From: Trichosphaerium sp. ATCC 40318
Lineage: Eukaryota > Protista > Tubulinea
Assembly: GCA_038496445.1 (NCBI GenBank)
Contig: JALMLS010000577.1
Location: 1,116,001 to 1,180,000 of the forward strand
Length of the DNA: 64,000 nt
Direction: 5' to 3'
In this document: in pieces, positions 1 to 64,000 of the stretch
How positions within the stretch are numbered: position 1 is the stretch's first letter
Layout: every line of letters starts with the position of its first letter
Position numbers and translations under genes: made by a program
The notes under the pieces: generated by a model
What the model was told of the DNA's origin: nothing
What the model saw: the letters and a program-made list of their open reading frames with translations, nothing else
The model's database searches: none

Positions 1-903
1 ACACTATTGACCGTTCTAAGGTGAGACTCACCAGTAATACCAAATCCTGTAGAAGGCGCCAGATTCAAACCATTGCCTGCAGGAGCTGTGGCTGGTGCTG
101 TAGTAAGATTGAGACCTTGACGAATATAAGTGGAAGAAGGTTGTTGGGTAGAGTTAAAATTGTTTTATACCAAATCCTGTAGAAGGCGCAAGGTTCAATC
201 CTGTATTTGGCGTAGTGGCAACACCTAGCAAGACGTTCAGATTGTACGATTTAACATTATTCAATATATATCCTTACCAGTATTAGTAAACCCTTGAGCT
301 TGTGGTGGGGTAGTAAGATTGAGACCTTGATTAATATTAGTGGAAGAAGGCTGTGGTCTGTTTAAAATCAGTTATTACCAAACCCTGTAGAAGGCGCAAG
401 ATTCAATCCTGTATTTTGTGCACCACCTAGTAAGATATTTAGATTATCATACATGATAATCAATTAATGAAGTATTGTTTCTTTTTTTTCTACTTACCTT
501 GCTTATTACCAAACCCTTGAGCGTTACCACCCCATGCATTAGTACCAGCATTATTCTGAGCGGCTTGGTTATTACCAAATCCTTGAGTGTTACCACCCCA
601 TGCATTAGTGCCAGCATTGTTCTGAGCGGCTTGATTATTACCAAATCCTTGAGCGTTACCACCCCATGCATTAGCACCAGCATTATTCTGAGCGGCTTGG
701 TTATTACCAAATCCTTGTGCGTTACCACCCCACGCATTAGTACCAGCATTATTACGGGGTTTATTTAGGCCCAAAGCAGCGGCACCTAAACCGCCGGCCT
801 TCACGCCTTGTCCAGGTACTGATGTTGGCGATCCATCTCCAAGCAAATCATCATACTTAGCTTTGACTCTCGCTATTTCCTCCGCTGTTGGTTGGTCGCT
901 CAT
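1..903 (-). CDS. Low-complexity GFG/GLNL-repeat protein, possibly an FG-nucleoporin; multi-exon, runs off the window start
   Basis: ORF 490-903 with NNAGTNAWGGNAQGFG repeats. Downstream exons read GLNLAPSTGFG repeatedly between GT-AG introns. Confidence 0.45.
503..752. repeat. 66-bp coding tandem repeat, ~4 copies (22 aa unit)
   Basis: TTATTACCAAA recurs at 503, 569, 635 and 701. Confidence 0.95.
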
Positions 904-1335
904 CTAGTAAAGAGGTCAGTTTAACATCCAGATTATCAAAATACGCTAATTAGATATCCAGTACTAATATTTACGCGTGGGAATAGCGTTTTAGTTATAA
1001 TAAAAGGTAAACGTATGTACAGTTAATTTCTTTGGTTTAAAATACTAAATTGATATCTCTGAAATGGTGTCGTTTGAAACAGACAACAAGAAATAGCTTT
1101 GAAACTTAAAATTCAGTGTTCGCGCTTTTTTTGGCAAAGAGTCTTGGGCGTTCTCGCTTGCTTAACGGCTTCAGGTTTTGTCGTAGAACCACGCCAGCTA
1201 CCCAAATAAACACGCGCAGAAGAATACCACTTAATTCAGGTCCCTAACTTTACATAAGGCAACAACAAACTTTTGGAAAACTCGTTTTTTTTTGTTCATT
1301 TTTATTGTTTGCTTCCGTTTATCAGAGTTGCTCAA

Positions 1336-3088
<1,753 letters not shown>

Positions 3089-6000
3089 ACCTAAAAAGAG
3101 AAATAAATGTTAAATCTATGAACGCAAGAGTTTGTTACGTCACGTGACAGTTTTTTTTTTTCGTACAATTCGAAATTGGGTTTTCGAAAATTGGTCCCTG
3201 GTTAGGAGTTTAGATGGGTCACATCCCCTTAAAACCTGCCAAGTACGCAAAGGGTTTAGGAAATAGTGAAAACAAATTAATGGTGATCGGAAGTACCTTT
3301 ATGACGTTCTGTAGTGGGTAAAAGGCATATTAAGATGCTTATTAGAAACGCACACAAACGAAAGTGATATGATCTCGCTACCTAAAGATTTTCATACACA
3401 GTAGTGCGCTGTAGTTTGATTATTAGGTACCTTTTAAGCGACAGAGAGCAGTATAGCGATGTAACGCTTACCTTTTGGTATTAATATAGTAAAAAAAATA
3501 GCATAATGCCAGCATGTGTAGAGACGCTAGTCGCCTTTCAAATCCCGGAAAGCTGATCATTCAAGCGTACGCGGTTTCAGAAAGATCAGGGCGATGTATC
3601 AAGAGAGACAGGGCAGGTGGCTACTAGTAGCATTGTGGAAAATACGTGGCTATAAATAATTAAATCAGTTTATCACATTTCATACATCACTTGTTGATAC
3701 CAAGAGGCTATAGGTAGACTTACATAACTATATCAAACAACGAAGGTAACTTTTTTTGTATCAGGAGCCTATAGCCACAGCTGAATTTGACACTAATAAC
3801 ATATGACGTTTATGTTTTTAAGCTGAGAAAAGTGCACCGACTATTTTAGTCATTCGTTGTCTTTGTACAATACATGCGCACCAAACTGTGAGTTTTGTTT
3901 TATCATAACTTGTTATAGTAACACTATACGCTAGTTCGTAATGTTAAGAATTGCAGGACATGCAGTAAAAGCTGTTCTGTTTAAACTTTTCACTTCGTCA
4001 CAGCCAAGCCAAAACAATCGCTCCGGAGAAAATAGTGAATGATCTCTTACTGTCAAGCAGTCTAACAAACGTTTAATGCGAAATTTGTAGGATTTACTAA
4101 CAAAACTGAAAGTGCAAGCTCTATTGTACTACCAATCGCTTATTCTTCTATCTACGATGAACAACAACAACATCAGATCACGTGACCGAAATATAAAACA
4201 AAAAGTCTAAGAATCTTCCCACAAAAACGGAAGACCTAACTTGGGACTGTTTCTTTCCCACCACTACTCATTTCGCTAGTTGTGCATTAGTTTCGAGCAC
4301 GTCACCGAACCCTGCAAGATATGACAAGTCCCAGAAAAGCATAAAAAATACATGGAGTGTTCACTCGCTCCATTCTTCCTTATTGGATAGCGGCAGATTA
4401 CGTAATATGGTTTTAAAAAGTGATGTGAGTTTTATAGCACTTCCAAAATAATGGGAACACAAATTCCCAAAATGCTTGTGAATCCAGGCCGATAACTATT
4501 CAGGAAACGGTTACTACTGCGTTTACAAATACCATTCTCCGACAAAATTTATGTGGTTTAATGTCTTATTCTGCCTCTGGTAGTATCCAGTTAAATGGAA
4601 AGTAAGATGATAATAATTATATGAAACTTTATAGAGTAGTGCGGTTAGAATAACATGAAAGGGCACGACTACGCCATTAACATAAATAGTGACAACGTAT
4701 GGCAACACATACAAAATTTTATTTGCCTCCTACAGGATAAATATCTCACAAAAACCTCCAAGCAATGCTCAAAAAAAATAGTCTCAATACTCCTTTGAAG
4801 CTACAAAAAAAAAAAAAGATACAAGTTAAAATTGTATTTGTTGCCCCGAGACTCGCGCACAAAGTTTATCAACTGAATTGGTTTATACAATTGACGCGTC
4901 ATCGGGCGCTTGGAAAACTGTTAGAGAGGAGAAAATAAGCATGTTTATTATTCAACTCGCCGGTTTTATTATTTCCGAAACAGCAACACAACTAAAACAT
5001 TTTTACGAACATAAACTTTCCGGAGAAGGTTCCATTCAACGGTATGTGAGAGTCCTGCACCACAATCTTCGCATTATCGGTATGTACTCCATATCTGTGC
5101 CACGTGCACTATACGAAAAAAAAATAGTCAGAGAGCTCGAAGAACCTCCATTGCCGAACTTTGGACTATGTTTAAAATTTAAGTGAAGTGTTATGTTCTT
5201 CCAAATATTCTTGAACAGATAACCGTACCATAACACACAAATAAAACACAGAATGCAACACGAGGTGATATCATTCAATACTCTTAACGACTTCCTACTA
5301 TATGGGCCACGGAGGCTTGACATTATTCCAGAGCCTGTCGTTTTGAAGAAAGACCCGACGCTTAAAAAAAAAATAAAAAAGTGTCGTTATAACAACACAC
5401 CGAAAGTAAAGAGCGTAGATCCACACCTGTTGCAAATGCAAAAGGATAATAAAAGGAACCATGCGGTACCTATAGATAGACATTCAAACTACACAACAGT
5501 AAACCACAGCGTACGAAACTGACGTTTAAAAAAACGTGCCGTTTTTTGGTTGTTTGAACCTAAACTGAAAATTTTAACCTTTTTGGAATTGCGCCACTAT
5601 TATGAATGGTTAGCATGTTTATTGCAAGGTAGCAATGTACCTTCAAAACGTAATTCATCAGAGTCTCTTTTTTTTAGTCCACAAATCTTTTTTTTTGTGC
5701 CGCCAGCATTTGTAGCCTTCTCATGTATCTACATAGGAATTTTCTATAAGCTACTCAAACGCAATATCACGATTTTTTGGAAACAATACAAAGCCTGTAT
5801 TAAATGCACTCATTCTTGCCACACTCCTTGGTATGGGCGTCTCTAAAGCGGCTGGCCCTTCTATACACGACTACCTCGTATGGTACGCACCTATTGAAGC
5901 CGGTTTGTAAAAAAAAAGTCCGAGAAGAAGGCAGCCTAACTAACAAAGTTTTGCAAGCGTCTTTATCAAATCAATTATTAATGTGGGTTATTACTAAACA

Positions 6001-7265
6001 ATTTTCTCCTCAGGGATACTAGATTTTTCTTGTTCGCCGTGAACTTATTTATGAGCGAGAAAACAAAGCGATACAATGTATCACGTAAGGGGTCATACAA
6101 TATGTATAAGTCATTCACCAGGTAAACTTGAAAAAAACTACAGAACAAAACAAAAACTGAAAAAAAGAAAAAAAAAACAAAAAAATTTGTTGAATTTCTG
6201 AACAGCCTCTCAAAAGTCATTTTTTTTTGATTTCACGTGCGAAGGAGGGCTTCTGTGACTGGTAAAATTACGAGCTTTTAGTAAAACAAAATGCTTTCTC
6301 GTGGTTGGTACTCACCTCTTGTTTATTAGATGGGTTAAGACATCAAACGTGAGGAAAAAGGATCGTCCATGGCGATTTTCAGTACAGACAATGCGACGAC
6401 AGGCGTGGCATACCATTAGAGATGAAATGATAACGCTACTACACCAAAAGCCTGTAGTTCATTGGGAATGGGTTCGTCTACATAGCAGGGCAGGCGAGAA
6501 ACAGAGTTTGGTTTATCTACAAAGAGGACAGTTTGTAGATAATGTAAAAGCAGCTGCAGCCATACAGTGTGCTATGTGACAGTATCAGTTCTGTGTAGAG
6601 CCGAGATAGCGCTTGGTATGTAATAAAATAAAAAGAAAATCAAAGAGTGTCACGTTGTACAATGAAGTGTTGATATTTGTTGATGTGTTTTGTACAGTTT
6701 TTTGAAGGTTTCAGGTGATGTTTTGTAGTTCAAGAAAATAAAAATTGTGCCTTTTGATGTTGCGCGCTTCAACTACCGGATTACCAAGAAGCTACCATAC
6801 GCTAAAATATTACTTGCTGAACGAGCTCCTTTGTTTGTGTTGCTTGAAAATAAGTGTGAAAAGCATTCGAGTTGAACATAATGGTTACCGTAATTAGATC
6901 TTGAACTGGTACACATCTGCATCGCGAAGCGGTTTTGAGGATGTTAGCAATCTACTTGTTTCTTTTCTTTGGTATTACGAAATAGTTCAAGATACGTTCA
7001 CAGTGCGTTGTAGTTCAAGATACAAGCGTATTATGAGTTTCAGTCTGTGAATGAGCGCCAACGCAACGCGAGAAGACAAGCCACACTAAAAAAAGCCTTT
7101 TCGTGCTTGTTTGTTCACAGTCATAACTAGCCTTTGCAAAGCCACCATTCGCATGACAACTGAAAGATTTGTCAGACTGCCCAGAACTGTCAAGACTCGC
7201 TCAAAACTTTTGTGCGCAAAATCGTCGGAGTGGCCGCCAAAAAAATATAACTCTACTCACTGACA

Positions 7266-8149
7266 ATGGCAAGTTTATCAAGGCGTATCATAAAGGTTCG
7301 TTGTAGTTGTTTAAATGCGCGTGTTTTGACAAAGAGTAGGAAACACAGAGGCTTTTGGCTGATCCACGTACCAGTAAAGCGGTTTTTTCGTTTCTAACCA
7401 TGTCATAGCTCCGGGAATCAGCGTAAAGCCGTTCCAAGATAATTTGCGTTATTTTAGCGTACTCATGCAAGGACCTCAAGGAACGCCATACGAAGGTATA
7501 CTAAACACCAAACGTGACAAAACACATCAAAACAACACATATCACTTTTATAGAGCTTCCCGATGGAGTCAATTAAACAACTAAACCATTTAGGTGGCGT
7601 ATTTTCGTTAGAACTATTCCTACCAGCAAAATACCCTATGGACCCACCAAAGTGTCGTTTCCTTACTAAAATATACCACCCAAACATTGATAAGGTTGGG
7701 CGTATTTGCTTGGACACACTAAAAAAAATGTGGTCTCCTGCGCTTACCATTAGAACGGTCATTCTAACTATTCAAGCTTTGTTGAGGTAATATTACTTGA
7801 ATCATGCGCCGTAACGTTGTTACTTTACTCTCCTGGCCTGAGCGAGCGAGGACAGCGCTTTTGTTTTTATTTTTTTTTGTTTGTTGTACAAAAGTTAACG
7901 TGCATTATTAGTGTTCCAAACCCTGACGATCCTCTCGACACAACAGTAGCTGCTCACTTTACAAACAATAAAAAGGGTGCAGAAGATACAGGTTAGTTTT
8001 TTAAACAACAAAGACCCTTGCGAGCTTGAGCAGGAGCTGAAATGAAAAAAAAATTATGTTTGATTTTACTCAATCTTTCCATTTGGTTAGTAGTTGATTT
8101 TCTTTTTTTTATAGCTCGCCAATGGACGTTAAAGTACGCAAACTCTTGA
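7266..8149 (+). CDS. UBE2N: Ubiquitin-conjugating enzyme E2 N (Ubc13), multi-exon
   Basis: [19 protein letters not shown]...[36 protein letters not shown]...[18 protein letters not shown]...PNPDDPL...[11 protein letters not shown]. Confidence 0.9.
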
Positions 8150-8306
8150 TTATGTACATTTCGAAGAGAGAACGTAGATGTAAAGCTATAGGCGATAATA
8201 ATAAACGCGAAGTCACGCAATAATAATAGTTGCAACTGACTTTTCAATCTACGGCGTTACCAACACCTATTTTTTTATGTCTGAGTTAAGCGAGCAGTAC
8301 AAAAAA

Positions 8307-9700
8307 ATGAGCGATTTTCTTAATCACAATGTTACAAGGGTCATCAATACAGACCGCATTTAATAGTATTGTATTAACTAACCATGCTGGATGTATTCAA
8401 GAGGCTTTAGGTGCGTCTTAACAGTACACAATAAGTGAAATTCGTAGAATAACTGTATTTAATGTTCTGAGCTCTAACGGTATTGGTAGAGATTTTTGAC
8501 GCGCAGAGTACCGTAGAACAGATAAAAAAACGCGTTACAACGATTTCAGAAACGTTGTTTGATAAAATTAAAAACGCTGCTCGACACCAACAAAGACAGC
8601 TAGATGCGACGGTTTCAGATGTTGGTTCTCAAAAAATAGCTTTTCCACACTTGAAAGAGATAATTGAAGGCTGGGGCGTAGTAATCAGCTCTGTTACAGA
8701 TCGCTCACGCAAAGGGTATGCAGACTTTTAACTCTACAAAAGGCAGTTGACGGTTCAAAGCTAACCACGTTAGTTTTACGCTGTTCAACATGATACTATC
8801 AGAATACAAGCTAAATCTATCATGGGAGCTACCGAACGAGTTACTGAATCCAGCACCTGTCATTCCTGATCCTCCAGAAACACCAGAAAGCCTCAAGTAC
8901 ACATATTGTTATAAGCATAGACGACTATGGAGAAATAACAACTTATTAGATCTCAGTACAACTTTTACAAACGTATGAGAACAGAGGCAACTCTTGTTGA
9001 CTGCAACATTGTTGCAGAAGGGTGTGAGATCCCTGTCCATAAGTTGGTATTAGCCAGTCGATCAGCAGTTTTTGAGGCGATGCTAAAACAGGACATGAAG
9101 GTTTGTGAAAAACGAGAACTTTGACATTTGGATGTCAAGTTTTTTTTTTCAGAATTTTTGGTTTTGATTGATACCTAGGAGGCTAGAAGTAACGAAATAC
9201 GATTAGAAGATACTACAAAGATAGCAGCGGAAGCAATGATAGACTTTATATACTCAAATGAATTCCCAAAAGAAAGATACTCTGTGGATGAAATGTGTCA
9301 AGTTCTGGCTTTAGCTCACCGGTTTGGTCTTGGTACTGGTTCTTTCTTGTTCTTTTAGTTTATTTACTTTACTTACACGTATTTTTTAGAGGGTCTTGTA
9401 CAACATTGTACGAAGGCATTGGGGTCAAAGATAACTATTGATAACATTGAGACAGTCGCATGTCTTGCTTATAATTTTGATATTTTACCTCTTGTCATGT
9501 ACTGTAAATGGTTCTGTGGAAATAATGATATATACGAGGATATACTATCACAAGGATCAAGGGAATCTGATAGTCAACAATTGACTCTGTCTCCACAAAA
9601 GAGAAAACGTGTGGTTGATGATAATGAAGAAGAATCTAGTGACACAAAGAAAAGACGATTACAAAGAGAAGAAGAAAAAGACAGATCTGAAACAACTTGA
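8307..9700 (+). CDS. BTB/POZ-domain protein, multi-exon
   Basis: DCNIVAEGCEIPVHKLVLASRSAVFEAMLKQDMK-EARSNEIRLED...AMIDFIYSN is a typical BTB signature. The C-terminus is basic and NLS-like. Confidence 0.8.
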
Positions 9701-10005
9701 GTAAGATAGGATTGTCCTCTGTACATTAAATAGGTTGAAATACCACCATTTGTAAATAAGACGCTAGTGAGTTTTTTCTCTCAAAGAGTAAACAACACTT
9801 TAGAATAACAGTCGAACTAATTTGAAAAATAGTGACGATTGAACCAAATCACATGAACTTATCTGGACGTGAGTTATGTCTATAGACGGCGACAGTAGAA
9901 ACGCCAGGAGAATTTACCCTTTGTAGCAACATATAAAGCCCATACAAAGAAAAAATAAAGTTGCTTTTGTTGACTTAGAAAAAAAAGCATAGCTTTGTAA
10001 TTGTG

Positions 10006-10970
10006 ATGTTACGGCGGTACACTATTCGCTCACGATGTGCGTATGCTTCAGTACCAGCAAATACGCACGCGTGCACGCGTATGTATGCATCAAAGGCTGG
10101 TTCACCTGTAAGGAAACCGAAAGCGAAACATGCTCCAGTTATCGATTTAAAGAAGCTGGCTTCGTTAAAATCTAAAACAAAGGATTCTGTAGTAAGACAT
10201 CAGCTTGGAGCTACTATGGATGTAATTAGAAGGGAAGCACAGAAAGACCGCAGGTTAAAACAACTAAAGGAGAGTGCTGAGGGCGGTATCATTAAAGTAT
10301 GTGCCTTACACTTTATTAACGTTAAAAATCGATTGTTAACGCCTACGACAGGATGATTTGATTATGAAAGCGTATATAGAACTCGAGGAAGAGGCTGACT
10401 CATTGTACGTTATTATTTCAATCTAAACGACTCTTAACGTTATTCCACGCGTAACAACACTCATTGGAGTGCTATGAAATCACTTTCTTTTACAAAAACA
10501 CCGCGAGAATTATTTACTGTTGTGACACGCTGACACCATGAACTCATTGCTAAATTATTCATAGACAAACGCGCAAGCTCGATTCACTTAGAAGAGAGCG
10601 AGAAATTCAAAAAAAACTTGACCTGGCTATTAAAAGGGATGATCCCACTATTGGCGCTAATAAGTTCACTGCAGCAAGTCTATTCTCTTCAGCTAAGAGG
10701 TCTGAGGAAGAAAAAACAATGCAGGACCAGAGCGTTGCTGCTTTACTTCAAGTTACAAAAGAAATAAAAGCCAAGAAGAAAAAGGCAGAGGAAAAAGAAA
10801 ATTCCGAAGAGTTCATTTCTATTAGACAGGAGATCTTTGAAAAGACTGCACAGATTAGAAAGATGATGGATAAGACTATGGAAGGTAATAAGATGGATAG
10901 AGAAAGGAAGAGAGGAGCTAAATTAGAGAAGAGAAGGATGAGGATACAAGCAAAGAGGGCTGCAAGATAG
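10006..10970 (+). CDS. Unknown basic protein with a mitochondrial-targeting-like N-terminus, multi-exon
   Basis: MLRRYTIRSRCAYAS leader. ORFs 10003-10356 and 10719-10970 are linked by GT-AG introns. Confidence 0.55.
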
Positions 10971-11512
10971 TTGGACTTAAATTTTTTTTTTATCTGACAA
11001 AGTTTCTTTAACAACAATGGCGTGCTACTAGCACTGTTCTTTGTCGATCTCTTGTATTAATAAAAAGGCAAATCTTTGCTTCGCCAACAAATCACTCACG
11101 TGATTGATAATTTTTTTCAATCAAACTAACACGAAAATAACTGGCTCTTTTGGCTTCGTTTTGAGTGATATCATAAGGTGACCTGCAGGAAAGTTCATGC
11201 AGCGGAGGCTAAGTAGGTACAATTTCACTCTAGCGTCTAACATCTCGCAAGATTTCAGTCAAGTAAAGACTATCACTCAGTTTGCTAATCACATCAAAAT
11301 AACATGGCACTGTAGGCTAAACAGCGCCTAGCGAAGGTTTGATATCCTCACTAGTATGTTTGCTTGTCATTTGATCAATTCATGAATAGATTGAAGTATG
11401 TCTTGCAAACCAATCAATACAAAGATTGATTTTGATAAAATTAATAACACAGCAAAAAATCAATCACAAAAAAAAAGCATCATATTCTCAACAACAAAAT
11501 ACAACGCACAAC

Positions 11513-11812
11513 ATGTCTCATACAAATAATTCTTTTCAAAGTTTAGACGAGGATAAAGATGAATACATTATACTTAATGATCAATTTTTTCAAGAGTTGC
11601 ATGCCAACATAACCGACGTCGAGGAATTTACAGAAGAGGATTGTGATTTATTCATGGCAGAAGGTGCACTATTCATACCACTCGATATGATACCCAAAAA
11701 CAAGAGGAAAGAGTACAAAAAGTTTCTAAAAAGAAATGGCGTTAAACCCAAATCAAAAAAAGCAAAGAGACGCATTAAACAAGCCAAATGTAGCAAGCCT
11801 GTACATGCATAA
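11513..11812 (+). CDS. Small hypothetical protein (acidic N-half, basic C-half)
   Basis: 99-aa ATG ORF followed by AATAAA. No family recognised. Confidence 0.4.
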   Translation: MSHTNNSFQSLDEDKDEYIILNDQFFQELHANITDVEEFTEEDCDLFMAEGALFIPLDMIPKNKRKEYKKFLKRNGVKPKSKKAKRRIKQAKCSKPVHA

Positions 11813-12287
11813 CAAACAAAAAATAAACAAAAAAGTAATCCAACCAATGTTTCCTCTAATTGTCGCATATTATAAACCACTACTCCAAATCGTATTAACA
11901 CAGCCACTTTCGGAGTGCGGTGGAACGTTATACGACACCATTAGCGCATACGTTTACATAGTAGTAGCGGTCTAAAACCTAAATCGTGTTACACTAAAAC
12001 ATTACGAAGCTAAATCTTAATCAATCTAAATCAATCAGCTCGTTCAGATTTGACTAATCAAAACTGGCACATTGTTAGAGCTATTTATCAAGGTAATGAT
12101 GTATCTACAACGTTATTATGAGTAACTGTACACCTGCGTTCTTATCGACGTCAATTTTTTGAGTGATTTACTTGGATATCAATCTTGTTTTATTCAAAGA
12201 ATTCACACAATTTCAATCAAGAATTTTTTAGACATATTTTAATTATCAACCAGTACAACGCACCTCATCCCAACAACGAATATAAGG

Positions 12288-12644
12288 ATGCTTTCATCAT
12301 ACAAATGCAAGATTACATCGCTCAAACAAGTAGCAGCAGATATATCTAAACTAGTAAAAGACAACGACAGTCATCATGATATCGAGTGGAAATCACTAGG
12401 ATCAGATGTATTAAAACATGTTTCCATACTGTTGTATTTCACTCTATACGAGCACATCACAATGCAAATTGATGATTACATACTTGACATTCCTTTATCT
12501 GCTGTAAACAAAGCGTTAAGTACAATATTGGTTCATGGTCCTTTTCCAAAAGCGAAGTACTTGCCAATAAGCTCATGGACTGAATACAATAAATACTTGC
12601 AAAGGCTTGGATTCAAGTTGTCAAAATATCACACTCTTAAATAA
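12288..12644 (+). CDS. Small hypothetical protein
   Basis: 118-aa ATG ORF with AATAAA at the stop. No family recognised. Confidence 0.35.
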   Translation: MLSSYKCKITSLKQVAADISKLVKDNDSHHDIEWKSLGSDVLKHVSILLYFTLYEHITMQIDDYILDIPLSAVNKALSTILVHGPFPKAKYLPISSWTEYNKYLQRLGFKLSKYHTLK

Positions 12645-12923
12645 ATACATTACTTGTTATAACATTAGCTGTATGTTCTTTTCATTACTATGACTTATTA
12701 TACAATGAACATATTGCGACAACAAATTGAGAAGTCGGTTCTAATCACTCATTTTCAAGATTGAAAAACAGACTTAAAGTCGTTCTAAGTTTGGCGTTAT
12801 CAGTAAACCTTGACAAAATTTCTTGGGAGAACTACGCTACAAGAAAATACTTAACATAATTTTAATAAACTATGAAATGAGAGGGCTCCTTATCGCTAAG
12901 GGGCATTGTTTATTAATGATGTT

Positions 12924-15505
12924 TTATGAACTAACTACGAAAACTCCAAGTGTCTCAGTTGTATGTCGTCTCTCACTATCTCTTAGAGTATCTTCCTCGA
13001 TAGCTGAACCAATATTGGTTGATGATCCAGAACCGTATACTATAGGCCACCTACACAAATCAAGTCAGCAAATACAGAAACAGGCAAATGCTCTCTAGTT
13101 TTTCGAAGAAATTACAAAAAGCAAGAACTCATACCCTCCGTTGTTGCCTCTCATGCCTAGCGATGAAGCTACTACTACTCTAGGAGAAGATACTGACACT
13201 GGTATGTTGTATGGAGGTGAATCTCCAAACCCACGGATTGATCTTGAGCTTGTTTTGGCATCAAAAGTATGTGTGGCAGATCCAATTTGTATACTTCCAC
13301 TTCCTGCTTCTACAATTATTACGCCAACACTTTCTGTAGCACGAGATAGTATTGGATCCTCTCCTATATGCTTTCCAATATATATCGATGATGGACTCGG
13401 TGGTTGCGAGTATGTTGAGCCCTTAAGAAGTGAATTAGTAAAAAGCTGTTCAAAACCTTGTTTGACGAAGGATGATACTTACACTTGCCCAGAACACACT
13501 CCATTTAGCGTCATTTTCACTCATCACTTGACCAAGAACAACTGGGTCGTTATAGCTCTGTGACGGTGTGAATAAGTCTCTACAATTATCATAGTTAGAT
13601 AAAGAATATCAATGAGTTTTAAAGGTGCCTTTGACTCCAATCGCGAAAACGTGCAGTTGTAGAAACAGGTACTACTGTTGCCTCCATCTTGATACCATGA
13701 ACTGCTTCAGTATATACACCTTCTTCAACAACGATACAAGTGACTTTAGTAGCACTAAATGCTTGGTTGTCTGGTGCTTGAAGCTTTATTTGGAGATATC
13801 CTTGGTTAGTTATTTGGACTCTAACAACTCGTGGAACACCTGAGATGTAGTGAGGAGTACATGCGACCACCTGGGAAGTAGTAAGTTTTGAGTTGAGACT
13901 TGTTCACGAGTAGCGTACCATATTTGTGTATGTGTTACTGACGGGAACTGTTGTCCACGTGTTTTGATACCAATCTGTTATTGTCTCCATCTTTAATGTC
14001 TGAGTTGGTGGAGGTGCAGTGGTTGGAGCTACTGTAGGTGGAGGCGGTGGAGTTGTAGGAGCAGGTGTTGGAACTAGTGTCGTTAGAAAGGTTGTTTTCT
14101 ACTTTTTCTGGTTTTTTCGTACTATCAGTTACTGAGCATTGATTAGGTGGGAAAACATTTAAAACGCAGTTATAGGTCAGAACTATCGGTTGCCCATAGT
14201 CCAGTACTTCAAAATCATCAGGCCTGATAGCCCTATTGAAAATCTTAGGTTTTGACTTTTGTTGTTTTCCAATAACAAAAACGAACGTACTGTAGAACAC
14301 GTGTCCCAAAACCCATTGAGTCCCATGTAACAGAACTACCAAGGTCACTAGCGGAAGTGATAGGGATATTACCACCATCAGAAAGGAACATTCCTTAATA
14401 AACAATCAAAACAATCCAGGATGTAGTTTTTGGTCTTACCATATTTTTTTAGAGCCTGTATTACAACGCGTTCGTATTGGTTATATGGGGTTTCGTCAAA
14501 TGAAGCTTTCAGTCTAAAACGAACGCCATATATAGGAGCGAATTGATTACTAGAACTAGGTCCACCAGCATGTGAGGCAGGCCTAACATAGAACCCAGCT
14601 CTCATTGTAGGGTTTCGCAGTATGAAACTAAATCGTTTATGTCAGTTTTCCGAAGCAGTTATCACGTGATATTGGACGTACCGTATTGCGTGATCAATAT
14701 TACCTGCGAATACTTCTTCGGGGTAGAAAAGTAATTGAGCTATTGGAAATCCAGCAGCGTCAGCGCTTGTACATTGATCGCCTCGTAGAGAAAGAGGATA
14801 CGTCTATTTTTAAAATTTCAAAAAAAACACAATAAACTAAAAGGGTTTCGAAATGGTACCTGACACAAGTCCCATACGACTGTACATGTCGAAGAAACAA
14901 CAGTTACACCACCGACATTCCTTACAGTGGTCCGGTAACTCTCGTAAAGCTTCTTTTCGTCAACATCGTACACAATTAAATGACAATCGCCATCTGAGCT
15001 AGAACCACTACAACTAGAGCAAAAGTAGTCGTTACAACCTTCTAGAGCACCTCCCACCGGAAGAGGAACTTCCACCAAGTTGTCGCATGGCTCGTCGTAA
15101 TAGTCTGATTTTTTTGTCCACGTGACTCGAGGTGTATTTGAATCAGCTGTTAAAACATGTATCGATCTATCAATTTGAAAGCGACCTGCACCCCAATTTT
15201 GTCCTTGAAGATAGTTTATTATATTGTTTGAATTTGGGTGTAGAGGAGCTTGAGATATGTCTTGGTAGAAAGGTAGATTAGGGTCATCGAAAAAACGAAT
15301 ACCGCTCGATAAGGATAAAAAGGAAGTTGCTACCAATATTGAAAGCAAAACACCTAAACAGATTATATTAATTTCTGATAATGTCAGTAAAATAATAAAA
15401 AACAAGGCCTAATTTTTTGTATTTTGTCTCGCTGTTATGACGTCTGAATGGGTGTATTTTATATTCTAATTAATGTATTTGGGTCTATTGCGTACTTTGG
15501 TGCAT
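12924..15505 (-). CDS. Secreted multi-domain protein: bacterial-type N-terminal domain, Pro/Thr linker, second bacterial-type domain; multi-exon
   Basis: Spliced start MHQSVLLSILVATSFLSLSSG (signal peptide). Motifs DGDCHLIVYD, LRGDQCTSADAAGFPI, IDHAIRF, GVRFRLKASFD and ALKKYGMFLSDGG, then a PTPAPTTPPPPT linker, then GQVMSENDAKWSVFW, GKHIGED and EEDTLRDSERRHTTE. Confidence 0.8.
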
Positions 15506-15700
15506 GTTTTCTTTTTAAAATAATTGTTGGCTTTTGTTCCTGACTTGGTCTTGCTATTTTTGTTTTGTTCTTTTTTTTTCTCAAAATACTATTCTCATCA
15601 TATTCACATAATCAATATTCGTGTGTTTCAACCCGAACTCTCTTTGCCTTTGGCTTAACTGAAAGCTACTTATACAATGAGATATGGGTTACTCGAACAA

Positions 15701-15903
15701 GCCATCAGGAGCCTTCGGGTATTGCAGTTAAGGAACAACTCTCGCAAGAACTTCTTGCGCGGACCTGTTCACTAAAAACCGGGAAATCTTGTTCCTTTCG
15801 CCAAACCCGGGCCAATGAACGAATCCCTTCATTGCAACAGAATGCGGCCCTTCGGAAAGGGAACTTCAAAAGCGCCAAGTTCAGCAATAGCGCCCCAAGA
15901 TGG
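15701..15903. ncRNA. Candidate structured RNA (~200 nt, nested helices), family not identified
   Basis: GC-richer island with nested complementary segments CCATC/GATGG, TATTGC/GCAATA, AAGGAACAA/TTGTTCCTT, CGCAAGAA/TTCTTGCG, CAATGAA/TTCATTG, CCCTT/AAGGG and GAACTT/AAGTTC. Confidence 0.35.
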
Positions 15904-17482
15904 AATAATGCAAGACGTTTATCTATGATACTGCAGAAGTTGGTTCGTGCAAAGTGCGGACGGGTTAGCGTCGCACAGCATTCAGCAACTCATAGACATA
16001 TTTCTAAAAATATTACATGAACAAGTAGGGCGGTCTTAATGCTGTGTTGATAATGTTGGCAATGTAGTACTTCACAAAAGAAGAGCGTTCCAAAATGCAT
16101 GATGCATATCGCATGGTTGGACATAACTCGCTTTTCTATTGTTTTTGCCCTTACACTCTGTCTCATCTGTGATAGAGCATGTGACGTCACCCAGTTCAAA
16201 CAACGTGTACACGCGCTCTACAGCGAACACGTTGGCTACACTCGTTCGAACCACAGAAACGCTTGTACCAACCATCACAGCCCAGAAAAATCTCTCATTA
16301 AACAAGTGTAGGTGACAAATAAAAGCGAAAGTATACGGATAGTACAGTTCATTTTGAATCTTTAGACAAAAGATACACTTTGTCTTCTGGTAAGGCTCTT
16401 TTTAATAGGTAGTTTCCTAGTCACTTTTGTACACAAGTCTTGTCTAATTGTTTATTTTGCTTTACAACAGGCTACTCAACATCCTTTTCTTTCCCTTTTT
16501 TGTAAGGAGATGTACATCTACAGAATAAAATGAATTGCGAAAAGTACAAAAAATATGAGGTTATTCCATCCCTAAAATCATCGTGCCCAAAGTCATGACA
16601 AAAGCCAAACATAGCATAGTAACGCTAAAAAGCAATAAGCTCGCTATACTGATAAGACAGCGCAATCACAAAAAATAAACTACTTGCATCCTACAAAAAA
16701 GTGATTTTTTTTGACACCAAAGTGCGAAACAAATGGCTGAATACCAATTCTACAAAGGCACTTGACACGCGATTCAACAGTGATTTGAAAGCAAGTGGAA
16801 AGTGCTTGAAATAGTGTTTTTTCACTTGGTGGAGCATGACTTTTGCGATTTCCGCATTTAGGAAGCGCTCTCCACACGTGCGACCATCACGGATGGTTTT
16901 CATGTAAAAAAGCTCCAAAAGTGATTTCTTCATGCGTCCCTTGAGTCCAGAACAATTTTTTTCCGTTATAAATGAATAATATGAATTAAAGTATTCAAAT
17001 ACAGCCAGTAGTCACGACTGCGGAGAGAAAAAAAATAAGAATCATGTCAAACAAGAATAGCAAAATCAAGATCCACAAAACACTGCGTCACCAAAACACC
17101 AATGAGTATGTATATAATTTTATTCCAGCGTACGCTCTTGATATTCTCTCGTTTTGTTGAGGGAAGAAGAGTTGTTCATTCACTCAAACCTTTTGTAAAG
17201 AAGTTGACGGGTTTGTTTATGGTAGAATGACATGGTAGATGAATGTCAATTAATTGCACGCTTCAGACTTGTATCGCATTATTGTGCAGAATGTTGTTTC
17301 GTCTAAAGCAACACGTTTTGTGTAGACGTGATTCAAAGAAGGGACGGAAATAAGTTTGTAAATTGTTATTTGAAGAAGAAGAGGTAGAAACCTAGCTCCT
17401 AGTTTTATCAATACTGAACGACCGGAAAGAAGTTGACTTTGCAAACGAGAATTGTGTTTTATAAATAGAACTACTGTACTCA

Positions 17483-18883
17483 ATGACATCATTACTTCTC
17501 CTTGAGACGCTCCCTTTGGAGCTTCAAACAATGTTAATCGACATGGACGTTGAATGTTACATTAAATGGCCTTTGCTTTGTCGATACACCTCCGTATCAC
17601 GTTTCGACGATGCGTTTCGTAAATCCGGCGTGGTTGAGAGCTTTTATCCTTCTGGTAATATTGCGAAACGTTTTAACTTCAAAAACGGTCAGGAACATGG
17701 ACTTTGCATTAGATGGTACTCCAATGGTCAGATACTCTCACAAAGTTCTTACCATAACGGCAAACTCAATGGCGACAGCAAAACATGGACACCTAAAGGA
17801 AAAATCGAGTCTGAAGGGCTGTACGAACACGGAGTTATGATTGAGTCCTCAGAGTATAACAACGAAGGAAAGGTTGTGAAGAGTTCGAGAGTGGTAAAAT
17901 ATGAACTTACTAAGATGAAGAAACTCAATGGCGACAGTACATGGCTGCCTAAAGGAAAAATCAAGCCTGCGGCGCTGTACGAACACGTAGTTATGATTGA
18001 GTCCTTAGAGTATAGCAGCACAGGAAGGGTTTTTAGGACTTCGACAGTGGTAAAAGATAAACGTACTGGGATGAAGAAAGAAGAGTATGTCTCAGGAATG
18101 GATATAATAACAAAGATTTATTACAATGAAAAAGGAAAAGAAAAAAAAAGACAACGTTATTGTACCACGGATAAGGCATTACTTAGTGAACGTACACGTG
18201 CTGGTGATGATTTATGGAAAATAACTAATTACCATCTCCGAGGTGTCATGTACGAACAGTATTACGAAAATGGAAAGGGTAAGAAAGAAGGAAAGTACAA
18301 ATATTGGCATGCCTGTTCAAATATTGTGAAAATAAAATGTTCGTATGTCAATGGTAAACAAGTAGGTGAACACATTTATTGGAGTCCAAATGGGAAAATG
18401 GGTTCGCGGTATAACTGCTCAGCTTTGGGGATAAATGGTAAATATGAAAGATGGTATTTATCCGGTAAACGTGAGAGTAAAACTATGTTTGTGAACAATA
18501 TGATGTGCGGAGAACATAAAAAGTGGTTTGAACAAACAGGAAGATTACAAGAACACTTCTTCTATGTCAACAATGAGCTTTGTGGTAAATACCACACATG
18601 GCATCAAAATGGACAATTAAAAAGGAGTTGTGTATATACAGAAAGTGGTATAGAGGGAGAAGATATTGAGTATCATGAAAACGGTGTTATAAGCTCAAAA
18701 TGTTTTTGGGTTAATGGATTGCGAGTTGGAAGACATTTTGTTCAATATGAAGATGGTTCTTTAAAAGAAGAAGTGTATTACAATAAGAAGGGTAGAAAAC
18801 ATGGAGGATATAAAAGATGGAATAAGAATGGTGAACTACATACAAAGGAAAAGTACAAGGATGGAAAATTACAGAGAAAATAA
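17483..18883 (+). CDS. Intronless MORN-variant (YwqK-like) repeat protein with an F-box-like N-terminus
   Basis: 466 aa with many GxxxxWYxNGQ / YxNGKxxG repeats. N-terminus LETLPLELQTMLI. Internal ~159-bp duplication (17762 vs 17921). Confidence 0.85.
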   Translation: MTSLLLLETLPLELQTMLIDMDVECYIKWPLLCRYTSVSRFDDAFRKSGVVESFYPSGNIAKRFNFKNGQEHGLCIRWYSNGQILSQSSYHNGKLNGDSKTWTPKGKIESEGLYEHGVMIESSEYNNEGKVVKSSRVVKYELTKMKKLNGDSTWLPKGKIKPAALYEHVVMIESLEYSSTGRVFRTSTVVKDKRTGMKKEEYVSGMDIITKIYYNEKGKEKKRQRYCTTDKALLSERTRAGDDLWKITNYHLRGVMYEQYYENGKGKKEGKYKYWHACSNIVKIKCSYVNGKQVGEHIYWSPNGKMGSRYNCSALGINGKYERWYLSGKRESKTMFVNNMMCGEHKKWFEQTGRLQEHFFYVNNELCGKYHTWHQNGQLKRSCVYTESGIEGEDIEYHENGVISSKCFWVNGLRVGRHFVQYEDGSLKEEVYYNKKGRKHGGYKRWNKNGELHTKEKYKDGKLQRK

Positions 18884-19235
18884 ATTACGTGGTACTTTAT
18901 GGTACTTTACTATCACGTGACTTAAATCCTAACTTGTACTTAATAAACAGCTTTTAACTTACTATCAACGTTGCCGTTCCTCTAGAGAACCTTACATCAC
19001 AATAAAGTTGCATGTAAAGAGTTTCATCGAAACGGTGCTGTCAAGATAGAATACACTTTAGTTAGAGGTCGAGTGAAACAGGAAGTAAGGTGAGACATTA
19101 CAGTGATGACGGATAATTGATCGAGAAGCTTGTTTTGTAATAGTAGTCATAATATTTTGCCGATGAAATAACAAAGACATGCTATTACCGAAAATCAAGC
19201 TATTAGATTATTAATCAAGGAAGGTTTATTTTTAT

Positions 19236-22186
19236 TTATTCATCATAGTCCTCCTCTTCTTCAGGTGGTAGTAATGATTTCTCGTATTCATCCATTACTT
19301 TTTCCCATTTTGTAAACTGAACTTTTTTCCAATACATTGGTTTCTTCATACGTCCATCTCTGTAGAATCCAGAGTGTTTTACTTGTAGTACTGACTCTTT
19401 ATCTGGTGGGTTCTTATAATCATATGCTGAGCAACTAATTTGCATATGGATACCACTAGGCCTAAAAAACAGAATTAACAAAGAAATCACATGGCTAACA
19501 GTCGGACGTCAACTTTGGCTGATATGCCGTACATTTTGACCAATAAAAACCCTGTGTCTCCTTTACCAACCATAAGAACTTCGTGATCATATGAAGACTA
19601 AATAGGAGTAAACAACCGCTCAAGATAGAGGACATTTGAGTAAACAGTAAATGACAAACCAAAAAAGGTATACAATCGTACCATAACTCTTAGTAATGTA
19701 TCTGTTGATCCTCTTATGTAAGGAGCTTTTGAATCCCTCAATACAACTCCCTCACCTTATTTCTTAATGTAAGTATACTGAATTTTATTTGGGCCCACGT
19801 GTTGGTGAGGGAAAAAAAAACGGAAAAAAAGGTACCTCCTAATTCAGTGGCATTGTTCAATACTTTTTCCATGTGCTTTTCTCCTTTACATACTTCGTAT
19901 TCAACAAGTGAGACAAAATCATTCTTTTCTTTAAGTAAGACATTCCTTAGTATCTCATGTGACTCTTCTGCAGTCATAGTTGAAGACTACAAAAAAGTTA
20001 ATATCACCACAAACAAGAGTCCCTGTTGCACTACTTTTCGCACAATCGTCGAGCCACGTTTGCCCTCAAAATGAGCTAGTTTCTGCAAATATGTTGTACA
20101 AAAGGGCTCCAAACAACACGCGCTGGACGTGAGTTCTTAGAAATAACATGCCGCTGAATTTCACAAAAAGTAGTGCAAACCTTTGTGAACGTTTTTCATT
20201 TTGTGAAACGTACTTTTTCGGCAACAGGCTGCAAGTTAAATACACGGAATTTGACATCTAGTACATATTTTTTTAGAATAACAGTTTCGAAATATATATA
20301 TAATAGTACCTCTCCAGTCATTATAACGTTCGAATTTTGCAGCGGTAACACTTCTTTGCATACCACGTTCTACATACAAAACACCTTCAGGAACATACCC
20401 TACAAAAGCAATCAGAAAAACGACTAGTCATACGCTCTCCACAACATCAAAATAAGCGCTGAAAGTTTACCTTCAGGTAGTTTATCCATAGGAAGCTTAA
20501 GTAAATGTTTGTACAATCTGTATGGCATCTCAACCTACCGACAAGTTAAACAATATCCAATACGGTGCTAAGCAGAAAATAGTTCAAAAGAGCTTGTACC
20601 TCAATATCAGTTGATGTAGTTAACTGTTCTCCATCCCATACACAACGAACACCAACTAAGTCTTCAGCAAGCCAATATCCTGTTGGATCAAGATCTGGAG
20701 GCCATTGTTGTGCAAGTGTAAAGTTAGGATTAATAGGTTCGTCAGGATCAAGTCTAGTAATGACTTTCTCTATTATATATGGAGTTACTGGTTTCCCTTT
20801 TGGCGTTAATGGTCTTTGTTTAACCAAATCAGGTCTATAATGATTCAATGTGGCCTTTATCCTATCAATATCACCACGCCACCAGTAAGGTATCCATATG
20901 TAAGATATTCCTTTATCTTTAAGTAATCCTTTCTTTAACTTATCTCTATCTCTTCTTTTTTCTGGTTTGATTGCATGGAATTGATGGTGACCTATAAAAA
21001 CATAGTTAAACACGTGTCAACGACATTGCGGCATCGCAAAAATAATAAAAATAAAAAAACTGTTTTTGGAACTTTTTTTTGTTGTTGATATTCTTGGTGA
21101 GTTTGGTTACCTTGGAATTCTATCGCAAGTTTAAATTCGGGTATATAAATATCAGATGATATAGGTCTGTCGATATCAGGGTTTAAAATTTTGATTGGAT
21201 CCTCAGCGTATGCAAAATCTTCAAGGATTTCTGTATTTGGAAATATTCTCTGTAGCATCTTCACCAACAACCTATTTACAGCTTAGCTTGCTTGGTTTCT
21301 TATAACATTGCTGGTATCTCATCACTGGTATACATACCATTGTGTAGTAGTTTTTTGTTCTATAACACGTGGGTCCAAAAGTGCAGGCGAATTGCTGAAA
21401 TTAAAACGAAATCCACGATGACACTTTCTCAAACCTACATAAAAAACAATTTGTATTGGAATTGCAAGCTATTTTAAACGTCTCAGTGGCACATACCTTG
21501 CTTAAGAATATCACGGTAGTCCTGGTGGAGTGCTCCAAGGTTGAATAGATCAATTAGATGCCAAGCAGGGACGCGGTGCCATTCAACCGGTTCTTTAATG
21601 TCAAATTCTTCAATGATTGTTCTATGGATTGTTAGGACATTGAGTGGGAAATAGTGACGCTTATAATAATGGAAATGACTAGTATGCATATTAAACGGTT
21701 TTGAAAAGTTTTTTGTAAGTAACACTGCTGTTACGCACTTCAGGTATTTAATTACGTAGTCTCGCTCCTTCCAGTACGTTTGGTCCTCTTTTCGCTCTGA
21801 TACCCACTTCCAAGGTACCCAAGGTACGTCCGGGTACAATGTACGCATGGCGTTCCACAGTGTACCCTCATGGCGCCTGTTAAATAAAATCAACCAAAGA
21901 AAACAACGCTAATGATGTAGTTGTACTTGAGGAAGTACTCGCCGCCTTTTTCGATGATTTTGGAGTTTGTTACGTTGTACCAATCGTCTGGAACATTTTT
22001 TATTTCTAAATCCTTCTTTACTGTCTCTATAAACTCCACTTGGTTATCTACGCTCTCGAAATGCTTTTCTTTTGGATCTCGTATCCTCCTTGCGTTTCTC
22101 ACTAAAACCCTTACAGTATTACGCTTGATAGGCGCTTTACGAAGCGTAGTAAGGCTAGCAAAACGATTGCTGCATTTATAAAGCAT
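19236..22186 (-). CDS. DDWY-repeat + PD-(D/E)XK-like nuclease + degenerate ATP-dependent DNA ligase domain fusion; probable mitochondrial leader; multi-exon
   Basis: Repeats LEIKNVPDDWYNVTNSKIIEKGG / LYPDVPWVPWKW. Nuclease-like SDIYIPEFKLAIEFQG...RDKLKK...IPYWW. Ligase-like YWLAEDLVGVRCVWDG, CKGEKHM...GEGVVLRDSKAPY and NPPDKESV. Confidence 0.7.
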
Positions 22187-22369
22187 TTGTGAGTGTTATG
22201 TATGCCTGAACTCACTGCCAGTGCTGCTCTTATGTTTTACAACCCTGTGGAGAATAAACAACAAGATTTAAAAAGACAGAAAACGACTTGTCAATATTTT
22301 GACCAGTTTTTTATCAATTGATGAAAAACACTTAAACCATTCACTACAAAATACTTTTACTATCTTTAT

Positions 22370-23062
22370 TTATACTTGTTCGAGTTCTACCAATACACCA
22401 TGACAATCTTTAGGGTGTAGAAAAACTACAGGCTTACCATGAGCTCCAATTTTAGGTTCGGCGCTGAGAGGGCGAATTCCTTTTTCTTTCACGTGTTTTA
22501 GACTAGCATTAATGTCATCAACCTATTTACCATTAAACAGTTGCATCAACAGCGATAGTTTTAAAAGTTAGTACCTCCAAACAGACGTGATGTATGCCTC
22601 CATTTTTATTTTTTTGAAGAAAGTTGGCTATAGGGCTCTTTTCACCAAAAGGATGAAGTAATTCGAATTTTGTGTTATCCAGTTGAACAAATACAGTAGT
22701 TACGCCATGTTCTGGCAAATCCTATGCAAATTGTTTGTAACGTTTGGCGCATGTCACTATACCTCAGGTTCGCTGATTTTTGCGCCCATAATATCCCTGT
22801 AGAAGCTTGACGCTGAAGCAAGATCAGGAACAGCAATTGCGACATGATTTAGTTTTCCTAGCTTGTGGATAGCAGGAGGAACCTATTAAGGTTATTTACA
22901 ACATAATACCATAACAAATGTACCTGGCCAACGGAGAAACTTCTCTTAGGCGCGAATCGGCGTTGTTGCGTGCGCTGAACGTATGTTCTAGGTGCTCTCA
23001 GTACTTTATCTGTTAAAGCTGTTAACAAGTATTCGTAATAGATTCAACGCACTAAGAAGCAT
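22370..23062 (-). CDS. MCEE: Methylmalonyl-CoA epimerase, multi-exon
   Basis: KLNHVAIAVPDL, LPEHGVTTVFVQLDNTKFELLHP, GGIHHVCLEV, PKIGAHGKPVVFLHPKDCHGVLVELEQV*. Confidence 0.92.
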
Positions 23063-23131
23063 GTTTATTGGTTTGTTGGGTGAGCTAAAAATTATCTAGC
23101 GCTTAACAGACATTGTAATTAAGTTCGCAAA

Positions 23132-25093
23132 ATGCCATTGCAAAAAAAAAACGCTCCATCCGCAATGTATAGTGGCTCAGAATCGGATAGCGAGGAGGGT
23201 TTTGAGAAAGATGAAATAGAGAAAAAAGATGAGAAAAAAGAAATGCCATCGCAGAAAGAGGTTGAAGGTACGTAAAAGTGCTTTATGAGCATTTCTAATG
23301 CAGTTTTCAGAAATATTGACTTGGAACAAGGGCGATATGCCTCACCACCTCCTAGAGGAGAGCTCCTTTGAAGTTAAGTTCCCAGACTACAGAGAAAAGT
23401 ATATCACAGATGCTTGGCCAGCGGTACGCATTAACTCATTAAATGACTCCTTATACCCATAGATTACGAAAGCTTTGAGTGCTAGAGGAATAAAAGCCGA
23501 ACTAGACCGCTTCGAAGGTAATTATAATCATTTCGTCGTTAAATTTCTCAAAAGCAACGTAGGTACAATGACAGTTAAAACGACGCGAGAAACTTGGGAT
23601 CCGTACAGTATTATTCTATCTCGAGACCTAATCACCATAATTTCAAGAGGTTTCGACCTTACGAGGGTACGTGCGCATTCATAATCACCTCTTTTCAAAA
23701 AAAACCAACTAAATGCCAAAAAACTGGCACGATCAGTTTTTTTTGTCGTTTGCCATATGATGATCAAGTCCTGCTCCTGAACAGTTGTGATCGACGACTT
23801 ATATCAAGATATTCTTCTGAGGCTCTACAAAAAACCACTATTTTCAAAAAAAAATAGGAAAACCGATTTTTTCTCGTTTTCTCCCTTTTCTTGTGCATGT
23901 GCTTTATTGCTTACAAATACTGTTTGTTACAGGCTTTACAAATCCTCGAAGATGGATGGTATTACGATATAATAAAACTCCCTATTCCTCATGGAAACAA
24001 TGAAAGATTTGTTAGACGAAGAAATCGGTTAGTTGGTCCAAATGGGAATACTTTAAAGGCTTTGGAGCTTTTAACTGGTGCTATGATTGTTATTCAAGGT
24101 AAAACAGTTGTAGTAATGGCTAAAACTCAATCATGTACGTCGTAGTTTCACAAACGGTTTGAAAGCGTGGGTTCTCCTCGCGATTTTTTTTTCGGGTTTT
24201 CTATTCTGACTTCTTTTCTCAGCGCTTAAGACTGTCAGGCAGATAACTTTAGATTGTATGGGTAATATACACCCTGTTTATCATCTAAAGAAGCTTATGG
24301 TTAAACGTGAGTTGAGTAAGCATCCTGATATCGGTAAAGAAGATTGGAGTAGATTTTTACCAAAATTACCAAAGAAAACAAATGTAAAGAATAAGAAGGT
24401 TATAAAGAAGGATAAAAAAAGGTCTTTGTACCCACAAGCTCCAGCAGAACGAAAGGTATGTATAATTTTCACAAAAAACTCACGCAAGAGCTCAAGAGGC
24501 TCAAGAAACAAAAAGTTTTCTTGCTGTTTTTTTCTTTTTCGTCTTTTTTTTTTTTTCGTTTTGGGAATCGAGAAGGCTTTTTATACGAAATAAACGTGTA
24601 ATTCGTTCAAAACGATTCCAACATAAATATGCTCAAGCCTAGCTATATGATTACAGCACGTTTGTAAATGAAGTAATCAAAGACTAGTGCAGAACGAACA
24701 TTCACTTTTTTTTCCTCTTTTTTTTTCTTTACAGCTTTTCGTTTTGGAATTTTTTGTTGTTCTACAGGTTTACTGATGGTGTGTATAAAGGTTGATAAGA
24801 TGCTTCGTACTGGTGAATACTTTTTAACCGAAAAACAACGTAAAGAGAAGAAACTAGAAACTCGAAAACAACAAAGTACAGAAGGCCACAAAAAGAACAG
24901 AACTGAACGTAAGTCAAGGTGTAGCCTTTACTTTCTTACTCACTCTTTTTTTCCCACAGGTCTTATGAAAGATACTGTACCTCCTGAAGAGCACAGGAAC
25001 AAGAGAAAGAGAAGAAAATCAGATGGAGAAGATGTTAGTATACGCAAATTGAAGAAAAAAGTTAGACGTGCTAAAGATCGTCTTGATAATTAA
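23132..25093 (+). CDS. KRR1: KRR1 small-subunit processome KH-domain protein, multi-exon
   Basis: LLEESSFEVKFPDYREKYI, MTVKTTRETWDPYSII, RFVRRRNRLVGPNGNTLKALELLT, NIHPVYHLKKLMVKRELSK, EDWSRFLPK, DKMLRTGEYFL. Confidence 0.93.
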
Positions 25094-25483
25094 GCATCCC
25101 AGTTTATCACTCCAGCACCACATTGTACATAAAAAGGTTATTCCACTAAAAGAAAGGTGTTGAAATAATAAACGTAGTATTGTACTTTTACTCTGCTTTG
25201 TTTTTTTTGCTGGTTTTACAAAGATTGTAAACAACATTTTTACCCTGCATCTGTTTTAGTGAAGGACGAATGTAGAAGTCCTCTGCGACAACTTTTCCAA
25301 CATGCTTCCTTATCCAAAAAAGCCACTGGTCAAACGTGGCTCTAATCGGTTTTCGTGTAACTTGCACATTCTGCAACTTGTAAAAGGCATGCTCTGCAGT
25401 TGTACACTACTTTCAAGAAGGTGGGCCTTAATTTTGTTCTGTTTAAGTCAAAACGAGTACAGTTTTTCACAATATACTTGCAA

Positions 25484-26459
25484 ATGGCTGCCAGTGCTCA
25501 GGGCAATTCGATTCAACTGAATGAAGACATAATACTACTAATCGCTGAGAGAATTCCTTTCAAAACTTTGAACAACTTCTCTCTCACCTCTAAGAACATG
25601 ATGGTCCTATTATCAAGTAACAGTATTTGGAAGCGCGCTTTCATAAACAAACTAAACTGTTACGCGCCTAAACCCGATTCTACAAATTCAGTGACATGGC
25701 GTGATATGGCTAAGCGCCTTGATAAATCGCTGTTTCCATCACTGAACACGTTTTTGGACGGAGTCGCACAATTTGCTGCACTCAAGAAGTCTACAAATAA
25801 CTTTGATAGGAAGCGCATAGAATCCTTGAGGAACCTCCTTGTCCAGTTCTCAATTTGCCAAAACTTCAAAGAGACTAAAGTAAGTATCAAAGATCCGATC
25901 ATTGCAAAGCTATTTGAAGCGACCGCTTTTACTGAAGTCAAAATTGAGTCACGCTTAACAGGCGACAGATCTTGCGAAAGGAGAGACCATCGAGAAGTCA
26001 ACGTACGTAGCGATAGCCACACCTAATGCAATAGCTCTTAGTTCTATGTAGTGGACGCTATACTCGCTTGCCACTGGTCTACCTGTTCGTATAGAATACT
26101 GGTACTCGTATTCAGGAAAAAGGGGCTGCGTAGATTCTGAGATTTACATGGTAATCGCATACGGCGACAAGCAGCATGAGTGGCTTGAAGAGTATGAAAA
26201 CAATAAAAAGACGCCACTATTACCCGAAAAAGAAGCCAAGGAGCTTGTGGAGTTTATTTTCGGAAAGAGAGTACCTAAAAACGTCCGTGCTCTCATAGGA
26301 TTGTACCTGTGTACGTGTTGCTTTGCATTCACGAGAATTGAACCATACGAGGATTGTAATTGGGATGGCTGCGTAGATTTGATTTTCAGAAGAGGCTGGG
26401 ATACTATGGATGTGTGCGAGTGCGTATTGGGCGGCAATGAAGATAAAGAAAGTAATTAA
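25484..26459 (+). CDS. F-box-like protein, two exons
   Basis: LNEDIILLIAERIPFKTLNNFSLTSK...IWKRAF at the N-terminus, with a short intron near 26003-26051. Confidence 0.65.
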
Positions 26460-26555
26460 ATCTGTATCTATGACTTTAGATTTTTTTTAACTCAGAGTGT
26501 GCTCTGCAAAAACAGAGGCCAGATTCGAAAGAACTACAGTTTTTCTGGTTGAGGG

Positions 26556-28958
26556 TTATTTATTAAAATCCCAAACCCTGACATATTTGTCTGATGTTGC
26601 TGTTAATAATACATTATCTGATAAAGAGAATCTGACACGTGTAACATATTTTTTTTTCATAATACGGTTCAGAGGCTCCAATAAATTCCAGTCAATAACA
26701 GTCACGTAGCCTATTTGAATAAGGGAAAAAAACTAAAGTTGCTTGTGTTTCGTTAAAAAATGCTTACCTTCGGAGTTAGAGTACACTATCTTATTATCAT
26801 CAAACACGAGCTGAATTGCTGGTGGTGATTTTAAATACTTTAGTTTTACAGTACGCATTGGCTTCATAACGCTTGCTCGATCATCAAAAGTGTCAATGCT
26901 TGTTTTTGTGGAGACCACGACTAAATTATCTTTTGAAAAAAAAACAAGTTAGCTGATTGTGAGCACTCTAATTTTACGAATAACATTACCTCTTTTATGT
27001 AGCGCATATACTCTGACATCTGTTTTATATTCATGTAACATTTTTTCTTGTGATAGGTCCCACAAACCTGTTTGAAAATAAGAAAATTTCAGGAATAAGG
27101 AAGGGCAAAAAAAGGAAATCTTTCACGTACTCCATTGTTTATCATAAGAACAACACATTATGTTTTCATTAACGTGTAATGACCTTATAGATCCATGATT
27201 CTTACCAATATTAAAATCTGATAAAACTGAACCTGAAAATAAATATGTCAATATAACGATACGAAAGCTCATTGTTGTCAAATAGGTTACCTGCATTTAC
27301 ATCTGTTGATAATGTCATGACGTTACCAGTTGTAGTGCATGCAACTATAACATCATCACATATTTGCAAATGTCTCAGAGCAGCCAGTCCGGCCATCTCT
27401 ACAAAACCATTTAAAAAAATTACTTTCCTTTCTTGTTAAAACAATTTGGGACGTGCAACAGTTGTTACAAGAAAAAAATTATGCTTACGATGATATTCAT
27501 GCATTAGTTTATAATTATCTAAATTCCATAGCTTAACTATGCCATCTTTTGCTGAGGAAATAAGCAAGTTTCTCTTCTGATCTAATCAATCTATTAGCGC
27601 TTGTCAAAGTAATTGCTATGGCAAGTATCACTTGCTCAATTCGCCTAAACACAAGAGGAAAAACATTGCACATAGATAGTAAACGAATAAATAGGAGCTG
27701 AGGTCGAACAAGTTCCTCCAAAACCAAAATTGTTCACTTTTGACACGTACGAATTGCTACATTTGTTACAGCAGCAACATGTGCATCAATACTAGCTATA
27801 GGATTATTTTGTTTATCCCATAAATGTATACGCCTAAACCCAACCAGAAATGTTGTAGGATCTCCAAACTAAAGTAAAAAGTTAAACCAAGTTGAAATAG
27901 TGTTAAAGATGACAAGTTTCCAGTCACTACAATTACTTTTTCGCGTTGCAAAAGCTTGTGTAGGAAGGTAAAAATAATTCAATTACAATGCAGATTGGGA
28001 AAATGTACTGAATCTCGCTAAACGCGAGTACAGTTGAAATCATTCAAATCATTTCTTTTTCATTCCCACAGAAGACTTTGTGCGCTTGTTTTGCGCATGA
28101 AAACTATTTTTCACGTGGTAAAACGAACTTGAATGATTTTTAGCTGTATTAGGATACTTTTTTTTCTTTTGACAAACAAAATCTGCAGATTGGCTTTTTT
28201 TAGGTTTACTACTATTTTGGTAGTGCAGGTATTATTGAAAATTGGTGTATAAATGGGTTAAAGCAATTTAAAGCAAAAATAAAAGATTTCTCGATTTTAC
28301 GCATTGGTGACACATTTCTGAATCAATAATTATTACGTAACTGTTTCATAAGCTCCGGAGCCTGCTACTATATACTTATCGTTTGATGTAACGCATGTTG
28401 GAAATAAATGATTAGGATGAGCTGTACGCTCTACTGTATTAAACCCTTTCAAGAAAGGTATAACATGAGCAGGTACTAAAGAGTAATAAGGCATTTAACA
28501 CCAATAAAAAAGCAAAACTAGCGAAAGACGTACTTTTTTTTAGTGTCCACTGATGATTTTGAAGCCTAGTTTTATTGAAATAAAGGTACTTCCAACCAAC
28601 GTGTGTAAATACAATTATCCGCTTAGATTTTTTCTTTGGGAGGAAGTATTTGCGTTTTGCTTCTGATTCTGTCCTGTTCAGGCGCTTTCCTAAGCGTAGA
28701 AGCGCTTCGTAGCTTTTTTTACTCAACTATAACGTTACTTGTTTTGTACTAATTGACCAGGGTACGCACGTTGTACTTAGCATTAACCATGCAGTGCCAC
28801 GCGAATTCAGTTAGTTCTCTCATCTGCAGAGAAACAATTTCGACTTGTAATACATCTGAGCGTATATAAGCATCACTAGCGACCCATGGCGCACCTGGAA
28901 CTTGTAAATAAGATAAAATATGAGCCAGTACTTCATTGGGTAGATTTAGAAGCATCAT
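26556..28958 (-). CDS. F-box/WD40-repeat protein, multi-exon
   Basis: N-terminal LLNLPNEVLAHILSYL. WD-like segments VGLGVYIYG, VCSYDKQW and TATSDKYVRVWDFNK*. Confidence 0.7.
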
Positions 28959-29127
28959 ACTGATAACGGCATTCTCGGAGATACTTTAGTATTAAAAATA
29001 AGACTGGTACAATTAATGTAAACCGAATAGGACTTAAATTAGCATTTTCAACACGTGTTGAAAAATAAAAAAACGAACTTCGTACAACAATTAAATGTAC
29101 ACCCCACCTTGATTCTTTATTTTACAA

Positions 29128-29349
29128 CTACCAGTATTGCTTTTTTCTCTTTTTTCTGATCTTATGTGGTTTGCCAGCTTTTGGATCATATGATTTACCA
29201 TGTGGCTTTACAGTTGGTATTGTTGCTTCTCCGAAAACTTGGTTTTTTGATAAAGCACTTCTACACGCCGCTCGTTTGCTTCCACTATTGGATTTTTTAA
29301 AGTCTCTACTCTTTTGTACGCCTCGTCTACTGTTTCTACTCTTACCCAT
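29128..29349 (-). CDS. Small highly basic hypothetical protein (possibly nucleolar)
   Basis: 73-aa K/R-rich ATG ORF followed by AATAAA. Confidence 0.5.
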   Translation of the reverse strand: MGKSRNSRRGVQKSRDFKKSNSGSKRAACRSALSKNQVFGEATIPTVKPHGKSYDPKAGKPHKIRKKRKKQYW

Positions 29350-29552
29350 GTCGTTAATGTTAAAAAAAGCGGTTGTGGGTCTGCTGGCTTTATGTGAAAA
29401 TAAGACTTAACTTCTCAAAAAAGGCTTACTTTAGGGTTGTAAAATGCTGATGATTTCCATCAGTGATTCCTGTCAAAATGTTCTTTTTTCAATTACAAAA
29501 GCAGTATGCTTTTTTGATGAGCATGTGTTAAAAATACTGTTTGTTTTATTCT

Positions 29553-32500
29553 TTACATTTTCTGGCAAGTTTTACTTGACGGCCAGGCGTCAATGGCTCT
29601 TGCTTTATGAACGATACAATTGATGGTACCTTCTCTACATTTGCAGCGCTATTTCTAAAAGACAAGAAGGCCAGTATAAGCTCAGAATTTTGTTCAAGCT
29701 TTTCAAAATTTACCATATCAGTGCCACTGACTAATAAATAAGTGAGTATAAATCGCGAATGAGCTGTTTAGAATCACTCACTCAAGTTTGGTGTTGTGAT
29801 GCTCAATTCTTTGAGGTCATCACACAATGTCTCAAGATGTGGAGTAACAGCGAGACCAAGTTTTTTGCTGTTTTGTAGTTGTGTTGGGTAGCTCATTCCT
29901 TTATCTTTGAATAAACCATCTAAACCCGTAAAGCGTTGCATGACATCAAATGGTAAAGATCGCCATGTACCCTTAGTGCAATACTATTAGAAAAAGATGA
30001 AAGAAAAAAAGCTTGTATTTGTCGTACTTGCAAGTCTTCGACCGTATTTGAGCGTAAAGCTTTATATATTTCAATAGCTGCATTAAAGTTGCCCAACTAG
30101 AATCACATTAGCTTGTTTTTTGTAAACGATTTGATCACGTTTGAAGTGTTGTTGTAACGTACTTTATAACATCCTTCACAAACTAATATTAGTTGTTTTA
30201 ATACGACAATACGTGGTTGTAGATCACGCTCTTTTACAATCTGAGTTATAGTCCAATTTCTCAAATGATCAGAAAAAGCTCTCCATTTCTCCACAGAAGA
30301 GTTATTGTCCTTGTTTGCTTCCTTGTCATCACTAACCAATAATTCACGTGGTCGAAGGTGCATATATAGTTGGTTGTCCATCAATGTAATTTGCCTCGAA
30401 ACCTCGTTCGGGTGCAACTCTCTAATGCTATCATATTCACTCTTGTTTTTATCATCAGCCCAAAACTCTGGTACAGGTGCTTTCTCATTAGCCCGTAGTG
30501 AAACGGTCTTATTCTTTTTAGCGTCCAGAGCAAGCTCCAAGAAAGTCGCAGATACGCCAAAACCGCTTGCTTTGCAATAAGCACAGAATTTTTCTAACTT
30601 TTGGATAAGTCCTTTTGTCTCTAGAAAATCCTCAAAGTAGTTCTGGAGCCAATGCTTTATAACGCGAGTGATACGTAGGCGTATGTTAAATAAGCCTTTT
30701 TTCTTCCATTTTGGCAAAGATATGTTTACTGGTGGATAGCAGTTCCATCTCAGGTGAAGTAATTCAAGAAGCTCATTTGGTGTTATAAATAAACGGTAGC
30801 TGAGTAGGAAAGCCTTAAAAAACAAGTTAGCCAGAAATCCATCAAAAAAAGCCAAAGACAATTCAATTCAAAGAAACCAAAAAACTTGTCAAGCTACGAA
30901 CCTTCATGAATCCTGCGTGTACAAGCTTTGGTGATGTTAATCGTTGAATAAGCTTAACCATGCTACATCCCTGTTCCAGAAAAGTGTCACTTTAAATAGT
31001 ACAGAACACGTTCAGGATATTTACTGAATTCAAAAAACGTACAATGATAACTTTTTTCTCCATTGCAATGTTTATGCCAAGTACATCTCTTCCCTCGAAC
31101 TCTTTTACTCTAGGATCAGAGCTCTTGTCAAACTATAAAAAGAAAGTACAAGTTATGACCAGCTCTTTGCAACAAAGTTAATTTTTCACACTCACGCAAA
31201 CTGCTTTTTTCTTTTTTCGTCGTTTTCTTTCCCGCGCTTCGACGTCATCTATATTCTTCAGATCAAGAGCCCGCATTTTCTTCGCTTTCTTTTTCTTTTG
31301 TTTTTTTGGCTCATTTGAAGGCAAACCCAGAGACTTTGCTACCCTGTGCAATGTAAGTTAAACGCACATAATTGTTGCACGACAAATATGGCCAATCACT
31401 CACCTATCTCTAAATGATGGTTCTCTATGTAATAAACCCGCGCTTGCGATATCTAAGTCGCACAGAGTTGCTGAGCGTAATTCTCTGGTGGAATTGGAAT
31501 GCCTTGGTTTGTCAATAAACGAAAGATTTTGGTTCAAAAAGTGTAAAGTGAATACCTCAAAGGTAATATAGGCGCAAAGTTGGAGTGTGCTTTAGGTCGA
31601 GCAGAGCGTGGTGTTTGTTGCGGCTAAATGGAGTTATAAGGGAACAGCACTCAATAGTATTAAGCTCACCCGTATGAGTGCCATAGAGCTAGAGCGTTGC
31701 ACTTGCTTTGCGTCATTTTTTTCCTTTTAGAAAGTAAATTACAGTTCAATTGGCTTTAAATCGCACCCCTTGGCGTACATTGCGCATGTTGATCACCTTT
31801 GGCGGTAGTTGGTTAGCATTTGTATTAAACTCCTAACCGTACCAATTGAGAAGAGCTTTGTGATAATTGCATTAATTTTTTGCCATGCCACTTTAGGAAT
31901 GCGTTAAACTCCTTGAGCAAAAAACAAAAAAATACCAAATAAGACTTCTCATCAATTGTTTTTTTACCCGTATCTTACACGGTTTTATTTACAAGTCTAA
32001 GGTACACTTCTACATTATTTACAAATTAGTACAACTGGATAATTGAGTCAAACCGACAGCTCTCTTTTCTTCAATCTACAATATTTTCAAGCGCAGAGAT
32101 TATTTCAGTTGCGCTTGGGCGCTTTTCGGCGTCGTCATGCCAACAGCGCTGTATCAGTATTTTCAAAGCGTTAGCTATATCGTCAGGTATTATTGGCCTG
32201 TACAGAGTGTAAGAGAAGATGCTAATAAAGAGAAAAAATCAAAACAGTACCGTGCGCCGTTCTCACAAATGAAGCTGAAGTACGACTTCGCTGTACAATA
32301 AGCGGCCGGTGGGTACCACCTTGTACCAGTCAGAATCTCCCACAGTAGTATCCCAAACCTGTATTTGTTTAGTACGAATGTAGCGACAAAAAAGGAAAAA
32401 GTGCTGATTGTGAGTGTACCCAAAAATATCAGCCTTCTCATCGAATGGTGCTAGCTTCATTACTTCAGGAGCCATATATAATGCCTAGTTTGATATAAAA

Positions 32501-33252
32501 AAAGGTTCAGGGTAGAATGCAGTGAGCATACGTTGCCTTTTGGCTGTTGTCGGTCGCGCAAGTACTGATTTTTTGCCAGTACGCAAGATAAGCCAAAATC
32601 AGCTAATTTTACTTCACGTCCTTGTTTGCTCACCTAAACAGGGTTAATGCTACGGTACATTTAGTTAGAAGGGTTACCAAAACATTTTCAAGCTTTATAT
32701 CTCTGTAGATTAGGCTCTTTTCGTGTACGCACTGGAGCGCATTGGCAATGTTTAAAGCGATCTACTACACGTCAGTAAAGCGATGTAATATTTTCGAAAG
32801 TAGAATTCGCTCATGGAGCTTTAAAAATTACGTATAGTACCTCTACGCGCCGTTGAATACTCAGTTGCTCGTACTCAGGACTTACAATAAATTCTGCCAG
32901 ATTACTTTCCATAAGCTCTAGAATCAACAGTTTGGCTTCTCCGTCCTCTTCACCAATAGCTTTCATCTTATAGATGGTTACTTACACTAACACAAGACGT
33001 TTTGCTGTAGCGAACCTTAACAATATTTGGATGGCCTCCGAGGTGTTGTAGAATTTGTAGTTCTCTTTGAAACATAGTTTTGTCGAAAATTCCTTTTACA
33101 AACACTAACTCCCCGTCAACTTCTCCCTGAAAGCACCTCATACATGTGCTACCACCCCCAACGGGTCGTACGAGAGTTATTTGATTGCTAGGATAAACAC
33201 AAGCAGATTGCGATAGTAACCCTTGGCTCATGCATACGACACCAGACGACAT
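29553..33252 (-). CDS. Protein kinase (TKL-like) fused to a RasGEF (REM + CDC25) module, multi-exon
   Basis: Kinase HPNIV, IYRDIKLENVL, KLADFG, YMAPE, KADIFG and RCWHDDAEKRP. RasGEF FLLSYRLFITPNELL, IRLRITRVIKHWL, EVSRQITLMD and NFNAAIEI. Confidence 0.85.
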
Positions 33253-33506
33253 GACCAGCCTTGCTGAGGTTGTTAGCGAAATTGTTTTGACGTTAGCTGA
33301 ACGGTGACTTTTGATGTAATGTCGTTAATATTTTTTTTTTAGAATTCCACTGTGTAAGTAGCTGTCAATAGTTTTTACAACATAATCAACTGTTTGCTAC
33401 GAACTAGTATCCGTGCAGTATTAAACTCCCTTCTTTGATGCACGTTCCCAACGTGTGTAACAGTTGATTATTTATCTTTGAGTGCCGATAACAAGAATGA
33501 ACGCAA

Positions 33507-34516
33507 TTATTCAAACGTTTTAAACTCTATGTCGCCTTCTTCTTCTTCGTCTACTGCCAAATCTTTTTGTTCTTCTTCGTTACCAACAGGCACTATATCA
33601 GCGGTTGTGGCGGCTAAACGTACATCAGCAAGTTCAACTTTCGGGCACTTGTTGGTTTGTTGTACGTGATTCTGGTGGCTGATACTTAGGTACTTCTGAT
33701 AGTGATCGCTTACGCTCTGCTAAAAATGGTGCTGAGGCACTGGTAAGGTTCTCTGTTGGCTCTTCTTTTTTTGTTGCTGCTTCTCCTCTATGTGAATAAA
33801 TCAGGGACTGCAAATCTCAAGCATTTGGGAACTTGCTTACGAAGGGAAAAAATGTACAAAGATAAAAATGACATTTTTGATTATACCTATTCATCTTTTG
33901 TACTGACTCTATACTTGACGAGACTAAGTTTTTTATGCTATCAAACGTTGTTATTTGACCCAAGCTTTTAATAGAAGCCATTGTATATTCCAGATCGTAG
34001 TTAAAGTCATTAACAACTGTTGTTTCCTTTTTCATGTGTTGCTAGAAATTTTGAAAATGAACGTTAGAAATGTCAAACTAATTGTAGAGTAAGTGACTCA
34101 CTTTCATTGTAACGAGTTTTGGCACGTTACGGCGAATGTGATCAGTAATGTGGTAAAGCCCTATACTGGATGCATCTATTAAAATACGCGTGAAAAGCAG
34201 TATTAATGGTACCTAGGTTCGTTCGCAAGGTTATGGAGACACTCGCACATTTTTTTGTTCGCTTTAACAGTTATTTTTTAATTAGGTTTAACAACGCCTT
34301 ACCTCGCATAACCCTATCCGTTGTGTCATTATCAAGGAAGTGTTGAACTTTTGTAGCTACTTTCGGTGCTGGTCTATCTTGTGCTGCTTCTGCACGCTTT
34401 AATTTCTCGTCAGCCTTAGTTTTGAGGCGTTCAAAATTCTCTTTGTCTCTTATAGCCAGCGTGACTTGGTCAGCCTTTTGTTTAGCGGTAATTTGACTTG
34501 CGTGCACCGCTTGCAT
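33507..34516 (-). CDS. BORCS8: BORCS8 (MEF2BNB)-like BORC subunit, multi-exon; 3' end approximate
   Basis: SSIGLYHITDHIRRNVPKLVTMK...YDLEYTMASIKSL...FDSIKNLVSSSI resembles the BORCS8 core (SVALYRLQEHVRRSLP...YTVEYACSAVKNL). Confidence 0.65.
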
Positions 34517-34612
34517 CGCGGGGTGGCGTTAACTCGCTCAGACAGGCAATTATGTTTGAAAACAACGGACCGTTACAATCAGCCTTTTAGCAAAAGGGAT
34601 TAGCGCAATAAA

Positions 34613-35094
34613 ATGGCTACCATGGTACTATTGGGTAACACAGTTGTTGTACTGACTTCAAACAGGCAGACCTTCCTATTGTGAGCGACATAGCACATGA
34701 GGATGATGAAAAGTACATCATAACGCTTACATCGTGGAATGAGGGCGACAAAAAAGAATACGCATTTGTTTCATACAGTGGGTGCAGGTGCGACTAACCA
34801 TAGCGTCAGGAGTGACCTAAAACATACTACAACACTTGTTGCTCTGAATTGAACGCCATTAGGTACCACAGCAATATAACGCGTAAGTATCGAGAAAAAA
34901 TAGAAGGGAAGGCAACTTGTCGCATTTTAGGAGGTGGCATTATAACAATTGACAACAATAACAAACACATCAAGACTTATGGTCAAAGTGGGGCGTATGG
35001 TCCTCCAAATGAAGAACTGTTGAGAAGAGTTATAGACAAAGTGTTTCCAGACTACAAAAAGGATGTCACTATCACTGATTATGTAAGAGATTGA
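34613..35094 (+). CDS. PHPT1: Janus/Ocnus family phosphohistidine phosphatase-like
   Basis: KYII...YHSNI...CRILGGGIITIDNNNKHIKTYGQSGAYGPP...FPDY. Confidence 0.8.
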
Positions 35095-35256
35095 ACACGT
35101 GCAATTTCTTGATTTGCGAATAAGAACAACCAGATGGCACCTTACAAGAAACTACATTAAAGCCAAGCCGTTCTCACGATTTGTTTTTTCTTCTTTTTTT
35201 TTTGCCTTCTCAAAGAAGGTGCAAATAAAAACAAGAATACAAGTAGCGTTTTGGTC

Positions 35257-36068
35257 TTAAAGACAAAAACCGATCGCAAATCCTGGAGTACCAATGTTGT
35301 TCATTCCAAGAGGATCAATTCCAGACATATCTACTACACTATCACACCAGTTTGATCCAGTATTTGCACAACCTGTACTTTCGCAAAACACGGTCAAGCT
35401 TGTTGAAACTCCTTGAACTGTTTGTGGGAAACCGGCACCGCCTACTGTTTGTTCGAAAACAGGGTTGCCATCACAAGACAGAGTGAATACTACAGCTGTA
35501 TCTGGAGAGAAATTTGTAGGTGGACTGAATTCATAATCATAAGTAAGGCCCGGCAATGTATATTCAGGAAAGTTTTGGTTGTTTCCAAAGACTATTATAG
35601 GGGCTGGCCCGGTGCGCTTCAGTTCTATTCGTGGTAGAGTATAGTCTTGACCATCAACATTCAATATGCAACCCTCTAGGTTTACCACAACAGAATGAAA
35701 AGCTTTATAAGATAACTCAATGAACTGGCCGTCTTGTGGATTCATGCCATTAGGGTTCACCATGAATTCAGTAATAATCATTTGGTCTTTTACCGGTCTA
35801 TACATCATTAATGTTGGAGGGTCTGTCGTTGGTGGCTCGGTCACCATAGGAGGTTGTTGTTGGTGGAGCAGTAGATGGAGCTTCTGTCGTTGGCGCTTCG
35901 GACGTTGGAGGCTCTGTAGACGGAGCGCTTGGTTGAAATGCTCCACAATCTTCTATCTCGCACAAAACGTTGGTGGATTTGTCCGCAGAACAGCATCTGT
36001 CAATAGTTTTAGATGAAATGGGAGGGTATTCGTTTAATTTCTGGTATTGTTCTGCGTTAATAACAATA
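35257..36068 (-). pseudogene. 3' exon of the interrupted secreted gene: Cys-rich segment, PT linker, bacterial-type lamin-tail domain; 1-nt frameshift near 35855
   Basis: From 36068 it reads IVINAEQYQKL...PSTEPPTSEAPTT and needs a 1-nt shift to continue QPPMVTEPPTT...IITEFMVNP...GQFIEL...NWC...GTPG. Confidence 0.75.
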
Positions 36069-39000
36069 CTATTGTAGGGTATCTTCAGAGAAACCCATTT
36101 TGGAACTGATCTTTAATTTATCAGCCCAATTTGCACGTATGTAATGTCGGTCGCTGTCGCTGTTCATACTCCACTTCGCTATATCCATATATACGACTCT
36201 AGGTATGTCACCGTAAGCTGCAAGCGTCGCTCCCGTAATACGGCCTTGTCGACCGCCAGCTCTTCCTTTGTGTCCAGCATATTTAGCAACGCTTTTGAAA
36301 ACTGCTGATATGCCAGATGGACCCAATCTAGTGTTTTTGTTTTTTAATGTAGTGAAAAACGGCTTTGTATTCCACTTCTGAATAAAGTTGATGTAATCGC
36401 GTAATATCTTTACTGGACACATGTACTCGTCGCCAGTCGCATCAATGTTTACCACATGTGGTACTCCTCCTTGTGATGTTTTTGTACGCATAAAAGTGAC
36501 AACGATTTTGCCGTCACGATATACCACATGGTCTCTGTCCAATATTTCTGTCACTTTTGGTCTTTGCATGCATCTGATGTACAAGGCTATGATAGCACCG
36601 TCACGGAAATATTTGTGGTCGGGTACACGTTTGTACGCGTGTTTGCGCCAATGTAAGAGCCATGTCATATCAAATGTTGGCATCTTTTCTTTTCTAGGAC
36701 GCGCTTTTGCAATACCTTTTTTCACTAACGAAAGCAAGTGAGCATCGTCTTGTTCTGTCGGAGGTTTGTATCCTGCTGCATTATGGATCATCGTGATTGC
36801 TGCTGACGCTGTACGACCAATAGATGTAGCGCCTTGTCGATAACGATGTGTAATATACATCGCCACTGTTGCCGGTGTTGTAGGTAAGTATTGAAACTTA
36901 TGATCCTCACAATACTGTGTAAAGAGATACCACTCTCTACCATAAGAATTGTAAGTGTTGTATGCGCTGCTGTCAGCAATAAAAGCACCAATTTGTTTCA
37001 AGTTGATGTCGTCTGCGTTTTCGATTTGAAGTGAACTGCCAAGTACGTCCATCGACAGTTCTTGAACGGTTCTACGAAACCACTTGCCCCTGTCAGAAAA
37101 ACGTCCTGTCCTGAACCGAGCTCGATGAAGTCCGTCTGCATCTGTAGCACCAACGGCCACCAAGGTTGAGCCGCCCACACCGGTAGTACGACTGTTGCTG
37201 TCGCGTTTTGTTCGCGAATCAGTCTTAGCACGCTTCCTATAAGACGTGCTGGAGGACATGCGTAGTTTATCTCGTTCCTCCAACAGGTCTGAAAATTATC
37301 ATGGTATTATACCGTACTTTATGGTATAATCACCTTTTATGGTACAAGCTCAGTATAATCCATAATTATACCATATAATTATACCATAAAATATGGTATA
37401 ATACCATGTTTTTTGGACAAATGGTATAACAGCCATTATACCATGTTTATACCATATTTCAATTTATAGAATATAATTATACCATAAAACATGGTATTAT
37501 ACCATGGTATTATACCACATTTTACAGTACATTATACCATGCATTATACCATATAATTATACCATAAAACATGGTACTATACCATGGTATTATACTGCAT
37601 TTTAAAGTATATTATACCATGCATTATACCATATAATTATACCATAAAACACAGTATTATACCATGGTATTATACTGTATTTTAAAGTATAGTATACCGT
37701 GCATTATACCATATAATTATACCATAAAACACGGTATTATACCATGGTATTATACTGTATTTTACAGTATTGTATACCGTGCATTATACCATATAATTAT
37801 ACCATAAAATGTGGTATTATACCGTGGTATTATACTGTATAAGTATAAGTTAGTCAAAGCTCACTTGGTCTATACTTGATTTAATAGCCTTTGGCCCTAC
37901 GCAAACGCCATACCACACAATGCTTTGACAGTAGCCGTTATTGAACATAATTGGCATATAAATGTGTGAAAAACAGTTTTAAGAGAGAAATCTGGTAACG
38001 CGCCCCAATTGCGGGCGTTTTAGGGATAAATTGGCCAATTTTCTCCGATTGACAGTATTTGAGGAAGAAACCACTCCACGTACCCCATGTTAGAACGCTA
38101 CAGTGGTAGACACACCAAAAACGCGTTTAGCGCTTGAAAAATGCCCATTCGCAAAAAACCTCCAGTTGGAGGTTTTTTTCCCCGGCTCTCATTTTTTTCT
38201 CCCCTCCATAGGCATTTTTACACTCAATCAACGCCATACAGCCTCATTTACCAAATCAGGAGCAAAATTATTTATTTTTTTTTGACATTTTTGATATACG
38301 CTCCAATGCATGTTAAAACGCGTGAATAGTGCTATAAGGCCAAGTTGTTTCAGAGCCTACCCATTTTTTGAGTTTTTTGGTTTTTTTTGGATTTTTTTGG
38401 ATTTTTTTGAATTTTTCCCTACTAAACGCCCGCATTTGCCAGAACAGATAGCATTTAGGCTTCACACCCATGCGTTGACCTTACGAGTGATATTATAAAC
38501 CAATTGGCTAAGTCAGAGCACAAAACTAAGTCTTGTCCAGTTTATCGCCCGCACAACACAAGGTACGCTAAAAGTAGTTGTTTTGAAGCCGCTTGCCATA
38601 GGTTTTAACCAAGCTAAATAGATGATAAAAAAAAAACCAAGATGTGTTAGCTAACAGGTACGATTCCGCTAGAACTTGTTTCCGATGAAGTTGGCAGTTA
38701 TTTTCATTTCTTTGTTTTAGTCTTGGTTTGGCTCCACCACACAGGTCATTTGTTACTCCCAGTGCTGCCACCACAACAAAACAGCAATTTTTGTACGACT
38801 ATTTATTTTGTGCATCAAGCCTTCACTAATTCTTCTTCTAGTTTTCATGCTATGTCCATTCGAAGCACTTACAGCAAGTACAATATTTTTTTTGAAGGTT
38901 ATTTGATGTGTCAACTACCACAAAAGAGGATATGGACAAAACCAAAGGTCACGGATGTAAACAAAAAAATGTATTAATAAATGTGGTTTTATTATTAGAA

Positions 39001-41863
39001 CAGTTTTTACACGGTATAATACACTTGGTTTTGTGGTATAATCTACCAAGTTTTAAGGTATAATATACCAGACTTTGTGGTATTATACTGTGTTTTATAC
39101 CATGTTTTATGGTAGAATTATACCATATATTGCATTTTTTCAGATGAAAAAATATGGTATAAATTCGCACTTTCTACTGCATATTTATGGTATAATTTGG
39201 CTGTTTTATGGTATAAATCCTTTGATTTATGGTATATTATACTGGAATTTGTGGTATAAAATTGTAATCAATGGTATAATTATACCACAAATTCATGGTA
39301 TCTACCATAAAAACAGCTCGAGAATTTTAGACCTGATCCTGAGCCATTCCATTCACCGCTTCTGTGCCTGGTTGATACCAGCGTGTGTTGAAGCGATCCA
39401 GCTGTGTGTTGTATGCTGTTGCGAACCTGTCGACTGTGTGAGGTCCGAACGCTTGCTGTATTTGGTGAAAGAAAGACGGTCTGATCATCCAATCTTCGAC
39501 GTCTATCAATCGACTCGGCCAATCCGCAGAATTCTCCTCGGACGGTATCCACTGCGGTTTTAGCAGTGTTGCATTTTGTTGCAGAAGGAATAACCACGTA
39601 TCCTTCACTATCTTGTCTCGCGCCGGGTTGCGAGATCCTCTCCAAAGCCAAGACACTACGCTGGTGCTGTCGATCTTCATCTGCACTACTCTGTCTTGTA
39701 CAGGGCTGAAACTAAATAAGGCTTTTTTTGCAAAAGCCATTTTTTTGCCACCAAATACAGCCTTATTTTTCACCAAATTGCCTTGTTTTTGCCAAAAAAA
39801 ATGGGCAAATATGAGGCATTGCCTTGTAATTTTGGGCTTTGGAGCCTCATATTTGGGCCAAATAGCAAGCAACTGGTTCACTAATTAGCCTTAAAATAGC
39901 CTGCATTGTTGGTCCAATAATGCCTCATTTTTTGTGCAACAATAAGGCATTTTTGCCCTCAATTTTTGGGCATAACCCAGGCACCATATACTCATAAAAC
40001 AAGGGTTTATATAGGCATACAATAGTGATTCATTTATTAAAGTACAGTACACAAAACACAAAAAACTTCAATGTCCTCCATGTGAAAAAAAACCTTTAGT
40101 TAAAAAAAAAATTAACAAATTATTGGTATAATTTTCGCGGACTGGAAAAATGGTTTAAAGTACCTATACTCCTGTTGTAGGTGGATTTGGGTGCTGCGGT
40201 TCGAATGGCGGTGGTTTCGTTAGAATCCATAAAATACTAAGCGCGTGGTGACGGCGTCTATATAAAACGTCAGTAGTAAATGAAAAAAAAATGTTTAGGA
40301 AGTGTTGGTGTGGTGGAGACTTACCTTAAACCAATGTATCCTTAATGTACAATGTGTACACAACCAATGCCTAATTGGTGCCTATAAATTTAAGGCTGGC
40401 AATGCATAAAAAAACTAGGGCAGGCATTGCCTAAAAAAAACAAGGCATTGCAACAATTAAGGCATTGCCCAACAAAGCCTTATTTCAATGCCTGATTTTT
40501 GCCTTTTCTGCCATTGCCTTTGCAAAATCAGGCATTGCCATTTTTGCATACCTGATTTTTGCCATCAATGCCTGATTTTAAAAAAATGCCTTCATATTTA
40601 AGGCAAAGCCTTGTTTAGTTTCAGCCCTGTATTTGCGCTTTGTATGCTTTGAGGGCTAGATGGACTGCCCATAACTCTAATTCGTTGATGTGCAATCCTA
40701 GTTGAGGTTCGTGCCAATTTCCTCTGGCTTGTGGTAGACCTTTGATTGTTCCTGACCATGCTGCTTCGGATGCGTCTGTCTCGATGATAAATACGGTTTC
40801 TTTTCTCCACAATGTTTTGCCGTTCCATCTCAGAAGTGCTTCTCTCAACCACTCTATGTCTGCTTGTAGTTGAGGGTCTGGGCGTACCAATGAATTCCAG
40901 TTCATCCAAGGCAATGTTACCTGTCCTATCGTGCGGTAAAAGCTGCGACAGAACACTCTTGCTGGTGTGAAAGCTTCTTTGGTTGCAACCAACTTTCCGA
41001 CTATGCTTGACAGCTCTCGTATGTGCACCAAATTTCTTCTTCGAATTGACTTTGATAATTTTTTCAATCCTTCGCGTATGTTTTTGATCTTCTTTGCTGG
41101 TACGCGTAACTCGCCTTTGCTTGTGTCGATGATCATACCCAAGTGCTCTATAACTTGAGTTGCTTCCCAGTGTCCTTTGTCTGGTTGGTTTTGCCAACCC
41201 AGTTTGTCGAACAATGGCTTCAGAATTGTATCTCTGATGTGTATCAATTCGTTCTTTGTAGGGGCTCCGATAATCCAATCGTCGATCCAAATTAAAAATG
41301 TTATTCCCATCTTCCGTAAGTGCCTGACCATAGCACGGTTTATCTTTGTAAACAGCCACGGAGCAAAGCGTACTCCGAAAGGCATTCTTGTCCACCGGTA
41401 AATCTTTCCTTTCCACACGAAGCACAGCCAACGCTGACTTCTCTGATGCATCTTTATGTGATGAAAGCCGGATCGAAAGTCGCCTGAGGCCATCCACCAT
41501 CCTAGACCTATTTGTTTTATGAACACTCCCAGCCCTTCGAACTTTGTGTAAGCTGGAGTGATTCCATTGTTGAGACCTCTTGCATCGAATACCATTCGAA
41601 ACAGGTCTTTGGTTGTTCCCTTTGGAACAAAATGAACTGGACTTATATGAAACGGATTCTCTTCTAACTGAACGACACCGGTTTTGAGAAGCTTCTTTAT
41701 TTCTGAAGTTCCAAACTGTTCTTCCTTCACATTCTTGATCCAATTCCCTCGTCTGTGCTGCCAAACAAGCGGTCGATCTACCAAGAATTCGAACCCATTT
41801 TTGATACCTTGTACTATCCAGTTCTCGGCGCCTATATCTCTCCACCCCTCCCATTTTAACCAC
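36069..41863 (-). CDS. Tyrosine recombinase ORF (interrupted by two TIR elements); N-terminal part overlaps pol in another frame
   Basis: SAM-like TYNSYGREWYLFTQYC...VAMYI, box I CMQRP, RTKTSQ, CPVK, GRQGRITGAT and AKWS...HYIR. After excising both insertions the frame is 2811 nt (937 codons) and open. Confidence 0.9.
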
Positions 41864-42096
41864 GGCGCGTGGGAGGTTGGAGAAGGTTTTTCATTGACCA
41901 CGGCTGCGACCGCGACCACGGTATCCCCCTCGCTGAAAGGCGTTACCACTGGGAGCATGATATTGAGTGCCAGGTGGTGCTCCGTTGTTTCTACCACCAC
42001 TGTTGTTGTTAGTAGCGTTGTTGCTACCACCACCATTGTTGCTGTTGTTGTTGCGTCCGTTACCGCCACGGCCACCGTTACGACCGCGACCACCAC
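36998..42096 (-). CDS. pol: reverse transcriptase + RNase H + DIRS-type DNA methyltransferase-like domain (interrupted twice)
   Basis: RT: DFRSGFHHI, MPFGVRFAP, IWIDDW. RNase H: ETDAS, HINELEL, IDS, NSADWPSR. MT-like: VDRFAT, QDW...NYACPP, LPVWAAQPWW. The reconstituted frame is 2115 nt (705 codons). Confidence 0.92.
37284..39335. mobile_element. Non-autonomous TIR element (2052 bp) with inverted ATACCAT-rich subterminal arrays
   Basis: Ends are CAGGTCTGAAAATT ... AATTTTAGACCTG. TATACCAT motifs dominate the left end and ATGGTATA the right. Removal plus one A restores both overlapping frames. Confidence 0.88.
37471..37840. repeat. 80-bp tandem repeat, ~4.6 copies, inside the 2-kb TIR element
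   Basis: ATATAATTATACCATAAAA at 37471, 37551, 37631, 37711 and 37791. Confidence 0.95.
39701..40629. mobile_element. MITE/non-autonomous DNA transposon, 929 bp, 25-bp TIR, TA target duplication
   Basis: CAGGGCTGAAACTAAAYAAGGCTTT at both ends (1 mismatch), TA at 39699-700 and 40630-31, and AGGCA/TGCC-rich subtermini. Excision restores AQIQDRVVQ in RNase H. Confidence 0.93.
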
Positions 42097-43213
42097 CGTT
42101 ACGATTGCGGTTACGCCTGCTGTATCGACTCTTAATGTTCATAAACTTAATCTTCTTTCGAAGATCACTTTCTTCTTTTGCTTTGATAGCATTGGCCTTG
42201 TCCATGAGTGTTTGATGAGCAGGAGGCATGCTATACAAAGACTTATCCTCCAATACTTGTTTAGTGACATCAACACCAACCTCCTCGATCATAATAATCT
42301 CGGTCATCATCGCCAATATTGGTTTTATGGATGGATCAGAGGCGGGCTTGTTCTCACGCTGTGCAATTCTGCACAAATTCTCGTACTGTTTATACGCAAG
42401 TCGACGCGCTTTCGATTCAACGCCTGTACCCCATGATATGCTGTTTGACGGTTCAAAATATACCAGCTGATGTATATTTGTAGGTAAAGTACCAACTGGC
42501 AAAGAAGGTACATACACTCGATTTGAATTGGGCATAGGGACGTTCGTAGGTACTGAAGGAGGCGCTTGCGTGCGTGTGTTTTGACGTGCCGAAGTATCAC
42601 GCTCATTATTTATCCACCGGTCTTCATGCTCGATATCTCTCATGTCGCGTACGTCTTGATCCTCTTCGAGTGCTCTCGCTAGATTATCCTCTAAAATAGA
42701 ATTCAAATCGCTACACAGAGAAGCACGAAATTCTTTAAATTTGCTGTCGATAATAGAAGAGAGCTGCGTTGGAATAATTTGCGTGCCGTTTAGGGCCTCA
42801 TTTATTACGTGAGGCTCGTTTTTACGTGATTTATCGTCCGTAGACGCCTGAGACGCTTGTCTCAGTGTTAAGGCTTCCTTTACTCCGACAAATATTCTTC
42901 CTTCTTCTATTTTAATCGCTGTGCTTAGGGCAATCTCTAGCTGTTCTTTAATCGGTCGTGTGTCGGGAGATTTGTCGTAACACAAAGTAAAATTATGTGT
43001 TGAGTCGGTGTCGACTAGCAGTCGATATAGGTGATAAGCATTGCCTTCTATGCCATCTCCGGGTAAATATTGCATCCCCATGTCGTGATAAATTTGCTTC
43101 AACCACATCTCGTTAGCCACGCCTAAGCGTAAGGCTGGCATCTTTTTTATAAGGTTTTGCCAATAAATTTCCTTTTTTACCGCTGAACTAACTACGTAAC
43201 TACCTTCAGACAT
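41891..43213 (-). CDS. gag-like ORF of the YR retroelement
   Basis: 440-aa intronless ORF upstream of and overlapping pol, with an RGG/Asn-rich basic tail. No CCHC knuckle seen. Confidence 0.75.
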   Translation of the reverse strand: MSEGSYVVSSAVKKEIYWQNLIKKMPALRLGVANEMWLKQIYHDMGMQYLPGDGIEGNAYHLYRLLVDTDSTHNFTLCYDKSPDTRPIKEQLEIALSTAIKIEEGRIFVGVKEALTLRQASQASTDDKSRKNEPHVINEALNGTQIIPTQLSSIIDSKFKEFRASLCSDLNSILEDNLARALEEDQDVRDMRDIEHEDRWINNERDTSARQNTRTQAPPSVPTNVPMPNSNRVYVPSLPVGTLPTNIHQLVYFEPSNSISWGTGVESKARRLAYKQYENLCRIAQRENKPASDPSIKPILAMMTEIIMIEEVGVDVTKQVLEDKSLYSMPPAHQTLMDKANAIKAKEESDLRKKIKFMNIKSRYSRRNRNRNGGGRGRNGGRGGNGRNNNSNNGGGSNNATNNNSGGRNNGAPPGTQYHAPSGNAFQRGGYRGRGRSRGQ

Positions 43214-43304
43214 CTCACCAGTCTTAAAAATAGCTATCGTAGGATTGCGGAAACGTTGTTACGTTCAAGGAACAAAAGGGCTTAAGAATATCGTATTGTT
43301 AAGC

Positions 43305-43436
43305 ACTTTGAACAATACCTACAATAAGTTAAGTACCATTACTTACACACATAATAACACTAATAGCAGAAAACTAAAAATAGAAATAAAAACCAGTTGT
43401 TTATTTAAGTGAGAATACAATCACGCATTTGTACTT
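43305..43436. repeat. 132-bp direct repeat R, inner copy
   Basis: Identical to 45565-45696. Contains the endonuclease C-terminal codons, the stop, AATAAA (minus strand) and one TAAG-N8-CTTA site. Confidence 0.97.
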
Positions 43437-44207
43437 TAATACCAGCAATAATACAAGAATGTCCACGGCATTGGCCATTTCTCTTACACCATCTTCTTGA
43501 ACTGTTAACTTTACCAGGCTCCAAGACAATGTGATCTGGGTTAGTACAAAAGGTACAATGACACAAGTGTGATGCATCTACTAAAGTACGGGCCAAACCC
43601 GGATACCATAAGTAGTTGCCATCAAGCCCTTTGTCAAACAAAGTAATGCCCTTCTCCACATATAGAACTGTATGGGCTAGATTGAAAAGTCTGCTCATTT
43701 TTCTGGTTCTAAATACAGCACGGAGGTACCCTGCACTAGTGGTTGACCCTCTGGTGCACAATTTGCACCCGGTATCTAGAATATACAATAAGTTTCTGAG
43801 TGATTACTTTGGTTGCTTTGTTAAGGTATACGCTTAAGCACACACACAATAACCCTAATAACAAAAAAAAACAAATTTAAGGTACCTTCAATATCAATTG
43901 ACTTTACTCGCATGGACTTTAACTTTGCTTGGGCAATGTCCCAAGGTAAAGTGCGAATATCTGTGGCAATGTGCCTTACATGAGCATCATTCCATTCTCT
44001 CTTAGGTACACACATTGCAACATAGTCATTAGTGTTCATTTTTCCAAGCGGTGTATTCCATGTTCTAGGCATACGCTTGTGTGGACACAGTGGTGGGTGA
44101 AATGGTTCAACAATGTGAAAGAAAGGAGTTCTTTTAGCAAAGTACAAGGGGCTGTACAGTTTCTCTGGGCCGGTTATGGTGTAGTAATTAGGCAAGTGTT
44201 CACACAT
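43405..44207 (-). CDS. His-Cys box / His-Me finger endonuclease (I-PpoI-like zinc-binding loop), 2 exons, 230 aa
   Basis: Exons 44207-43886 and 43775-43405 joined by a 110-nt GT-AG intron give 693 nt in frame. Motif ASHLCHCTFCTNPDHIVLEPGKVNSSRRWC...CRGH...C. Confidence 0.85.
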
Positions 44208-44329
44208 TCTTGAGGAGGCGTTGTTGTTGTTGTGTTGGATGTAGAATTATGATATAAAAGTAGTCGAGTAAATCGATCTTGTATCACTCAGATTTTTTCA
44301 ATCAACATTTATCTGTTTTCAATCACTGT

Positions 44330-45560
44330 AAAGTGTGTATAAGGATGTGTACTTAAAACGTAATAGCCCGTATCAAACTATACTCAGGATTGATTATGCA
44401 TTGTTGGTTAAGGTAATCAACTTAAAATAAAATAGCCCGTATCAAAGTACAACTTTTCAATCACCTTTTGAATGTGATTAAGGATGTGTACTTAAAACGT
44501 AATGACTCTAATGGTGGCAAATACAACATTGGTTGTTGGCGAGGGTTTTAAACAATCTAATTTGTAGTTGTAAACGCTTTTGGAATCAATCTGGTAACTG
44601 TGTTAAGTAGGTGAACTTAGATCGTAATAGCAACAATCAATCTAGTGTAACTGTTTTAAGGATGGATACTTAAACAACAATGGCAACAATCAATCTAGAT
44701 AAAGTACATTAAGGATGTGTGCTTAAACTATAATAGCAACAATCAATCTAGATAAAGTGTATTAAGGATGTGTGCTTAATGCATAATGGCAACAATCAAT
44801 CTAGTGTAAGTATTAAGCATGTGTGCTTAAACTATAATAGCAACAATCAATCTAGATAAAGTACATTAAGGATGTGTACTTAAAACGTAATGACTCTAAT
44901 GGTGGCAAATACAACATTGGTTGTTGGCGAGGGTTTTAAACAATCTAATTTGTAGTTGTAAACGCTTTTGGAATCAATCTGGTAACTGTGTTAAGTAGGT
45001 GAACTTAGATCGTAATAGCAACAATCAATCTAGTGTAACTGTTTTAAGGATGGATACTTAAACAACAATGGCAACAATCAATCTAGTGAATTGTATTAAG
45101 CAAGGAAACTTAGTGTACAATGGCAACAATCAATCTAAATAAAGTGCATTAAGGATGTGTGCTTAATGCATAATGGCAACAATCAATCTAGATAAAGTAC
45201 ATTAAGGATGTGTGCTTAAACTATAATAGCAACAATCAATCTTAGAGTAATGGCTATTCGCCAATGATACTAAGTAATACAACTTAATACAAGATAGCAA
45301 CAATCTGGATAAAGTACATTAAAGATGTGTGCTTAAACTATAATAGCAACAATCAATCTAGATAAAGTGCATTAAGGATGTGTGCTTAAACTACGAACTT
45401 TGATCGTAATAGTACCAATCAATCTAGTCTTAATGTGTTAAGGTTGAATATGGATTTATACTTCAACTTGTAAAGGATTGGACCTTGAGCTGTTTATAGT
45501 TGTAGTTTTATCAATCCATAATCAGTATTAATCTCAATATGGTTAAGCATGTGTACTTAA
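44330..45560. repeat. ~53-bp-period array of AATRGCAACAATCAATCTAG plus TAAG-N8-CTTA dyads, with an internal 222-bp exact duplication
   Basis: Dyads at 44340, 44409, 44479, 44604, 44657, 44710, 44763, 44814, 44867, 44992, 45045, 45097, 45150, 45203, 45271, (45320, 1 mismatch), 45373 and 45544. 44477-44698 = 44865-45086. Confidence 0.95.
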
Positions 45561-45564
45561 AATG

Positions 45565-45696
45565 ACTTTGAACAATACCTACAATAAGTTAAGTACCATT
45601 ACTTACACACATAATAACACTAATAGCAGAAAACTAAAAATAGAAATAAAAACCAGTTGTTTATTTAAGTGAGAATACAATCACGCATTTGTACTT
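45565..45696. repeat. 132-bp direct repeat R, terminal copy (2 bp from the junction core)
   Basis: Identical to 43305-43436. Confidence 0.97.
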
Positions 45697-45700
45697 CGTA

Positions 45701-47169
45701 CTACGTAGAACAATGTAACATTAGTTTAAAATCTCGTACACGTCATTGCCACCACCTCCATTAATCGTTGGTGGACGAATAGAAGACTGAGTGCTCCCTT
45801 TGGCTGTTATGCGGTCATTTCCATTTCCACCATTGATATTACCACTTCTGGACTCAAAGTCGCAGATATCAATATTATCAACACCACTACCACCATTTAT
45901 GGTGTTAAATATAACATCGTTCATAGCAATATGATCAGCACCACTATTTCCTTTAAAAATTGTCAAAAAACAAGGTTTTTAAAAAGCACGTGACTACGAA
46001 AATAATGAAAAATGGCACGCAAAGCAGATGTAGTGTAAAGATATTTGAGGTTTTTTTTGGGTGAGTTTTTCTTTTACGTTACCTGTAGCTTCGTCAAATT
46101 CTGTTTTGGTTGCTTTTATACAATCAGCTCCAGCGCCACCAATTATTAAATCAATCATAGAACTCATTTGTCTTTTATCTGAACCTACAAGCAAGATAGT
46201 CAGACGAGACAAATAATCACATGGTTTTCTTCGTTTTTTTTTCAAAGACTTTTTTTGTAAAATCCTGTACCTTCACGCTTTCCAGGTTCTGGTCCAAGAA
46301 TGTCAATACAATCAGCTCCGTTTCCAGAGTTTATGTTTCTCCTAAAATAAAAATCAAAATCTTTGAGCGAGGAACATAGAAAACATGGTAATTTTTTTGC
46401 TGAGTTTCGTTTTCGAGAGAAAAAAAAATAGAACAAAACCACTAATCTCGTACGCTTCACAAGAGGTCAATTTTATCCAATCAGCGCCACCATTAGTGAT
46501 GATATCTTTGTAAAAAGTGAGTTGAAGAAATAAAATTGTACCAAAGAAAGTAAATATTAGCTTACCTCTTACAACACTGTTTTTTAGATATACACAATCA
46601 CCACCTGTACCTGTCCAATTTTTTAGCAAGTTACGTAACTTGTACAAAAAAACACTACTGGAGCTCGGTTGACTTACCTGTTTCAATGTCACGAACTTCA
46701 GCACCGTCACCAATAATATATCCACTCCTTCATTAGTGTTAATATCACGTGTTATTTCGCTTCCGGGGTCTAGAAAGACGCAATCGACACCATCCGTTCC
46801 TACTATGACGCGTATACTTGTGTCTGTAGTGACAATAACACAATCCTGATTTCGTATTCCTACAAAGAAAATCTCATTAGGAACAAACATTAGGTGAAAA
46901 AATTGAAAAAAATAAACAAAAGGCATACTATTTCCTTGGCTATTTTGGCTTGTGGCGGTGAAGCAAGTTCCTGCCGCCCTTCGCCACATACAATAACTAA
47001 GATCGCACGGAACGCAATCATCACACGCCTGTGCGTAGCACGAAGCTACTATTGTTACAATGGTAAGTGTTTGAAGGTTAATAGTACAAAACAAACGAAA
47101 GGGGTGGTTAAATACATTACCTAGTAACACAACTAGCGAGACAAAGATGGAAGCACTAAAACCACTCAT
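45701..47169 (-). pseudogene. 5' part of the interrupted secreted gene with RTX/hemolysin-type GGxGxD Ca-binding repeats, multi-exon
   Basis: Signal peptide MSGFSASIFVSLVVLL. Repeats GTDGVDCV, TGGDCV, GGADWI, GNGADCI, GGAGADCI, GGSGVDNI, GGNGNDRI and GGGGND. Last intron is 45739-45701. Confidence 0.8.
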
Positions 47170-48899
47170 TGGTTTTGTTGCCTTGATAGTTTAAAAAGCC
47201 TGTATAAGAAAAAAAAGGGAATCACATCTGTCTCGAGGATTGGATTCATTGAATTATCAAGCAAAAAGATGAGTTTGTCCGAGTTTCCCCTCCGTTGTAG
47301 AATAAAACTCAAAATGCCTTTCGCGAATGTCCCTAATTAAAGGGCCCTAAACAAATAACTGCTAGTTTGGTTTACCGCGGATACTTTTGTGATACATTGA
47401 ATCATAACTTCAGTATGTTCTTTTTCTTTAGAGATGTTATGGGGAAACGTGTAACGATACTTATCAGACGAGAAGACTCGAGGATTGGTTTCAGTGCATA
47501 TTAGTATTCACGCTCAGTGATTATATCGCTATCTAGTGCTTGTATGACGTTTGGATGACGTCTAAATCTTGTAAATAATTATAAATTAGTTACAAATTCA
47601 TCCACCCGACCGTATGGACTGAATGTTGTGTGAAACATACGAAAATGGCTAGTTAGCGCCTAAAAAGGTACACAGCCTTACATTGATGCTTAATAAGTGC
47701 TTAGGTGGTGTTTTGGGTAGTACAAAGTTCGTGGCATGTGCTTTTTTGCATGTGGCGGAAACACAACAAATTGTCGAAAAAACTGAACACTGAGCTAAAT
47801 GACACTGTCGGAATGTGAAGGTTGACACTCCACAGAAGGCTATTCGAGGGTTTGTTGCTCAATTTGAGGACATGGATTTATTGCGTGAATAGGCATTGAA
47901 ATTCGTACTTGTCAAAATCAAATCAAAAACTGTCAGGTTTGTCCTGATGTACTGCAATCTCGTTTTTTAGGTTTTTGACTTTGATACATACAAACTTTCA
48001 GTTAGGCTTTCCTATCTTAGCTCTTTTATTGTTAGGGAAAGTATGATACAATGAATTTCTACGAAATAGATACTAACTAAGTTCTTTTCTTTTGAATTCT
48101 CATTCTTTTCTGCTATTTTACTTTTGTTTAGGTCGGTTGATAATGTATTCCATGCATTGGAAGTAATTACACTGATACCGAAGGATCACTTGTATACAGA
48201 TTCTGCAAAGAACCTGATAAAGCAAGTAATGACGGCGCATTGGAGGGGAACACTCAGTGAACACCCTTAACGAAGAAACATGGCGCTGTCATTGCTATAT
48301 GTATCTGTATCTTTTGTTGTTATTGCTGCTGGTACGCTGAAATTAACACTATGGACTCTAAATTAATAATATGTTAGGCATTGGAGTTGTAGTGTTCATA
48401 ACCATTAGAAGAATCAAAGTTGTGAAACTGTCTCTCTTTTCCCTTATTGTATAGCGCTTAATAATACTCAAATATGAACCAATAATAGAGCGTAATTATA
48501 GCTAGATCGAATAAAGGGAGAAGGCAACTTGGTGAAAAACCACGAAAGTGTTCAAAGCGAGACTTCGCGTAGACAGGTGCAAGTGCTAAGCATATGACAG
48601 TTATTGCAACAAGAATAAGTGTTCATGATTCGGATTGTTGGATAGTAAATGAAAGAAGAATGTCTAAATTAAGCCCAAATCTCACTTTGTACTTTTATTC
48701 AAATGTTATGATTGCTGTTGACTTTTTTTCGTAAACACCCATAAAAATGGCGTTAACAAAATGAGGGGTAGTATAAAGCAGTGGTTTGTTAAAGATTAAT
48801 GGCTAATCAAGCAATATCGATACAAGCTACCTTAAATCGGAAATAAACGCGTTAAAAGCGCACAAGAGCGTATAAAAGTGTATGTAGTAGAGTTTAGCA

Positions 48900-51288
48900 G
48901 AATTTTTATGGCAAAAGCGATTACAAATGCAGTTGGCTATTCGTACGTCACCGAAATGTCATTGTGTTACATAATCAAGGTTGTAGCTCTAAATTCATTT
49001 CACATACCCTAAACAGTACAGCAAAAAAACTAAACGTCAAACACCTTGATGATTGGTACAATGTCCGTACAGAGGACTGCCTGAAGCATGGTGGCTCTGG
49101 GATGCTACGGTAAGAAGAAGCTAACCTAAAACTCTACCTGACATCATCAGGCTCTTCCACAATGGCTCTCTTTGTTTCTGTTTACAGGTAGTGTATCCAA
49201 AGTATGATTGGATTCCATGGAACTTCAAGCACGTGGACTTACATTTGGACTGTTAAATGCAAAGAATAATTGTATTATTAGAGCAGTGCCAACAAAGTTT
49301 TGGGACAGTGTACCTAACCAACGACTCATGTTTGAAAGAATAGCAAAGGACCTTAAAGTTAAAGTACTTGATGATTGGTATGATATAAAACGTCAGAAAC
49401 TCATACAAAATGGAGCTGGAAGCATTCTAAGGTATGCAAAATGCCTAAAGGTGAATCTTGTGCTAACTTTTTTTTGTTTTTACAAGAAACCAATATTGTG
49501 GTGATTCTATTTCAGTTTGCCTATCAGCTTTGTATCCAAATCATCACTGGTACCCATGGAAGTTTAAGTTAGTGATGTCTTGGTTAGCATGTCACGTGCT
49601 AAAGAACTTTTGTTTGTAGACAAGATGGAGCAAGTTATTGGGATAGTGTTGCACACCAAAGAGAACAGTTTGAACGTATTGCAGAGGATCTAGAAATAAA
49701 AGATTTAGAAGCGTGGCATAGTGTTGGTAAAGATCAAATCAAAGCTGATGGTGCTACACTCATTTTGTACGAACTGTGTACATAATTTTCCCCGTGGTTG
49801 TTTTTTTTACTTTGGTTGATTGCTTATTCACTTCATAGAAATGAGCGATATAACGGAGATATTTCTAACTGTCTATCAAAGCTATATCCTCATTACAACT
49901 GGAACCCTTGGAAGTTTGAGTATGTTAATTTTTTTAGACTATTTTCATTGGCTTATTAGGCTTGTTTTTGTTTATCGGAGTTAGGATTGTCCCACAAAAA
50001 AATCGTAGGGAATTGCTTCAAAGTAATAGAGAAAGAAATTTACAAGAACGTATGGGTAGAGCTTTAGCTGTAAAAGACTTGGATAGATGGTTGTTCAAGT
50101 ATTGGAACGATATTGTCGGATTGCGTGATATGTTTGAGCGTGTAGGAAAGATTCTTGGTGTAAAACAGCTTGACGATTGGTATAGAGTTACTAGACAAGA
50201 TGTAATAGTTCATGGAGGAGCTTCTTTTATGTCGTACGACTAGTAATATTGTTGTGAATCCCTTTCTAATGTTTCTGTTCTTGAAGGAAGCGTGGCTGTT
50301 CACTTTCTTCTTGTTTATTTCAGATGTACCCAACATACAATTGGAAACCTTGGCTGTTTGCTACTAAAGATGGACAACACTATTGGGAAAGTGAAGATAA
50401 TAGACGGACGTTTTTACATACCGTAAAGCGTGAGTTTGCTGTTGACAGCAATCGTGCTTGGTATGTAGTTTTCTTACAAAAACGTACTGACTCTACTAGG
50501 TATCGTGTATCCCATAGCGAACTCCAATCTCTTGGCGGCCACGGTATGCTAAAGTATTGGCCTCAAGCACTTAATTTGATTGATCCCCACTGCGGTTGGG
50601 ATTGGAACAAGTTCTCTTTGTTAAATGGTAAAATGTCAAAACAGAAGTACGGACACTTTTATTGTACTATTCTGAACAGAGGCTATTTTTAGACGACTTA
50701 AGCAGCACGTGCAAACAATTTTTAAAGATTGTGCAGTTCTTGAAGAACATTTTATTGCATTACGTGCATCTAACCAAGAGATATTATCGGTGGATGTTTA
50801 TGTGCCAAAGTACAGTTTAGCATTCGAATACCAAGGTATAAATTTGTCTTTCTTTCATAAACAAATATCTCTGTAACTTCCATTAGGTGAACATCATTAT
50901 GGAGATGGTATATTCTATGCTGAGCAAATATCTGTCGCACAACAACTTCGTGATCAAGAGAAGCTTCAACAATGCACTGACATAGGTTACTACATACAAA
51001 AATTTAGGTTATTTTCATTTCTTTTGTTTGTTGCTTATTTTTTTTAAAGGTACTACTCTGGTCACTATACCGTATTGGTGGAAAGGAGATTTGCGTTCAG
51101 TGGTAGCAACAATACAAAAATATGCACCAGACGTGCCTTTGCATCATTCTCTGAGAGAGATGGCTCGGTTTACGTCACCACTATCAGCAACACGGCCAAG
51201 TGCGCCAAACACTCTGATGGCAAGCTTGATGTATCCTAGAAATAACAAAAACGCTGTGAATGTTGTAAATCAAACGAGAGCTTTCTAA
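48900..51288 (+). CDS. DDWY-repeat + PD-(D/E)XK-like nuclease protein (paralog of 19236-22186, no ligase domain); start uncertain
   Basis: Repeated LxVKxLDDWY...GG...YPxYxWxPWxF...FW units, then VDVYVPKYSLAFEYQGEHHY...RDQEKLQQC...TIPYWWKG. Confidence 0.75.
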
Positions 51289-51933
51289 GCTAACAATATG
51301 ACCAAATTACGCCTTGAGTGTTTATAATACGGCAGTAGCGCAACACTAGTGTACAATAAAAGCTACTTGTTACATCAACTTGAACATCTAACAATACATG
51401 ACTTATACATTGTTCCTAAAATATTAATCGCAAGTACATCAATTCAAACAATAAGTACGTTGTACATTCCTCAATATTTATCAAATCTTTACGATTGTTA
51501 CTTCTATTGTAGAAGTGATGATTTCTCAGACTTTAGCCCTACTCTATTTGTAGGTATCAAACAGCAGTACAGTATATTAGATCACTTGCATACCTAAGCC
51601 TTAGTGATTCTCGCGTCACTACGGAATCACTTTCATAGATCAAGCGGCTGTCCATTGTTGAGAAAGGTATTGATGGTAACTCATTTTTGGTGGTAGATAT
51701 TCGCTCTAACAAATAAAACTCTACCAAATAAAATTAACAAACCTATTCAATTGAGTACCTATGGTGTTGCAACTATCTAGTGTTTCGTTCTACCTTTCTG
51801 TTTACTGACAATCTCGTATCAGCGCGAGGCGTTGGATTGAATACTGTTTATTACCCTTATTGTGACGTTTCTGAACACGTGTGTACGACTTTTGGTCTTC
51901 AGCGTTCAAAACTTTAATTTTCGCGTTTTGACA

Positions 51934-53020
51934 ATGTTACGCTCTAGTATAATCTGTATTTTGCTTGTATGCGTCGCATCGAAGCTTATTCCTACACCAA
52001 TGGGTATGTGGCCAGAAAAATGCGTCTTCGAAGTACCAAGTGGCTCTACTATTAAAGAGGTACGTGTACTTTGACAAAAACGGCAAATTAGGTTTAATGC
52101 TCACCTCTATTTTTTCTAATTGTTGTAAAGACAGACTATGGCGTTGAGGTTCATCACGTGGAAGGAAGAATGACGTTCATACCTACAGATCAAGATTGCT
52201 TAGATCACCTTGAAATGTACAATGAATATCGTAACCAGTCAAGAAGAAGTGTGGAACAATTCAAGGATGGATGGTTAGATAATGTCGGTTTTACTCCGCC
52301 AGCACGTGCGCTTTTTTTTTCACAAACAAATTTCGCACCTCACCGAACTTTTTTGAACAGAGATTGTTCACTTTAGTGGTAACTACAATGTCCCTCCTGC
52401 TCCAAAGAACAGTGGCCAGACTTTGTTTTATTTTATTGGTATTGAGAGTTTCACTCCTTTGACTATTCTACAACCTGTATTAACTTTCGAATCTGGTGCA
52501 TGGTCTATCAGATCATGGAATTGTTGCCCAAAAGGCACGTAAACACGTGTTCATCTATTGTTTTTCTGTGGTTTACACGACAGATAGGACAAGTTCATAA
52601 CTCTGGACCTCTTTCATTGAGCGCTGGTGATAGTATCTACGGTGAAATCAGAAAGGATCCTGCTGGCACTTATACAGTTGTATCAACTCACGCTGGCAAA
52701 TCTGTCGATCTCACCATTAAGCCTCTTGGTACATACACTTGGGCTGACGTTACTCTTGAAGTACGATAAATCGTTTTAGTTCGTTTACAACTTGAGTTCT
52801 CTTCGTTTCGAACAAAATTATAATGTCGGTCTAGGTGTACACTATTAGTGAGTGCGACGACTTCTCTAGTGGAGCTGTAACATTCTCAAATATGACAATG
52901 TCAGATGAGAATGGTCGCGTAACACCACAATGGAAACCAACAACACCTTCATCAACTGAATGTGGTGGACAGCTAAAAGTAATTGACCCAGCTACTGTTT
53001 CAATCTCTCATAAGCCTTGA
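51934..53020 (+). CDS. Secreted glutamic peptidase G1 (eqolisin)-like protein, multi-exon
   Basis: Signal peptide, pro-region TPMGMWPEKCVFEVPSG, and FSGNYNVPPAP, LFYFIG, ILQPVL (Gln) and VTLEVY (Glu). Confidence 0.6.
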
Positions 53021-53505
53021 AAAGTTTATCAATAAATACCTACACTCTACATCAGCCAATGCTTTGATAGACTCTTCGTTATATCAGGTGATCTACATTG
53101 TTAAAAATCGTCCTTATTGATGCTGACGAGGTGACGTTGCGTCATACTTAAATAAGTCAATGTGCAATAATGGCTCGTAGATAAAATCCTTTTCCGGTCT
53201 CCATTCAAGTTATAGTACCACTTTGCCTTACGCCACTCTCCGAACCAGGACAAAAGGTTGACTATACGGTTAGCATCGTGCCAATGGTAAACACTAGTAT
53301 AACAGAAGAACTAAATAAAATTACAGTTGCAATGATTGTTTATTACTTTCTGTAGCTTATTATTACAAGATACCTTTTAAACCCAAAAAAATGACAGAGC
53401 ACAAACACCATCAACAAGTGTAACATGAACGTGAGGGTTTTTGTTCCAACAACAAAAAACAATGTCGAAGAAAAAACGAAGGAATCATCATCTTGAACTT
53501 GTGAT

Positions 53506-56073
53506 TCAATTAGGACTCCAAACAAATCCTTTTGCAACATCACGTGCTACTGAATCCTTTGTGAGACTTTTTAGATGACTCAGAGAGTCCCTTGTTACTA
53601 TCTTTTTGCTCTCAGAAACAGCAATAACTTCAGGCGGCTTTTGAAAGTCCTCATCGACTTCATCAGGGCTAAGTGAAATATTTTTTGGACTTGTTTGTCT
53701 TCCAAACCATGAGCTTAAGTTTTTCTTTGTAGTTGTAGGCGGTCTGTGTCCTCCTATACTTGAAAGTGATATATTACGTGCATCAGGTGTAACAGCTTCA
53801 TATTCTAAAGTAAACTTAAGGAAAAGGATAAATTCTACACTAAGGAGGAAAGACTAAAGAAGGAAAAAATTTTGAACACTTTTTTTTTGGTCAAACAGCT
53901 GTTTGTTGCTTTGTTGCAAGTCTCGCTTAAATTGGCAACTCGTCAAAAAATATCGCAAACCAGTCTCAGTAGCGAAAAGATACATTTCTGAGATGACTGA
54001 TGAATATTACCTTTTTGGAAGTTTGTTAGAATCTTTTTCCGTTTCATTCTAGCTGTCTTTGATCCATCATTTTTACTTGATGCTGACATTGTAATAAACT
54101 CAGCAGCTGCACTGATGGAAATGATATGGAATCTAAATATGGACAAAATGAGTATTTGTAAGACCATCTTTAAAGATGGTTTGGTGTTTGTCAATGACGT
54201 ACCCCATTTCAGACATTGAAATATCTGTAAATATACAATTTTTCATGATAAACAAATGTGTATGGAGGTTTGGTACATTCGTTTTAATCACTATAAATAC
54301 CAATATAGGTAACAAGTCATCAGTTGTAATAGCCACATCTCCTAATAAGAGTGGTTGGAATAAAAAACAGGCTGAAAAAAAAAATGTTGCGTTGCTTGGA
54401 AAAAAAGCTTCAAGTGACGAGTTGAAGACCTCACAATTCTTCGCTCGTACCTTTTGCGTTTTGCTCTATAGTTTCATTAATAGCTTCTATAGCTTTTTGT
54501 AGAAAATGAATTTTTTCTAATGGTGTTTTACTTTGTGCTATCTTTTCCATAGCACGTTGACTAGATTTATACTCAAATTGAAGATTTCCGCTTATTCCTA
54601 CTCTCAATGTCAGTCATGAATTCATCTAACACCGTATACATGTAGTATAATATATCTTTTATACAAACACCAACAATAAGGAGCACAGTTTGCTGTGGGG
54701 CGCTCGCAAAATACTTTCCAAAAAAAATTATCGTACCTAGATCTTGTTGAGATTTTCTCTGCATTTCCTGCACAGCATAAGATAGTTCACCATCTTTTTT
54801 TTGTAATATTCTGCACAAGGAACCAAATAACTTATCATAAATACCACCAATCATATAACTAATAACGAAGTCAATAGGAATAAAAAAAGTCCACTGAACA
54901 TAATAAAAAAAAAACGTGATCACGTGGTTCTCGTTTTTATTCCGTAATCCTTTGACACTTTACATACCTCTCTATTATTAATTCTATTGCTGTCAACTGT
55001 TTAGCATTATCCTATAAAAATTGTACTATAAGTACATAGCTCCGCTTTGATCTCTTAATGAAAAATGCGACAAATAAAACGAATAAATGACCAAGAACAG
55101 CAAGCGAAAAACTAACTTCTGGAGTGCTCCGGAAACAATATTCCTCTTCAAATTCTTAACTATGAATTAAAGCTTACCTGTAGGTTCCTAAAATCAATAT
55201 TTGCGCATAGTAATTGCTAAAAAAACGTGTTAAAAGAAAGAACAACATCTTAAATGTAAATGTAAAGTTCTGTTTAAAATACTTACTTCTACAGCATCCT
55301 CACACATTGCTTTAACTTTTTCAACAACATATGTCTCATATCCGCTTACTTCTGGTATAAGGTACGTCGTATTAAACTCGTCAATATGTTGATCAAATTT
55401 TTTTAATACAAGCTCATTCTCAGGGTAAGCTTTTAGTAGTGTACAGCACCTATTTGACAATTAAATTAAGTGATGACAGGAGAGAGAAATTTTTTTTTGT
55501 AAAAATGGAGTTTTGACTTTGGAAAAAAGTTTTTTGGCACGTTTTGGCGATAAATATGTTTAAAATAGGATTATTTAGCGTAATGTTGTTAGTTGTGTCT
55601 AAATGCGTACTCTGATAATGTTTGTATTGACGTTATTTGGCTTAGTTTTGTTTTTTGTGGCTCAGAGCCACCTTCTAGAGCCCTGTCAAGAAGAAGCACG
55701 CGAAATGATTTATACTCTTCGTTATAAAATAACTCCTCAATAATTATTGTGGCTGTTCTCTTTTGCGCGTATCCTGCACGAAGTGAGTATTGATAGCTTA
55801 CAAACTACAAAAAGAACCTGTTCTAGTCTGTATTTCATTTTCCTTTATGCCTACCACCCTGGAGGGATCATAAGCGCCCATAAATATTCCGTCAAAGTTT
55901 GTTGGTTTTAGAACATGGCATTTAACAACTGATTCTGTGATAGCTTGCCCATTAAACGAATCATTCGTTGGTACAGCCAATAACCAACAGTTTTTTGATA
56001 CATCTTGATAAATGGACAAATACTCGTTCTTTACGGCAAGAAAAAACTTGTTTGAGTACAGATCCTCCGCCAT
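53506..56073 (-). CDS. VPS9-domain Rab GEF with a VARP/ANKRD27-like N-terminus, multi-exon; 3' end approximate
   Basis: EDLYSNKFF...LAVP...IEELFYNEEYKSFRVL, plus VPS9 motifs AITTDDLLPILVFIVIK...SEMGY. Confidence 0.8.
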
Positions 56074-56201
56074 TAGGCTCGCACAAGGATTTACACGCTC
56101 TAATAAAATCTTTTTTTTTTTATTTATTCCGCTTTTTCAACGCACTTCTTGTATTGTTGAACAGCTGCCCAACCGCGCCTGCCACATAACTGCTTGTATC
56201 A

Positions 56202-57634
56202 ATGGTAATACTTCTTCGCCTGAAAAGTTAATATTAACTAAAATCATAGCTCACTCTCGAAAAACGAGTCGAAAATGCTCACGCTGACGAGCTATGGTCT
56301 GTTTGCGTTTGCAAAGATGGCGTACTAACAGGTTCAGAACAATTTCGTGCCAATAGTCCCAACAATCACTTTAGGCGGACTAGATGGTAAATTAAAGAAG
56401 TGGAGCAGCGAATTGGAGCTGGTATCAACCGCCACAGCTTCAAGCCTTGGTGTACTTGATATATCACTTGCTGGTGACAGTACGCACAATGACGTTAAAT
56501 TAAACGCTAAACGCGCAACGCGCGTTTTGTTTTAAAACCAAAACATGTCAAAAACATCAGTTGCCACTCAAAATCACGCTCCTAACACGCAGTAGATATC
56601 ATTACCGCAAGTATGGACGGTAGAATGTCTGTATGGTCATCAGAGGACTTATCGCTTGTTTCAACAGTAGAAACAGATGGTATTGATACTTGGGCGCTAT
56701 CGGTATGTCCACCAAAACCAAATATAGTCGCTACAACAGGTCATTCCGGTGGTATTGACATTTGGGACGTTGAGATCGGGAAGAAAGAGCAAGCCATAAA
56801 AGTTGATGCTAAAACAAAGTTTATAATGACAATAGCATATGTACGTACCGTAAACTGCCTCAACGAAAAGTTCTAGGCAGTACTGATTTATTCATCGCCC
56901 TGTGACTGTTTGAAATGATTCAATGAATTTTTGACATGGTTTTTTTTTTTTGATTGTTTGTTGTAGTCACCAAATGGTGTTTTGTTGGCTGTTGGATCAA
57001 CAGACGGAAGAATATCCATTTTTGATACTTCTGTAGGCAGTGAAAAGCTTGGTATAGAAGGTATATATGTGTAGTGATCTTTGTACACAACGCGATTTTA
57101 TTTATTTTAATCTGTTTTTCCTTCAAACTTTCTTGACACTCAACTCTTTTAGCACACATGAAGCCAATAAGAAAAGTTATGTTTTCTCCTGATGGAACAA
57201 AACTATATTCTGGAGCAGATGACAAATTAGTACGTAGTAGTACAACACCAAGAAAAACACCAAACATTTTTGAAATGCTAAGAGTTCGTCTAAATTTCGA
57301 AAAGGTACACATATATGACGTAGAGACTGGTAGTCTTATTGAAACATTTTCTGGAGCTGGTGGTAGCATACTAACGCTTGCACCAACGCCTAATGGAAAA
57401 CTTCTTGCAGCTGGGTACGTATTAAAAAGGAAGGTAACGAGAATCAAGCTTACTGTGTATAGCTCTGTTGATAAAAGGATTAAGCTTTGGGACTTGCGCA
57501 CAAATGAATGTATTGTAACGTTGAGTGATAGTCAAGGTGAGATATGGGATTTATCATGGACAAAAGATGGTAGACACCTTGGCGTTGCAAGTGCAGATAA
57601 ATCAGCAATGTTGTACAAGTTGCAATCCGAATAA
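56202..57634 (+). CDS. WDR61: WD40-repeat protein WDR61/Ski8, multi-exon
   Basis: ENAHADELWSV, SSLGVLDI, ASMDG, KFIMTIAYSPNG, HMKPIRKVMFSPDG...SGADDK...HIYDV. Confidence 0.8.
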
Positions 57635-57709
57635 AACAAAAAATCAAACCAAAAAAAAATGAAAAAAAAAAGCACGTGATCAATTTGGATTTTAAACGTC
57701 GTGGATCCG

Positions 57710-58442
57710 TTACCCTTCAATTTCATTGTACATATCTGGATCTACAAGAATCAAGTAAAGTGCAATTGTTTTCATGTCAGCGTATGCAAATCCATCAAAT
57801 CTGCCTATATACGTCTGTGCATTTCCATGACACTCACCAGCATTTGTCAATTCAGCTACCACATTATCTGCGTGATCTTTGATCTAATGCAAAAAAAAAT
57901 GAGGTTTAGATCATTGTGTGGTGTTTTTATTCGTACCACAGCGCGTCCTGGATCGAGTTCGCCGCATTTCTCTTCAGAGCTGTCAAGTACTACGTTAGAA
58001 CTGTTAATATAGCCCCAAAAGCTGTTGTCAGGTCCGCCAACTTCTCCAGAGTCAATGTTGATGTGTGCTGGCAAATAGCGTTAGAACAGTTTATTTCGCT
58101 CGATTTACCAAAGGTGCTTCCATAGGGATCTATACAAGCGCCATCGGTTGTAATGTAAGCACGTATGTCATTTGCCCTATCATATACGCTGATTTTTGTG
58201 TTAGAAGGCGCTTCTATTTGTGTTTTACTCGCTACAATACGTTTAGGCGAAATTGTAGAATCGGTTAATTACTTTTTTAATAACTTACCTTTGTTGCTTG
58301 TATCTTCCGTTTTTTGAGGTGCTGGTGTTGGTGCTTTTTTGATTGGTTCTTTCTTTGTTGCTTTTGGAATAAAAGACTGTTGAGGCTTAGGTGTGCCTAT
58401 AGAGGGACTCCAAGCGCCGCGAAACTTCGTTTTATCTGCCAT
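57710..58442 (-). CDS. Hypothetical protein, multi-exon
   Basis: ATG at 58442 (MADKTKFRGAWSP), GT-AG linked exons, ends DPDMYNEIEG*. Confidence 0.5.
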
Positions 58443-58604
58443 AACGAGCAGGTTTAACAAGACTTGTTTGCTTAGTCGGACAGTTTACAACTTAATACTC
58501 AACTTTTCACTTAACACACGTGATAAATTTCATACAGGCACTCAATTTCGTATTTTGATTGTTTGATTATTGCCACATAAAGTTATTTAACAACATTTGG
58601 GTGA

Positions 58605-61600
58605 TTACTGTACAGTGATATCTAATGGACTGCCAGAAATACCAGTTCCTTGAAGCTCGCAATAAAACTTATATTTACCAGGTTTATCTAAACCAATTGA
58701 CACCTAATATCTGTTTTAAGACCCCACTAGTTACCATTTACTTACACTGTATGTGCCATCGTCATTATCTGCTACCTTTACTTCCTTTCCTTCCAAACTT
58801 CCAGCTGCACCTACACGCATTTTAATACTACACATTTTGTTATGTCGAGGTTACCTGCTGCTTCAACTTCGAACGCGTCGTTACCTCTATACGTGAAATC
58901 GTTTAGAAACGCAAACTCTAGTTAATTTTACATACCTTGACAAAGCTACACCGTTGCCTTTAGCGACAATAGTGAATCCCTAGAAATTTAAAATAAGTAC
59001 TAAGCCAAATGACTTTCAAAGCACTCACAAGTTGTGTGCCAGCCTAAGAATAAAGTAAGTATACTGATTATCCTTTAGTATAACATACGCTTATTGTAGA
59101 CGAAGGACAATCAATAGTACTTGTTGTATCAGCTTTGGGTTCATATTGAACCATACCCTGCAAAAACGCATGAGTGCTACTTGACACAGGTTTGACAAAG
59201 TTCGTACAGGATTTTTTAATACGTCCACTCCTTCATGAGACAGTAGAATAAAGTATGCTAAGAGTACGTTATAATCCAATTATAAAAAAAGGAGAAAAGC
59301 GTACTTGCTGCATCGAACACTCTGAACTCTCCTTTGAAGCGAGAACCAACATCAGGACCTTTTTGAAGCTATTAAGTTATTGCTTCTAATAGCACTTTTA
59401 TACCTTTGAGCTTGCAAGGACGATTTCCAGGACCTTGGATAGTGACTGATAGATCTTTGAGGTTAACTCTTTAGCACAAGTCAGAATAAACCACGAAAAT
59501 GGATATGTATCAACAACGTACTCAAACGGTTCTCCAGTCGCTTTGTTTTTAATATTTAGATCAAAATTGCAAGGTTTGCCAAGTTTTAACGTTTCTGGCA
59601 AATTGTCAAGCTTGAATTCCATTACTTTTGGTTCATCAAATTCTAATGGATAGTTTTAGTGATGATTCAGCGCTTGTGTTGTAGTTGTACCTGGTAAGAC
59701 GAGACAAGTCTCATCAAATAATCGTTTGTCAAAAATACGTACTAAAATGACATCATTAAGCTACAAAACACTAGAATGACGTTGTAGGTACTTTGTAATT
59801 TATATGTTCCGTCAACAGGAGGTGTGTACTCAACAGCGTATTTTCCGCACTCTATTTCTCTAGCCTATAGCGTAATAAGCATCGTAGGGTGTAAATAAAG
59901 CCATCTAACTAAAACAGTAGTACGTGCTCAACTGTTCGCTAGTGCGTACGTACAGTTGCAACACACTCGCCAGGACCTTTTACAGTGCCTGTCACTCCTT
60001 TTACGGCAATACTAGCAGCTAAGGAAAAATTGTAAGTGCGGAATACACAGACACTACCTACGCTGCCCGGATTGCGATTCGACCTTTAAAAAGTACGTTA
60101 CTGGCGCGTCAGTGATTCTAACTGTTTTAGGCCTAAATAGTGTTAAAAAGCTCTCTCGCGCCGTTATTACCCATCAATGTTATAAAACACTTGTTCCGGC
60201 GCTTTTTGTGTGGTTTTTGGAATCTACGGAAACGTAAGGAAATAGAGTACTGACATACTATGAATACACCTACAAAACTCATAGTGTGACGTGCTAGCAG
60301 TATAGTTTGGTTAAAATCTGAAACTTGGGCGAAATTCACGGATAAATTCGGTAAGCCTCCTTTTGTAGTGACAAGCGTCGCAATTCTGATATTAGTAGTT
60401 TCCCATATCATCCCTAGCAGAACCTTTCTTGAGTCAACCCTTTCTATAGTATCGTAGCCCAAATGGTATAACCTAATGTTACAAGGCCAGAGCGTTCAGG
60501 AATAGAAACCAAGAACAACTAGTCGAAAAATCACCTTTATTGACTTACTCAGTCGCATACTGACAATAAAATTGAGTAATTTGTAATCAGTTCTACTGTA
60601 AACAAACAGTTTACACAATAGAGGATCCAAACAACTTTGAGAGAAGTTTCTTGGTCGTCAAATCCTCCCTTGTTTTCAATTAGTATTAGGATCATTTGAA
60701 GTAGTAGCAATAAGATCTAACGTACAAACTATGCGCTTGGTATTCGGCTTGAAGCTGTAAATACGTCTTACAATACTTGTATAAAACAGGTCTTGCTTGA
60801 CTGGCACGTGCCCTATTCGAAAGGTTAAGTATTATTTTCAGAATAATTTTTCTGTTAGGTTTTAAGGTACCTGTGCAACGGTTTTACTTCAGGACCAACC
60901 CATCCAATCAACAAGTACTTGTATTCCTTAAAATTGACTTCTTCAAACATGACACCCATAATGACAAAATTAACCTCACCAGGCTTTAAGAGTTCCTTGA
61001 TTTCCTCAACAGGACCAGTTCCTGTCGCTACAATATCTAACGCCGTAGCACCTAAAAATAACCTTAGATATATAATTTACATTAATGTGACGTACCTTGG
61101 TATCCAAGTACAACATAGGACGTTTCTTTCTTGTCATCAATGAGATCCTTAAAACGAACTTTAGGGAGTTTTTTTGGGTTGGATTCGACTTACTTTGAGG
61201 GATTGTACTACAGCAGGTTCATCAACGAATTTCACTTTTTCCTTTGTTGGCGCACTACGAACCATTGTTTTTCTTGTAGACTTGGATCCCTGTACAACGA
61301 TAAGAATAACACCATATTTCACATACTCTACCTCTTCTAAGATTTTGGATCCTACAAGCTTTTTCTTAATTAATTCCTCGCTCAACTCTCCTGGTTCTAG
61401 TACTTGCATCTCACCTGTGAGTTGCACGTGGATCTAATAAGGTAGGAATTAGTACTAATTGGAGCCAGTAATACTCAAAGATACGCACGTTCGTGAAATT
61501 GTAAAGGATAACACGATGTTGAGAAGATAATGCTTTTTTCGCTGGTTTTACTGCAGTACCAACCCATGTAATGAATGCTAACTTTGTCATAGAATATGCC

Positions 61601-63382
61601 CCATCATTGTAAATAACACCCAACAATACATAATTTACTTGATCATCAGCCAACTTGTCACGGAAAGCCTTGAAATAAAATTAAATTACTTGTAATAAAA
61701 ACAACCCAAAAAAAACATACTTCTATTCCGCCTTCACCCTGAGTCACAATTTCTAGTGTCTTGCCATCCTTGTAGCCCAAAACAATGTGTTGTAGTTTAC
61801 GGTCCCTGACCAATTTCAAGCTTTCAACGTATGCTGCTTCATCCTTTGTCACGTGGTCAGAACATCAGGAAAACCATATTTCGTCATTTTCTGTACTTAC
61901 CTCTAGCGGAGTTTGAAGTTTTTCGGCTTTTTTTGCACGGAACTGATATGGTGATCCAGTTTTACCAATATTTTCTGGTGCCAGAGTATTGGTTGCCTTA
62001 GCTTTCGGTGCGGAAGGCGCTTTTTATACGTAAGGATACGATATTAGAACCTTGGAACTTGCCTTTTACGTTCTGTTGATTTTTACCAATCAATTTGGCA
62101 TACAAAGCATCAAGCGTAAGTTCTTGCCTGCTCAATGCAGAGAATTCACCGTGAGGTTGTAGGAAGTCGTTAATATGAACGTATAGCTTGACCCTATATC
62201 ACCATTAAATAATACTTAATGGCAGACAACACTAACCTATGCTGACTTGATCTTGCTTTATGGGAAGCAGGTACTTTTTCTCCAATAAATGTGACGAAAA
62301 TGTAGCGAACTTGAGTTCTTACACCGCCAGCCTCTTCCATGTTTAATCCTAACACACAGTAGCTCACTTTATCATCAGCTATCTTGGCTTCAAAAGCTTC
62401 ATAACCGCCAGATCCTGACTCTAAGAAATGAATAGCTTGTCTGTCTTCCTGGTAACCAGCTAGAACGTAATTGACGTCACTCTTATCATCCCTAATAGTG
62501 CTTTAGTGTAAGATTTACGTGAGAGTCTACCTTAGTGTTTTTAACGCTGCATCAAAGTCTGCCTGATTAGCTATTTTGTACTCCTCTGTTCCTTTCTGAA
62601 GAGATTTTTGGACTGTGTGGGTTCGCTTAACAGGCTTTCTGTGGAGTTTGGAGCCAGTAATTTTTTCTAATATTGCGTCTTCTGTCATTGAAGCAATGTC
62701 AAAAACTTGCATCTCTGCTTGAAGTTGCAAGAAAGGCTTCTAAGTCAAGGAAATGCACTAAAAAATCCAGTAGACAAACGAACAAAAAAAATTTAGGATA
62801 CAGAACTAACAAAGTTGTATACTGCTACACGATGTTGAGTACTTCGCGCTTTGGCCATAGGTCTTGCTCTAGGACCAATCCATGAAATGAACACATACTT
62901 GAGCGTTGAAAACTTTTCTTCTTGGATGATGTATCCAATCAAGATAAACAACAACTAAAACGCGTTTTAGCTGTTCAAAAATGAAATAATAAAAAAAAAA
63001 GACATTGTCACGTGATGACGCAGTAAACGAAGCGTACATTCTTTTCCCCGCAGTATTGATGGATTTCTTCGATACCACCTACAGTTGAAATAAACAAAAA
63101 CGAAAAAAATGACAGTTTAAGCATAAATCACGTGACTATACACGTGTTGCGCTTATACGAGCGTACCTGAGCCTTTGTGTAGCAAAGAGACTTTTTTATC
63201 GTTGCCTTTGTAACCGAGAACGACATAATTGGTTTCAGTGCCTAAAAACGTTGATGTAAGAGTACCGAATAAAGCGAGCTATCGATGAACATACTTTCGT
63301 TACGCAAGTCAGCCATAGCCGCTTCTGTTCCATCTACGTCAGTAAACAGTAGTGAGGGATTTTCAAGAAGTGGTGCGCTCAT
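58605..63382 (-). CDS. Actin-binding protein with four coactosin-like ADF-H domains followed by filamin-type Ig repeats, many exons
   Basis: Repeated NYVxxGY...GxGG...FxxWxG...SxQHR units. C-terminal VKGPG, GKYAVEYTPPVDGTY and ISGSPLDITVQ*. Confidence 0.8.
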
Positions 63383-64000
63383 GGTTAATGTTCGTGGTTG
63401 TTTGTAAGAGACGTGAGTAGAAGATCACAAGTGCGAGAAAGAAAGCAAGAAAAACTTGCTTCTTGAAAACTTGCCAGGGCATCTACGACTTGTAGTGTTG
63501 CGAACCATTATTGTATACTGCGAGACAACTACTCACGAACCGGATGCGCCAGCTCGTTTCAAGCGAATAGTTGTCTAGTACAAAAAAGAGATCCCAGCAA
63601 CGTTGGGTCGGTAAAGCACGTAGCGTGTCGGAGGTGTGCGTAAAAACACGTAAAAACAGGCAAAAACGGTAGCTCACGTAAATTGGGTCATTTGATTAAT
63701 ATTTTAAAGGCTTTTTCTATTCTAATTTAGACCTTAGGGCGTGCGGGAGATATAAACGACAAATATAAGTACGTACTCCTAAACTTACTACTAAATTAGA
63801 ACTCACTCCAAACTATGTTGCTACGCGTAGTGAGCTTCATCATAGTACCGAAATAGATTTCGGGGAGTTGGGAAAAAGTATTACCGCAGCGGAATACGTG
63901 GGAACGGACCCGTCAGGAAAACGAAAGTACGACTGAGCGAGTTTGAAGTGTTTAAAATCATTTGGCCAAATACGAACAACAATTAAAAACACTAGGAGTG

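Follow-up and report, generated by a model that had tools for sequence, protein, structure and literature searches.

Does the 9.6-kb insertion that interrupts a eukaryotic gene in Trichosphaerium sp. ATCC 40318, and that comprises a tyrosine recombinase (YR) retroelement, an I-PpoI-type nuclease gene and 18 palindromic sites, represent one mobile element, and does that element stand for a lineage of its own? The window analyzed here, i.e., the whole stretch of 64,000 nucleotides in which the insertion lies, is free of any N. Its introns span 39-140 nt, its GC content is about 38%, and it includes ORFs for RasGEF, F-box and MORN_2.

The boundaries of the insertion are defined by the host gene, which on the minus strand reads ...GGGGND, a 39-nt GT..AG intron, and VIVIN..., with the insertion positioned at the 3′ splice site of that intron. 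As proposed in the original prediction, deletion of the interval restores both the intron and the in-frame host repeat (GGGGND/VIVIN), and the same 5-mer, TACTA, which has the symmetric form TA-N-TA, stands at both ends; with boundaries set by the host reading frame, the probability of sharing such a 5-mer by chance is ~1/1024. Between the two 5-mers, the minus-strand order is R1, array, two-exon nuclease, R2, gag, pol with RT, RNase H and MT-like regions, and YR (Table 1). The flanks and the host frame confirm that all these components occupy one insertion site. TE 1 and TE 2, both TIR DNA transposons, are later insertions rather than parts of the retroelement; the reading frame is kept when they are excised in silico, and subtraction of 931 nt (the 929-bp TE 1 and one TA) and 2052 nt (TE 2) from 9637 nt yields an element of 6654 nt, in agreement with the 6.65 kb originally reconstituted.

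Table 1. Components of the insertion and their positions in the window, listed from the 5′ side of the element
Feature	Position	Strand	Remarks
TACTA, 5′-side direct repeat of element	45699..45703	.	2 nt (CG) between TACTA and R1
R1, 132-nt terminal repeat	45565..45696	-	orphan last 10 nuclease codons + stop, AATAAA, one dyad-like site (1 mismatch)
Array of 18 TTAAG-N8-CTTAA sites	44339..45560	-	modal spacing 53 nt; ~1.2 kb
Nuclease exon 1	43886..44207	-	ATG at 44207; 107 codons + 1 nt
Putative 110-nt GT..AG spliceosomal intron	43776..43885	-	read from sequence; splice predicted
Nuclease exon 2, His-Cys box / His-Me finger	43405..43775	-	stop 43405-43407, overlapping AATAAA
R2, identical to R1	43305..43436	-	overlaps nuclease 3′ end; 91 nt upstream of gag ATG
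Gag-like ORF, 440 aa, N/G/R-rich tail	41891..43213	-	overlaps pol ORF
Pol part 1: RT (RVT_1) + start of RNase H	40630..42096	-	profile match
TE 1, nested, 929 bp, TA-flanked non-autonomous TIR element	39701..40629	.	inside RNase H
Pol part 2: end of RNase H + MT-like stretch	39336..39700	-	Dam E 0.038
TE 2, nested, 2052 bp, short TIRs, subterminal inverted arrays of GGTATAATACC dyads	37284..39335	.	between pol and YR
Tyrosine recombinase ORF, 404 aa	36069..37283	-	stop TAG = first three bases of 3′ TAGTA
TACTA, 3′-side direct repeat of element	36067..36071	.	sequence

Repeat comparison of the element revealed no inverted terminal repeats (ITR), internal complementary region (ICR) or split direct repeats. 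No inverted repeats involve its ends: when the last 30 nt were compared in inverted orientation, the top score was 20, against 20.0 ± 2.1 for shuffled sequence. The 3′ end contains no repeated sequence at all, direct or inverted. An ITR/ICR arrangement involving the 3′ end and the inner edge of R, suggested by complementarity apparent by eye, proved to be at chance level on shuffling, and a likeness between the target and the R terminus (GTAG-TATTGTT) was estimated to be within chance and dropped.

In the retroelement body, the RT matches RVT_1 at 2.7e-14 (53.8 bits, cut-off 29.6), with foamy virus Pol (8.5e-10) and Ty3 (6.7e-9) as the nearest solved RTs; its nearest database kin lies in an element with RT, MT-like and YR regions (locus L003), and a large protein search returned three matches of 25-29% identity. 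The remainder of pol has left traces. The 96 aa of RNase H that precede TE 1 give E values of 0.008 (RT_RNaseH_2) and 0.068 (RT_RNaseH), both below the cut-offs, and tblastn to the post-RT part of L003 gives 5e-5; the MT-like stretch yields sub-threshold matches to Pfam Dam (E 0.038-0.057) that cover profile positions 12-48 only, and its second half, present in L003, is missing here at the joint with TE 2. The gag-like ORF has no family match, and no DDE integrase (rve) or protease match was found in the element.

The 404-aa ORF can be assigned to the tyrosine recombinases with moderate confidence, from several sequence matches, each of which is sub-threshold in its own test: PHROG 216 integrase at 8.4e-4 (residues 181-398), the NCBIfam XerD-type tyrosine recombinase model at 0.031 (residues 105-189), and, by hhalign, a profile built from 8 YR homologues of the L003 YR ORF, six of them with Pfam Phage_integrase and one with Phage_int_SAM_4, at E 4.8e-5 (probability 68%, 261 columns). 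The expected R, K, R, W and Y align, but the His of HxxR falls on an Arg. AlphaFold models of this protein are poor (pLDDT 30.6 from the single sequence and 41.8 from an 8-row alignment), and it obtained no match by phmmer against PDB and none in the large protein search; identity of the RT and YR to the nearest sequences found is 17-29%. Profile and homology matches support the RT and YR of the original prediction and add traces of RNase H and of an MT-like domain, both below cut-offs.

Exon 2 of the nuclease matches Pfam zf-His_Me_endon (PF05551) at 6.4e-11 (43 bits, cut-off 27) and aligns to I-PpoI at 4.9e-5; all ten invariant residues (S73, H74, C76, C81, H86, E90, N95, R98, C107 and C124) are kept, and Cys124 is invariant among 14 aligned kin. 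The gene is thus predicted to encode an intact, catalytically complete His-Cys box enzyme of the I-PpoI type. Exon 1 matches nothing in Pfam, NCBIfam or PHROG, nor the N-termini of 164 retrieved proteins. The gene is free-standing inside the element, being neither in rDNA nor in a group I intron; Rfam yielded no match at gathering score in the window and none in 43200-45800 at E up to 1. The large protein search with exon 2 gave 255 matches, the best at 40% identity. Longer fusion proteins among these relatives have only C2H2 or HNH_3 domains in addition, and no RT or YR lies beside the relatives in the five loci inspected (L001, L002, L004, L005 and L008). At two diverged loci, nuclease relatives are carried in a different, transposase-like element, indicating that this gene family moves between mobile elements. 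A comparison of codon usage and GC3 among nuclease, retroelement and host was not discriminating, and two of its segments were misframed; it is not used here.

The link between the nuclease and the retroelement body is R. The two copies are identical at 132/132 nt, with a start-to-start distance of 2260 nt, and begin with AAGTAC and end with CAAAG, without TG..CA termini or terminal inverted repeats. R2 encodes the last ten nuclease codons (exon 2 residues 118-127, including the invariant Cys124), the stop codon and AATAAA, from which it follows that R originates in the nuclease gene, and yet R also forms the 5′ end of the element. The nuclease module and the element terminus therefore share sequence by descent: R1, which now ends the whole insertion, is a copy of the 3′ end of the nuclease gene.

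The sites of the array upstream of the nuclease are more frequent than chance predicts. Allowing at most one mismatch, TTAAG-N8-CTTAA occurs 20 times in the window, 18 times in the array and once in each R, against 6.1 occurrences expected by chance, and 0 of 100 shuffles reached 20; a TTAAG-N7-CTTAA copy can also be read in the putative nuclease intron. Within the array, a higher-order duplication of 388 nt (44477-45242) has copies of 93% identity, whereas R1 and R2 do not differ; at ~7% divergence, 0 differences in 132 nt would be expected with p ~1e-4. The array must therefore have acquired its structure before R was duplicated, and either arrived together with the insertion or joined it afterwards through recombination at R. 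The inverted arms of the sites are better conserved than the spacer, which is the only support found for the view of the array as a regulatory or recombination module.

How, then, did these parts come together? We consider it about an even chance (probability ~0.5) that the insertion is one composite mobile unit, in which a young DIRS-order YR retroelement body and a nuclease module that makes up the 5′ 2.4 kb moved as one piece via a DNA intermediate with two copies of R. R would be a portable joint common to two bodies, R-gag-pol-YR for the retroelement and R-array-nuclease for the nuclease, with R2 as the native nuclease 3′ end and gag leader and R1 as the copy forming the terminus of the unit. 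The intermediate may have been a circle or a concatemer produced by recombination or template switching at R, and the YR would have integrated it at the TAGTA common to the target and to the joint just upstream of R, so that each end would bear the 5-mer although nothing was truly duplicated. The nuclease would be an accessory, homing-type passenger, and the array could serve as a series of sites bound by dimers of a protein that the element encodes. The composite is supported by the recurrence of the array dyad motif once in each R, by the single insertion site over which host frame and intron close, by the identity of R1 and R2 and the origin of R in the nuclease gene, by the greater age of the array, the intact nuclease, the YR matches and the kinship of the RT with L003, and by the published model of DIRS1-like recombination (PMC3266345). 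Several observations count against it: a single copy gives no sign that retroelement and module also move together elsewhere; the YR matches are sub-threshold in every single test, and neither AlphaFold model was usable; regeneration of the ends from an RNA copy is hard to see with a 3′ end that lacks a repeat; no nuclease relative found adjoins an RT or YR; the putative sense-strand intron is awkward for passage through spliced RNA; and the 5-bp direct repeat is unexpected for DIRS-order integration, a staggered cut fitting equally well.

Alternatively, the composite might have been assembled in two steps at this very locus, R-gag-pol-YR having inserted first, with TACTA at both ends, and a circular or ectopic R-array-nuclease unit having then joined R by a Campbell-type crossover, in which case the element family would carry the module only now and then, as a parasite or partner, and not as a constant part. 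We regard this scenario as possible but doubtful. A single crossover in R yields exactly the observed R-array-nuclease-R-gag order with identical copies of R, a 2260-nt circle of array-nuclease-R would keep the nuclease ORF intact across the joint, and the carriage of nuclease kin by a transposase-like element at two diverged loci fits a module of this kind. However, R must still be common to both units, so that the nuclease is not separated from the element family, and neither a free R-array-nuclease unit nor a cassette-less copy was present among the sequences searched.

It is unlikely, in our estimation, that the element represents an unseen lineage of YR retroelements which natively encodes the nuclease and its cognate array, with R generated during replication and a 5-nt cut by the nuclease, rather than or together with the YR, opening the target. 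If true, this reading would explain a 5-bp duplication of a kind that DIRS-order elements are not expected to make. The flanking 5-bp repeat could be either a shared crossover sequence or a true duplication, whereas DIRS-order elements insert without target-site duplication; DIRS1-like integration, specifically, is described as recombination through a short junction sequence that matches the target exactly, with no duplication left (PMC3266345). A narrower proposal, which we deem improbable, is that the His-Cys box nuclease and not the YR cut the target with a 5-nt stagger, a cDNA or DNA copy being joined to the opened target before fill-in produced a true 5-bp duplication. Known nuclear His-Cys box enzymes are dimers that cleave partly symmetric sites and leave 4-5-nt 3′ overhangs, which in I-DsqI, I-NjaI and I-DirII are pentanucleotides (PMC9548176), and both the length and the TA-N-TA symmetry of the repeat, as well as the predicted catalytic completeness of the nuclease, would suit such a break. 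Yet, the target is unlike TTAAG-N8-CTTAA and has no dyad symmetry beyond TA-N-TA, and an intact YR is encoded as well.

Far less probable is that two unrelated neighbors are involved, an LTR-like R-array-nuclease-R element followed by a YR body that landed precisely between R2 and the flanking TACTA. R-array-nuclease-R alone does resemble a small terminal-repeat element, and nested insertions are frequent here (two TIR elements in pol), but the YR body would have had to hit a single base position separating R2 from the duplicated 5-mer, R lacks TG..CA ends, no second 5-mer follows R2, and the gag leader next to R2 again contains TTAAG motifs. An assembly artefact, in which the exact 132-nt repeat let the assembler thread an array-nuclease-R loop into the wrong locus, is likewise very improbable: short-read graphs do mis-join at exact repeats, but the window is gap-free, a conserved ORF runs without a break across the R2-nuclease joint, the window contains each of the R1-array and R2-gag joints only once, and long reads cross 132 nt trivially.

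Having preferred a composite that moved as one piece, we return to the question of lineage. Neither blastn nor tblastn detected further copies of the element in the window, the assembly index contained no exact match to the gag ORF or to a host ORF, a metagenome scan with RT peptides returned nothing, a pattern scan for the array unit gave two chance matches only, and no other copy or close relative of the element was found in the collections searched. The original prediction of an undescribed lineage coupling reverse transcription, tyrosine recombination and a His-Cys nuclease therefore stands in part: the parts are in one site, and neither a published description of them nor any YR retroelement with such a nuclease was found in the literature, as had been anticipated, but a lineage does not follow from a single copy, and a functional coupling of the three enzymes is putative. 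The insertion is a real, unusual composite, with a confirmed anatomy and a combination of YR retroelement, nuclease and array for which we found no published description; judged from the single copy examined, the nuclease module may belong regularly to a lineage or may have joined just once, through recombination at R.

No order of retrotransposons is as poorly understood as the YR retroelements, and the regeneration of their ends and their entry into DNA are still argued, in terms of circles versus linear single-stranded cDNA (PMC7192593). As the element follows neither known end layout, is flanked by a 5-bp repeat and encodes another enzyme that cuts DNA, it would be a natural test case for these issues, and its dyads with conserved arms and free spacers beside the nuclease gene are a directly testable candidate recognition site. 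The types of homing endonuclease that a 2017 review gave for eukaryotic transposons did not include His-Cys box nucleases (PMC5718144), and KolobokP, described in 2022, is the one case that we found (PMC9587614). A second, unrelated carrier would show that these nucleases have been repeatedly recruited by, or have parasitized, mobile DNA.

Among known systems, the order of pol followed by YR is that of PAT. Ngaro elements, as reported by Goodwin and Poulter, contain an extra downstream hydrolase-like ORF and would thus be a precedent for YR retroelements that add a single accessory enzyme to the usual gag, pol and YR genes; reportedly, however, this extra ORF lies after the YR and encodes no nuclease, and Ngaro elements have split direct repeats and no MT domain. 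In common with PAT-like and other DIRS-order elements, the element has an RT of the retrovirus/Ty3 type, a gag-like ORF, sub-threshold traces of RNase H and of a Dam-like MT domain, and a YR, without a DDE integrase or protease match (PMC3266345), as well as a short sequence common to the element joint and the target. Unlike DIRS1-like elements, it lacks ITR and ICR, is arranged as gag, pol, YR instead of gag, YR, pol, and is ~6.65 kb long, compared to the <6 kb given for that group (PMC3266345). Unlike PAT-like and Ngaro elements, it has no A1...B1-A2-B2 split direct repeats, R1/R2 being the only long direct repeat, with both copies in the 5′ 2.4 kb. Setting it apart from the DIRS order in general are the single 132-nt repeat pair at the 5′ side, the 3′ end that stops at the YR stop codon, and the extra 2.3-kb module with a nuclease gene and site array. 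LTR retrotransposons differ in turn, given that here there is no 3′-end repeat, no TG..CA termini and no rve match.

With the His-Cys box genes of nuclear group I introns (I-PpoI, I-DsqI, I-NjaI), the nuclease gene shares conserved catalytic residues and zinc ligands, a small spliceosomal intron, putative in our case, and AATAAA at the stop codon (PMC9548176). Unlike those genes, it is located outside rDNA and group I introns, in a retroelement and beside an array of dyads, and has an additional 107-codon first exon without known kin. KolobokP moves by means of a DDD/E transposase, and the direct repeats that bound it on either side have TIRs of their own, whereas the element described here encodes RT and YR, has no transposase ORF or match in 36067-45703, and has an R that lacks TIRs and is not found at the 3′ end. 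Nevertheless, both are eukaryotic mobile elements that combine a small I-PpoI-type His-Me/His-Cys box nuclease with long direct repeats, and for KolobokP, circles and multimers sharing one repeat, with nuclease-stimulated recombination, have been proposed (PMC9587614).

The host reading frame and a 39-nt intron close over the interval 36067–45703, which puts the insertion on the intron's 3′ splice site. TACTA stands at both ends of the element (36067–36071 and 45699–45703), and when the flanks (~90 nt each) are set side by side by script, the minus strand reads ...INGGGGND / 39-nt GT..AG intron / VIVINAEQ... in frame, as the original prediction had held for both the 5-mer and the rejoined host gene. 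The disrupted gene (35257–36066 and 45704–47169, minus strand) combines RTX-type GGxGxD nonapeptides, a Thr/Pro-rich linker and an exon with an EFMxNP lamin-tail-like motif. The nonapeptides lie in the upstream exon, where the HemolysinCabind match is weak (E 0.047), and no feature marking a toxin was seen in the gene. The combination has the look of a bacterial secreted protein, here encoded by a eukaryotic gene with introns. The window is of eukaryotic, non-human DNA. It is free of N, has ~38% GC and short GT..AG introns (39 to about 140 nt), and includes ORFs in which RasGEF, F-box and MORN_2 domains are recognised; searches of it for tRNA genes and Rfam families found none.

The proposed internal order, from the first 132-nt repeat R through the dyad-site array, endonuclease gene and second R to gag, pol and the tyrosine recombinase (YR) ORF, agrees exactly with the coordinates below, and the proposed length of 6.65 kb is recovered as 9637 − 931 − 2052 = 6654 nt. 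The two copies of R lie 2260 nt apart.

Features of the element and of the TIR transposons nested in it (positions in the window)
Feature	Positions	Strand	Remarks
R1	45696–45565	minus	132/132 nt identical to R2
Array	45560–44339	minus	TTAAG-N8-CTTAA sites
Nuclease gene, two exons	44207–43886 + 43775–43405	minus	domain match in exon 2
R2	43436–43305	minus	identical to R1
gag	43213–41891	minus	ORF
pol	begins 42096	minus	ORF
TE #1	39701–40629		929 bp, non-autonomous, TA both sides, 24/25-nt TIRs starting CAGGGCTGAAAC
TE #2	37284–39335		2052 bp, non-autonomous, short TIRs, CAGGTCTRAAA ends
YR ORF	37283–36069	minus	404 aa

The element contains no inverted terminal repeats, internal complementary region or split direct repeats, and an apparent complementarity of its 3′ end to R is at chance level. 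The YR ORF runs right up to the element boundary: its stop codon (36069–36071) coincides with bases one to three of the TAGTA at that flank, and ATTAAA lies 50 nt upstream. A 33-nt tandem repeat of 2.3 copies in the gag/pol overlap (41983–42054) encodes an N/G/R-rich gag tail.

The repeat R links the nuclease module to the retroelement. R begins within codon 118 of nuclease exon 2, and R2 contains the last ten nuclease codons (including the invariant Cys124), the stop codon and AATAAA; thus, R2 is the native nuclease-gene sequence and R1 is the copy. R1, in turn, forms the 5′ end of the entire insertion. Had a nuclease cassette simply landed at random in a retroelement as a secondary event, the element's own terminus would not have been built from the 3′ end of the cassette. 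Whichever event came first, R is of common descent in the retroelement and the nuclease module.

The observed adjacencies (nuclease body–R, R–array, R–gag, and YR end–(TAGTA, CG)–R) are all satisfied by two units with a common R, namely, R–gag–pol–YR and R–array–nuclease. Recombination or template switching at R would yield an intermediate with two R copies, and its integration just upstream of R would produce the observed layout in one step, an explanation that we prefer and to which we assign a probability of about 0.5. A circle of R–array–nuclease crossing over into the R of a resident element would lead to the same layout in two steps, and seems to us rather unlikely. The 5-mer can be a crossover sequence common to both sides, by analogy with the DIRS1 model, in which a 3-bp junction plays this part (PMC3266345). 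That the 5-mer is instead a genuine duplication left by a staggered cut of 5 nt, of the kind made by several His-Cys box enzymes (PMC9548176), appears improbable. The remaining weight is divided between unrelated elements inserted exactly next to each other and a mis-assembly at R.

The array, for which a regulatory or recombination role had been suggested, accounts for most of its motif in the window: with at most one mismatch, TTAAG-N8-CTTAA occurs 20 times against 6.1 expected (0/100 shuffles reach 20), and all 20 matches fall within 43329–45606, 18 in the array and one in each R; a 7-spaced copy of the dyad lies in the nuclease intron. Spacing from site to site is mostly 51–53 nt, approximately five helical turns. 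Across the 18 units, conservation is highest in both 5-nt arms (80–100%), the 8-nt spacer and flanks are variable, and diverged units retain the arms with quite different spacers. This pattern would fit binding by a dimeric protein, for which the nuclease and the recombinase are the candidates. A higher-order duplication within the array (388 nt) has diverged to 93% identity, whereas R1 and R2 are identical, so that the array structure predates the R duplication; judged by these identities, the array was not formed after that duplication and would have come in with the insertion or been joined by later recombination at R.

The retroelement body encodes a reverse transcriptase (RVT_1, 2.7e-14). 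Among proteins of solved structure it is closest to foamy-virus Pol and Ty3 RT, and its nearest relative in the databases (25% identity, tblastn 1.6e-19) is encoded in a locus, L003, where a Dam-like methyltransferase (MT-like) ORF and a YR follow. Matches to RNase H (RT_RNaseH_2, 0.008) and to the MT-like stretch (Dam, 0.038) are sub-threshold but on-target, and neither integrase nor protease was found in the element. The 404-aa ORF has no Pfam match; its catalytic half matches a PHROG integrase (8.4e-4) and its N-terminal half an NCBIfam tyrosine recombinase (0.031). Against a profile of eight YRs gathered with the L003 YR ORF as the query, it aligns over 261 columns (E 4.8e-5, probability 68%) with Arg, Lys, the second Arg, Trp and Tyr placed and the His of HxxR opposite Arg; two AlphaFold runs gave no usable model. 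Taken together, there is moderate evidence from sequence that this ORF encodes a tyrosine recombinase.

Two later transposons interrupt pol. TE #1, with AAGGCATTGCC-type repeats in its interior and no second copy in the window, sits in the RNase H part, and translation of the 45-nt flanks, to which the frame checks at both insertions are confined, reads ...ALKAYKAQIQDRVVQMKID... across it. Across TE #2, the pol frame continues into the YR ORF as ...NGMAQD/LEERDKLRM..., and no target duplication was seen. Subterminal inverted arrays of GGTATAATACC dyads (80-nt period ×4.7 at 37464–37840, inverted set at 39013–39290) belong to TE #2 itself, which also carries a (TTTTTGGATT)5 run. The MT-like stretch ends half way relative to L003; thus, TE #2 may have arrived with a deletion of half of the domain, an alternative being a domain that is short by nature. 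In its present state, the copy has a broken pol and an intact nuclease gene.

Nuclease exon 2 scores above the Pfam cut-off for zf-His_Me_endon and matches I-PpoI in the PDB at 4.9e-5. Searched among 1.84 billion representative proteins, it yields 255 matches, kin that are distant because the best is only 40% identical (3.6e-15). In an alignment of the element nuclease with 13 of these matches, S73, H74, C76, C81, H86, E90, N95, R98, C107 and C124 are invariant, and the element nuclease keeps them all. Exon 2 lacks a start codon ahead of the domain, and an upstream ATG-bearing ORF joins it in frame through a putative 110-nt GT..AG intron; used as a separate query, exon 1 has no detectable kin in Pfam, NCBIfam, PHROG or the N-termini of the retrieved proteins. 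AATAAA overlaps the stop codon, and nuclear His-Cys box homing endonuclease genes likewise have an intron and such an overlap (PMC9548176). Unlike those genes, the element is associated with no group I intron or other Rfam RNA.

No other copy or close relative of the element was reached in the window, assembly index, or protein and metagenome searches, and the nearest nuclease kin occur in other contexts. In the two nearest relatives with long enough contigs, L001 (728–4097) and L008 (2757–5786), both from JGI metagenome 3300035016, transposase-like ORFs lie behind the nuclease on its own strand. Both loci have these ORFs in common, at ~33% identity; Pfam recognises no family for them in L001, and no precomputed Pfam match is on record for L008. 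From their gene content, these loci look like a mobile element of a different kind that also bears a His-Cys box nuclease. Another protein retrieved with exon 2 (P0012, 857 aa; contigs up to 386 kb) is a fusion in which a series of C2H2 zinc fingers accompanies two zf-His_Me_endon stretches.

A 2017 review stated that His-Cys box enzymes had not yet been found in eukaryotic transposons (PMC5718144). Our literature search for transposon families with an I-PpoI-type nuclease found only KolobokP, a DDD/E DNA transposon whose termini bear long direct repeats (PMC9587614), and no description of a YR retroelement with a His-Cys box nuclease gene. An undescribed lineage coupling reverse transcription, tyrosine recombination and a His-Cys nuclease, as put forward in the original prediction, is plausible and is strengthened because R is common to the retroelement and the nuclease module, but one broken copy is its basis. 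Membership in the DIRS1-like, PAT/Ngaro, KolobokP and LTR families fails in each case on a defining feature, and we file the element as a YR retroelement of variant form, outside those four families.

Follow-up and report, generated by a model that had tools for sequence, protein, structure and literature searches.

A His-Cys box nuclease gene, split by a putative intron, next to a DIRS-like retroelement in Trichosphaerium sp.

His-Cys box nucleases are classically found as homing endonucleases in the nuclear group I introns of rDNA. A nuclease of this kind is also carried by KolobokP DNA transposons (PMC9587614). Among retroelements, the Penelope-like group keeps introns after retrotransposition and carries a homing-type GIY-YIG nuclease (PMC8557442), while tyrosine recombinase (YR) retroelements carry terminal and internal repeats (PMC4157794, PMC3266345). 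We found no report in the literature of a His-Cys box nuclease gene in YR retroelements or the DIRS order. The 64-kb stretch of Trichosphaerium DNA analysed here (the window) holds a gene for a His-Cys box nuclease, which is laid out as follows.

44208..44340, minus strand: region upstream of the nuclease gene, with a TATA-like TTTTATAT at 44259..44252 that may serve as a promoter
44207..43886, minus strand: proposed exon 1, read directly, with its ATG at 44207-44205; 107 codons plus 1 nt
43885..43776, minus strand: proposed intron of 110 nt, phase 1, aag/GTACCT ... TTCTAG/a, GC 0.30
43775..43405, minus strand: exon 2, with a complete His-Cys box / His-Me finger domain and the stop codon TAA at 43407-43405
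43572..43453, minus strand: SHLCH..GHSC core of the nuclease, within exon 2

Exon 2 matched the Pfam family PF05551 (zf-His_Me_endon) with an E-value of 5.8e-11 and 43.1 bits against a cut-off of 27, and I-PpoI chains were its only PDB sequence matches at E <= 0.01 (best E 4.2e-5). Its motif comprises GCKLC (residues 2-6), SHLCH (68-72) and NPDH (78-81), followed by E85, N90, R93, C96, C102, H105 and C107. Residues H98, C100, C105, H110, E114, N119, R122 and C125 of I-PpoI are all matched in the alignment, such that the catalytic His (H98) corresponds to H69, the metal-binding Asn (N119) to N90, and H110/E114/R122 to H81/E85/R93; S68, H69, C71, C76, H81, E85, N90 and R93 are invariant columns in an alignment of 31 sequences. 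Eight ligands for two structural zinc ions are predicted from the sequence, namely C3 (or C6), C71, C76 and H81, and C96, C102, H105 and C107, the last with an unusual spacing (H-x-C, against H-x3-C). The AF2 model of exon 2 (pLDDT 92.8) has a ββα-metal fold, and a Foldseek comparison with the PDB placed I-PpoI chains at ranks 1-4 (probability 1.00, E 2e-3 to 8e-3, TM about 0.37), above I-HmuI, NFI, Smad MH1 and HNH structures. No stop interrupts the exon, and none of the conserved catalytic and zinc positions is lost. Judged by sequence and model, its product is an I-PpoI-type His-Cys box / His-Me finger endonuclease that looks catalytically competent. A group I intron or rDNA setting for this nuclease is ruled out by the Rfam scan, in which no family reached its gathering score anywhere in the 64 kb.

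The reading of the gene as split relies on several features. The two exons are compatible in phase (phase 1) and sum to 230 codons on direct reading, and their GC content of 0.42-0.43 stands against 0.30 in the gap between them. The splice signals of the gap follow the donor and acceptor style of three host introns; those of the host RasGEF gene have donors GTACGT, GTACGA or GTGAGT and acceptors TTCTAG or TTTAG, and measure 66 nt and up. The contrast in GC and the host-like signals favour a real intron, and the gap looks like a spliceosomal intron of host type that would be removed by splicing. A script enumerating frame-keeping GT-AG pairs, with their lengths and splice-site hexamers, returned many further frame-compatible pairs. 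The gap was also considered as a copy of a neighbouring 53-nt array unit or of a 132-nt repeat (both described below), a candidate rejected on a single 21-nt match at 90% (E 0.08). Much of this had been anticipated by the first-pass annotation, which joined two ORFs across the 110-nt GT..AG gap into a 230-aa protein and reported an intact SHLCH...NPDH...E...N...R...C motif: the coordinates, phase and lengths agree with ours, all of the motif positions are present, and the Pfam and structural checks it proposed bear out the domain. Its intron, although still putative, does resemble those of the host in donor and acceptor.

The two exons were searched and folded separately, each as a protein of its own. 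The frame of exon 1 is open for 141 codons, where a run of at least 128 has a probability of ~1.3e-4 at the local composition; since it bears an ATG and lies on the same strand directly upstream, a chance ORF is unlikely. The frame of exon 2 has no ATG ahead of the first zinc ligand. Exon 1 had no homologue, Pfam domain or PHROG match in any database searched, and its single-sequence AF2 model was uninformative (pLDDT 43.7). We propose that it encodes an orphan N-terminal extension of the nuclease, 107 residues long. Several homologues start a few residues ahead of the first zinc ligand, so such an extension is not a feature of the family.

The closest retrievable relative of the nuclease shares 40% identity with it. 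An extra loop of ~20 residues ahead of SHLCH marks the subgroup to which it belongs and is absent from the KolobokP-type matches in the 31-sequence alignment. These KolobokP-type relatives include one from the oyster Saccostrea (P0016) and one (P0018) residing in a 4105-nt multimer with a PF20700 transposase (L005); a further protein, P0012, has PF05551 fused to C2H2 fingers. At the nearest homologue loci with readable context (L001-L006) there was no RT or YR nearby. Two of these, L001 and L002, have other ORFs in common beside their nuclease homologues. A Kolobok transposase was sought in the window by tblastn and none was found, the L005 transposase yielding nothing below E 0.6, and the neighbouring ORFs have no Pfam transposase domain. 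No second copy of the element or of the nuclease occurs within the 64-kb window, no close relative of the locus was retrieved, and metagenome scans with exon 2 and the RT as single proteins returned no match.

Next to the nuclease gene, in the same orientation, lies a DIRS-like gag-RT-RNaseH-MT-YR element with these parts.

41891..43213, minus strand: gag-like ORF of 440 aa with an RGG-rich tail and no zinc finger, assigned by position
40621..42096, minus strand: ORF for RT and the start of RNase H (RVT_1 E 2.7e-14)
39701..40629, unstranded: MITE-like insertion of 929 nt with 22-nt TIRs (21/22) and a TA duplication, splitting RT-RNaseH
39336..39700, minus strand: end of RNase H and start of a methyltransferase-like (MT) domain, from a weak Dam match and motif reading
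37283..39335, unstranded: TIR element of ~2 kb with subterminal TATACCAT repeats, interrupting the MT-like domain
36069..37283, minus strand: YR-like ORF of 404 aa, overlapping the end of pol

The RT scores 53.8 bits with RVT_1, against a Pfam cut-off of 29.6, and its closest retrievable relatives are at 27-29% identity; the relative at 27% (L007) showed no YR or MT similarity. The matches to RT_RNaseH_2 in the RNase H region of pol (E 0.011) and to Dam in the MT-like domain (E 0.04-0.06) lie below cut-off. The YR-like ORF had no Pfam or PDB match; it matched the phrog_216 integrase over residues 181-398 (E 8.4e-4), box motifs R..TKT..GRITGAT..HY could be read by eye, with the histidine of HxxR apparently replaced, and the DIRS-typical pol end ..VVLPVWAAQPWW.. 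overlaps it. The gag-like ORF had no Pfam match, nor did it or a host ORF match anything in the databases. The two large gaps in pol are not introns: they are the 929-nt MITE and the ~2-kb TIR element, across both of which the pol reading frame resumes. With two DNA-transposon insertions in pol, this copy is dead as an autonomous element; its gag, RT and YR ORFs are all open. No inverted repeat of at least 40 nt links the element ends, and hence there are no DIRS1-like ITRs/ICRs; a blastn-short comparison of the element tail with the rest likewise gave matches of 10 nt at most and no ITR/ICR-type complementarity. No target-site duplication is evident. The interval from gag to YR has just 80 nt ahead of gag, and long repeats, whether terminal or internal, are missing from it.

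Such repeats are found further upstream. The nuclease gene is situated upstream of gag, between two direct repeats (R1 and R2) and behind a tandem array, and junction sites occur where these parts meet.

45691..45716, minus strand: J1, flank into R1, ACATTGTT-N12-AAGTAC
45565..45696, minus strand: R1, terminal copy of the 132-nt direct repeat, 100% identical to R2
45553..45578, minus strand: J2, R1 into the array, GTATTGTT-N12-AAGTAC
44340..45564, minus strand: tandem array of about 17-20 units of 53 nt, with a higher-order repeat of 388 nt
43305..43436, minus strand: R2, internal copy of the 132-nt repeat, 100% identical to R1
43293..43318, minus strand: site A (J4), the R2/leader junction, palindrome GTATTGTT-N10-AACAATAC, 80 nt ahead of the gag ATG
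36044..36069, minus strand: site B (J5), palindrome GTATTGTT-N10-AACAATAC, its left arm overlapping the YR stop codon

Every unit of the array bears GATTGATTGTTGC and TTAAG-N8-CTTAA, and two blocks of 222 nt within it are 100% identical. The nuclease ORF takes its final 10 codons and its stop from R2, which also carries an AATAAA signal and matches R1 up to a point 6 nt within the site A spacer; an ATTAAA follows site B. The flanking pair comprises these 132 nt only and has no TIRs. The complete identity of R1 and R2, together with the open gag, RT and YR ORFs, indicates a young insertion. Compared with the split direct repeats of PAT-like elements and Ngaro (A1..B1A2..B2), the A-type pair is present, R1 being terminal and R2 internal, while the B-type pair amounts to an 8-nt arm only (GTATTATT against GTATTGTT). 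An internal repeat upstream of gag is not among the described arrangements of YR retroelements (PMC4157794). As the interval from gag to YR lacks repeats of its own, R1 and R2 are the only candidates for repeats of YR type.

An ATTGTT arm recurs at fixed spacing at every junction, that is, at both R1 ends, between R2 and the leader, and at the YR stop. ATTGTT-N12-AAGTAC occurs twice in 64 kb, at the two R1 ends (0.29 expected), and ATTGTT-N10-AACAAT also twice, at the R2/leader junction and the YR stop (0.36 expected); five of the 12 matches to GTATTGTT lie at these junctions. The motifs are short. Both site A and site B form a perfect 8-10-8 palindrome, and together they delimit precisely the span from leader to YR stop; their spacers share no homology, and the nuclease gene lies outside the bracketed interval. 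The common ATTGTT-type junctions tie the nuclease cassette to the recombinase module in a manner compatible with one element or with two modules. From the repeats and junction motifs of this single copy, we infer that the nuclease gene may belong to the retroelement. The earlier placement of the nuclease "inside a retroelement" thus holds in that a DIRS-like retroelement with a YR-like ORF adjoins it on the same strand, and fails in that the gene lies upstream of gag and outside the A-B interval. The roles offered there for the nuclease, in homing or circle processing, as a toxin or as a regulator, are hypothetical. Similarly, the argument that a sense-strand intron points to unspliced RNA or a DNA-level step is sound in its logic, but presupposes that the nuclease gene is within the retrotransposed unit.

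The insert is directly flanked, on either side, by host-like ORFs of the same orientation. Without it, the host intron between a phase-0 donor (45741) and a phase-0 acceptor (exon start 35952) would measure ~142 nt; with host-like exons that close together, the nuclease cassette is no resident gene of the host. It is thus very improbable that the nuclease is a domesticated, I-PpoI-like DNA-binding or nuclease protein of the host, with a normal intron and a DIRS-like element adjacent by chance: the host-style intron, the host DNA-binding roles of His-Me/MH1-like folds (NFI and Smad MH1 being among the lower Foldseek matches) and PF05551-C2H2 finger fusions such as P0012 speak for it, but the nuclease, the array and both R copies all lie between those exons, the 3' end of the gene is within a repeat duplicated at the outer edge of the insert, and the junctions bear the same ATTGTT arms as the recombinase module.

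The explanation we prefer, at about even confidence, is that the nuclease gene is intron-split cargo of one composite element with the DIRS-like retroelement, and that the break it makes raises the copying of that element. The composite would run in the order R1, 53-nt array, nuclease gene, R2 and gag-pol-YR (about 45702..36056), some 6.7 kb in length once the two later transposon insertions are subtracted, with R1 serving as the terminal and R2 as the internal copy in a split direct repeat. Removal of the host-style 110-nt intron would join the 107-residue orphan exon to the nuclease exon. The element may have entered the short host intron through a recombinase-type exchange between its circle junction (GTATTGTT attaac/agtacg AAGTAC) and a host pseudo-palindrome (ACATTGTT ctacgt/gcag AACAATAC). 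Integration itself would be performed by the recombinase, and a sequence-specific double-strand break made by the nuclease would yield more element copies via recombination, either by homing into empty sites or by amplification of repeats or multimers as proposed for KolobokP. A fuller version, which we regard as rather unlikely, is that of a homing retroelement, in which a YR retrotransposon has recruited the nuclease as a further, separate way to spread. Its recombinase would put cDNA circles into ATTGTT-type sites, cuts made by the His-Cys nuclease in empty or repeat sites would lead host recombination to copy the element, and the intron would be kept via unspliced RNA or a DNA circle.

Several observations weaken the composite explanation. 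Firstly, there is a single copy, and no close relative of nuclease, RT or locus was retrieved; the nearest nuclease homologues are without RT or YR, and exon 1 is an orphan. Secondly, what the A and B palindromes suggest, taken alone, is that a gag-pol-YR circle went into a site that was already there. The B pair is only an 8-nt arm, the internal repeat upstream of gag is undescribed (PMC4157794), the last zinc spacing (H-x-C) is unusual and the junction motifs are short.

The strongest competitor, somewhat unlikely in our estimate, takes up the second of these points. A gag-pol-YR circle, with the junction GTATTGTT attaac/gctt AACAATAC, would have inserted into a palindromic target (GTATTGTT caaagt/gcag AACAATAC) at the 3' end of a separate R-array-nuclease-R cassette. 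This non-autonomous cassette would have entered the host intron earlier, at the same kind of site, using the retroelement enzymes in trans. It is supported by the perfect 8-10-8 palindromes bracketing exactly leader to YR stop, by the perfect arms that both predicted partner sites would have, and by the point at which R1 and R2 cease to match, 6 nt inside the site A spacer, which is where a recombinase would cross over. Nuclease homologues elsewhere, moreover, accompany other types of transposon and not RT or YR. However, two successive insertions would be required in one ~140-nt host intron, the gag-pol-YR interval would be left without promoter room or the terminal and internal repeats typical of YR elements, the spacers of sites A and B lack homology, and the duplication of R on integration of a one-R cassette goes unexplained.

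Doubtful, and less probable than the composite and two-module explanations, is a decaying relic, in which exon 2 derives from a KolobokP-like or L001/L002-type transposon, the gap is an indel or insertion, exon 1 is a chance or unrelated frame, and nothing retains a current function. Exon 1 has neither homologue, domain nor confident fold, several homologues begin just before the first zinc ligand, frame-compatible GT-AG pairs are many, the final 10 codons of the ORF derive from repeat R, and the adjacent element copy already carries two insertions. Decay is nonetheless hard to reconcile with a stop-free exon 2 whose conserved catalytic and zinc positions are all intact, or with the age suggested by R1 and R2 at 100% identity beside open gag, RT and YR ORFs. 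An open frame of 141 codons with an ATG directly upstream would rarely arise by chance (P about 1e-4), an indel is at odds with the host-like splice signals and the difference in GC between exons and gap, and the window has no trace of a Kolobok transposase.

To our knowledge, transposon-borne His-Cys box nucleases have so far come only from the KolobokP lineage of DNA transposons, and the Penelope-like elements, with their GIY-YIG domains, are the only retroelements we know of with homing-type nucleases. The pairing of a His-Cys nuclease with a DIRS-like retroelement is apparently described here for the first time, from the sequence of a single damaged copy. If the composite explanation is true, it would show a homing endonuclease taken up by retroelements for a second time, independently of the first, and in an order that needs no nuclease for its integration chemistry, making the role of the extra nuclease directly testable. 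It would also add a second group of retroelements that keep a spliceosomal intron, and the retained intron bears on which RNA or DNA form YR retroelements propagate. The explicit junction sites supply concrete substrates for tests of this kind, along with predicted circle junctions.

The locus may be set against four known systems. The DIRS order shares the succession of gag, an RT-RNaseH-MT-like pol and an overlapping YR-like ORF, as well as the absence of an evident target-site duplication, a terminal and an internal repeat, and short motifs at the termini and internally. It differs in that ITRs/ICRs and a clear B repeat pair are missing here, the internal repeat comes ahead of gag, with an additional gene enclosed, and the RT is 27-29% identical to its nearest retrievable relatives. 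The His-Cys box homing endonucleases of group I introns, such as I-PpoI, have in common with our nuclease the catalytic His and Asn, the eight Cys/His positions and the ββα-Me fold, and both are cargo of selfish elements; identity over the core is ~25%, however, the last zinc spacing is shorter here, and a putative intron of spliceosomal type takes the place of group I intron and rDNA, neither of which occurs in the window. Penelope-like elements are, similarly, intron-retaining retroelements with a nuclease module of homing-endonuclease ancestry, but belong to another RT clade, have no tyrosine recombinase, and use as integration enzyme a nuclease fused to the RT. Nearest to the present case is KolobokP, a DNA transposon with a nuclease of the His-Cys box kind. 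The partner of the nuclease there is a DDE transposase on the opposite strand, in place of RT and YR, and the LTDRs of KolobokP, about 450/660 nt in length, have TIRs of their own, unlike the 132-nt repeats described here. The present nuclease, by contrast, shares its strand with the other genes, and has an intron-like gap, a 107-residue N-terminal extension and, alone of the two, the loop of ~20 residues before SHLCH. In both systems, nevertheless, a small His-Cys box nuclease is the accessory gene of a eukaryotic element with its own integration enzyme, accompanied by direct repeats and tandem or multimeric structures, and for KolobokP a role in break-induced recombination has been proposed.

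The nuclease gene is read on the minus strand as two exons separated by a putative intron:

44207..43886, minus strand, exon 1, from an ATG at 44207; 107 codons and one base
43885..43776, minus strand, putative intron of 110 nt, starting GT and ending AG
43775..43405, minus strand, exon 2; the remaining two bases of the split codon, 122 codons and TAA

Direct reading gives 230 codons in total and reproduces both the boundaries and the 230-aa join of two ORFs across a 110-nt GT-AG gap proposed in a first-pass annotation. Exons 1 and 2 were searched and folded separately, never as a joined protein. Exon 2 alone matches PF05551 (zf-His_Me_endon) in Pfam (E 5.8e-11, 43.1 bits; cut-off 27), and among PDB sequences at E <= 0.01 it retrieves I-PpoI chains only (best E 4.2e-5), with SHLCH..C..NP.H....E....N..R..C matching position for position. 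The intact His-Cys box motif previously claimed is thus borne out. Against 1.84 billion representative proteins, exon 2 gave 257 matches below 1e-3, none above 40-44% identity across the domain, and S68, H69, C71, C76, H81, E85, N90 and R93 are invariant when exon 2 is aligned with 30 of these matches. AlphaFold2, using this alignment, modelled exon 2 with a pLDDT of 92.8; I-PpoI chains occupy Foldseek ranks 1-4 against the PDB (prob 1.00, E 2e-3 to 8e-3), followed by I-HmuI, NFI and Smad MH1 domains and an HNH nickase, so that the His-Me fold named as a check in the annotation was found. All eight Cys/His putative zinc positions are present, the sole oddity being the H-x-C spacing of the last.

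Downstream of the nuclease gene lies a DIRS-like retroelement, for which the following features were noted:

43213..41891, minus strand, gag-like ORF, downstream of the nuclease gene
40629..39701, MITE-like element in the RT-RNase H ORF; 929 nt; terminal inverted repeats of 22 nt (CAGGGCTGAAACTAAAYAAGGC, 21/22) and a TA duplication
about 39335..37283, TIR-type insertion of ~2 kb in the methyltransferase-like domain; CAGGTCT..AGACCTG ends, non-autonomous, DNA-transposon-like

The RT ORF (RVT_1, E 2.7e-14), on the same strand as the nuclease gene, continues into RNase H motifs; there is also a methyltransferase-like stretch with a weak Dam match. The end of pol, which reads the DIRS-typical ..VVLPVWAAQPWW.., is overlapped by a 404-residue ORF with tyrosine recombinase (YR) box motifs, for which a PHROG integrase match (E 8.4e-4) is the only statistical support, Pfam and PDB giving no match. 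Gag, RT-RNase H-methyltransferase-like pol and overlapping YR follow one another as in the DIRS order (PMC3266345, PMC4157794). Among 5.8 billion clusters, no RT homologue exceeds 29% identity. Introns were ruled out as an explanation of the two large gaps in pol, both of which are transposon-like insertions across which the frame runs on; the subterminal parts of the ~2-kb insertion are densely filled with TATACCAT repeats in inverted orientation, and 37464-37863 within it is an 80-nt tandem repeat. The retroelement copy appears young, because all its ORFs are open, but with two transposon insertions within pol it is no longer autonomous. The annotation had placed the nuclease gene inside a retroelement: a YR-type retroelement does adjoin it on the same strand, but the gene lies upstream of gag and not between gag and YR.

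The 2.26-kb module in which the gene sits upstream of gag, hereafter the cassette, is bounded by two copies of a direct repeat, R1 and R2:

45696..45565, minus strand, R1, 132 nt, first part of the cassette
44340-45564, minus strand, tandem array of about 17-20 units of 53 nt, with a 388-nt higher-order repeat
about 130 nt, minus strand, stretch between array and nuclease gene, with a TATA-like box
43436..43305, minus strand, R2, 132 nt, last part of the cassette, after the nuclease gene

R1 and R2 are 100% identical over their 132 nt, and since R2 begins within the nuclease ORF, the repeat contributes the final 10 codons and stop codon of the gene, as well as AATAAA; the first ~30 nt of the repeat resemble a diverged 53-nt unit. 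Two 222-nt blocks of the array are 100% identical, and each 53-nt unit holds a TTAAG-N8-CTTAA inverted repeat and GATTGATTGTTGC, similar to the ATTGTT arm found at the junction sites. The junctions are these:

J1, flank to R1, ACATTGTT-ctacgtagtacg-AAGTAC
J2, R1 to array, GTATTGTT-caaagtcatttt-AAGTAC
J3, ORF end to R2, GTATTATT-gctggtatta-AAGTAC
J4 (site A), R2 to leader, 80 nt upstream of the gag ATG, GTATTGTT-caaagtgctt-AACAATAC
J5 (site B), left arm overlapping the YR stop codon, GTATTGTT-attaacgcag-AACAATAC

ATTGTT-N12-AAGTAC is found twice in the 64-kb window, once at either end of R1 (expected 0.29), and ATTGTT-N10-AACAAT also twice, at J4 and J5 (expected 0.36). R1/R2 identity stops 6 nt inside the site A spacer, where strand exchange by a tyrosine recombinase would be expected. 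Judging from this one locus, the junctions appear to be recombination-type sites common to the cassette and the gag-pol-YR module, and such sharing would be the main evidence for placing both in one mobile system.

Our leading interpretation, to which we give about even credence, is that cassette and gag-pol-YR form one element in which the nuclease has the function proposed below. R1 would be the terminal and R2 the internal copy of one split direct repeat, and a circle junction, with the YR end joined to agtacg-R, would have recombined with the host pseudo-palindrome ACATTGTT..AACAATAC; such an exchange predicts J1 and J5 exactly. In favour of a single element, the gag..YR interval has neither promoter space nor repeats of its own, and to our knowledge all described YR retroelements possess terminal and internal repeats. 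Against a single element, the B repeat pair was not found beyond the 8-nt arm, the internal repeat is in an undescribed position, and site A would have no integration role. Alternatively, the nuclease cassette may have been a non-autonomous unit with a palindrome at its 3' end, into which a gag-pol-YR circle inserted. The circle's perfect 8-bp inverted ends and perfect palindromic target would account elegantly for J4 and J5, but two insertions into one small intron are then required and the duplication of R goes unexplained, and we regard this history as possible but rather doubtful. Either way, the nuclease would lie in YR-mobilised DNA.

That the 110-nt gap is an intron seems to us fairly probable. 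The nuclease domain occupies exon 2 from its very first residues (GCKLC..GY.R being equivalent to the first zinc ligand) and that frame has no ATG upstream of it, so an intact protein needs an upstream exon; the exon 1 frame has no stop over 141 codons from ATG 44207. With its donor aag/GTACCT (43886/43885) and acceptor TTCTAG/at (43776/43775), the gap (GTACCT...CTTAT-N12-TTCTAG) matches the style of the three readable host introns in the window's RasGEF gene (donors GTACGT, GTACGA, GTGAGT; acceptors TTCTAG, TTTAG; lengths from 66 nt upward), and its GC is 0.30 versus 0.42-0.43 in the exons. Against the intron, several alternative GT-AG pairs, enumerated by script, are likewise frame-compatible; exon 1 has no relative in Pfam, PHROG or protein database searches and gave no confident fold on structure prediction; and some nuclease homologues have their N-terminus just a few residues ahead of the first zinc ligand. 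A relic with a false intron fits the data less well, and we think it unlikely. The putative intron and exon 2 start with GTACC (43881-43885) and ATACC (43771-43775), a 4/5 match that could reflect intron birth by small duplication or insertion, or chance.

The insert is flanked by host-like ORFs:

47169..45721, minus strand, ORFs upstream of the insert; several exons with GGxGxD (RTX-like) repeats
35946..35257, minus strand, LTD-like ORF downstream of the insert, on the same strand as it

A phase-0 donor GAC/GTGTAC at 45741 and a phase-0 acceptor at 35953 (before 35952) could join these ORFs, leaving, without the insert, an intron of about 142 nt. The flanks could therefore be one gene with the 9.65-kb insert within its intron and, if that reading is right, cassette and retroelement jointly fill a former small host intron, making a resident host nuclease gene at the locus very unlikely; domestication of a host gene fits the data less well and is highly improbable. 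Elsewhere in the window, a 66-nt tandem repeat within an ORF (490-903, minus strand) encodes NAGTNAWGGNAQGFGNNQAAQN units, a MORN-repeat gene has an internal duplication of 141-156 nt (17783-18079), and ORFs at 21483-21893, 49208-49504 and 49962-50243 have a common ..L(D/N)DWY..(R/K)..GG..L.. motif and resemble a small family of dispersed genes or a further repeat.

YR integration does not require a separate nuclease, and enzymes of the I-PpoI type act as homodimers, cleaving long target sites with partial palindromic symmetry. By analogy, the nuclease may break DNA at specific sequences and so stimulate copying by recombination, through homing to empty sites or by amplifying the neighbouring array. 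Its candidate substrates would be the 8-10-8 palindromes, sites of the J1/J2 type and, in the 53-nt unit, the TTAAG-N8-CTTAA core. Provided that the transcribed unit includes the nuclease gene, the annotation's argument from the intron is sound: keeping a sense intron would mean that a DNA form or an unspliced RNA, comparable to retroviral genomic RNA, propagates. Penelope-like elements are a known precedent for retained introns (PMC8557442).

The closest nuclease relatives (proteins P0001-P0011) are 32-44% identical and share an extra loop of ~20 residues before SHLCH, which is absent from the KolobokP-type homologues (P0013, P0016, P0018, P0019 and others). Readable contexts of the closest relatives (loci L001-L004) contain neither RT nor YR, and metagenome scans with nuclease exon 2 and RT gave no match. 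The two closest homologues (L001 674-4097, L002 2739-5783; JGI 3300035016) are each followed by related ORFs, 33-38% and 29% identical between the loci, which probably represent another, uncharacterised transposon type bearing this nuclease. Full-text literature searching for nucleases of the His-Cys box or His-Me finger type in connection with DIRS elements or tyrosine recombinases brought up the KolobokP paper and reviews only, and a DIRS overview makes no mention of introns or endonucleases. KolobokP pairs such a nuclease with a DDE transposase; the authors who described it propose that cleavage induces unequal crossover and multimerisation (PMC9587614). The multimer architecture reported for KolobokP recurs at one homologue locus (L005; ENA ERZ25073846 ctg42028, 1-13364), where three 4105-nt units lie in tandem; every unit holds a 149-aa ORF and a 184-aa His-Cys box nuclease, with a 669-aa PF20700 transposase encoded on the opposite strand. 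His-Cys box nucleases borne by TEs and YR retroelements are both known kinds; the variant here, a single copy with a putative splice, appears to be new.

Follow-up and report, generated by a model that had tools for sequence, protein, structure and literature searches.

A tandem array of TAAG-N8-CTTA dyads beside a His-Cys box nuclease gene and a DIRS-like retroelement in Trichosphaerium

Architecture of the locus

Examination of a 64,000-nucleotide stretch of the genome of Trichosphaerium sp. ATCC 40318 (contig JALMLS010000577.1, positions 1,116,001 to 1,180,000; hereafter the window) revealed a 2.4 kb cassette in which a tandem array of about 1.2 kb lies just upstream of a gene for an I-PpoI-like nuclease and is flanked by two copies of a direct repeat, R. 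The order of features at the locus is host gene, R1, tandem array, nuclease gene, R2, gag-like ORF, pol and an ORF in the position of a tyrosine recombinase (YR; Table 1). The stop codon of the host gene is 24 nt before R1, and the start codon of the gag-like ORF is 92 nt downstream of the end of R2. The host gene displays several short exons, a signal-peptide-like start and GGxGxD-type repeats.

R2 contains the stop codon of the nuclease gene, an AATAAA motif overlapping this stop and one copy of the dyad TAAG-N8-CTTA (at 43330). R1 likewise carries one dyad (at 45590), a minus-strand AATAAA and the final 32 nt of the nuclease reading frame, which, as read from the sequence, stands there without a gene ahead of it. 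Given that R includes the conserved C-terminal Cys motif of the nuclease, its origin is the nuclease gene and not the host. The third, diverged R-type unit sits in the gap separating the two nuclease ORFs (alignment score 39 versus a maximum of 31 in 500 shuffles). The unrepeated stretch between the array and the nuclease gene contains a TATA-like run, rich in T/A and some 45 nt ahead of the nuclease start codon, for which we infer a promoter role. The identity of the two R copies, together with a 222-bp stretch of the array that is duplicated at 100% identity, points to recent turnover of the repeats at this locus.

Table 1. Coordinates of the features discussed in the text, numbered from the first position of the window
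Feature	Position	Strand	Basis or remark
Neighboring host gene	45721..47169	-	ORF list, sequence reading, weak HemolysinCabind match
R1, outer copy of the 132-bp direct repeat R	45565..45696	-	100% identical to 43305-43436
Tandem array	44316..45559		TRF, repeat families D1/D3/D5, site list, column statistics
Short unrepeated stretch, array to nuclease start codon	44208..44315	-	Direct reading
His-Cys box (I-PpoI-like) nuclease gene	43405..44207	-	Pfam, PDB match, alignment, AF2, Foldseek
Third, diverged R-type unit with TAAG-N7-CTTA	43822..43876		Local alignment
R2, inner copy of the 132-bp repeat R	43305..43436	-	Identity with R1, ORF list, sequence reading
gag-like ORF, 440 aa, Gly/Arg/Asn-rich tail	41891..43213	-	ORF list; assigned by position only
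pol: RT, RNase H, putative methyltransferase-like tail	36998..42096	-	RVT_1, ORF pieces
ORF in tyrosine recombinase position, 404 aa	36069..37283	-	Position and C-terminal motif read by eye
Sole TAAG-N8-CTTA outside the cassette	36885..36900		Within the YR-position ORF

The nuclease gene

The nuclease gene is read as two ORFs of 128 aa and 127 aa, in different frames and about 30 nt apart, which were searched and modelled separately. The nuclease ORF matches the Pfam profile zf-His_Me_endon (PF05551; E = 6.4e-11, 43 bits versus a curated cutoff of 27), and its best sequence match in the PDB is I-PpoI (4.9e-5), aligned across the SHLCH...N core. A HMMER search with this ORF recovered 255 relatives, the best of them with 40% identity; in a 54-sequence alignment of relatives S73, H74, C76, C81, H86, N95 and R98 are invariant, and C101, C107 and C124 nearly so. 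With the AF2 model of the ORF (pLDDT 93), the top four Foldseek matches are I-PpoI at a probability of 1.0, albeit with a TM-score of only 0.37 over 79 columns, followed by I-HmuI and then by NFI dimers on DNA and Smad MH1. The nuclease product is thus predicted to have the I-PpoI catalytic core and fold. The first ORF shows a weak N-terminal motif match to P0068, and a homologue search with it found none. Many frame-compatible GT..AG intervals lie across the two ORFs, making a spliceosomal-type intron between them a candidate; no relative shares one. No match to a group I intron or rRNA was found in Rfam for 35000-47000 at E-values up to 1.

Thus, the nuclease shares with I-PpoI and the other His-Cys box homing endonucleases the catalytic Ser-His...Asn core, the zinc ligands and the fold. 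Unlike that of I-PpoI, its gene is outside the rDNA and not in a group I intron, and the identity between the two proteins is about 25% over 79 aligned columns. In the literature searched, His-Cys box nucleases are described only from rDNA group I introns and, since 2022, from the KolobokP transposons.

The neighboring retroelement

The genes beyond R2 resemble those of the DIRS group (DIRS1-like/PAT-like; PMC4157794) in that one strand carries, in this order, a gag-like ORF, RT, RNase H, a putative methyltransferase-like tail and an ORF in YR position. The RT in pol is recognized by RVT_1 (2.7e-14), and the tail after RNase H gives a weak Dam-type match that is below cutoff (E = 0.057, 13.5 bits). 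The gag-like ORF has no Pfam match; the YR-position ORF has none even at an E-value of 10 and no sequence match in the PDB, and its single-sequence AF2 model is of low confidence (pLDDT 32). pol is interrupted by two nested insertions, with foreign repeat-rich DNA inside it. Self-BLAST and local alignments of the R/5' region against the 3' end returned no significant inverted or split terminal repeats, a 10-nt inverted match between the two being within chance. Unlike the DIRS group, neither inverted terminal repeats with an internal complement nor A1-B1-A2-B2 split repeats were found here, and R is the only long repeat. Neither a nuclease gene nor a dyad array is described for the DIRS group in the literature searched. 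On sequence grounds, the element appears to be a defective, DIRS-like copy.

The analysis rests on this one locus, as no second copy of the array or cassette was found in any collection searched. Seven of the window's ORFs are absent from sequence collections by exact look-up, and the RT search recovered only relatives at 25-30% identity. Searched with an 18-nt dyad pattern, metagenome and viral contigs contained no array, only 37 isolated matches attributable to chance. Among the contigs from ten look-ups of nuclease relatives (at most 40% identity), which were short or unrelated, no dyad arrays and no tandem repeats were found.

Number and spacing of the dyad sites

An earlier note on this DNA, made from the sequence alone, had described 19 perfect TAAG-N8-CTTA sites plus one with a mismatch, and had called for a comparison with shuffled sequence. 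Run in the window, this comparison gave 20 occurrences against 1.98 expected, with none of 100 shuffles reaching 20. The sites themselves are exactly as described: 19 perfect ones fall within 43330-45605, including the one in each R copy, and 16 of these are in the array, which additionally holds the one with a mismatch (45320). The ten different 8-mers in the spacers of the perfect sites are also precisely those listed. The single site outside the cassette (Table 1) is consistent with chance at the expectation for the window. Furthermore, the density of TTAAG and CTTAA in 43214-45700 is about 10 times that in the rest of the window. The raw site count is inflated because of tandem duplication, including that of the 222-bp stretch. 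Moreover, a dyad in a repeat unit is unsurprising by itself, because random 53-mers of array composition contain a mean of 3.2 4+4 dyads, with 87% of them carrying a 4+4 and 45% a 5+5 dyad.

The array units are direct repeats in a single orientation. The core units are 53 bp long (44584-45250 and 45293-45430), and there are further unit types of 69/70 bp and 125 bp as well as a 388-bp higher-order duplication; TRF reports periods of 53 (5.9 and 5.3 copies), 104 and 388 (2.0 copies, 93%). A spacing of 51-53 bp, claimed in the note for most adjacent sites, was recovered for 9 of the 18 intervals, the rest being 46, 68-70, 102, 125, 171 and 1010 bp, and the supposed five-turn phasing reduces to the unit length of the 53-bp core. 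The spacers are non-palindromic and, in all 19 perfect sites, 8 nt long. The statement that they are always exactly 8 nt holds to this extent, but breaks down at the R-like copy at 43822, where the spacer is 7 nt; the unit at 45386 has three arm mismatches. Likewise, ten 8-mers do make a variable spacer, though not a free one: 12 of the 19 are variants of one 8-mer, and seven perfect sites (eight if the mismatch site 45320 is counted) have an identical spacer. The 4-bp arms are kept in nearly all sites, those of 5 bp in 12 of 19 and longer ones in two to three units. The complementarity that the note had seen in the outer arms is present at 45145-45170, as 9-bp extended arms; beyond the T/A at +/-9 (12 sites) it is found in only two or three units.

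Mosaic conservation of the repeat unit

We computed column statistics for the units after aligning them on a conserved 20-nt block, independently of the dyad. Non-majority cells make up 4/80 (5%) in the arms, 20/80 (25%) in the spacer, 31-34% in the flanks and 4.5% in the 20-nt block, which is thus a second conserved block in each unit, kept as well as the arms. Hence, the unit is a mosaic, in which the (T)TAAG and CTTA(A) arms at a fixed distance of 8 nt and the 20-nt block are retained, and the spacer and two flanks vary, with N8 changing no more than those flanks. No indels are seen in N8 among the array units; the upstream variable stretch shows indels of 1-2 nt. Thus, the claim that the arms are kept as the center changes is borne out within the locus, the contrast being one between paralogous, non-independent units of a single array. 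Of all dyad registers, TAAG/CTTA at a spacing of 8 alone persists in 8 of 10 unique units, the best unrelated ones after it reaching 4 of 10. The dyad is also retained in unit types lacking the 20-nt block (44340, 44409, 44479), in R and, with N7, in the diverged R-like copy. It is this mosaic conservation, not the mere presence of a dyad, that matters.

Being composed of head-to-tail copies of one unit, the array could be an ordinary minisatellite, in which a 53-bp unit with a chance dyad was amplified by unequal crossover, and the uneven conservation would reflect patchy conversion and few independent units instead of function. The frequency of dyads in random 53-mers, the inflation of the count of 19 by duplication, the derivation of most spacers from one 8-mer and the loss of the dyad from one unit already all agree with such an origin, as does the lack of any external copy, in the collections searched, that shows constraint. 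However, homogenization of whole units would not produce 5% versus 25-34% divergence in adjoining segments of 4-8 nt. Moreover, the register is still present in R, the R-like copy and the 69-, 70- and 125-bp units, even though these differ at most other positions, and indels avoid N8. We therefore consider a purely passive origin unlikely.

Candidate sites for the adjacent nuclease

The earlier note had offered three functional models, namely operator or decoy sites for the adjacent nuclease, YR recombination sites and a hairpin small-RNA array. Of these, the first fits best, because the nuclease has the predicted I-PpoI core and fold, proteins of this fold bind dyads as dimers (PMC2034468), and the sites surround the gene, occurring in the upstream array, in the gap between its ORFs and in the R repeat that forms its 3' end. 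I-PpoI itself is a homodimer with a semi-palindromic site in a multi-copy target sequence (PMC2034468, PMC9587614); its cleavage is abolished by changes at +/-5 to +/-7, with those at +/-3 and +/-4 being partly tolerated (PMC2034468). NFI likewise provides a parallel, in that its dimer occupies a 5-bp dyad with a spacer fixed in length and free in sequence. The catalytic residues, kept in the nuclease described here, are gone from NFI and from Smad MH1, a domain considered to be a homing endonuclease in degraded form (PMC5714182). In light of these connections, we tentatively propose, as the leading explanation, that the array consists of tandemly amplified candidate recognition sites of the dimeric His-Cys box nuclease encoded immediately downstream.

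Under this proposal, each monomer of the nuclease dimer would read one arm at +/-5 to +/-9, and the central positions would be tolerated. Binding at many sites beside its own promoter could allow the nuclease to regulate itself. If the sites are also cut, binding would place breaks within the cassette's own repeats, and repeat-guided repair of such breaks could add and remove units, make the R copies identical and carry the cassette into homologous repeats.

Several observations count against the nuclease-site proposal: 1) A nuclease gene surrounded by about 20 sites that its product can cut would itself be at risk. Classical homing endonuclease genes disrupt their target; the candidate site here, of 16-18 bp with a free center, differs from that of I-PpoI in being kept as intact copies beside the gene. 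2) The 4-5-bp arms differ from I-PpoI half-sites. 3) A dimer on the dyad does not explain the second conserved block of 20 nt. 4) At the flank identity of 81%, intact arms in the R-like copy have a probability of about 0.19. 5) The loci of the nearest nuclease relatives (at most 40% identity) show no dyad arrays. 6) The position of the array upstream of the TATA-like run suits ordinary enhancer repeats equally well.

This last point introduces the main and serious rival, which was absent from the earlier note. The units could be promoter or enhancer monomers, with a host dimeric transcription factor on the dyad and another factor on the 20-nt block, which is CAATC-rich; their amplification would be explained by a rise in transcription, of the nuclease gene or the downstream retroelement, with increasing monomer number. 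Tandem monomers are common in the 5' regions of mobile elements. Consistent with such a role, about 130 nt, the TATA-like run included, separate the end of the array from the nuclease ATG downstream, the units all point in one orientation, and each contains two separately conserved boxes with variable linkers. However, the binding factor is only postulated, and such a role leaves unexplained why dyads also occur between the two ORFs and in R at the 3' end, and why the adjoining gene's product has a dyad-binding fold. We regard this explanation as possible if rather doubtful.

Recombination and RNA-based alternatives

The inverted arms and asymmetric 8-bp spacer of the dyads recall sites of the lox/FRT type, in which the spacer is 6-8 bp and asymmetric. 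Accordingly, the note had suggested that they are core sites of the retroelement's YR, with alternative spacers defining compatible pairs. An adjacent retroelement with an ORF in YR position is indeed present, and the seven sites with the same spacer (eight with 45320) would permit deletion or duplication in 53-bp steps. Nevertheless, the arms of lox and FRT are about 13 bp long; compared to the 11-13 bp expected of an arm bound by a recombinase monomer, only 4-5 bp are conserved here. Furthermore, lox and FRT are single sites at defined junctions, whereas the dyads form a 20-copy internal array that is neither at an element terminus nor at a junction, and a search near the 3' end turned up no terminal or split repeat that could pair with R. 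The recombinase itself is putative, as the YR-position ORF lacks a recombinase profile or structure match. Finally, pol is broken by its two insertions, yet identity stands at 100% between the R copies and within part of the array, which suggests that their turnover is independent of the retroelement's own enzymes. Hence, YR core sites are a very unlikely explanation.

The third suggestion, in which a transcript of the array forms one hairpin per dyad and these are processed to small RNAs, fared worse still. Stems of 7-10 bp are possible in three units (44763, 44814 and 45150; -7 to -11.5 kcal/mol), but the energies of most units fall between -0.5 and -5 kcal/mol, and several fold best into something other than the dyad hairpin. 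Nor is the stem extended by compensatory changes as a rule. As the array folds no more stably than shuffles on either strand (z of -0.45 on the plus and -0.85 on the minus strand) and matches no Rfam family, we rejected a structured or processed RNA array, which we consider extremely improbable.

Relationship to KolobokP and implications

The closest parallel to the proposed cycle of nuclease and repeats is seen in the KolobokP DNA transposons (Kojima and Bao 2022), in which long direct repeats at the termini enclose a small, I-PpoI-like nuclease of the His-Cys box type (PMC9587614). According to their authors' proposal, cleavage by the nuclease within the repeats triggers unequal crossover and the formation of multimers; this role in repeat-driven multiplication is only proposed, and the nuclease has no established target (PMC9587614). 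The break-repair step suggested above would resemble this idea of induced unequal crossover. The cassette is also similar in placing a small His-Me nuclease gene in an internal region, between the R copies, and in size, the non-autonomous KolobokP members being 1.7-3.3 kb. However, it differs from KolobokP in several respects: 1) It lacks a DDD/E transposase, the two nuclease ORFs being the only ones longer than 70 aa on the coding strand between the R copies. 2) KolobokP repeats are about 450 or 660 bp long with 11-18-bp inverted ends, whereas R is 132 bp and without inverted termini. 3) No TTAA duplication is seen at the cassette ends. 4) The dyad array has no described counterpart in KolobokP. 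5) The partner element here is a reverse-transcriptase element. Membership in KolobokP was rejected on the basis of the missing transposase and of the length and ends of the repeats.

As a broader and somewhat improbable reading, the free-standing His-Cys box homing-type nuclease gene might be a passenger or parasite of the tyrosine-recombinase retroelement family. It would carry a tandem array of its own putative dimer sites, with arms fixed and centers free, and breaks or binding there would drive the repeat-mediated copying of the cassette and R. If so, the pairing of a homing nuclease with direct repeats in a mobile element would have arisen independently of KolobokP, giving a second example of it and the first on a retroelement. 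If it is a host factor that binds the dyads, the locus would be an ordinary case of amplified regulatory monomers in a mobile element. The locus sets a candidate target, in the form of a short, fixed-spacing dyad in many copies with conserved arms, directly beside a nuclease gene. Thus, if the dyads are sites of this nuclease, the idea that such a nuclease cuts its own repeats would become checkable by sequence comparison and structure, and the pairing of homing nucleases with mobile elements would be extended to a retroelement neighborhood.

Organization of the locus

The cassette comprises a nuclease gene and an array of TAAG-N8-CTTA dyads, bounded by an outer (R1) and an inner (R2) copy of a 132-bp direct repeat, R. 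All relevant genes lie on the minus strand, on which the order is host gene, R1, array, unique stretch, nuclease gene, R2 and a DIRS-like retroelement.

Features of the cassette and its neighbours, in minus-strand order
Feature	Position	Strand	Remarks
Host gene	45721-47169	-	Short exons, GGxGxD-type repeats; stop 24 nt before R1
R1	45696-45565	-	100% identity with R2
Array	44316-45559		TAAG-N8-CTTA dyads
Unique stretch	between array and nuclease gene	-	~130 nt; carries a TATA-like run
Nuclease gene	44207-43405	-	Two ORFs, 128 and 127 aa
R-like copy	43822-43876		Diverged third R-type unit
R2	43436-43305	-	100% identity with R1
gag-like ORF	first in retroelement, 92 nt past R2	-	Assigned by position
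RT ORF	retroelement	-	RVT_1 2.7e-14
RNase H and tail	retroelement	-	Tail: weak Dam-type match, E 0.057
404-aa ORF	tyrosine recombinase (YR) position in retroelement	-	Placement only

R2 holds the last ten codons of the nuclease, its stop and an overlapping AATAAA; as the conserved C-terminal Cys motif is included, R derives from the nuclease gene's 3' end. R1 repeats this end with no gene ahead of it, as would be left by a tandem or circularly permuted origin of the cassette. Given how closely the host gene's stop precedes R1, the AATAAA of R1 sits at the expected place of a poly(A) signal for that gene. The host gene has a signal-peptide-like start, introns of ~60-70 nt and a weak RTX nonapeptide match.

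In the retroelement, the 404-aa ORF had no match among profiles or solved structures, and modelling from its sequence alone gave an unusable result; hence the label YR remains an assignment by position. Two nested insertions interrupt pol (36998-42096). The larger has subterminal regions dense in copies of a palindrome-rich motif of 10-13 nt, as well as an 80-bp tandem array; its Rfam miRNA-precursor matches stay below threshold (best 42.9 bits, gathering score 89) and seem to be a side effect of its inverted repeats. Next downstream of the YR-position ORF comes one of 229 aa (35257-35946, minus strand), which has no Pfam match and may be an exon belonging to a host gene that flanks the insertion. 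In self-comparison and local alignment, R showed no inverted or split terminal repeat partner at the 3' end of the retroelement, and the cassette could either belong to the retroelement or have inserted separately into a nest of elements. Neither such a nuclease nor such a dyad array is described for DIRS-group elements in the papers searched.

Elsewhere in the window, host genes with MORN repeats, F-box, RasGEF and WD40 domains (17483-18883, 25400-26026, 30103-30861, 57158-57634), together with a G+C content of 38% and short introns, indicate a compact eukaryotic genome that is neither human nor viral. Tandem repeats of 156 bp (17762-18079, inside the MORN ORF) and 66 bp (498-753; 3.9 copies, 92% matches, overlapping two minus-strand ORFs) also occur.

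The cassette encodes a His-Cys box nuclease

The two nuclease ORFs were searched separately, unjoined. The second scores 43 bits with PF05551 (cutoff 27) and aligns with the catalytic core of I-PpoI, its Ser-His, Asn and Cys/His ligands being invariant in 54 relatives. Its confident structural model (pLDDT 93) best matches I-PpoI-DNA complexes (probability 1.0), followed by I-HmuI and then by NFI dimers, bound to DNA with a 5-bp dyad whose spacer is fixed in length but free in sequence, and Smad MH1. The protein thus belongs to the His-Cys box group by both sequence and fold; it is encoded outside a group I intron and outside rDNA. In a word search the first ORF had no homologue; a short motif in it recurs in the N-terminal region of relatives that are full-length. 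Between the ORFs there are frame-compatible GT..AG intervals, and a candidate of 110 nt would preserve the motif spacing of the relatives.

The closest relatives of the nuclease, at 37-42% identity, are encoded at two loci in the JGI metagenome sample 3300035016 (L001, L046) and two in the genome assembly GCA_049309705.1 (L041, L048), where the neighbouring ORFs lack family matches except for a Myb-like ORF in L041. The loci of distant relatives have no arrays, no close relative of any element protein was found in the collections searched, and searches that included metagenome and viral contigs recovered no second copy of the array or R. The nearest described system is KolobokP, likewise a eukaryotic mobile element in which long direct repeats flank a small I-PpoI-like nuclease. 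Its defining features are absent here: there is no transposase, the 132-bp repeats lack inverted ends and there is no TTAA duplication.

Structure and conservation of the array

The window contains 20 TAAG-N8-CTTA sites; dinucleotide-preserving shuffles predict 1.98, and not one of 100 reached 20. Nineteen perfect sites lie within 43330-45605, with one more bearing a single mismatch (45320) and a relative with a 7-nt spacer (43822); the 8-nt spacers present are exactly the ten 8-mers listed in the earlier note. Twelve sites extend to TTAAG-N8-CTTAA, the most frequent 5+5 dyad in the entire window, and the density of TTAAG and CTTAA in 43214-45700 is ~10 times that of the rest. A full CTTAAG plus another TTAAG lies at 43281-43304, immediately outside R2 on the gag side; CTTAAG occurs nine times in the window, twice within the cassette region (43281, 43833).

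Two periods were detected by Tandem Repeats Finder, one of 53 bp (5.9 and 5.3 copies, 78-79% matches) and a higher-order one of 388 bp (2.0 copies, 93%). A 222-bp stretch of the array is duplicated at 100% identity, and the cassette has undergone recent repeat turnover. Of 18 intervals, 9 show the supposed spacing of 51-53 bp, the others being 46, 68-70, 102, 125, 171 and 1010 bp; hence the five-helical-turn phasing once read into it reduces to the length of the 53-bp core unit. Random 53-mers of the same composition average 3.2 dyads (4-nt arms, 0-12-nt spacers), and at least one is present in 87% of them. A dyad within a repeat unit is therefore unremarkable, and the excess over shuffles shows amplification, not function.

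Units were anchored on a 20-nt block following each dyad, independently of the dyad (12 units, 10 unique). Non-majority cells amount to 5% (4/80) in the arms and 4.5% in the block, as against 25% (20/80) in the spacer and 31% and 34% in the two flanking variable stretches; the unit at 45386 has three mismatches in its arms. N8 lacks indels in the array units, while the upstream stretch differs by 1-2 nt. Of the 10 unique units, 8 retain TAAG/CTTA at spacing 8, a share that no other dyad register attains; the next independent ones reach 4 of 10. The dyad is also kept in 69-, 70- and 125-bp unit types lacking the block, and in R1, R2 and the R-like copy (alignment score with R 39; maximum 31 in 500 shuffles). 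Conservation in the array units is thus a mosaic: the earlier picture of constant arms around a changing centre holds within the locus, but the spacer is no more variable than other variable stretches, the block is equally conserved, and 12 of the 19 spacers are variants of a single 8-mer. As the units are paralogues of one array and not independent samples, this is moderate evidence for constraint. That the array is a neutral minisatellite appears unlikely. Enhancer monomers serving a host factor would account for the position of the array as well as for the second conserved block, and are a somewhat doubtful explanation.

Possible roles of the dyads

Three models had been put forward for the dyads. 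A processed hairpin RNA array is highly improbable: folding of the array is no better than that of shuffles (z -0.45 and -0.85 for the two strands), most single dyads reach -0.5 to -5 kcal/mol, stems of 7-10 bp occur in 3 units only, and the array has no Rfam match. Core sites of a YR would fit the asymmetric 8-nt spacer, but just 4-5 bp are conserved per arm, the array is internal instead of at a junction, and the recombinase is a position-based candidate, making this weak model improbable.

Sites for the adjacent nuclease fit best of the three, by geometry and neighbourhood. I-PpoI is a homodimer with a 15-bp semi-palindromic site, in which changes at ±5 to ±7 abolish cleavage and those at ±3 and ±4 are partly tolerated (PMC2034468); its cleavage leaves 4-nt TTAA 3' overhangs (PMC9587614). 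The dyads here are conserved at ±5 to ±9 and free at ±1 to ±4, with TTAA within each arm, and in NFI the same fold reads a short dyad with a free spacer. Sites are present upstream of the nuclease gene, in the gap that separates its ORFs and in the repeat at its 3' end. We tentatively propose that the dyads could be recognition sites of a nuclease dimer, which, binding beside its own promoter, might regulate itself. If the nuclease cuts, breaks within the cassette repeats would be mended with neighbouring or homologous repeats as templates, a route like that proposed for KolobokP multimers (PMC9587614), and such repair may lead to gain and loss of units, identical R copies and copying of the cassette.
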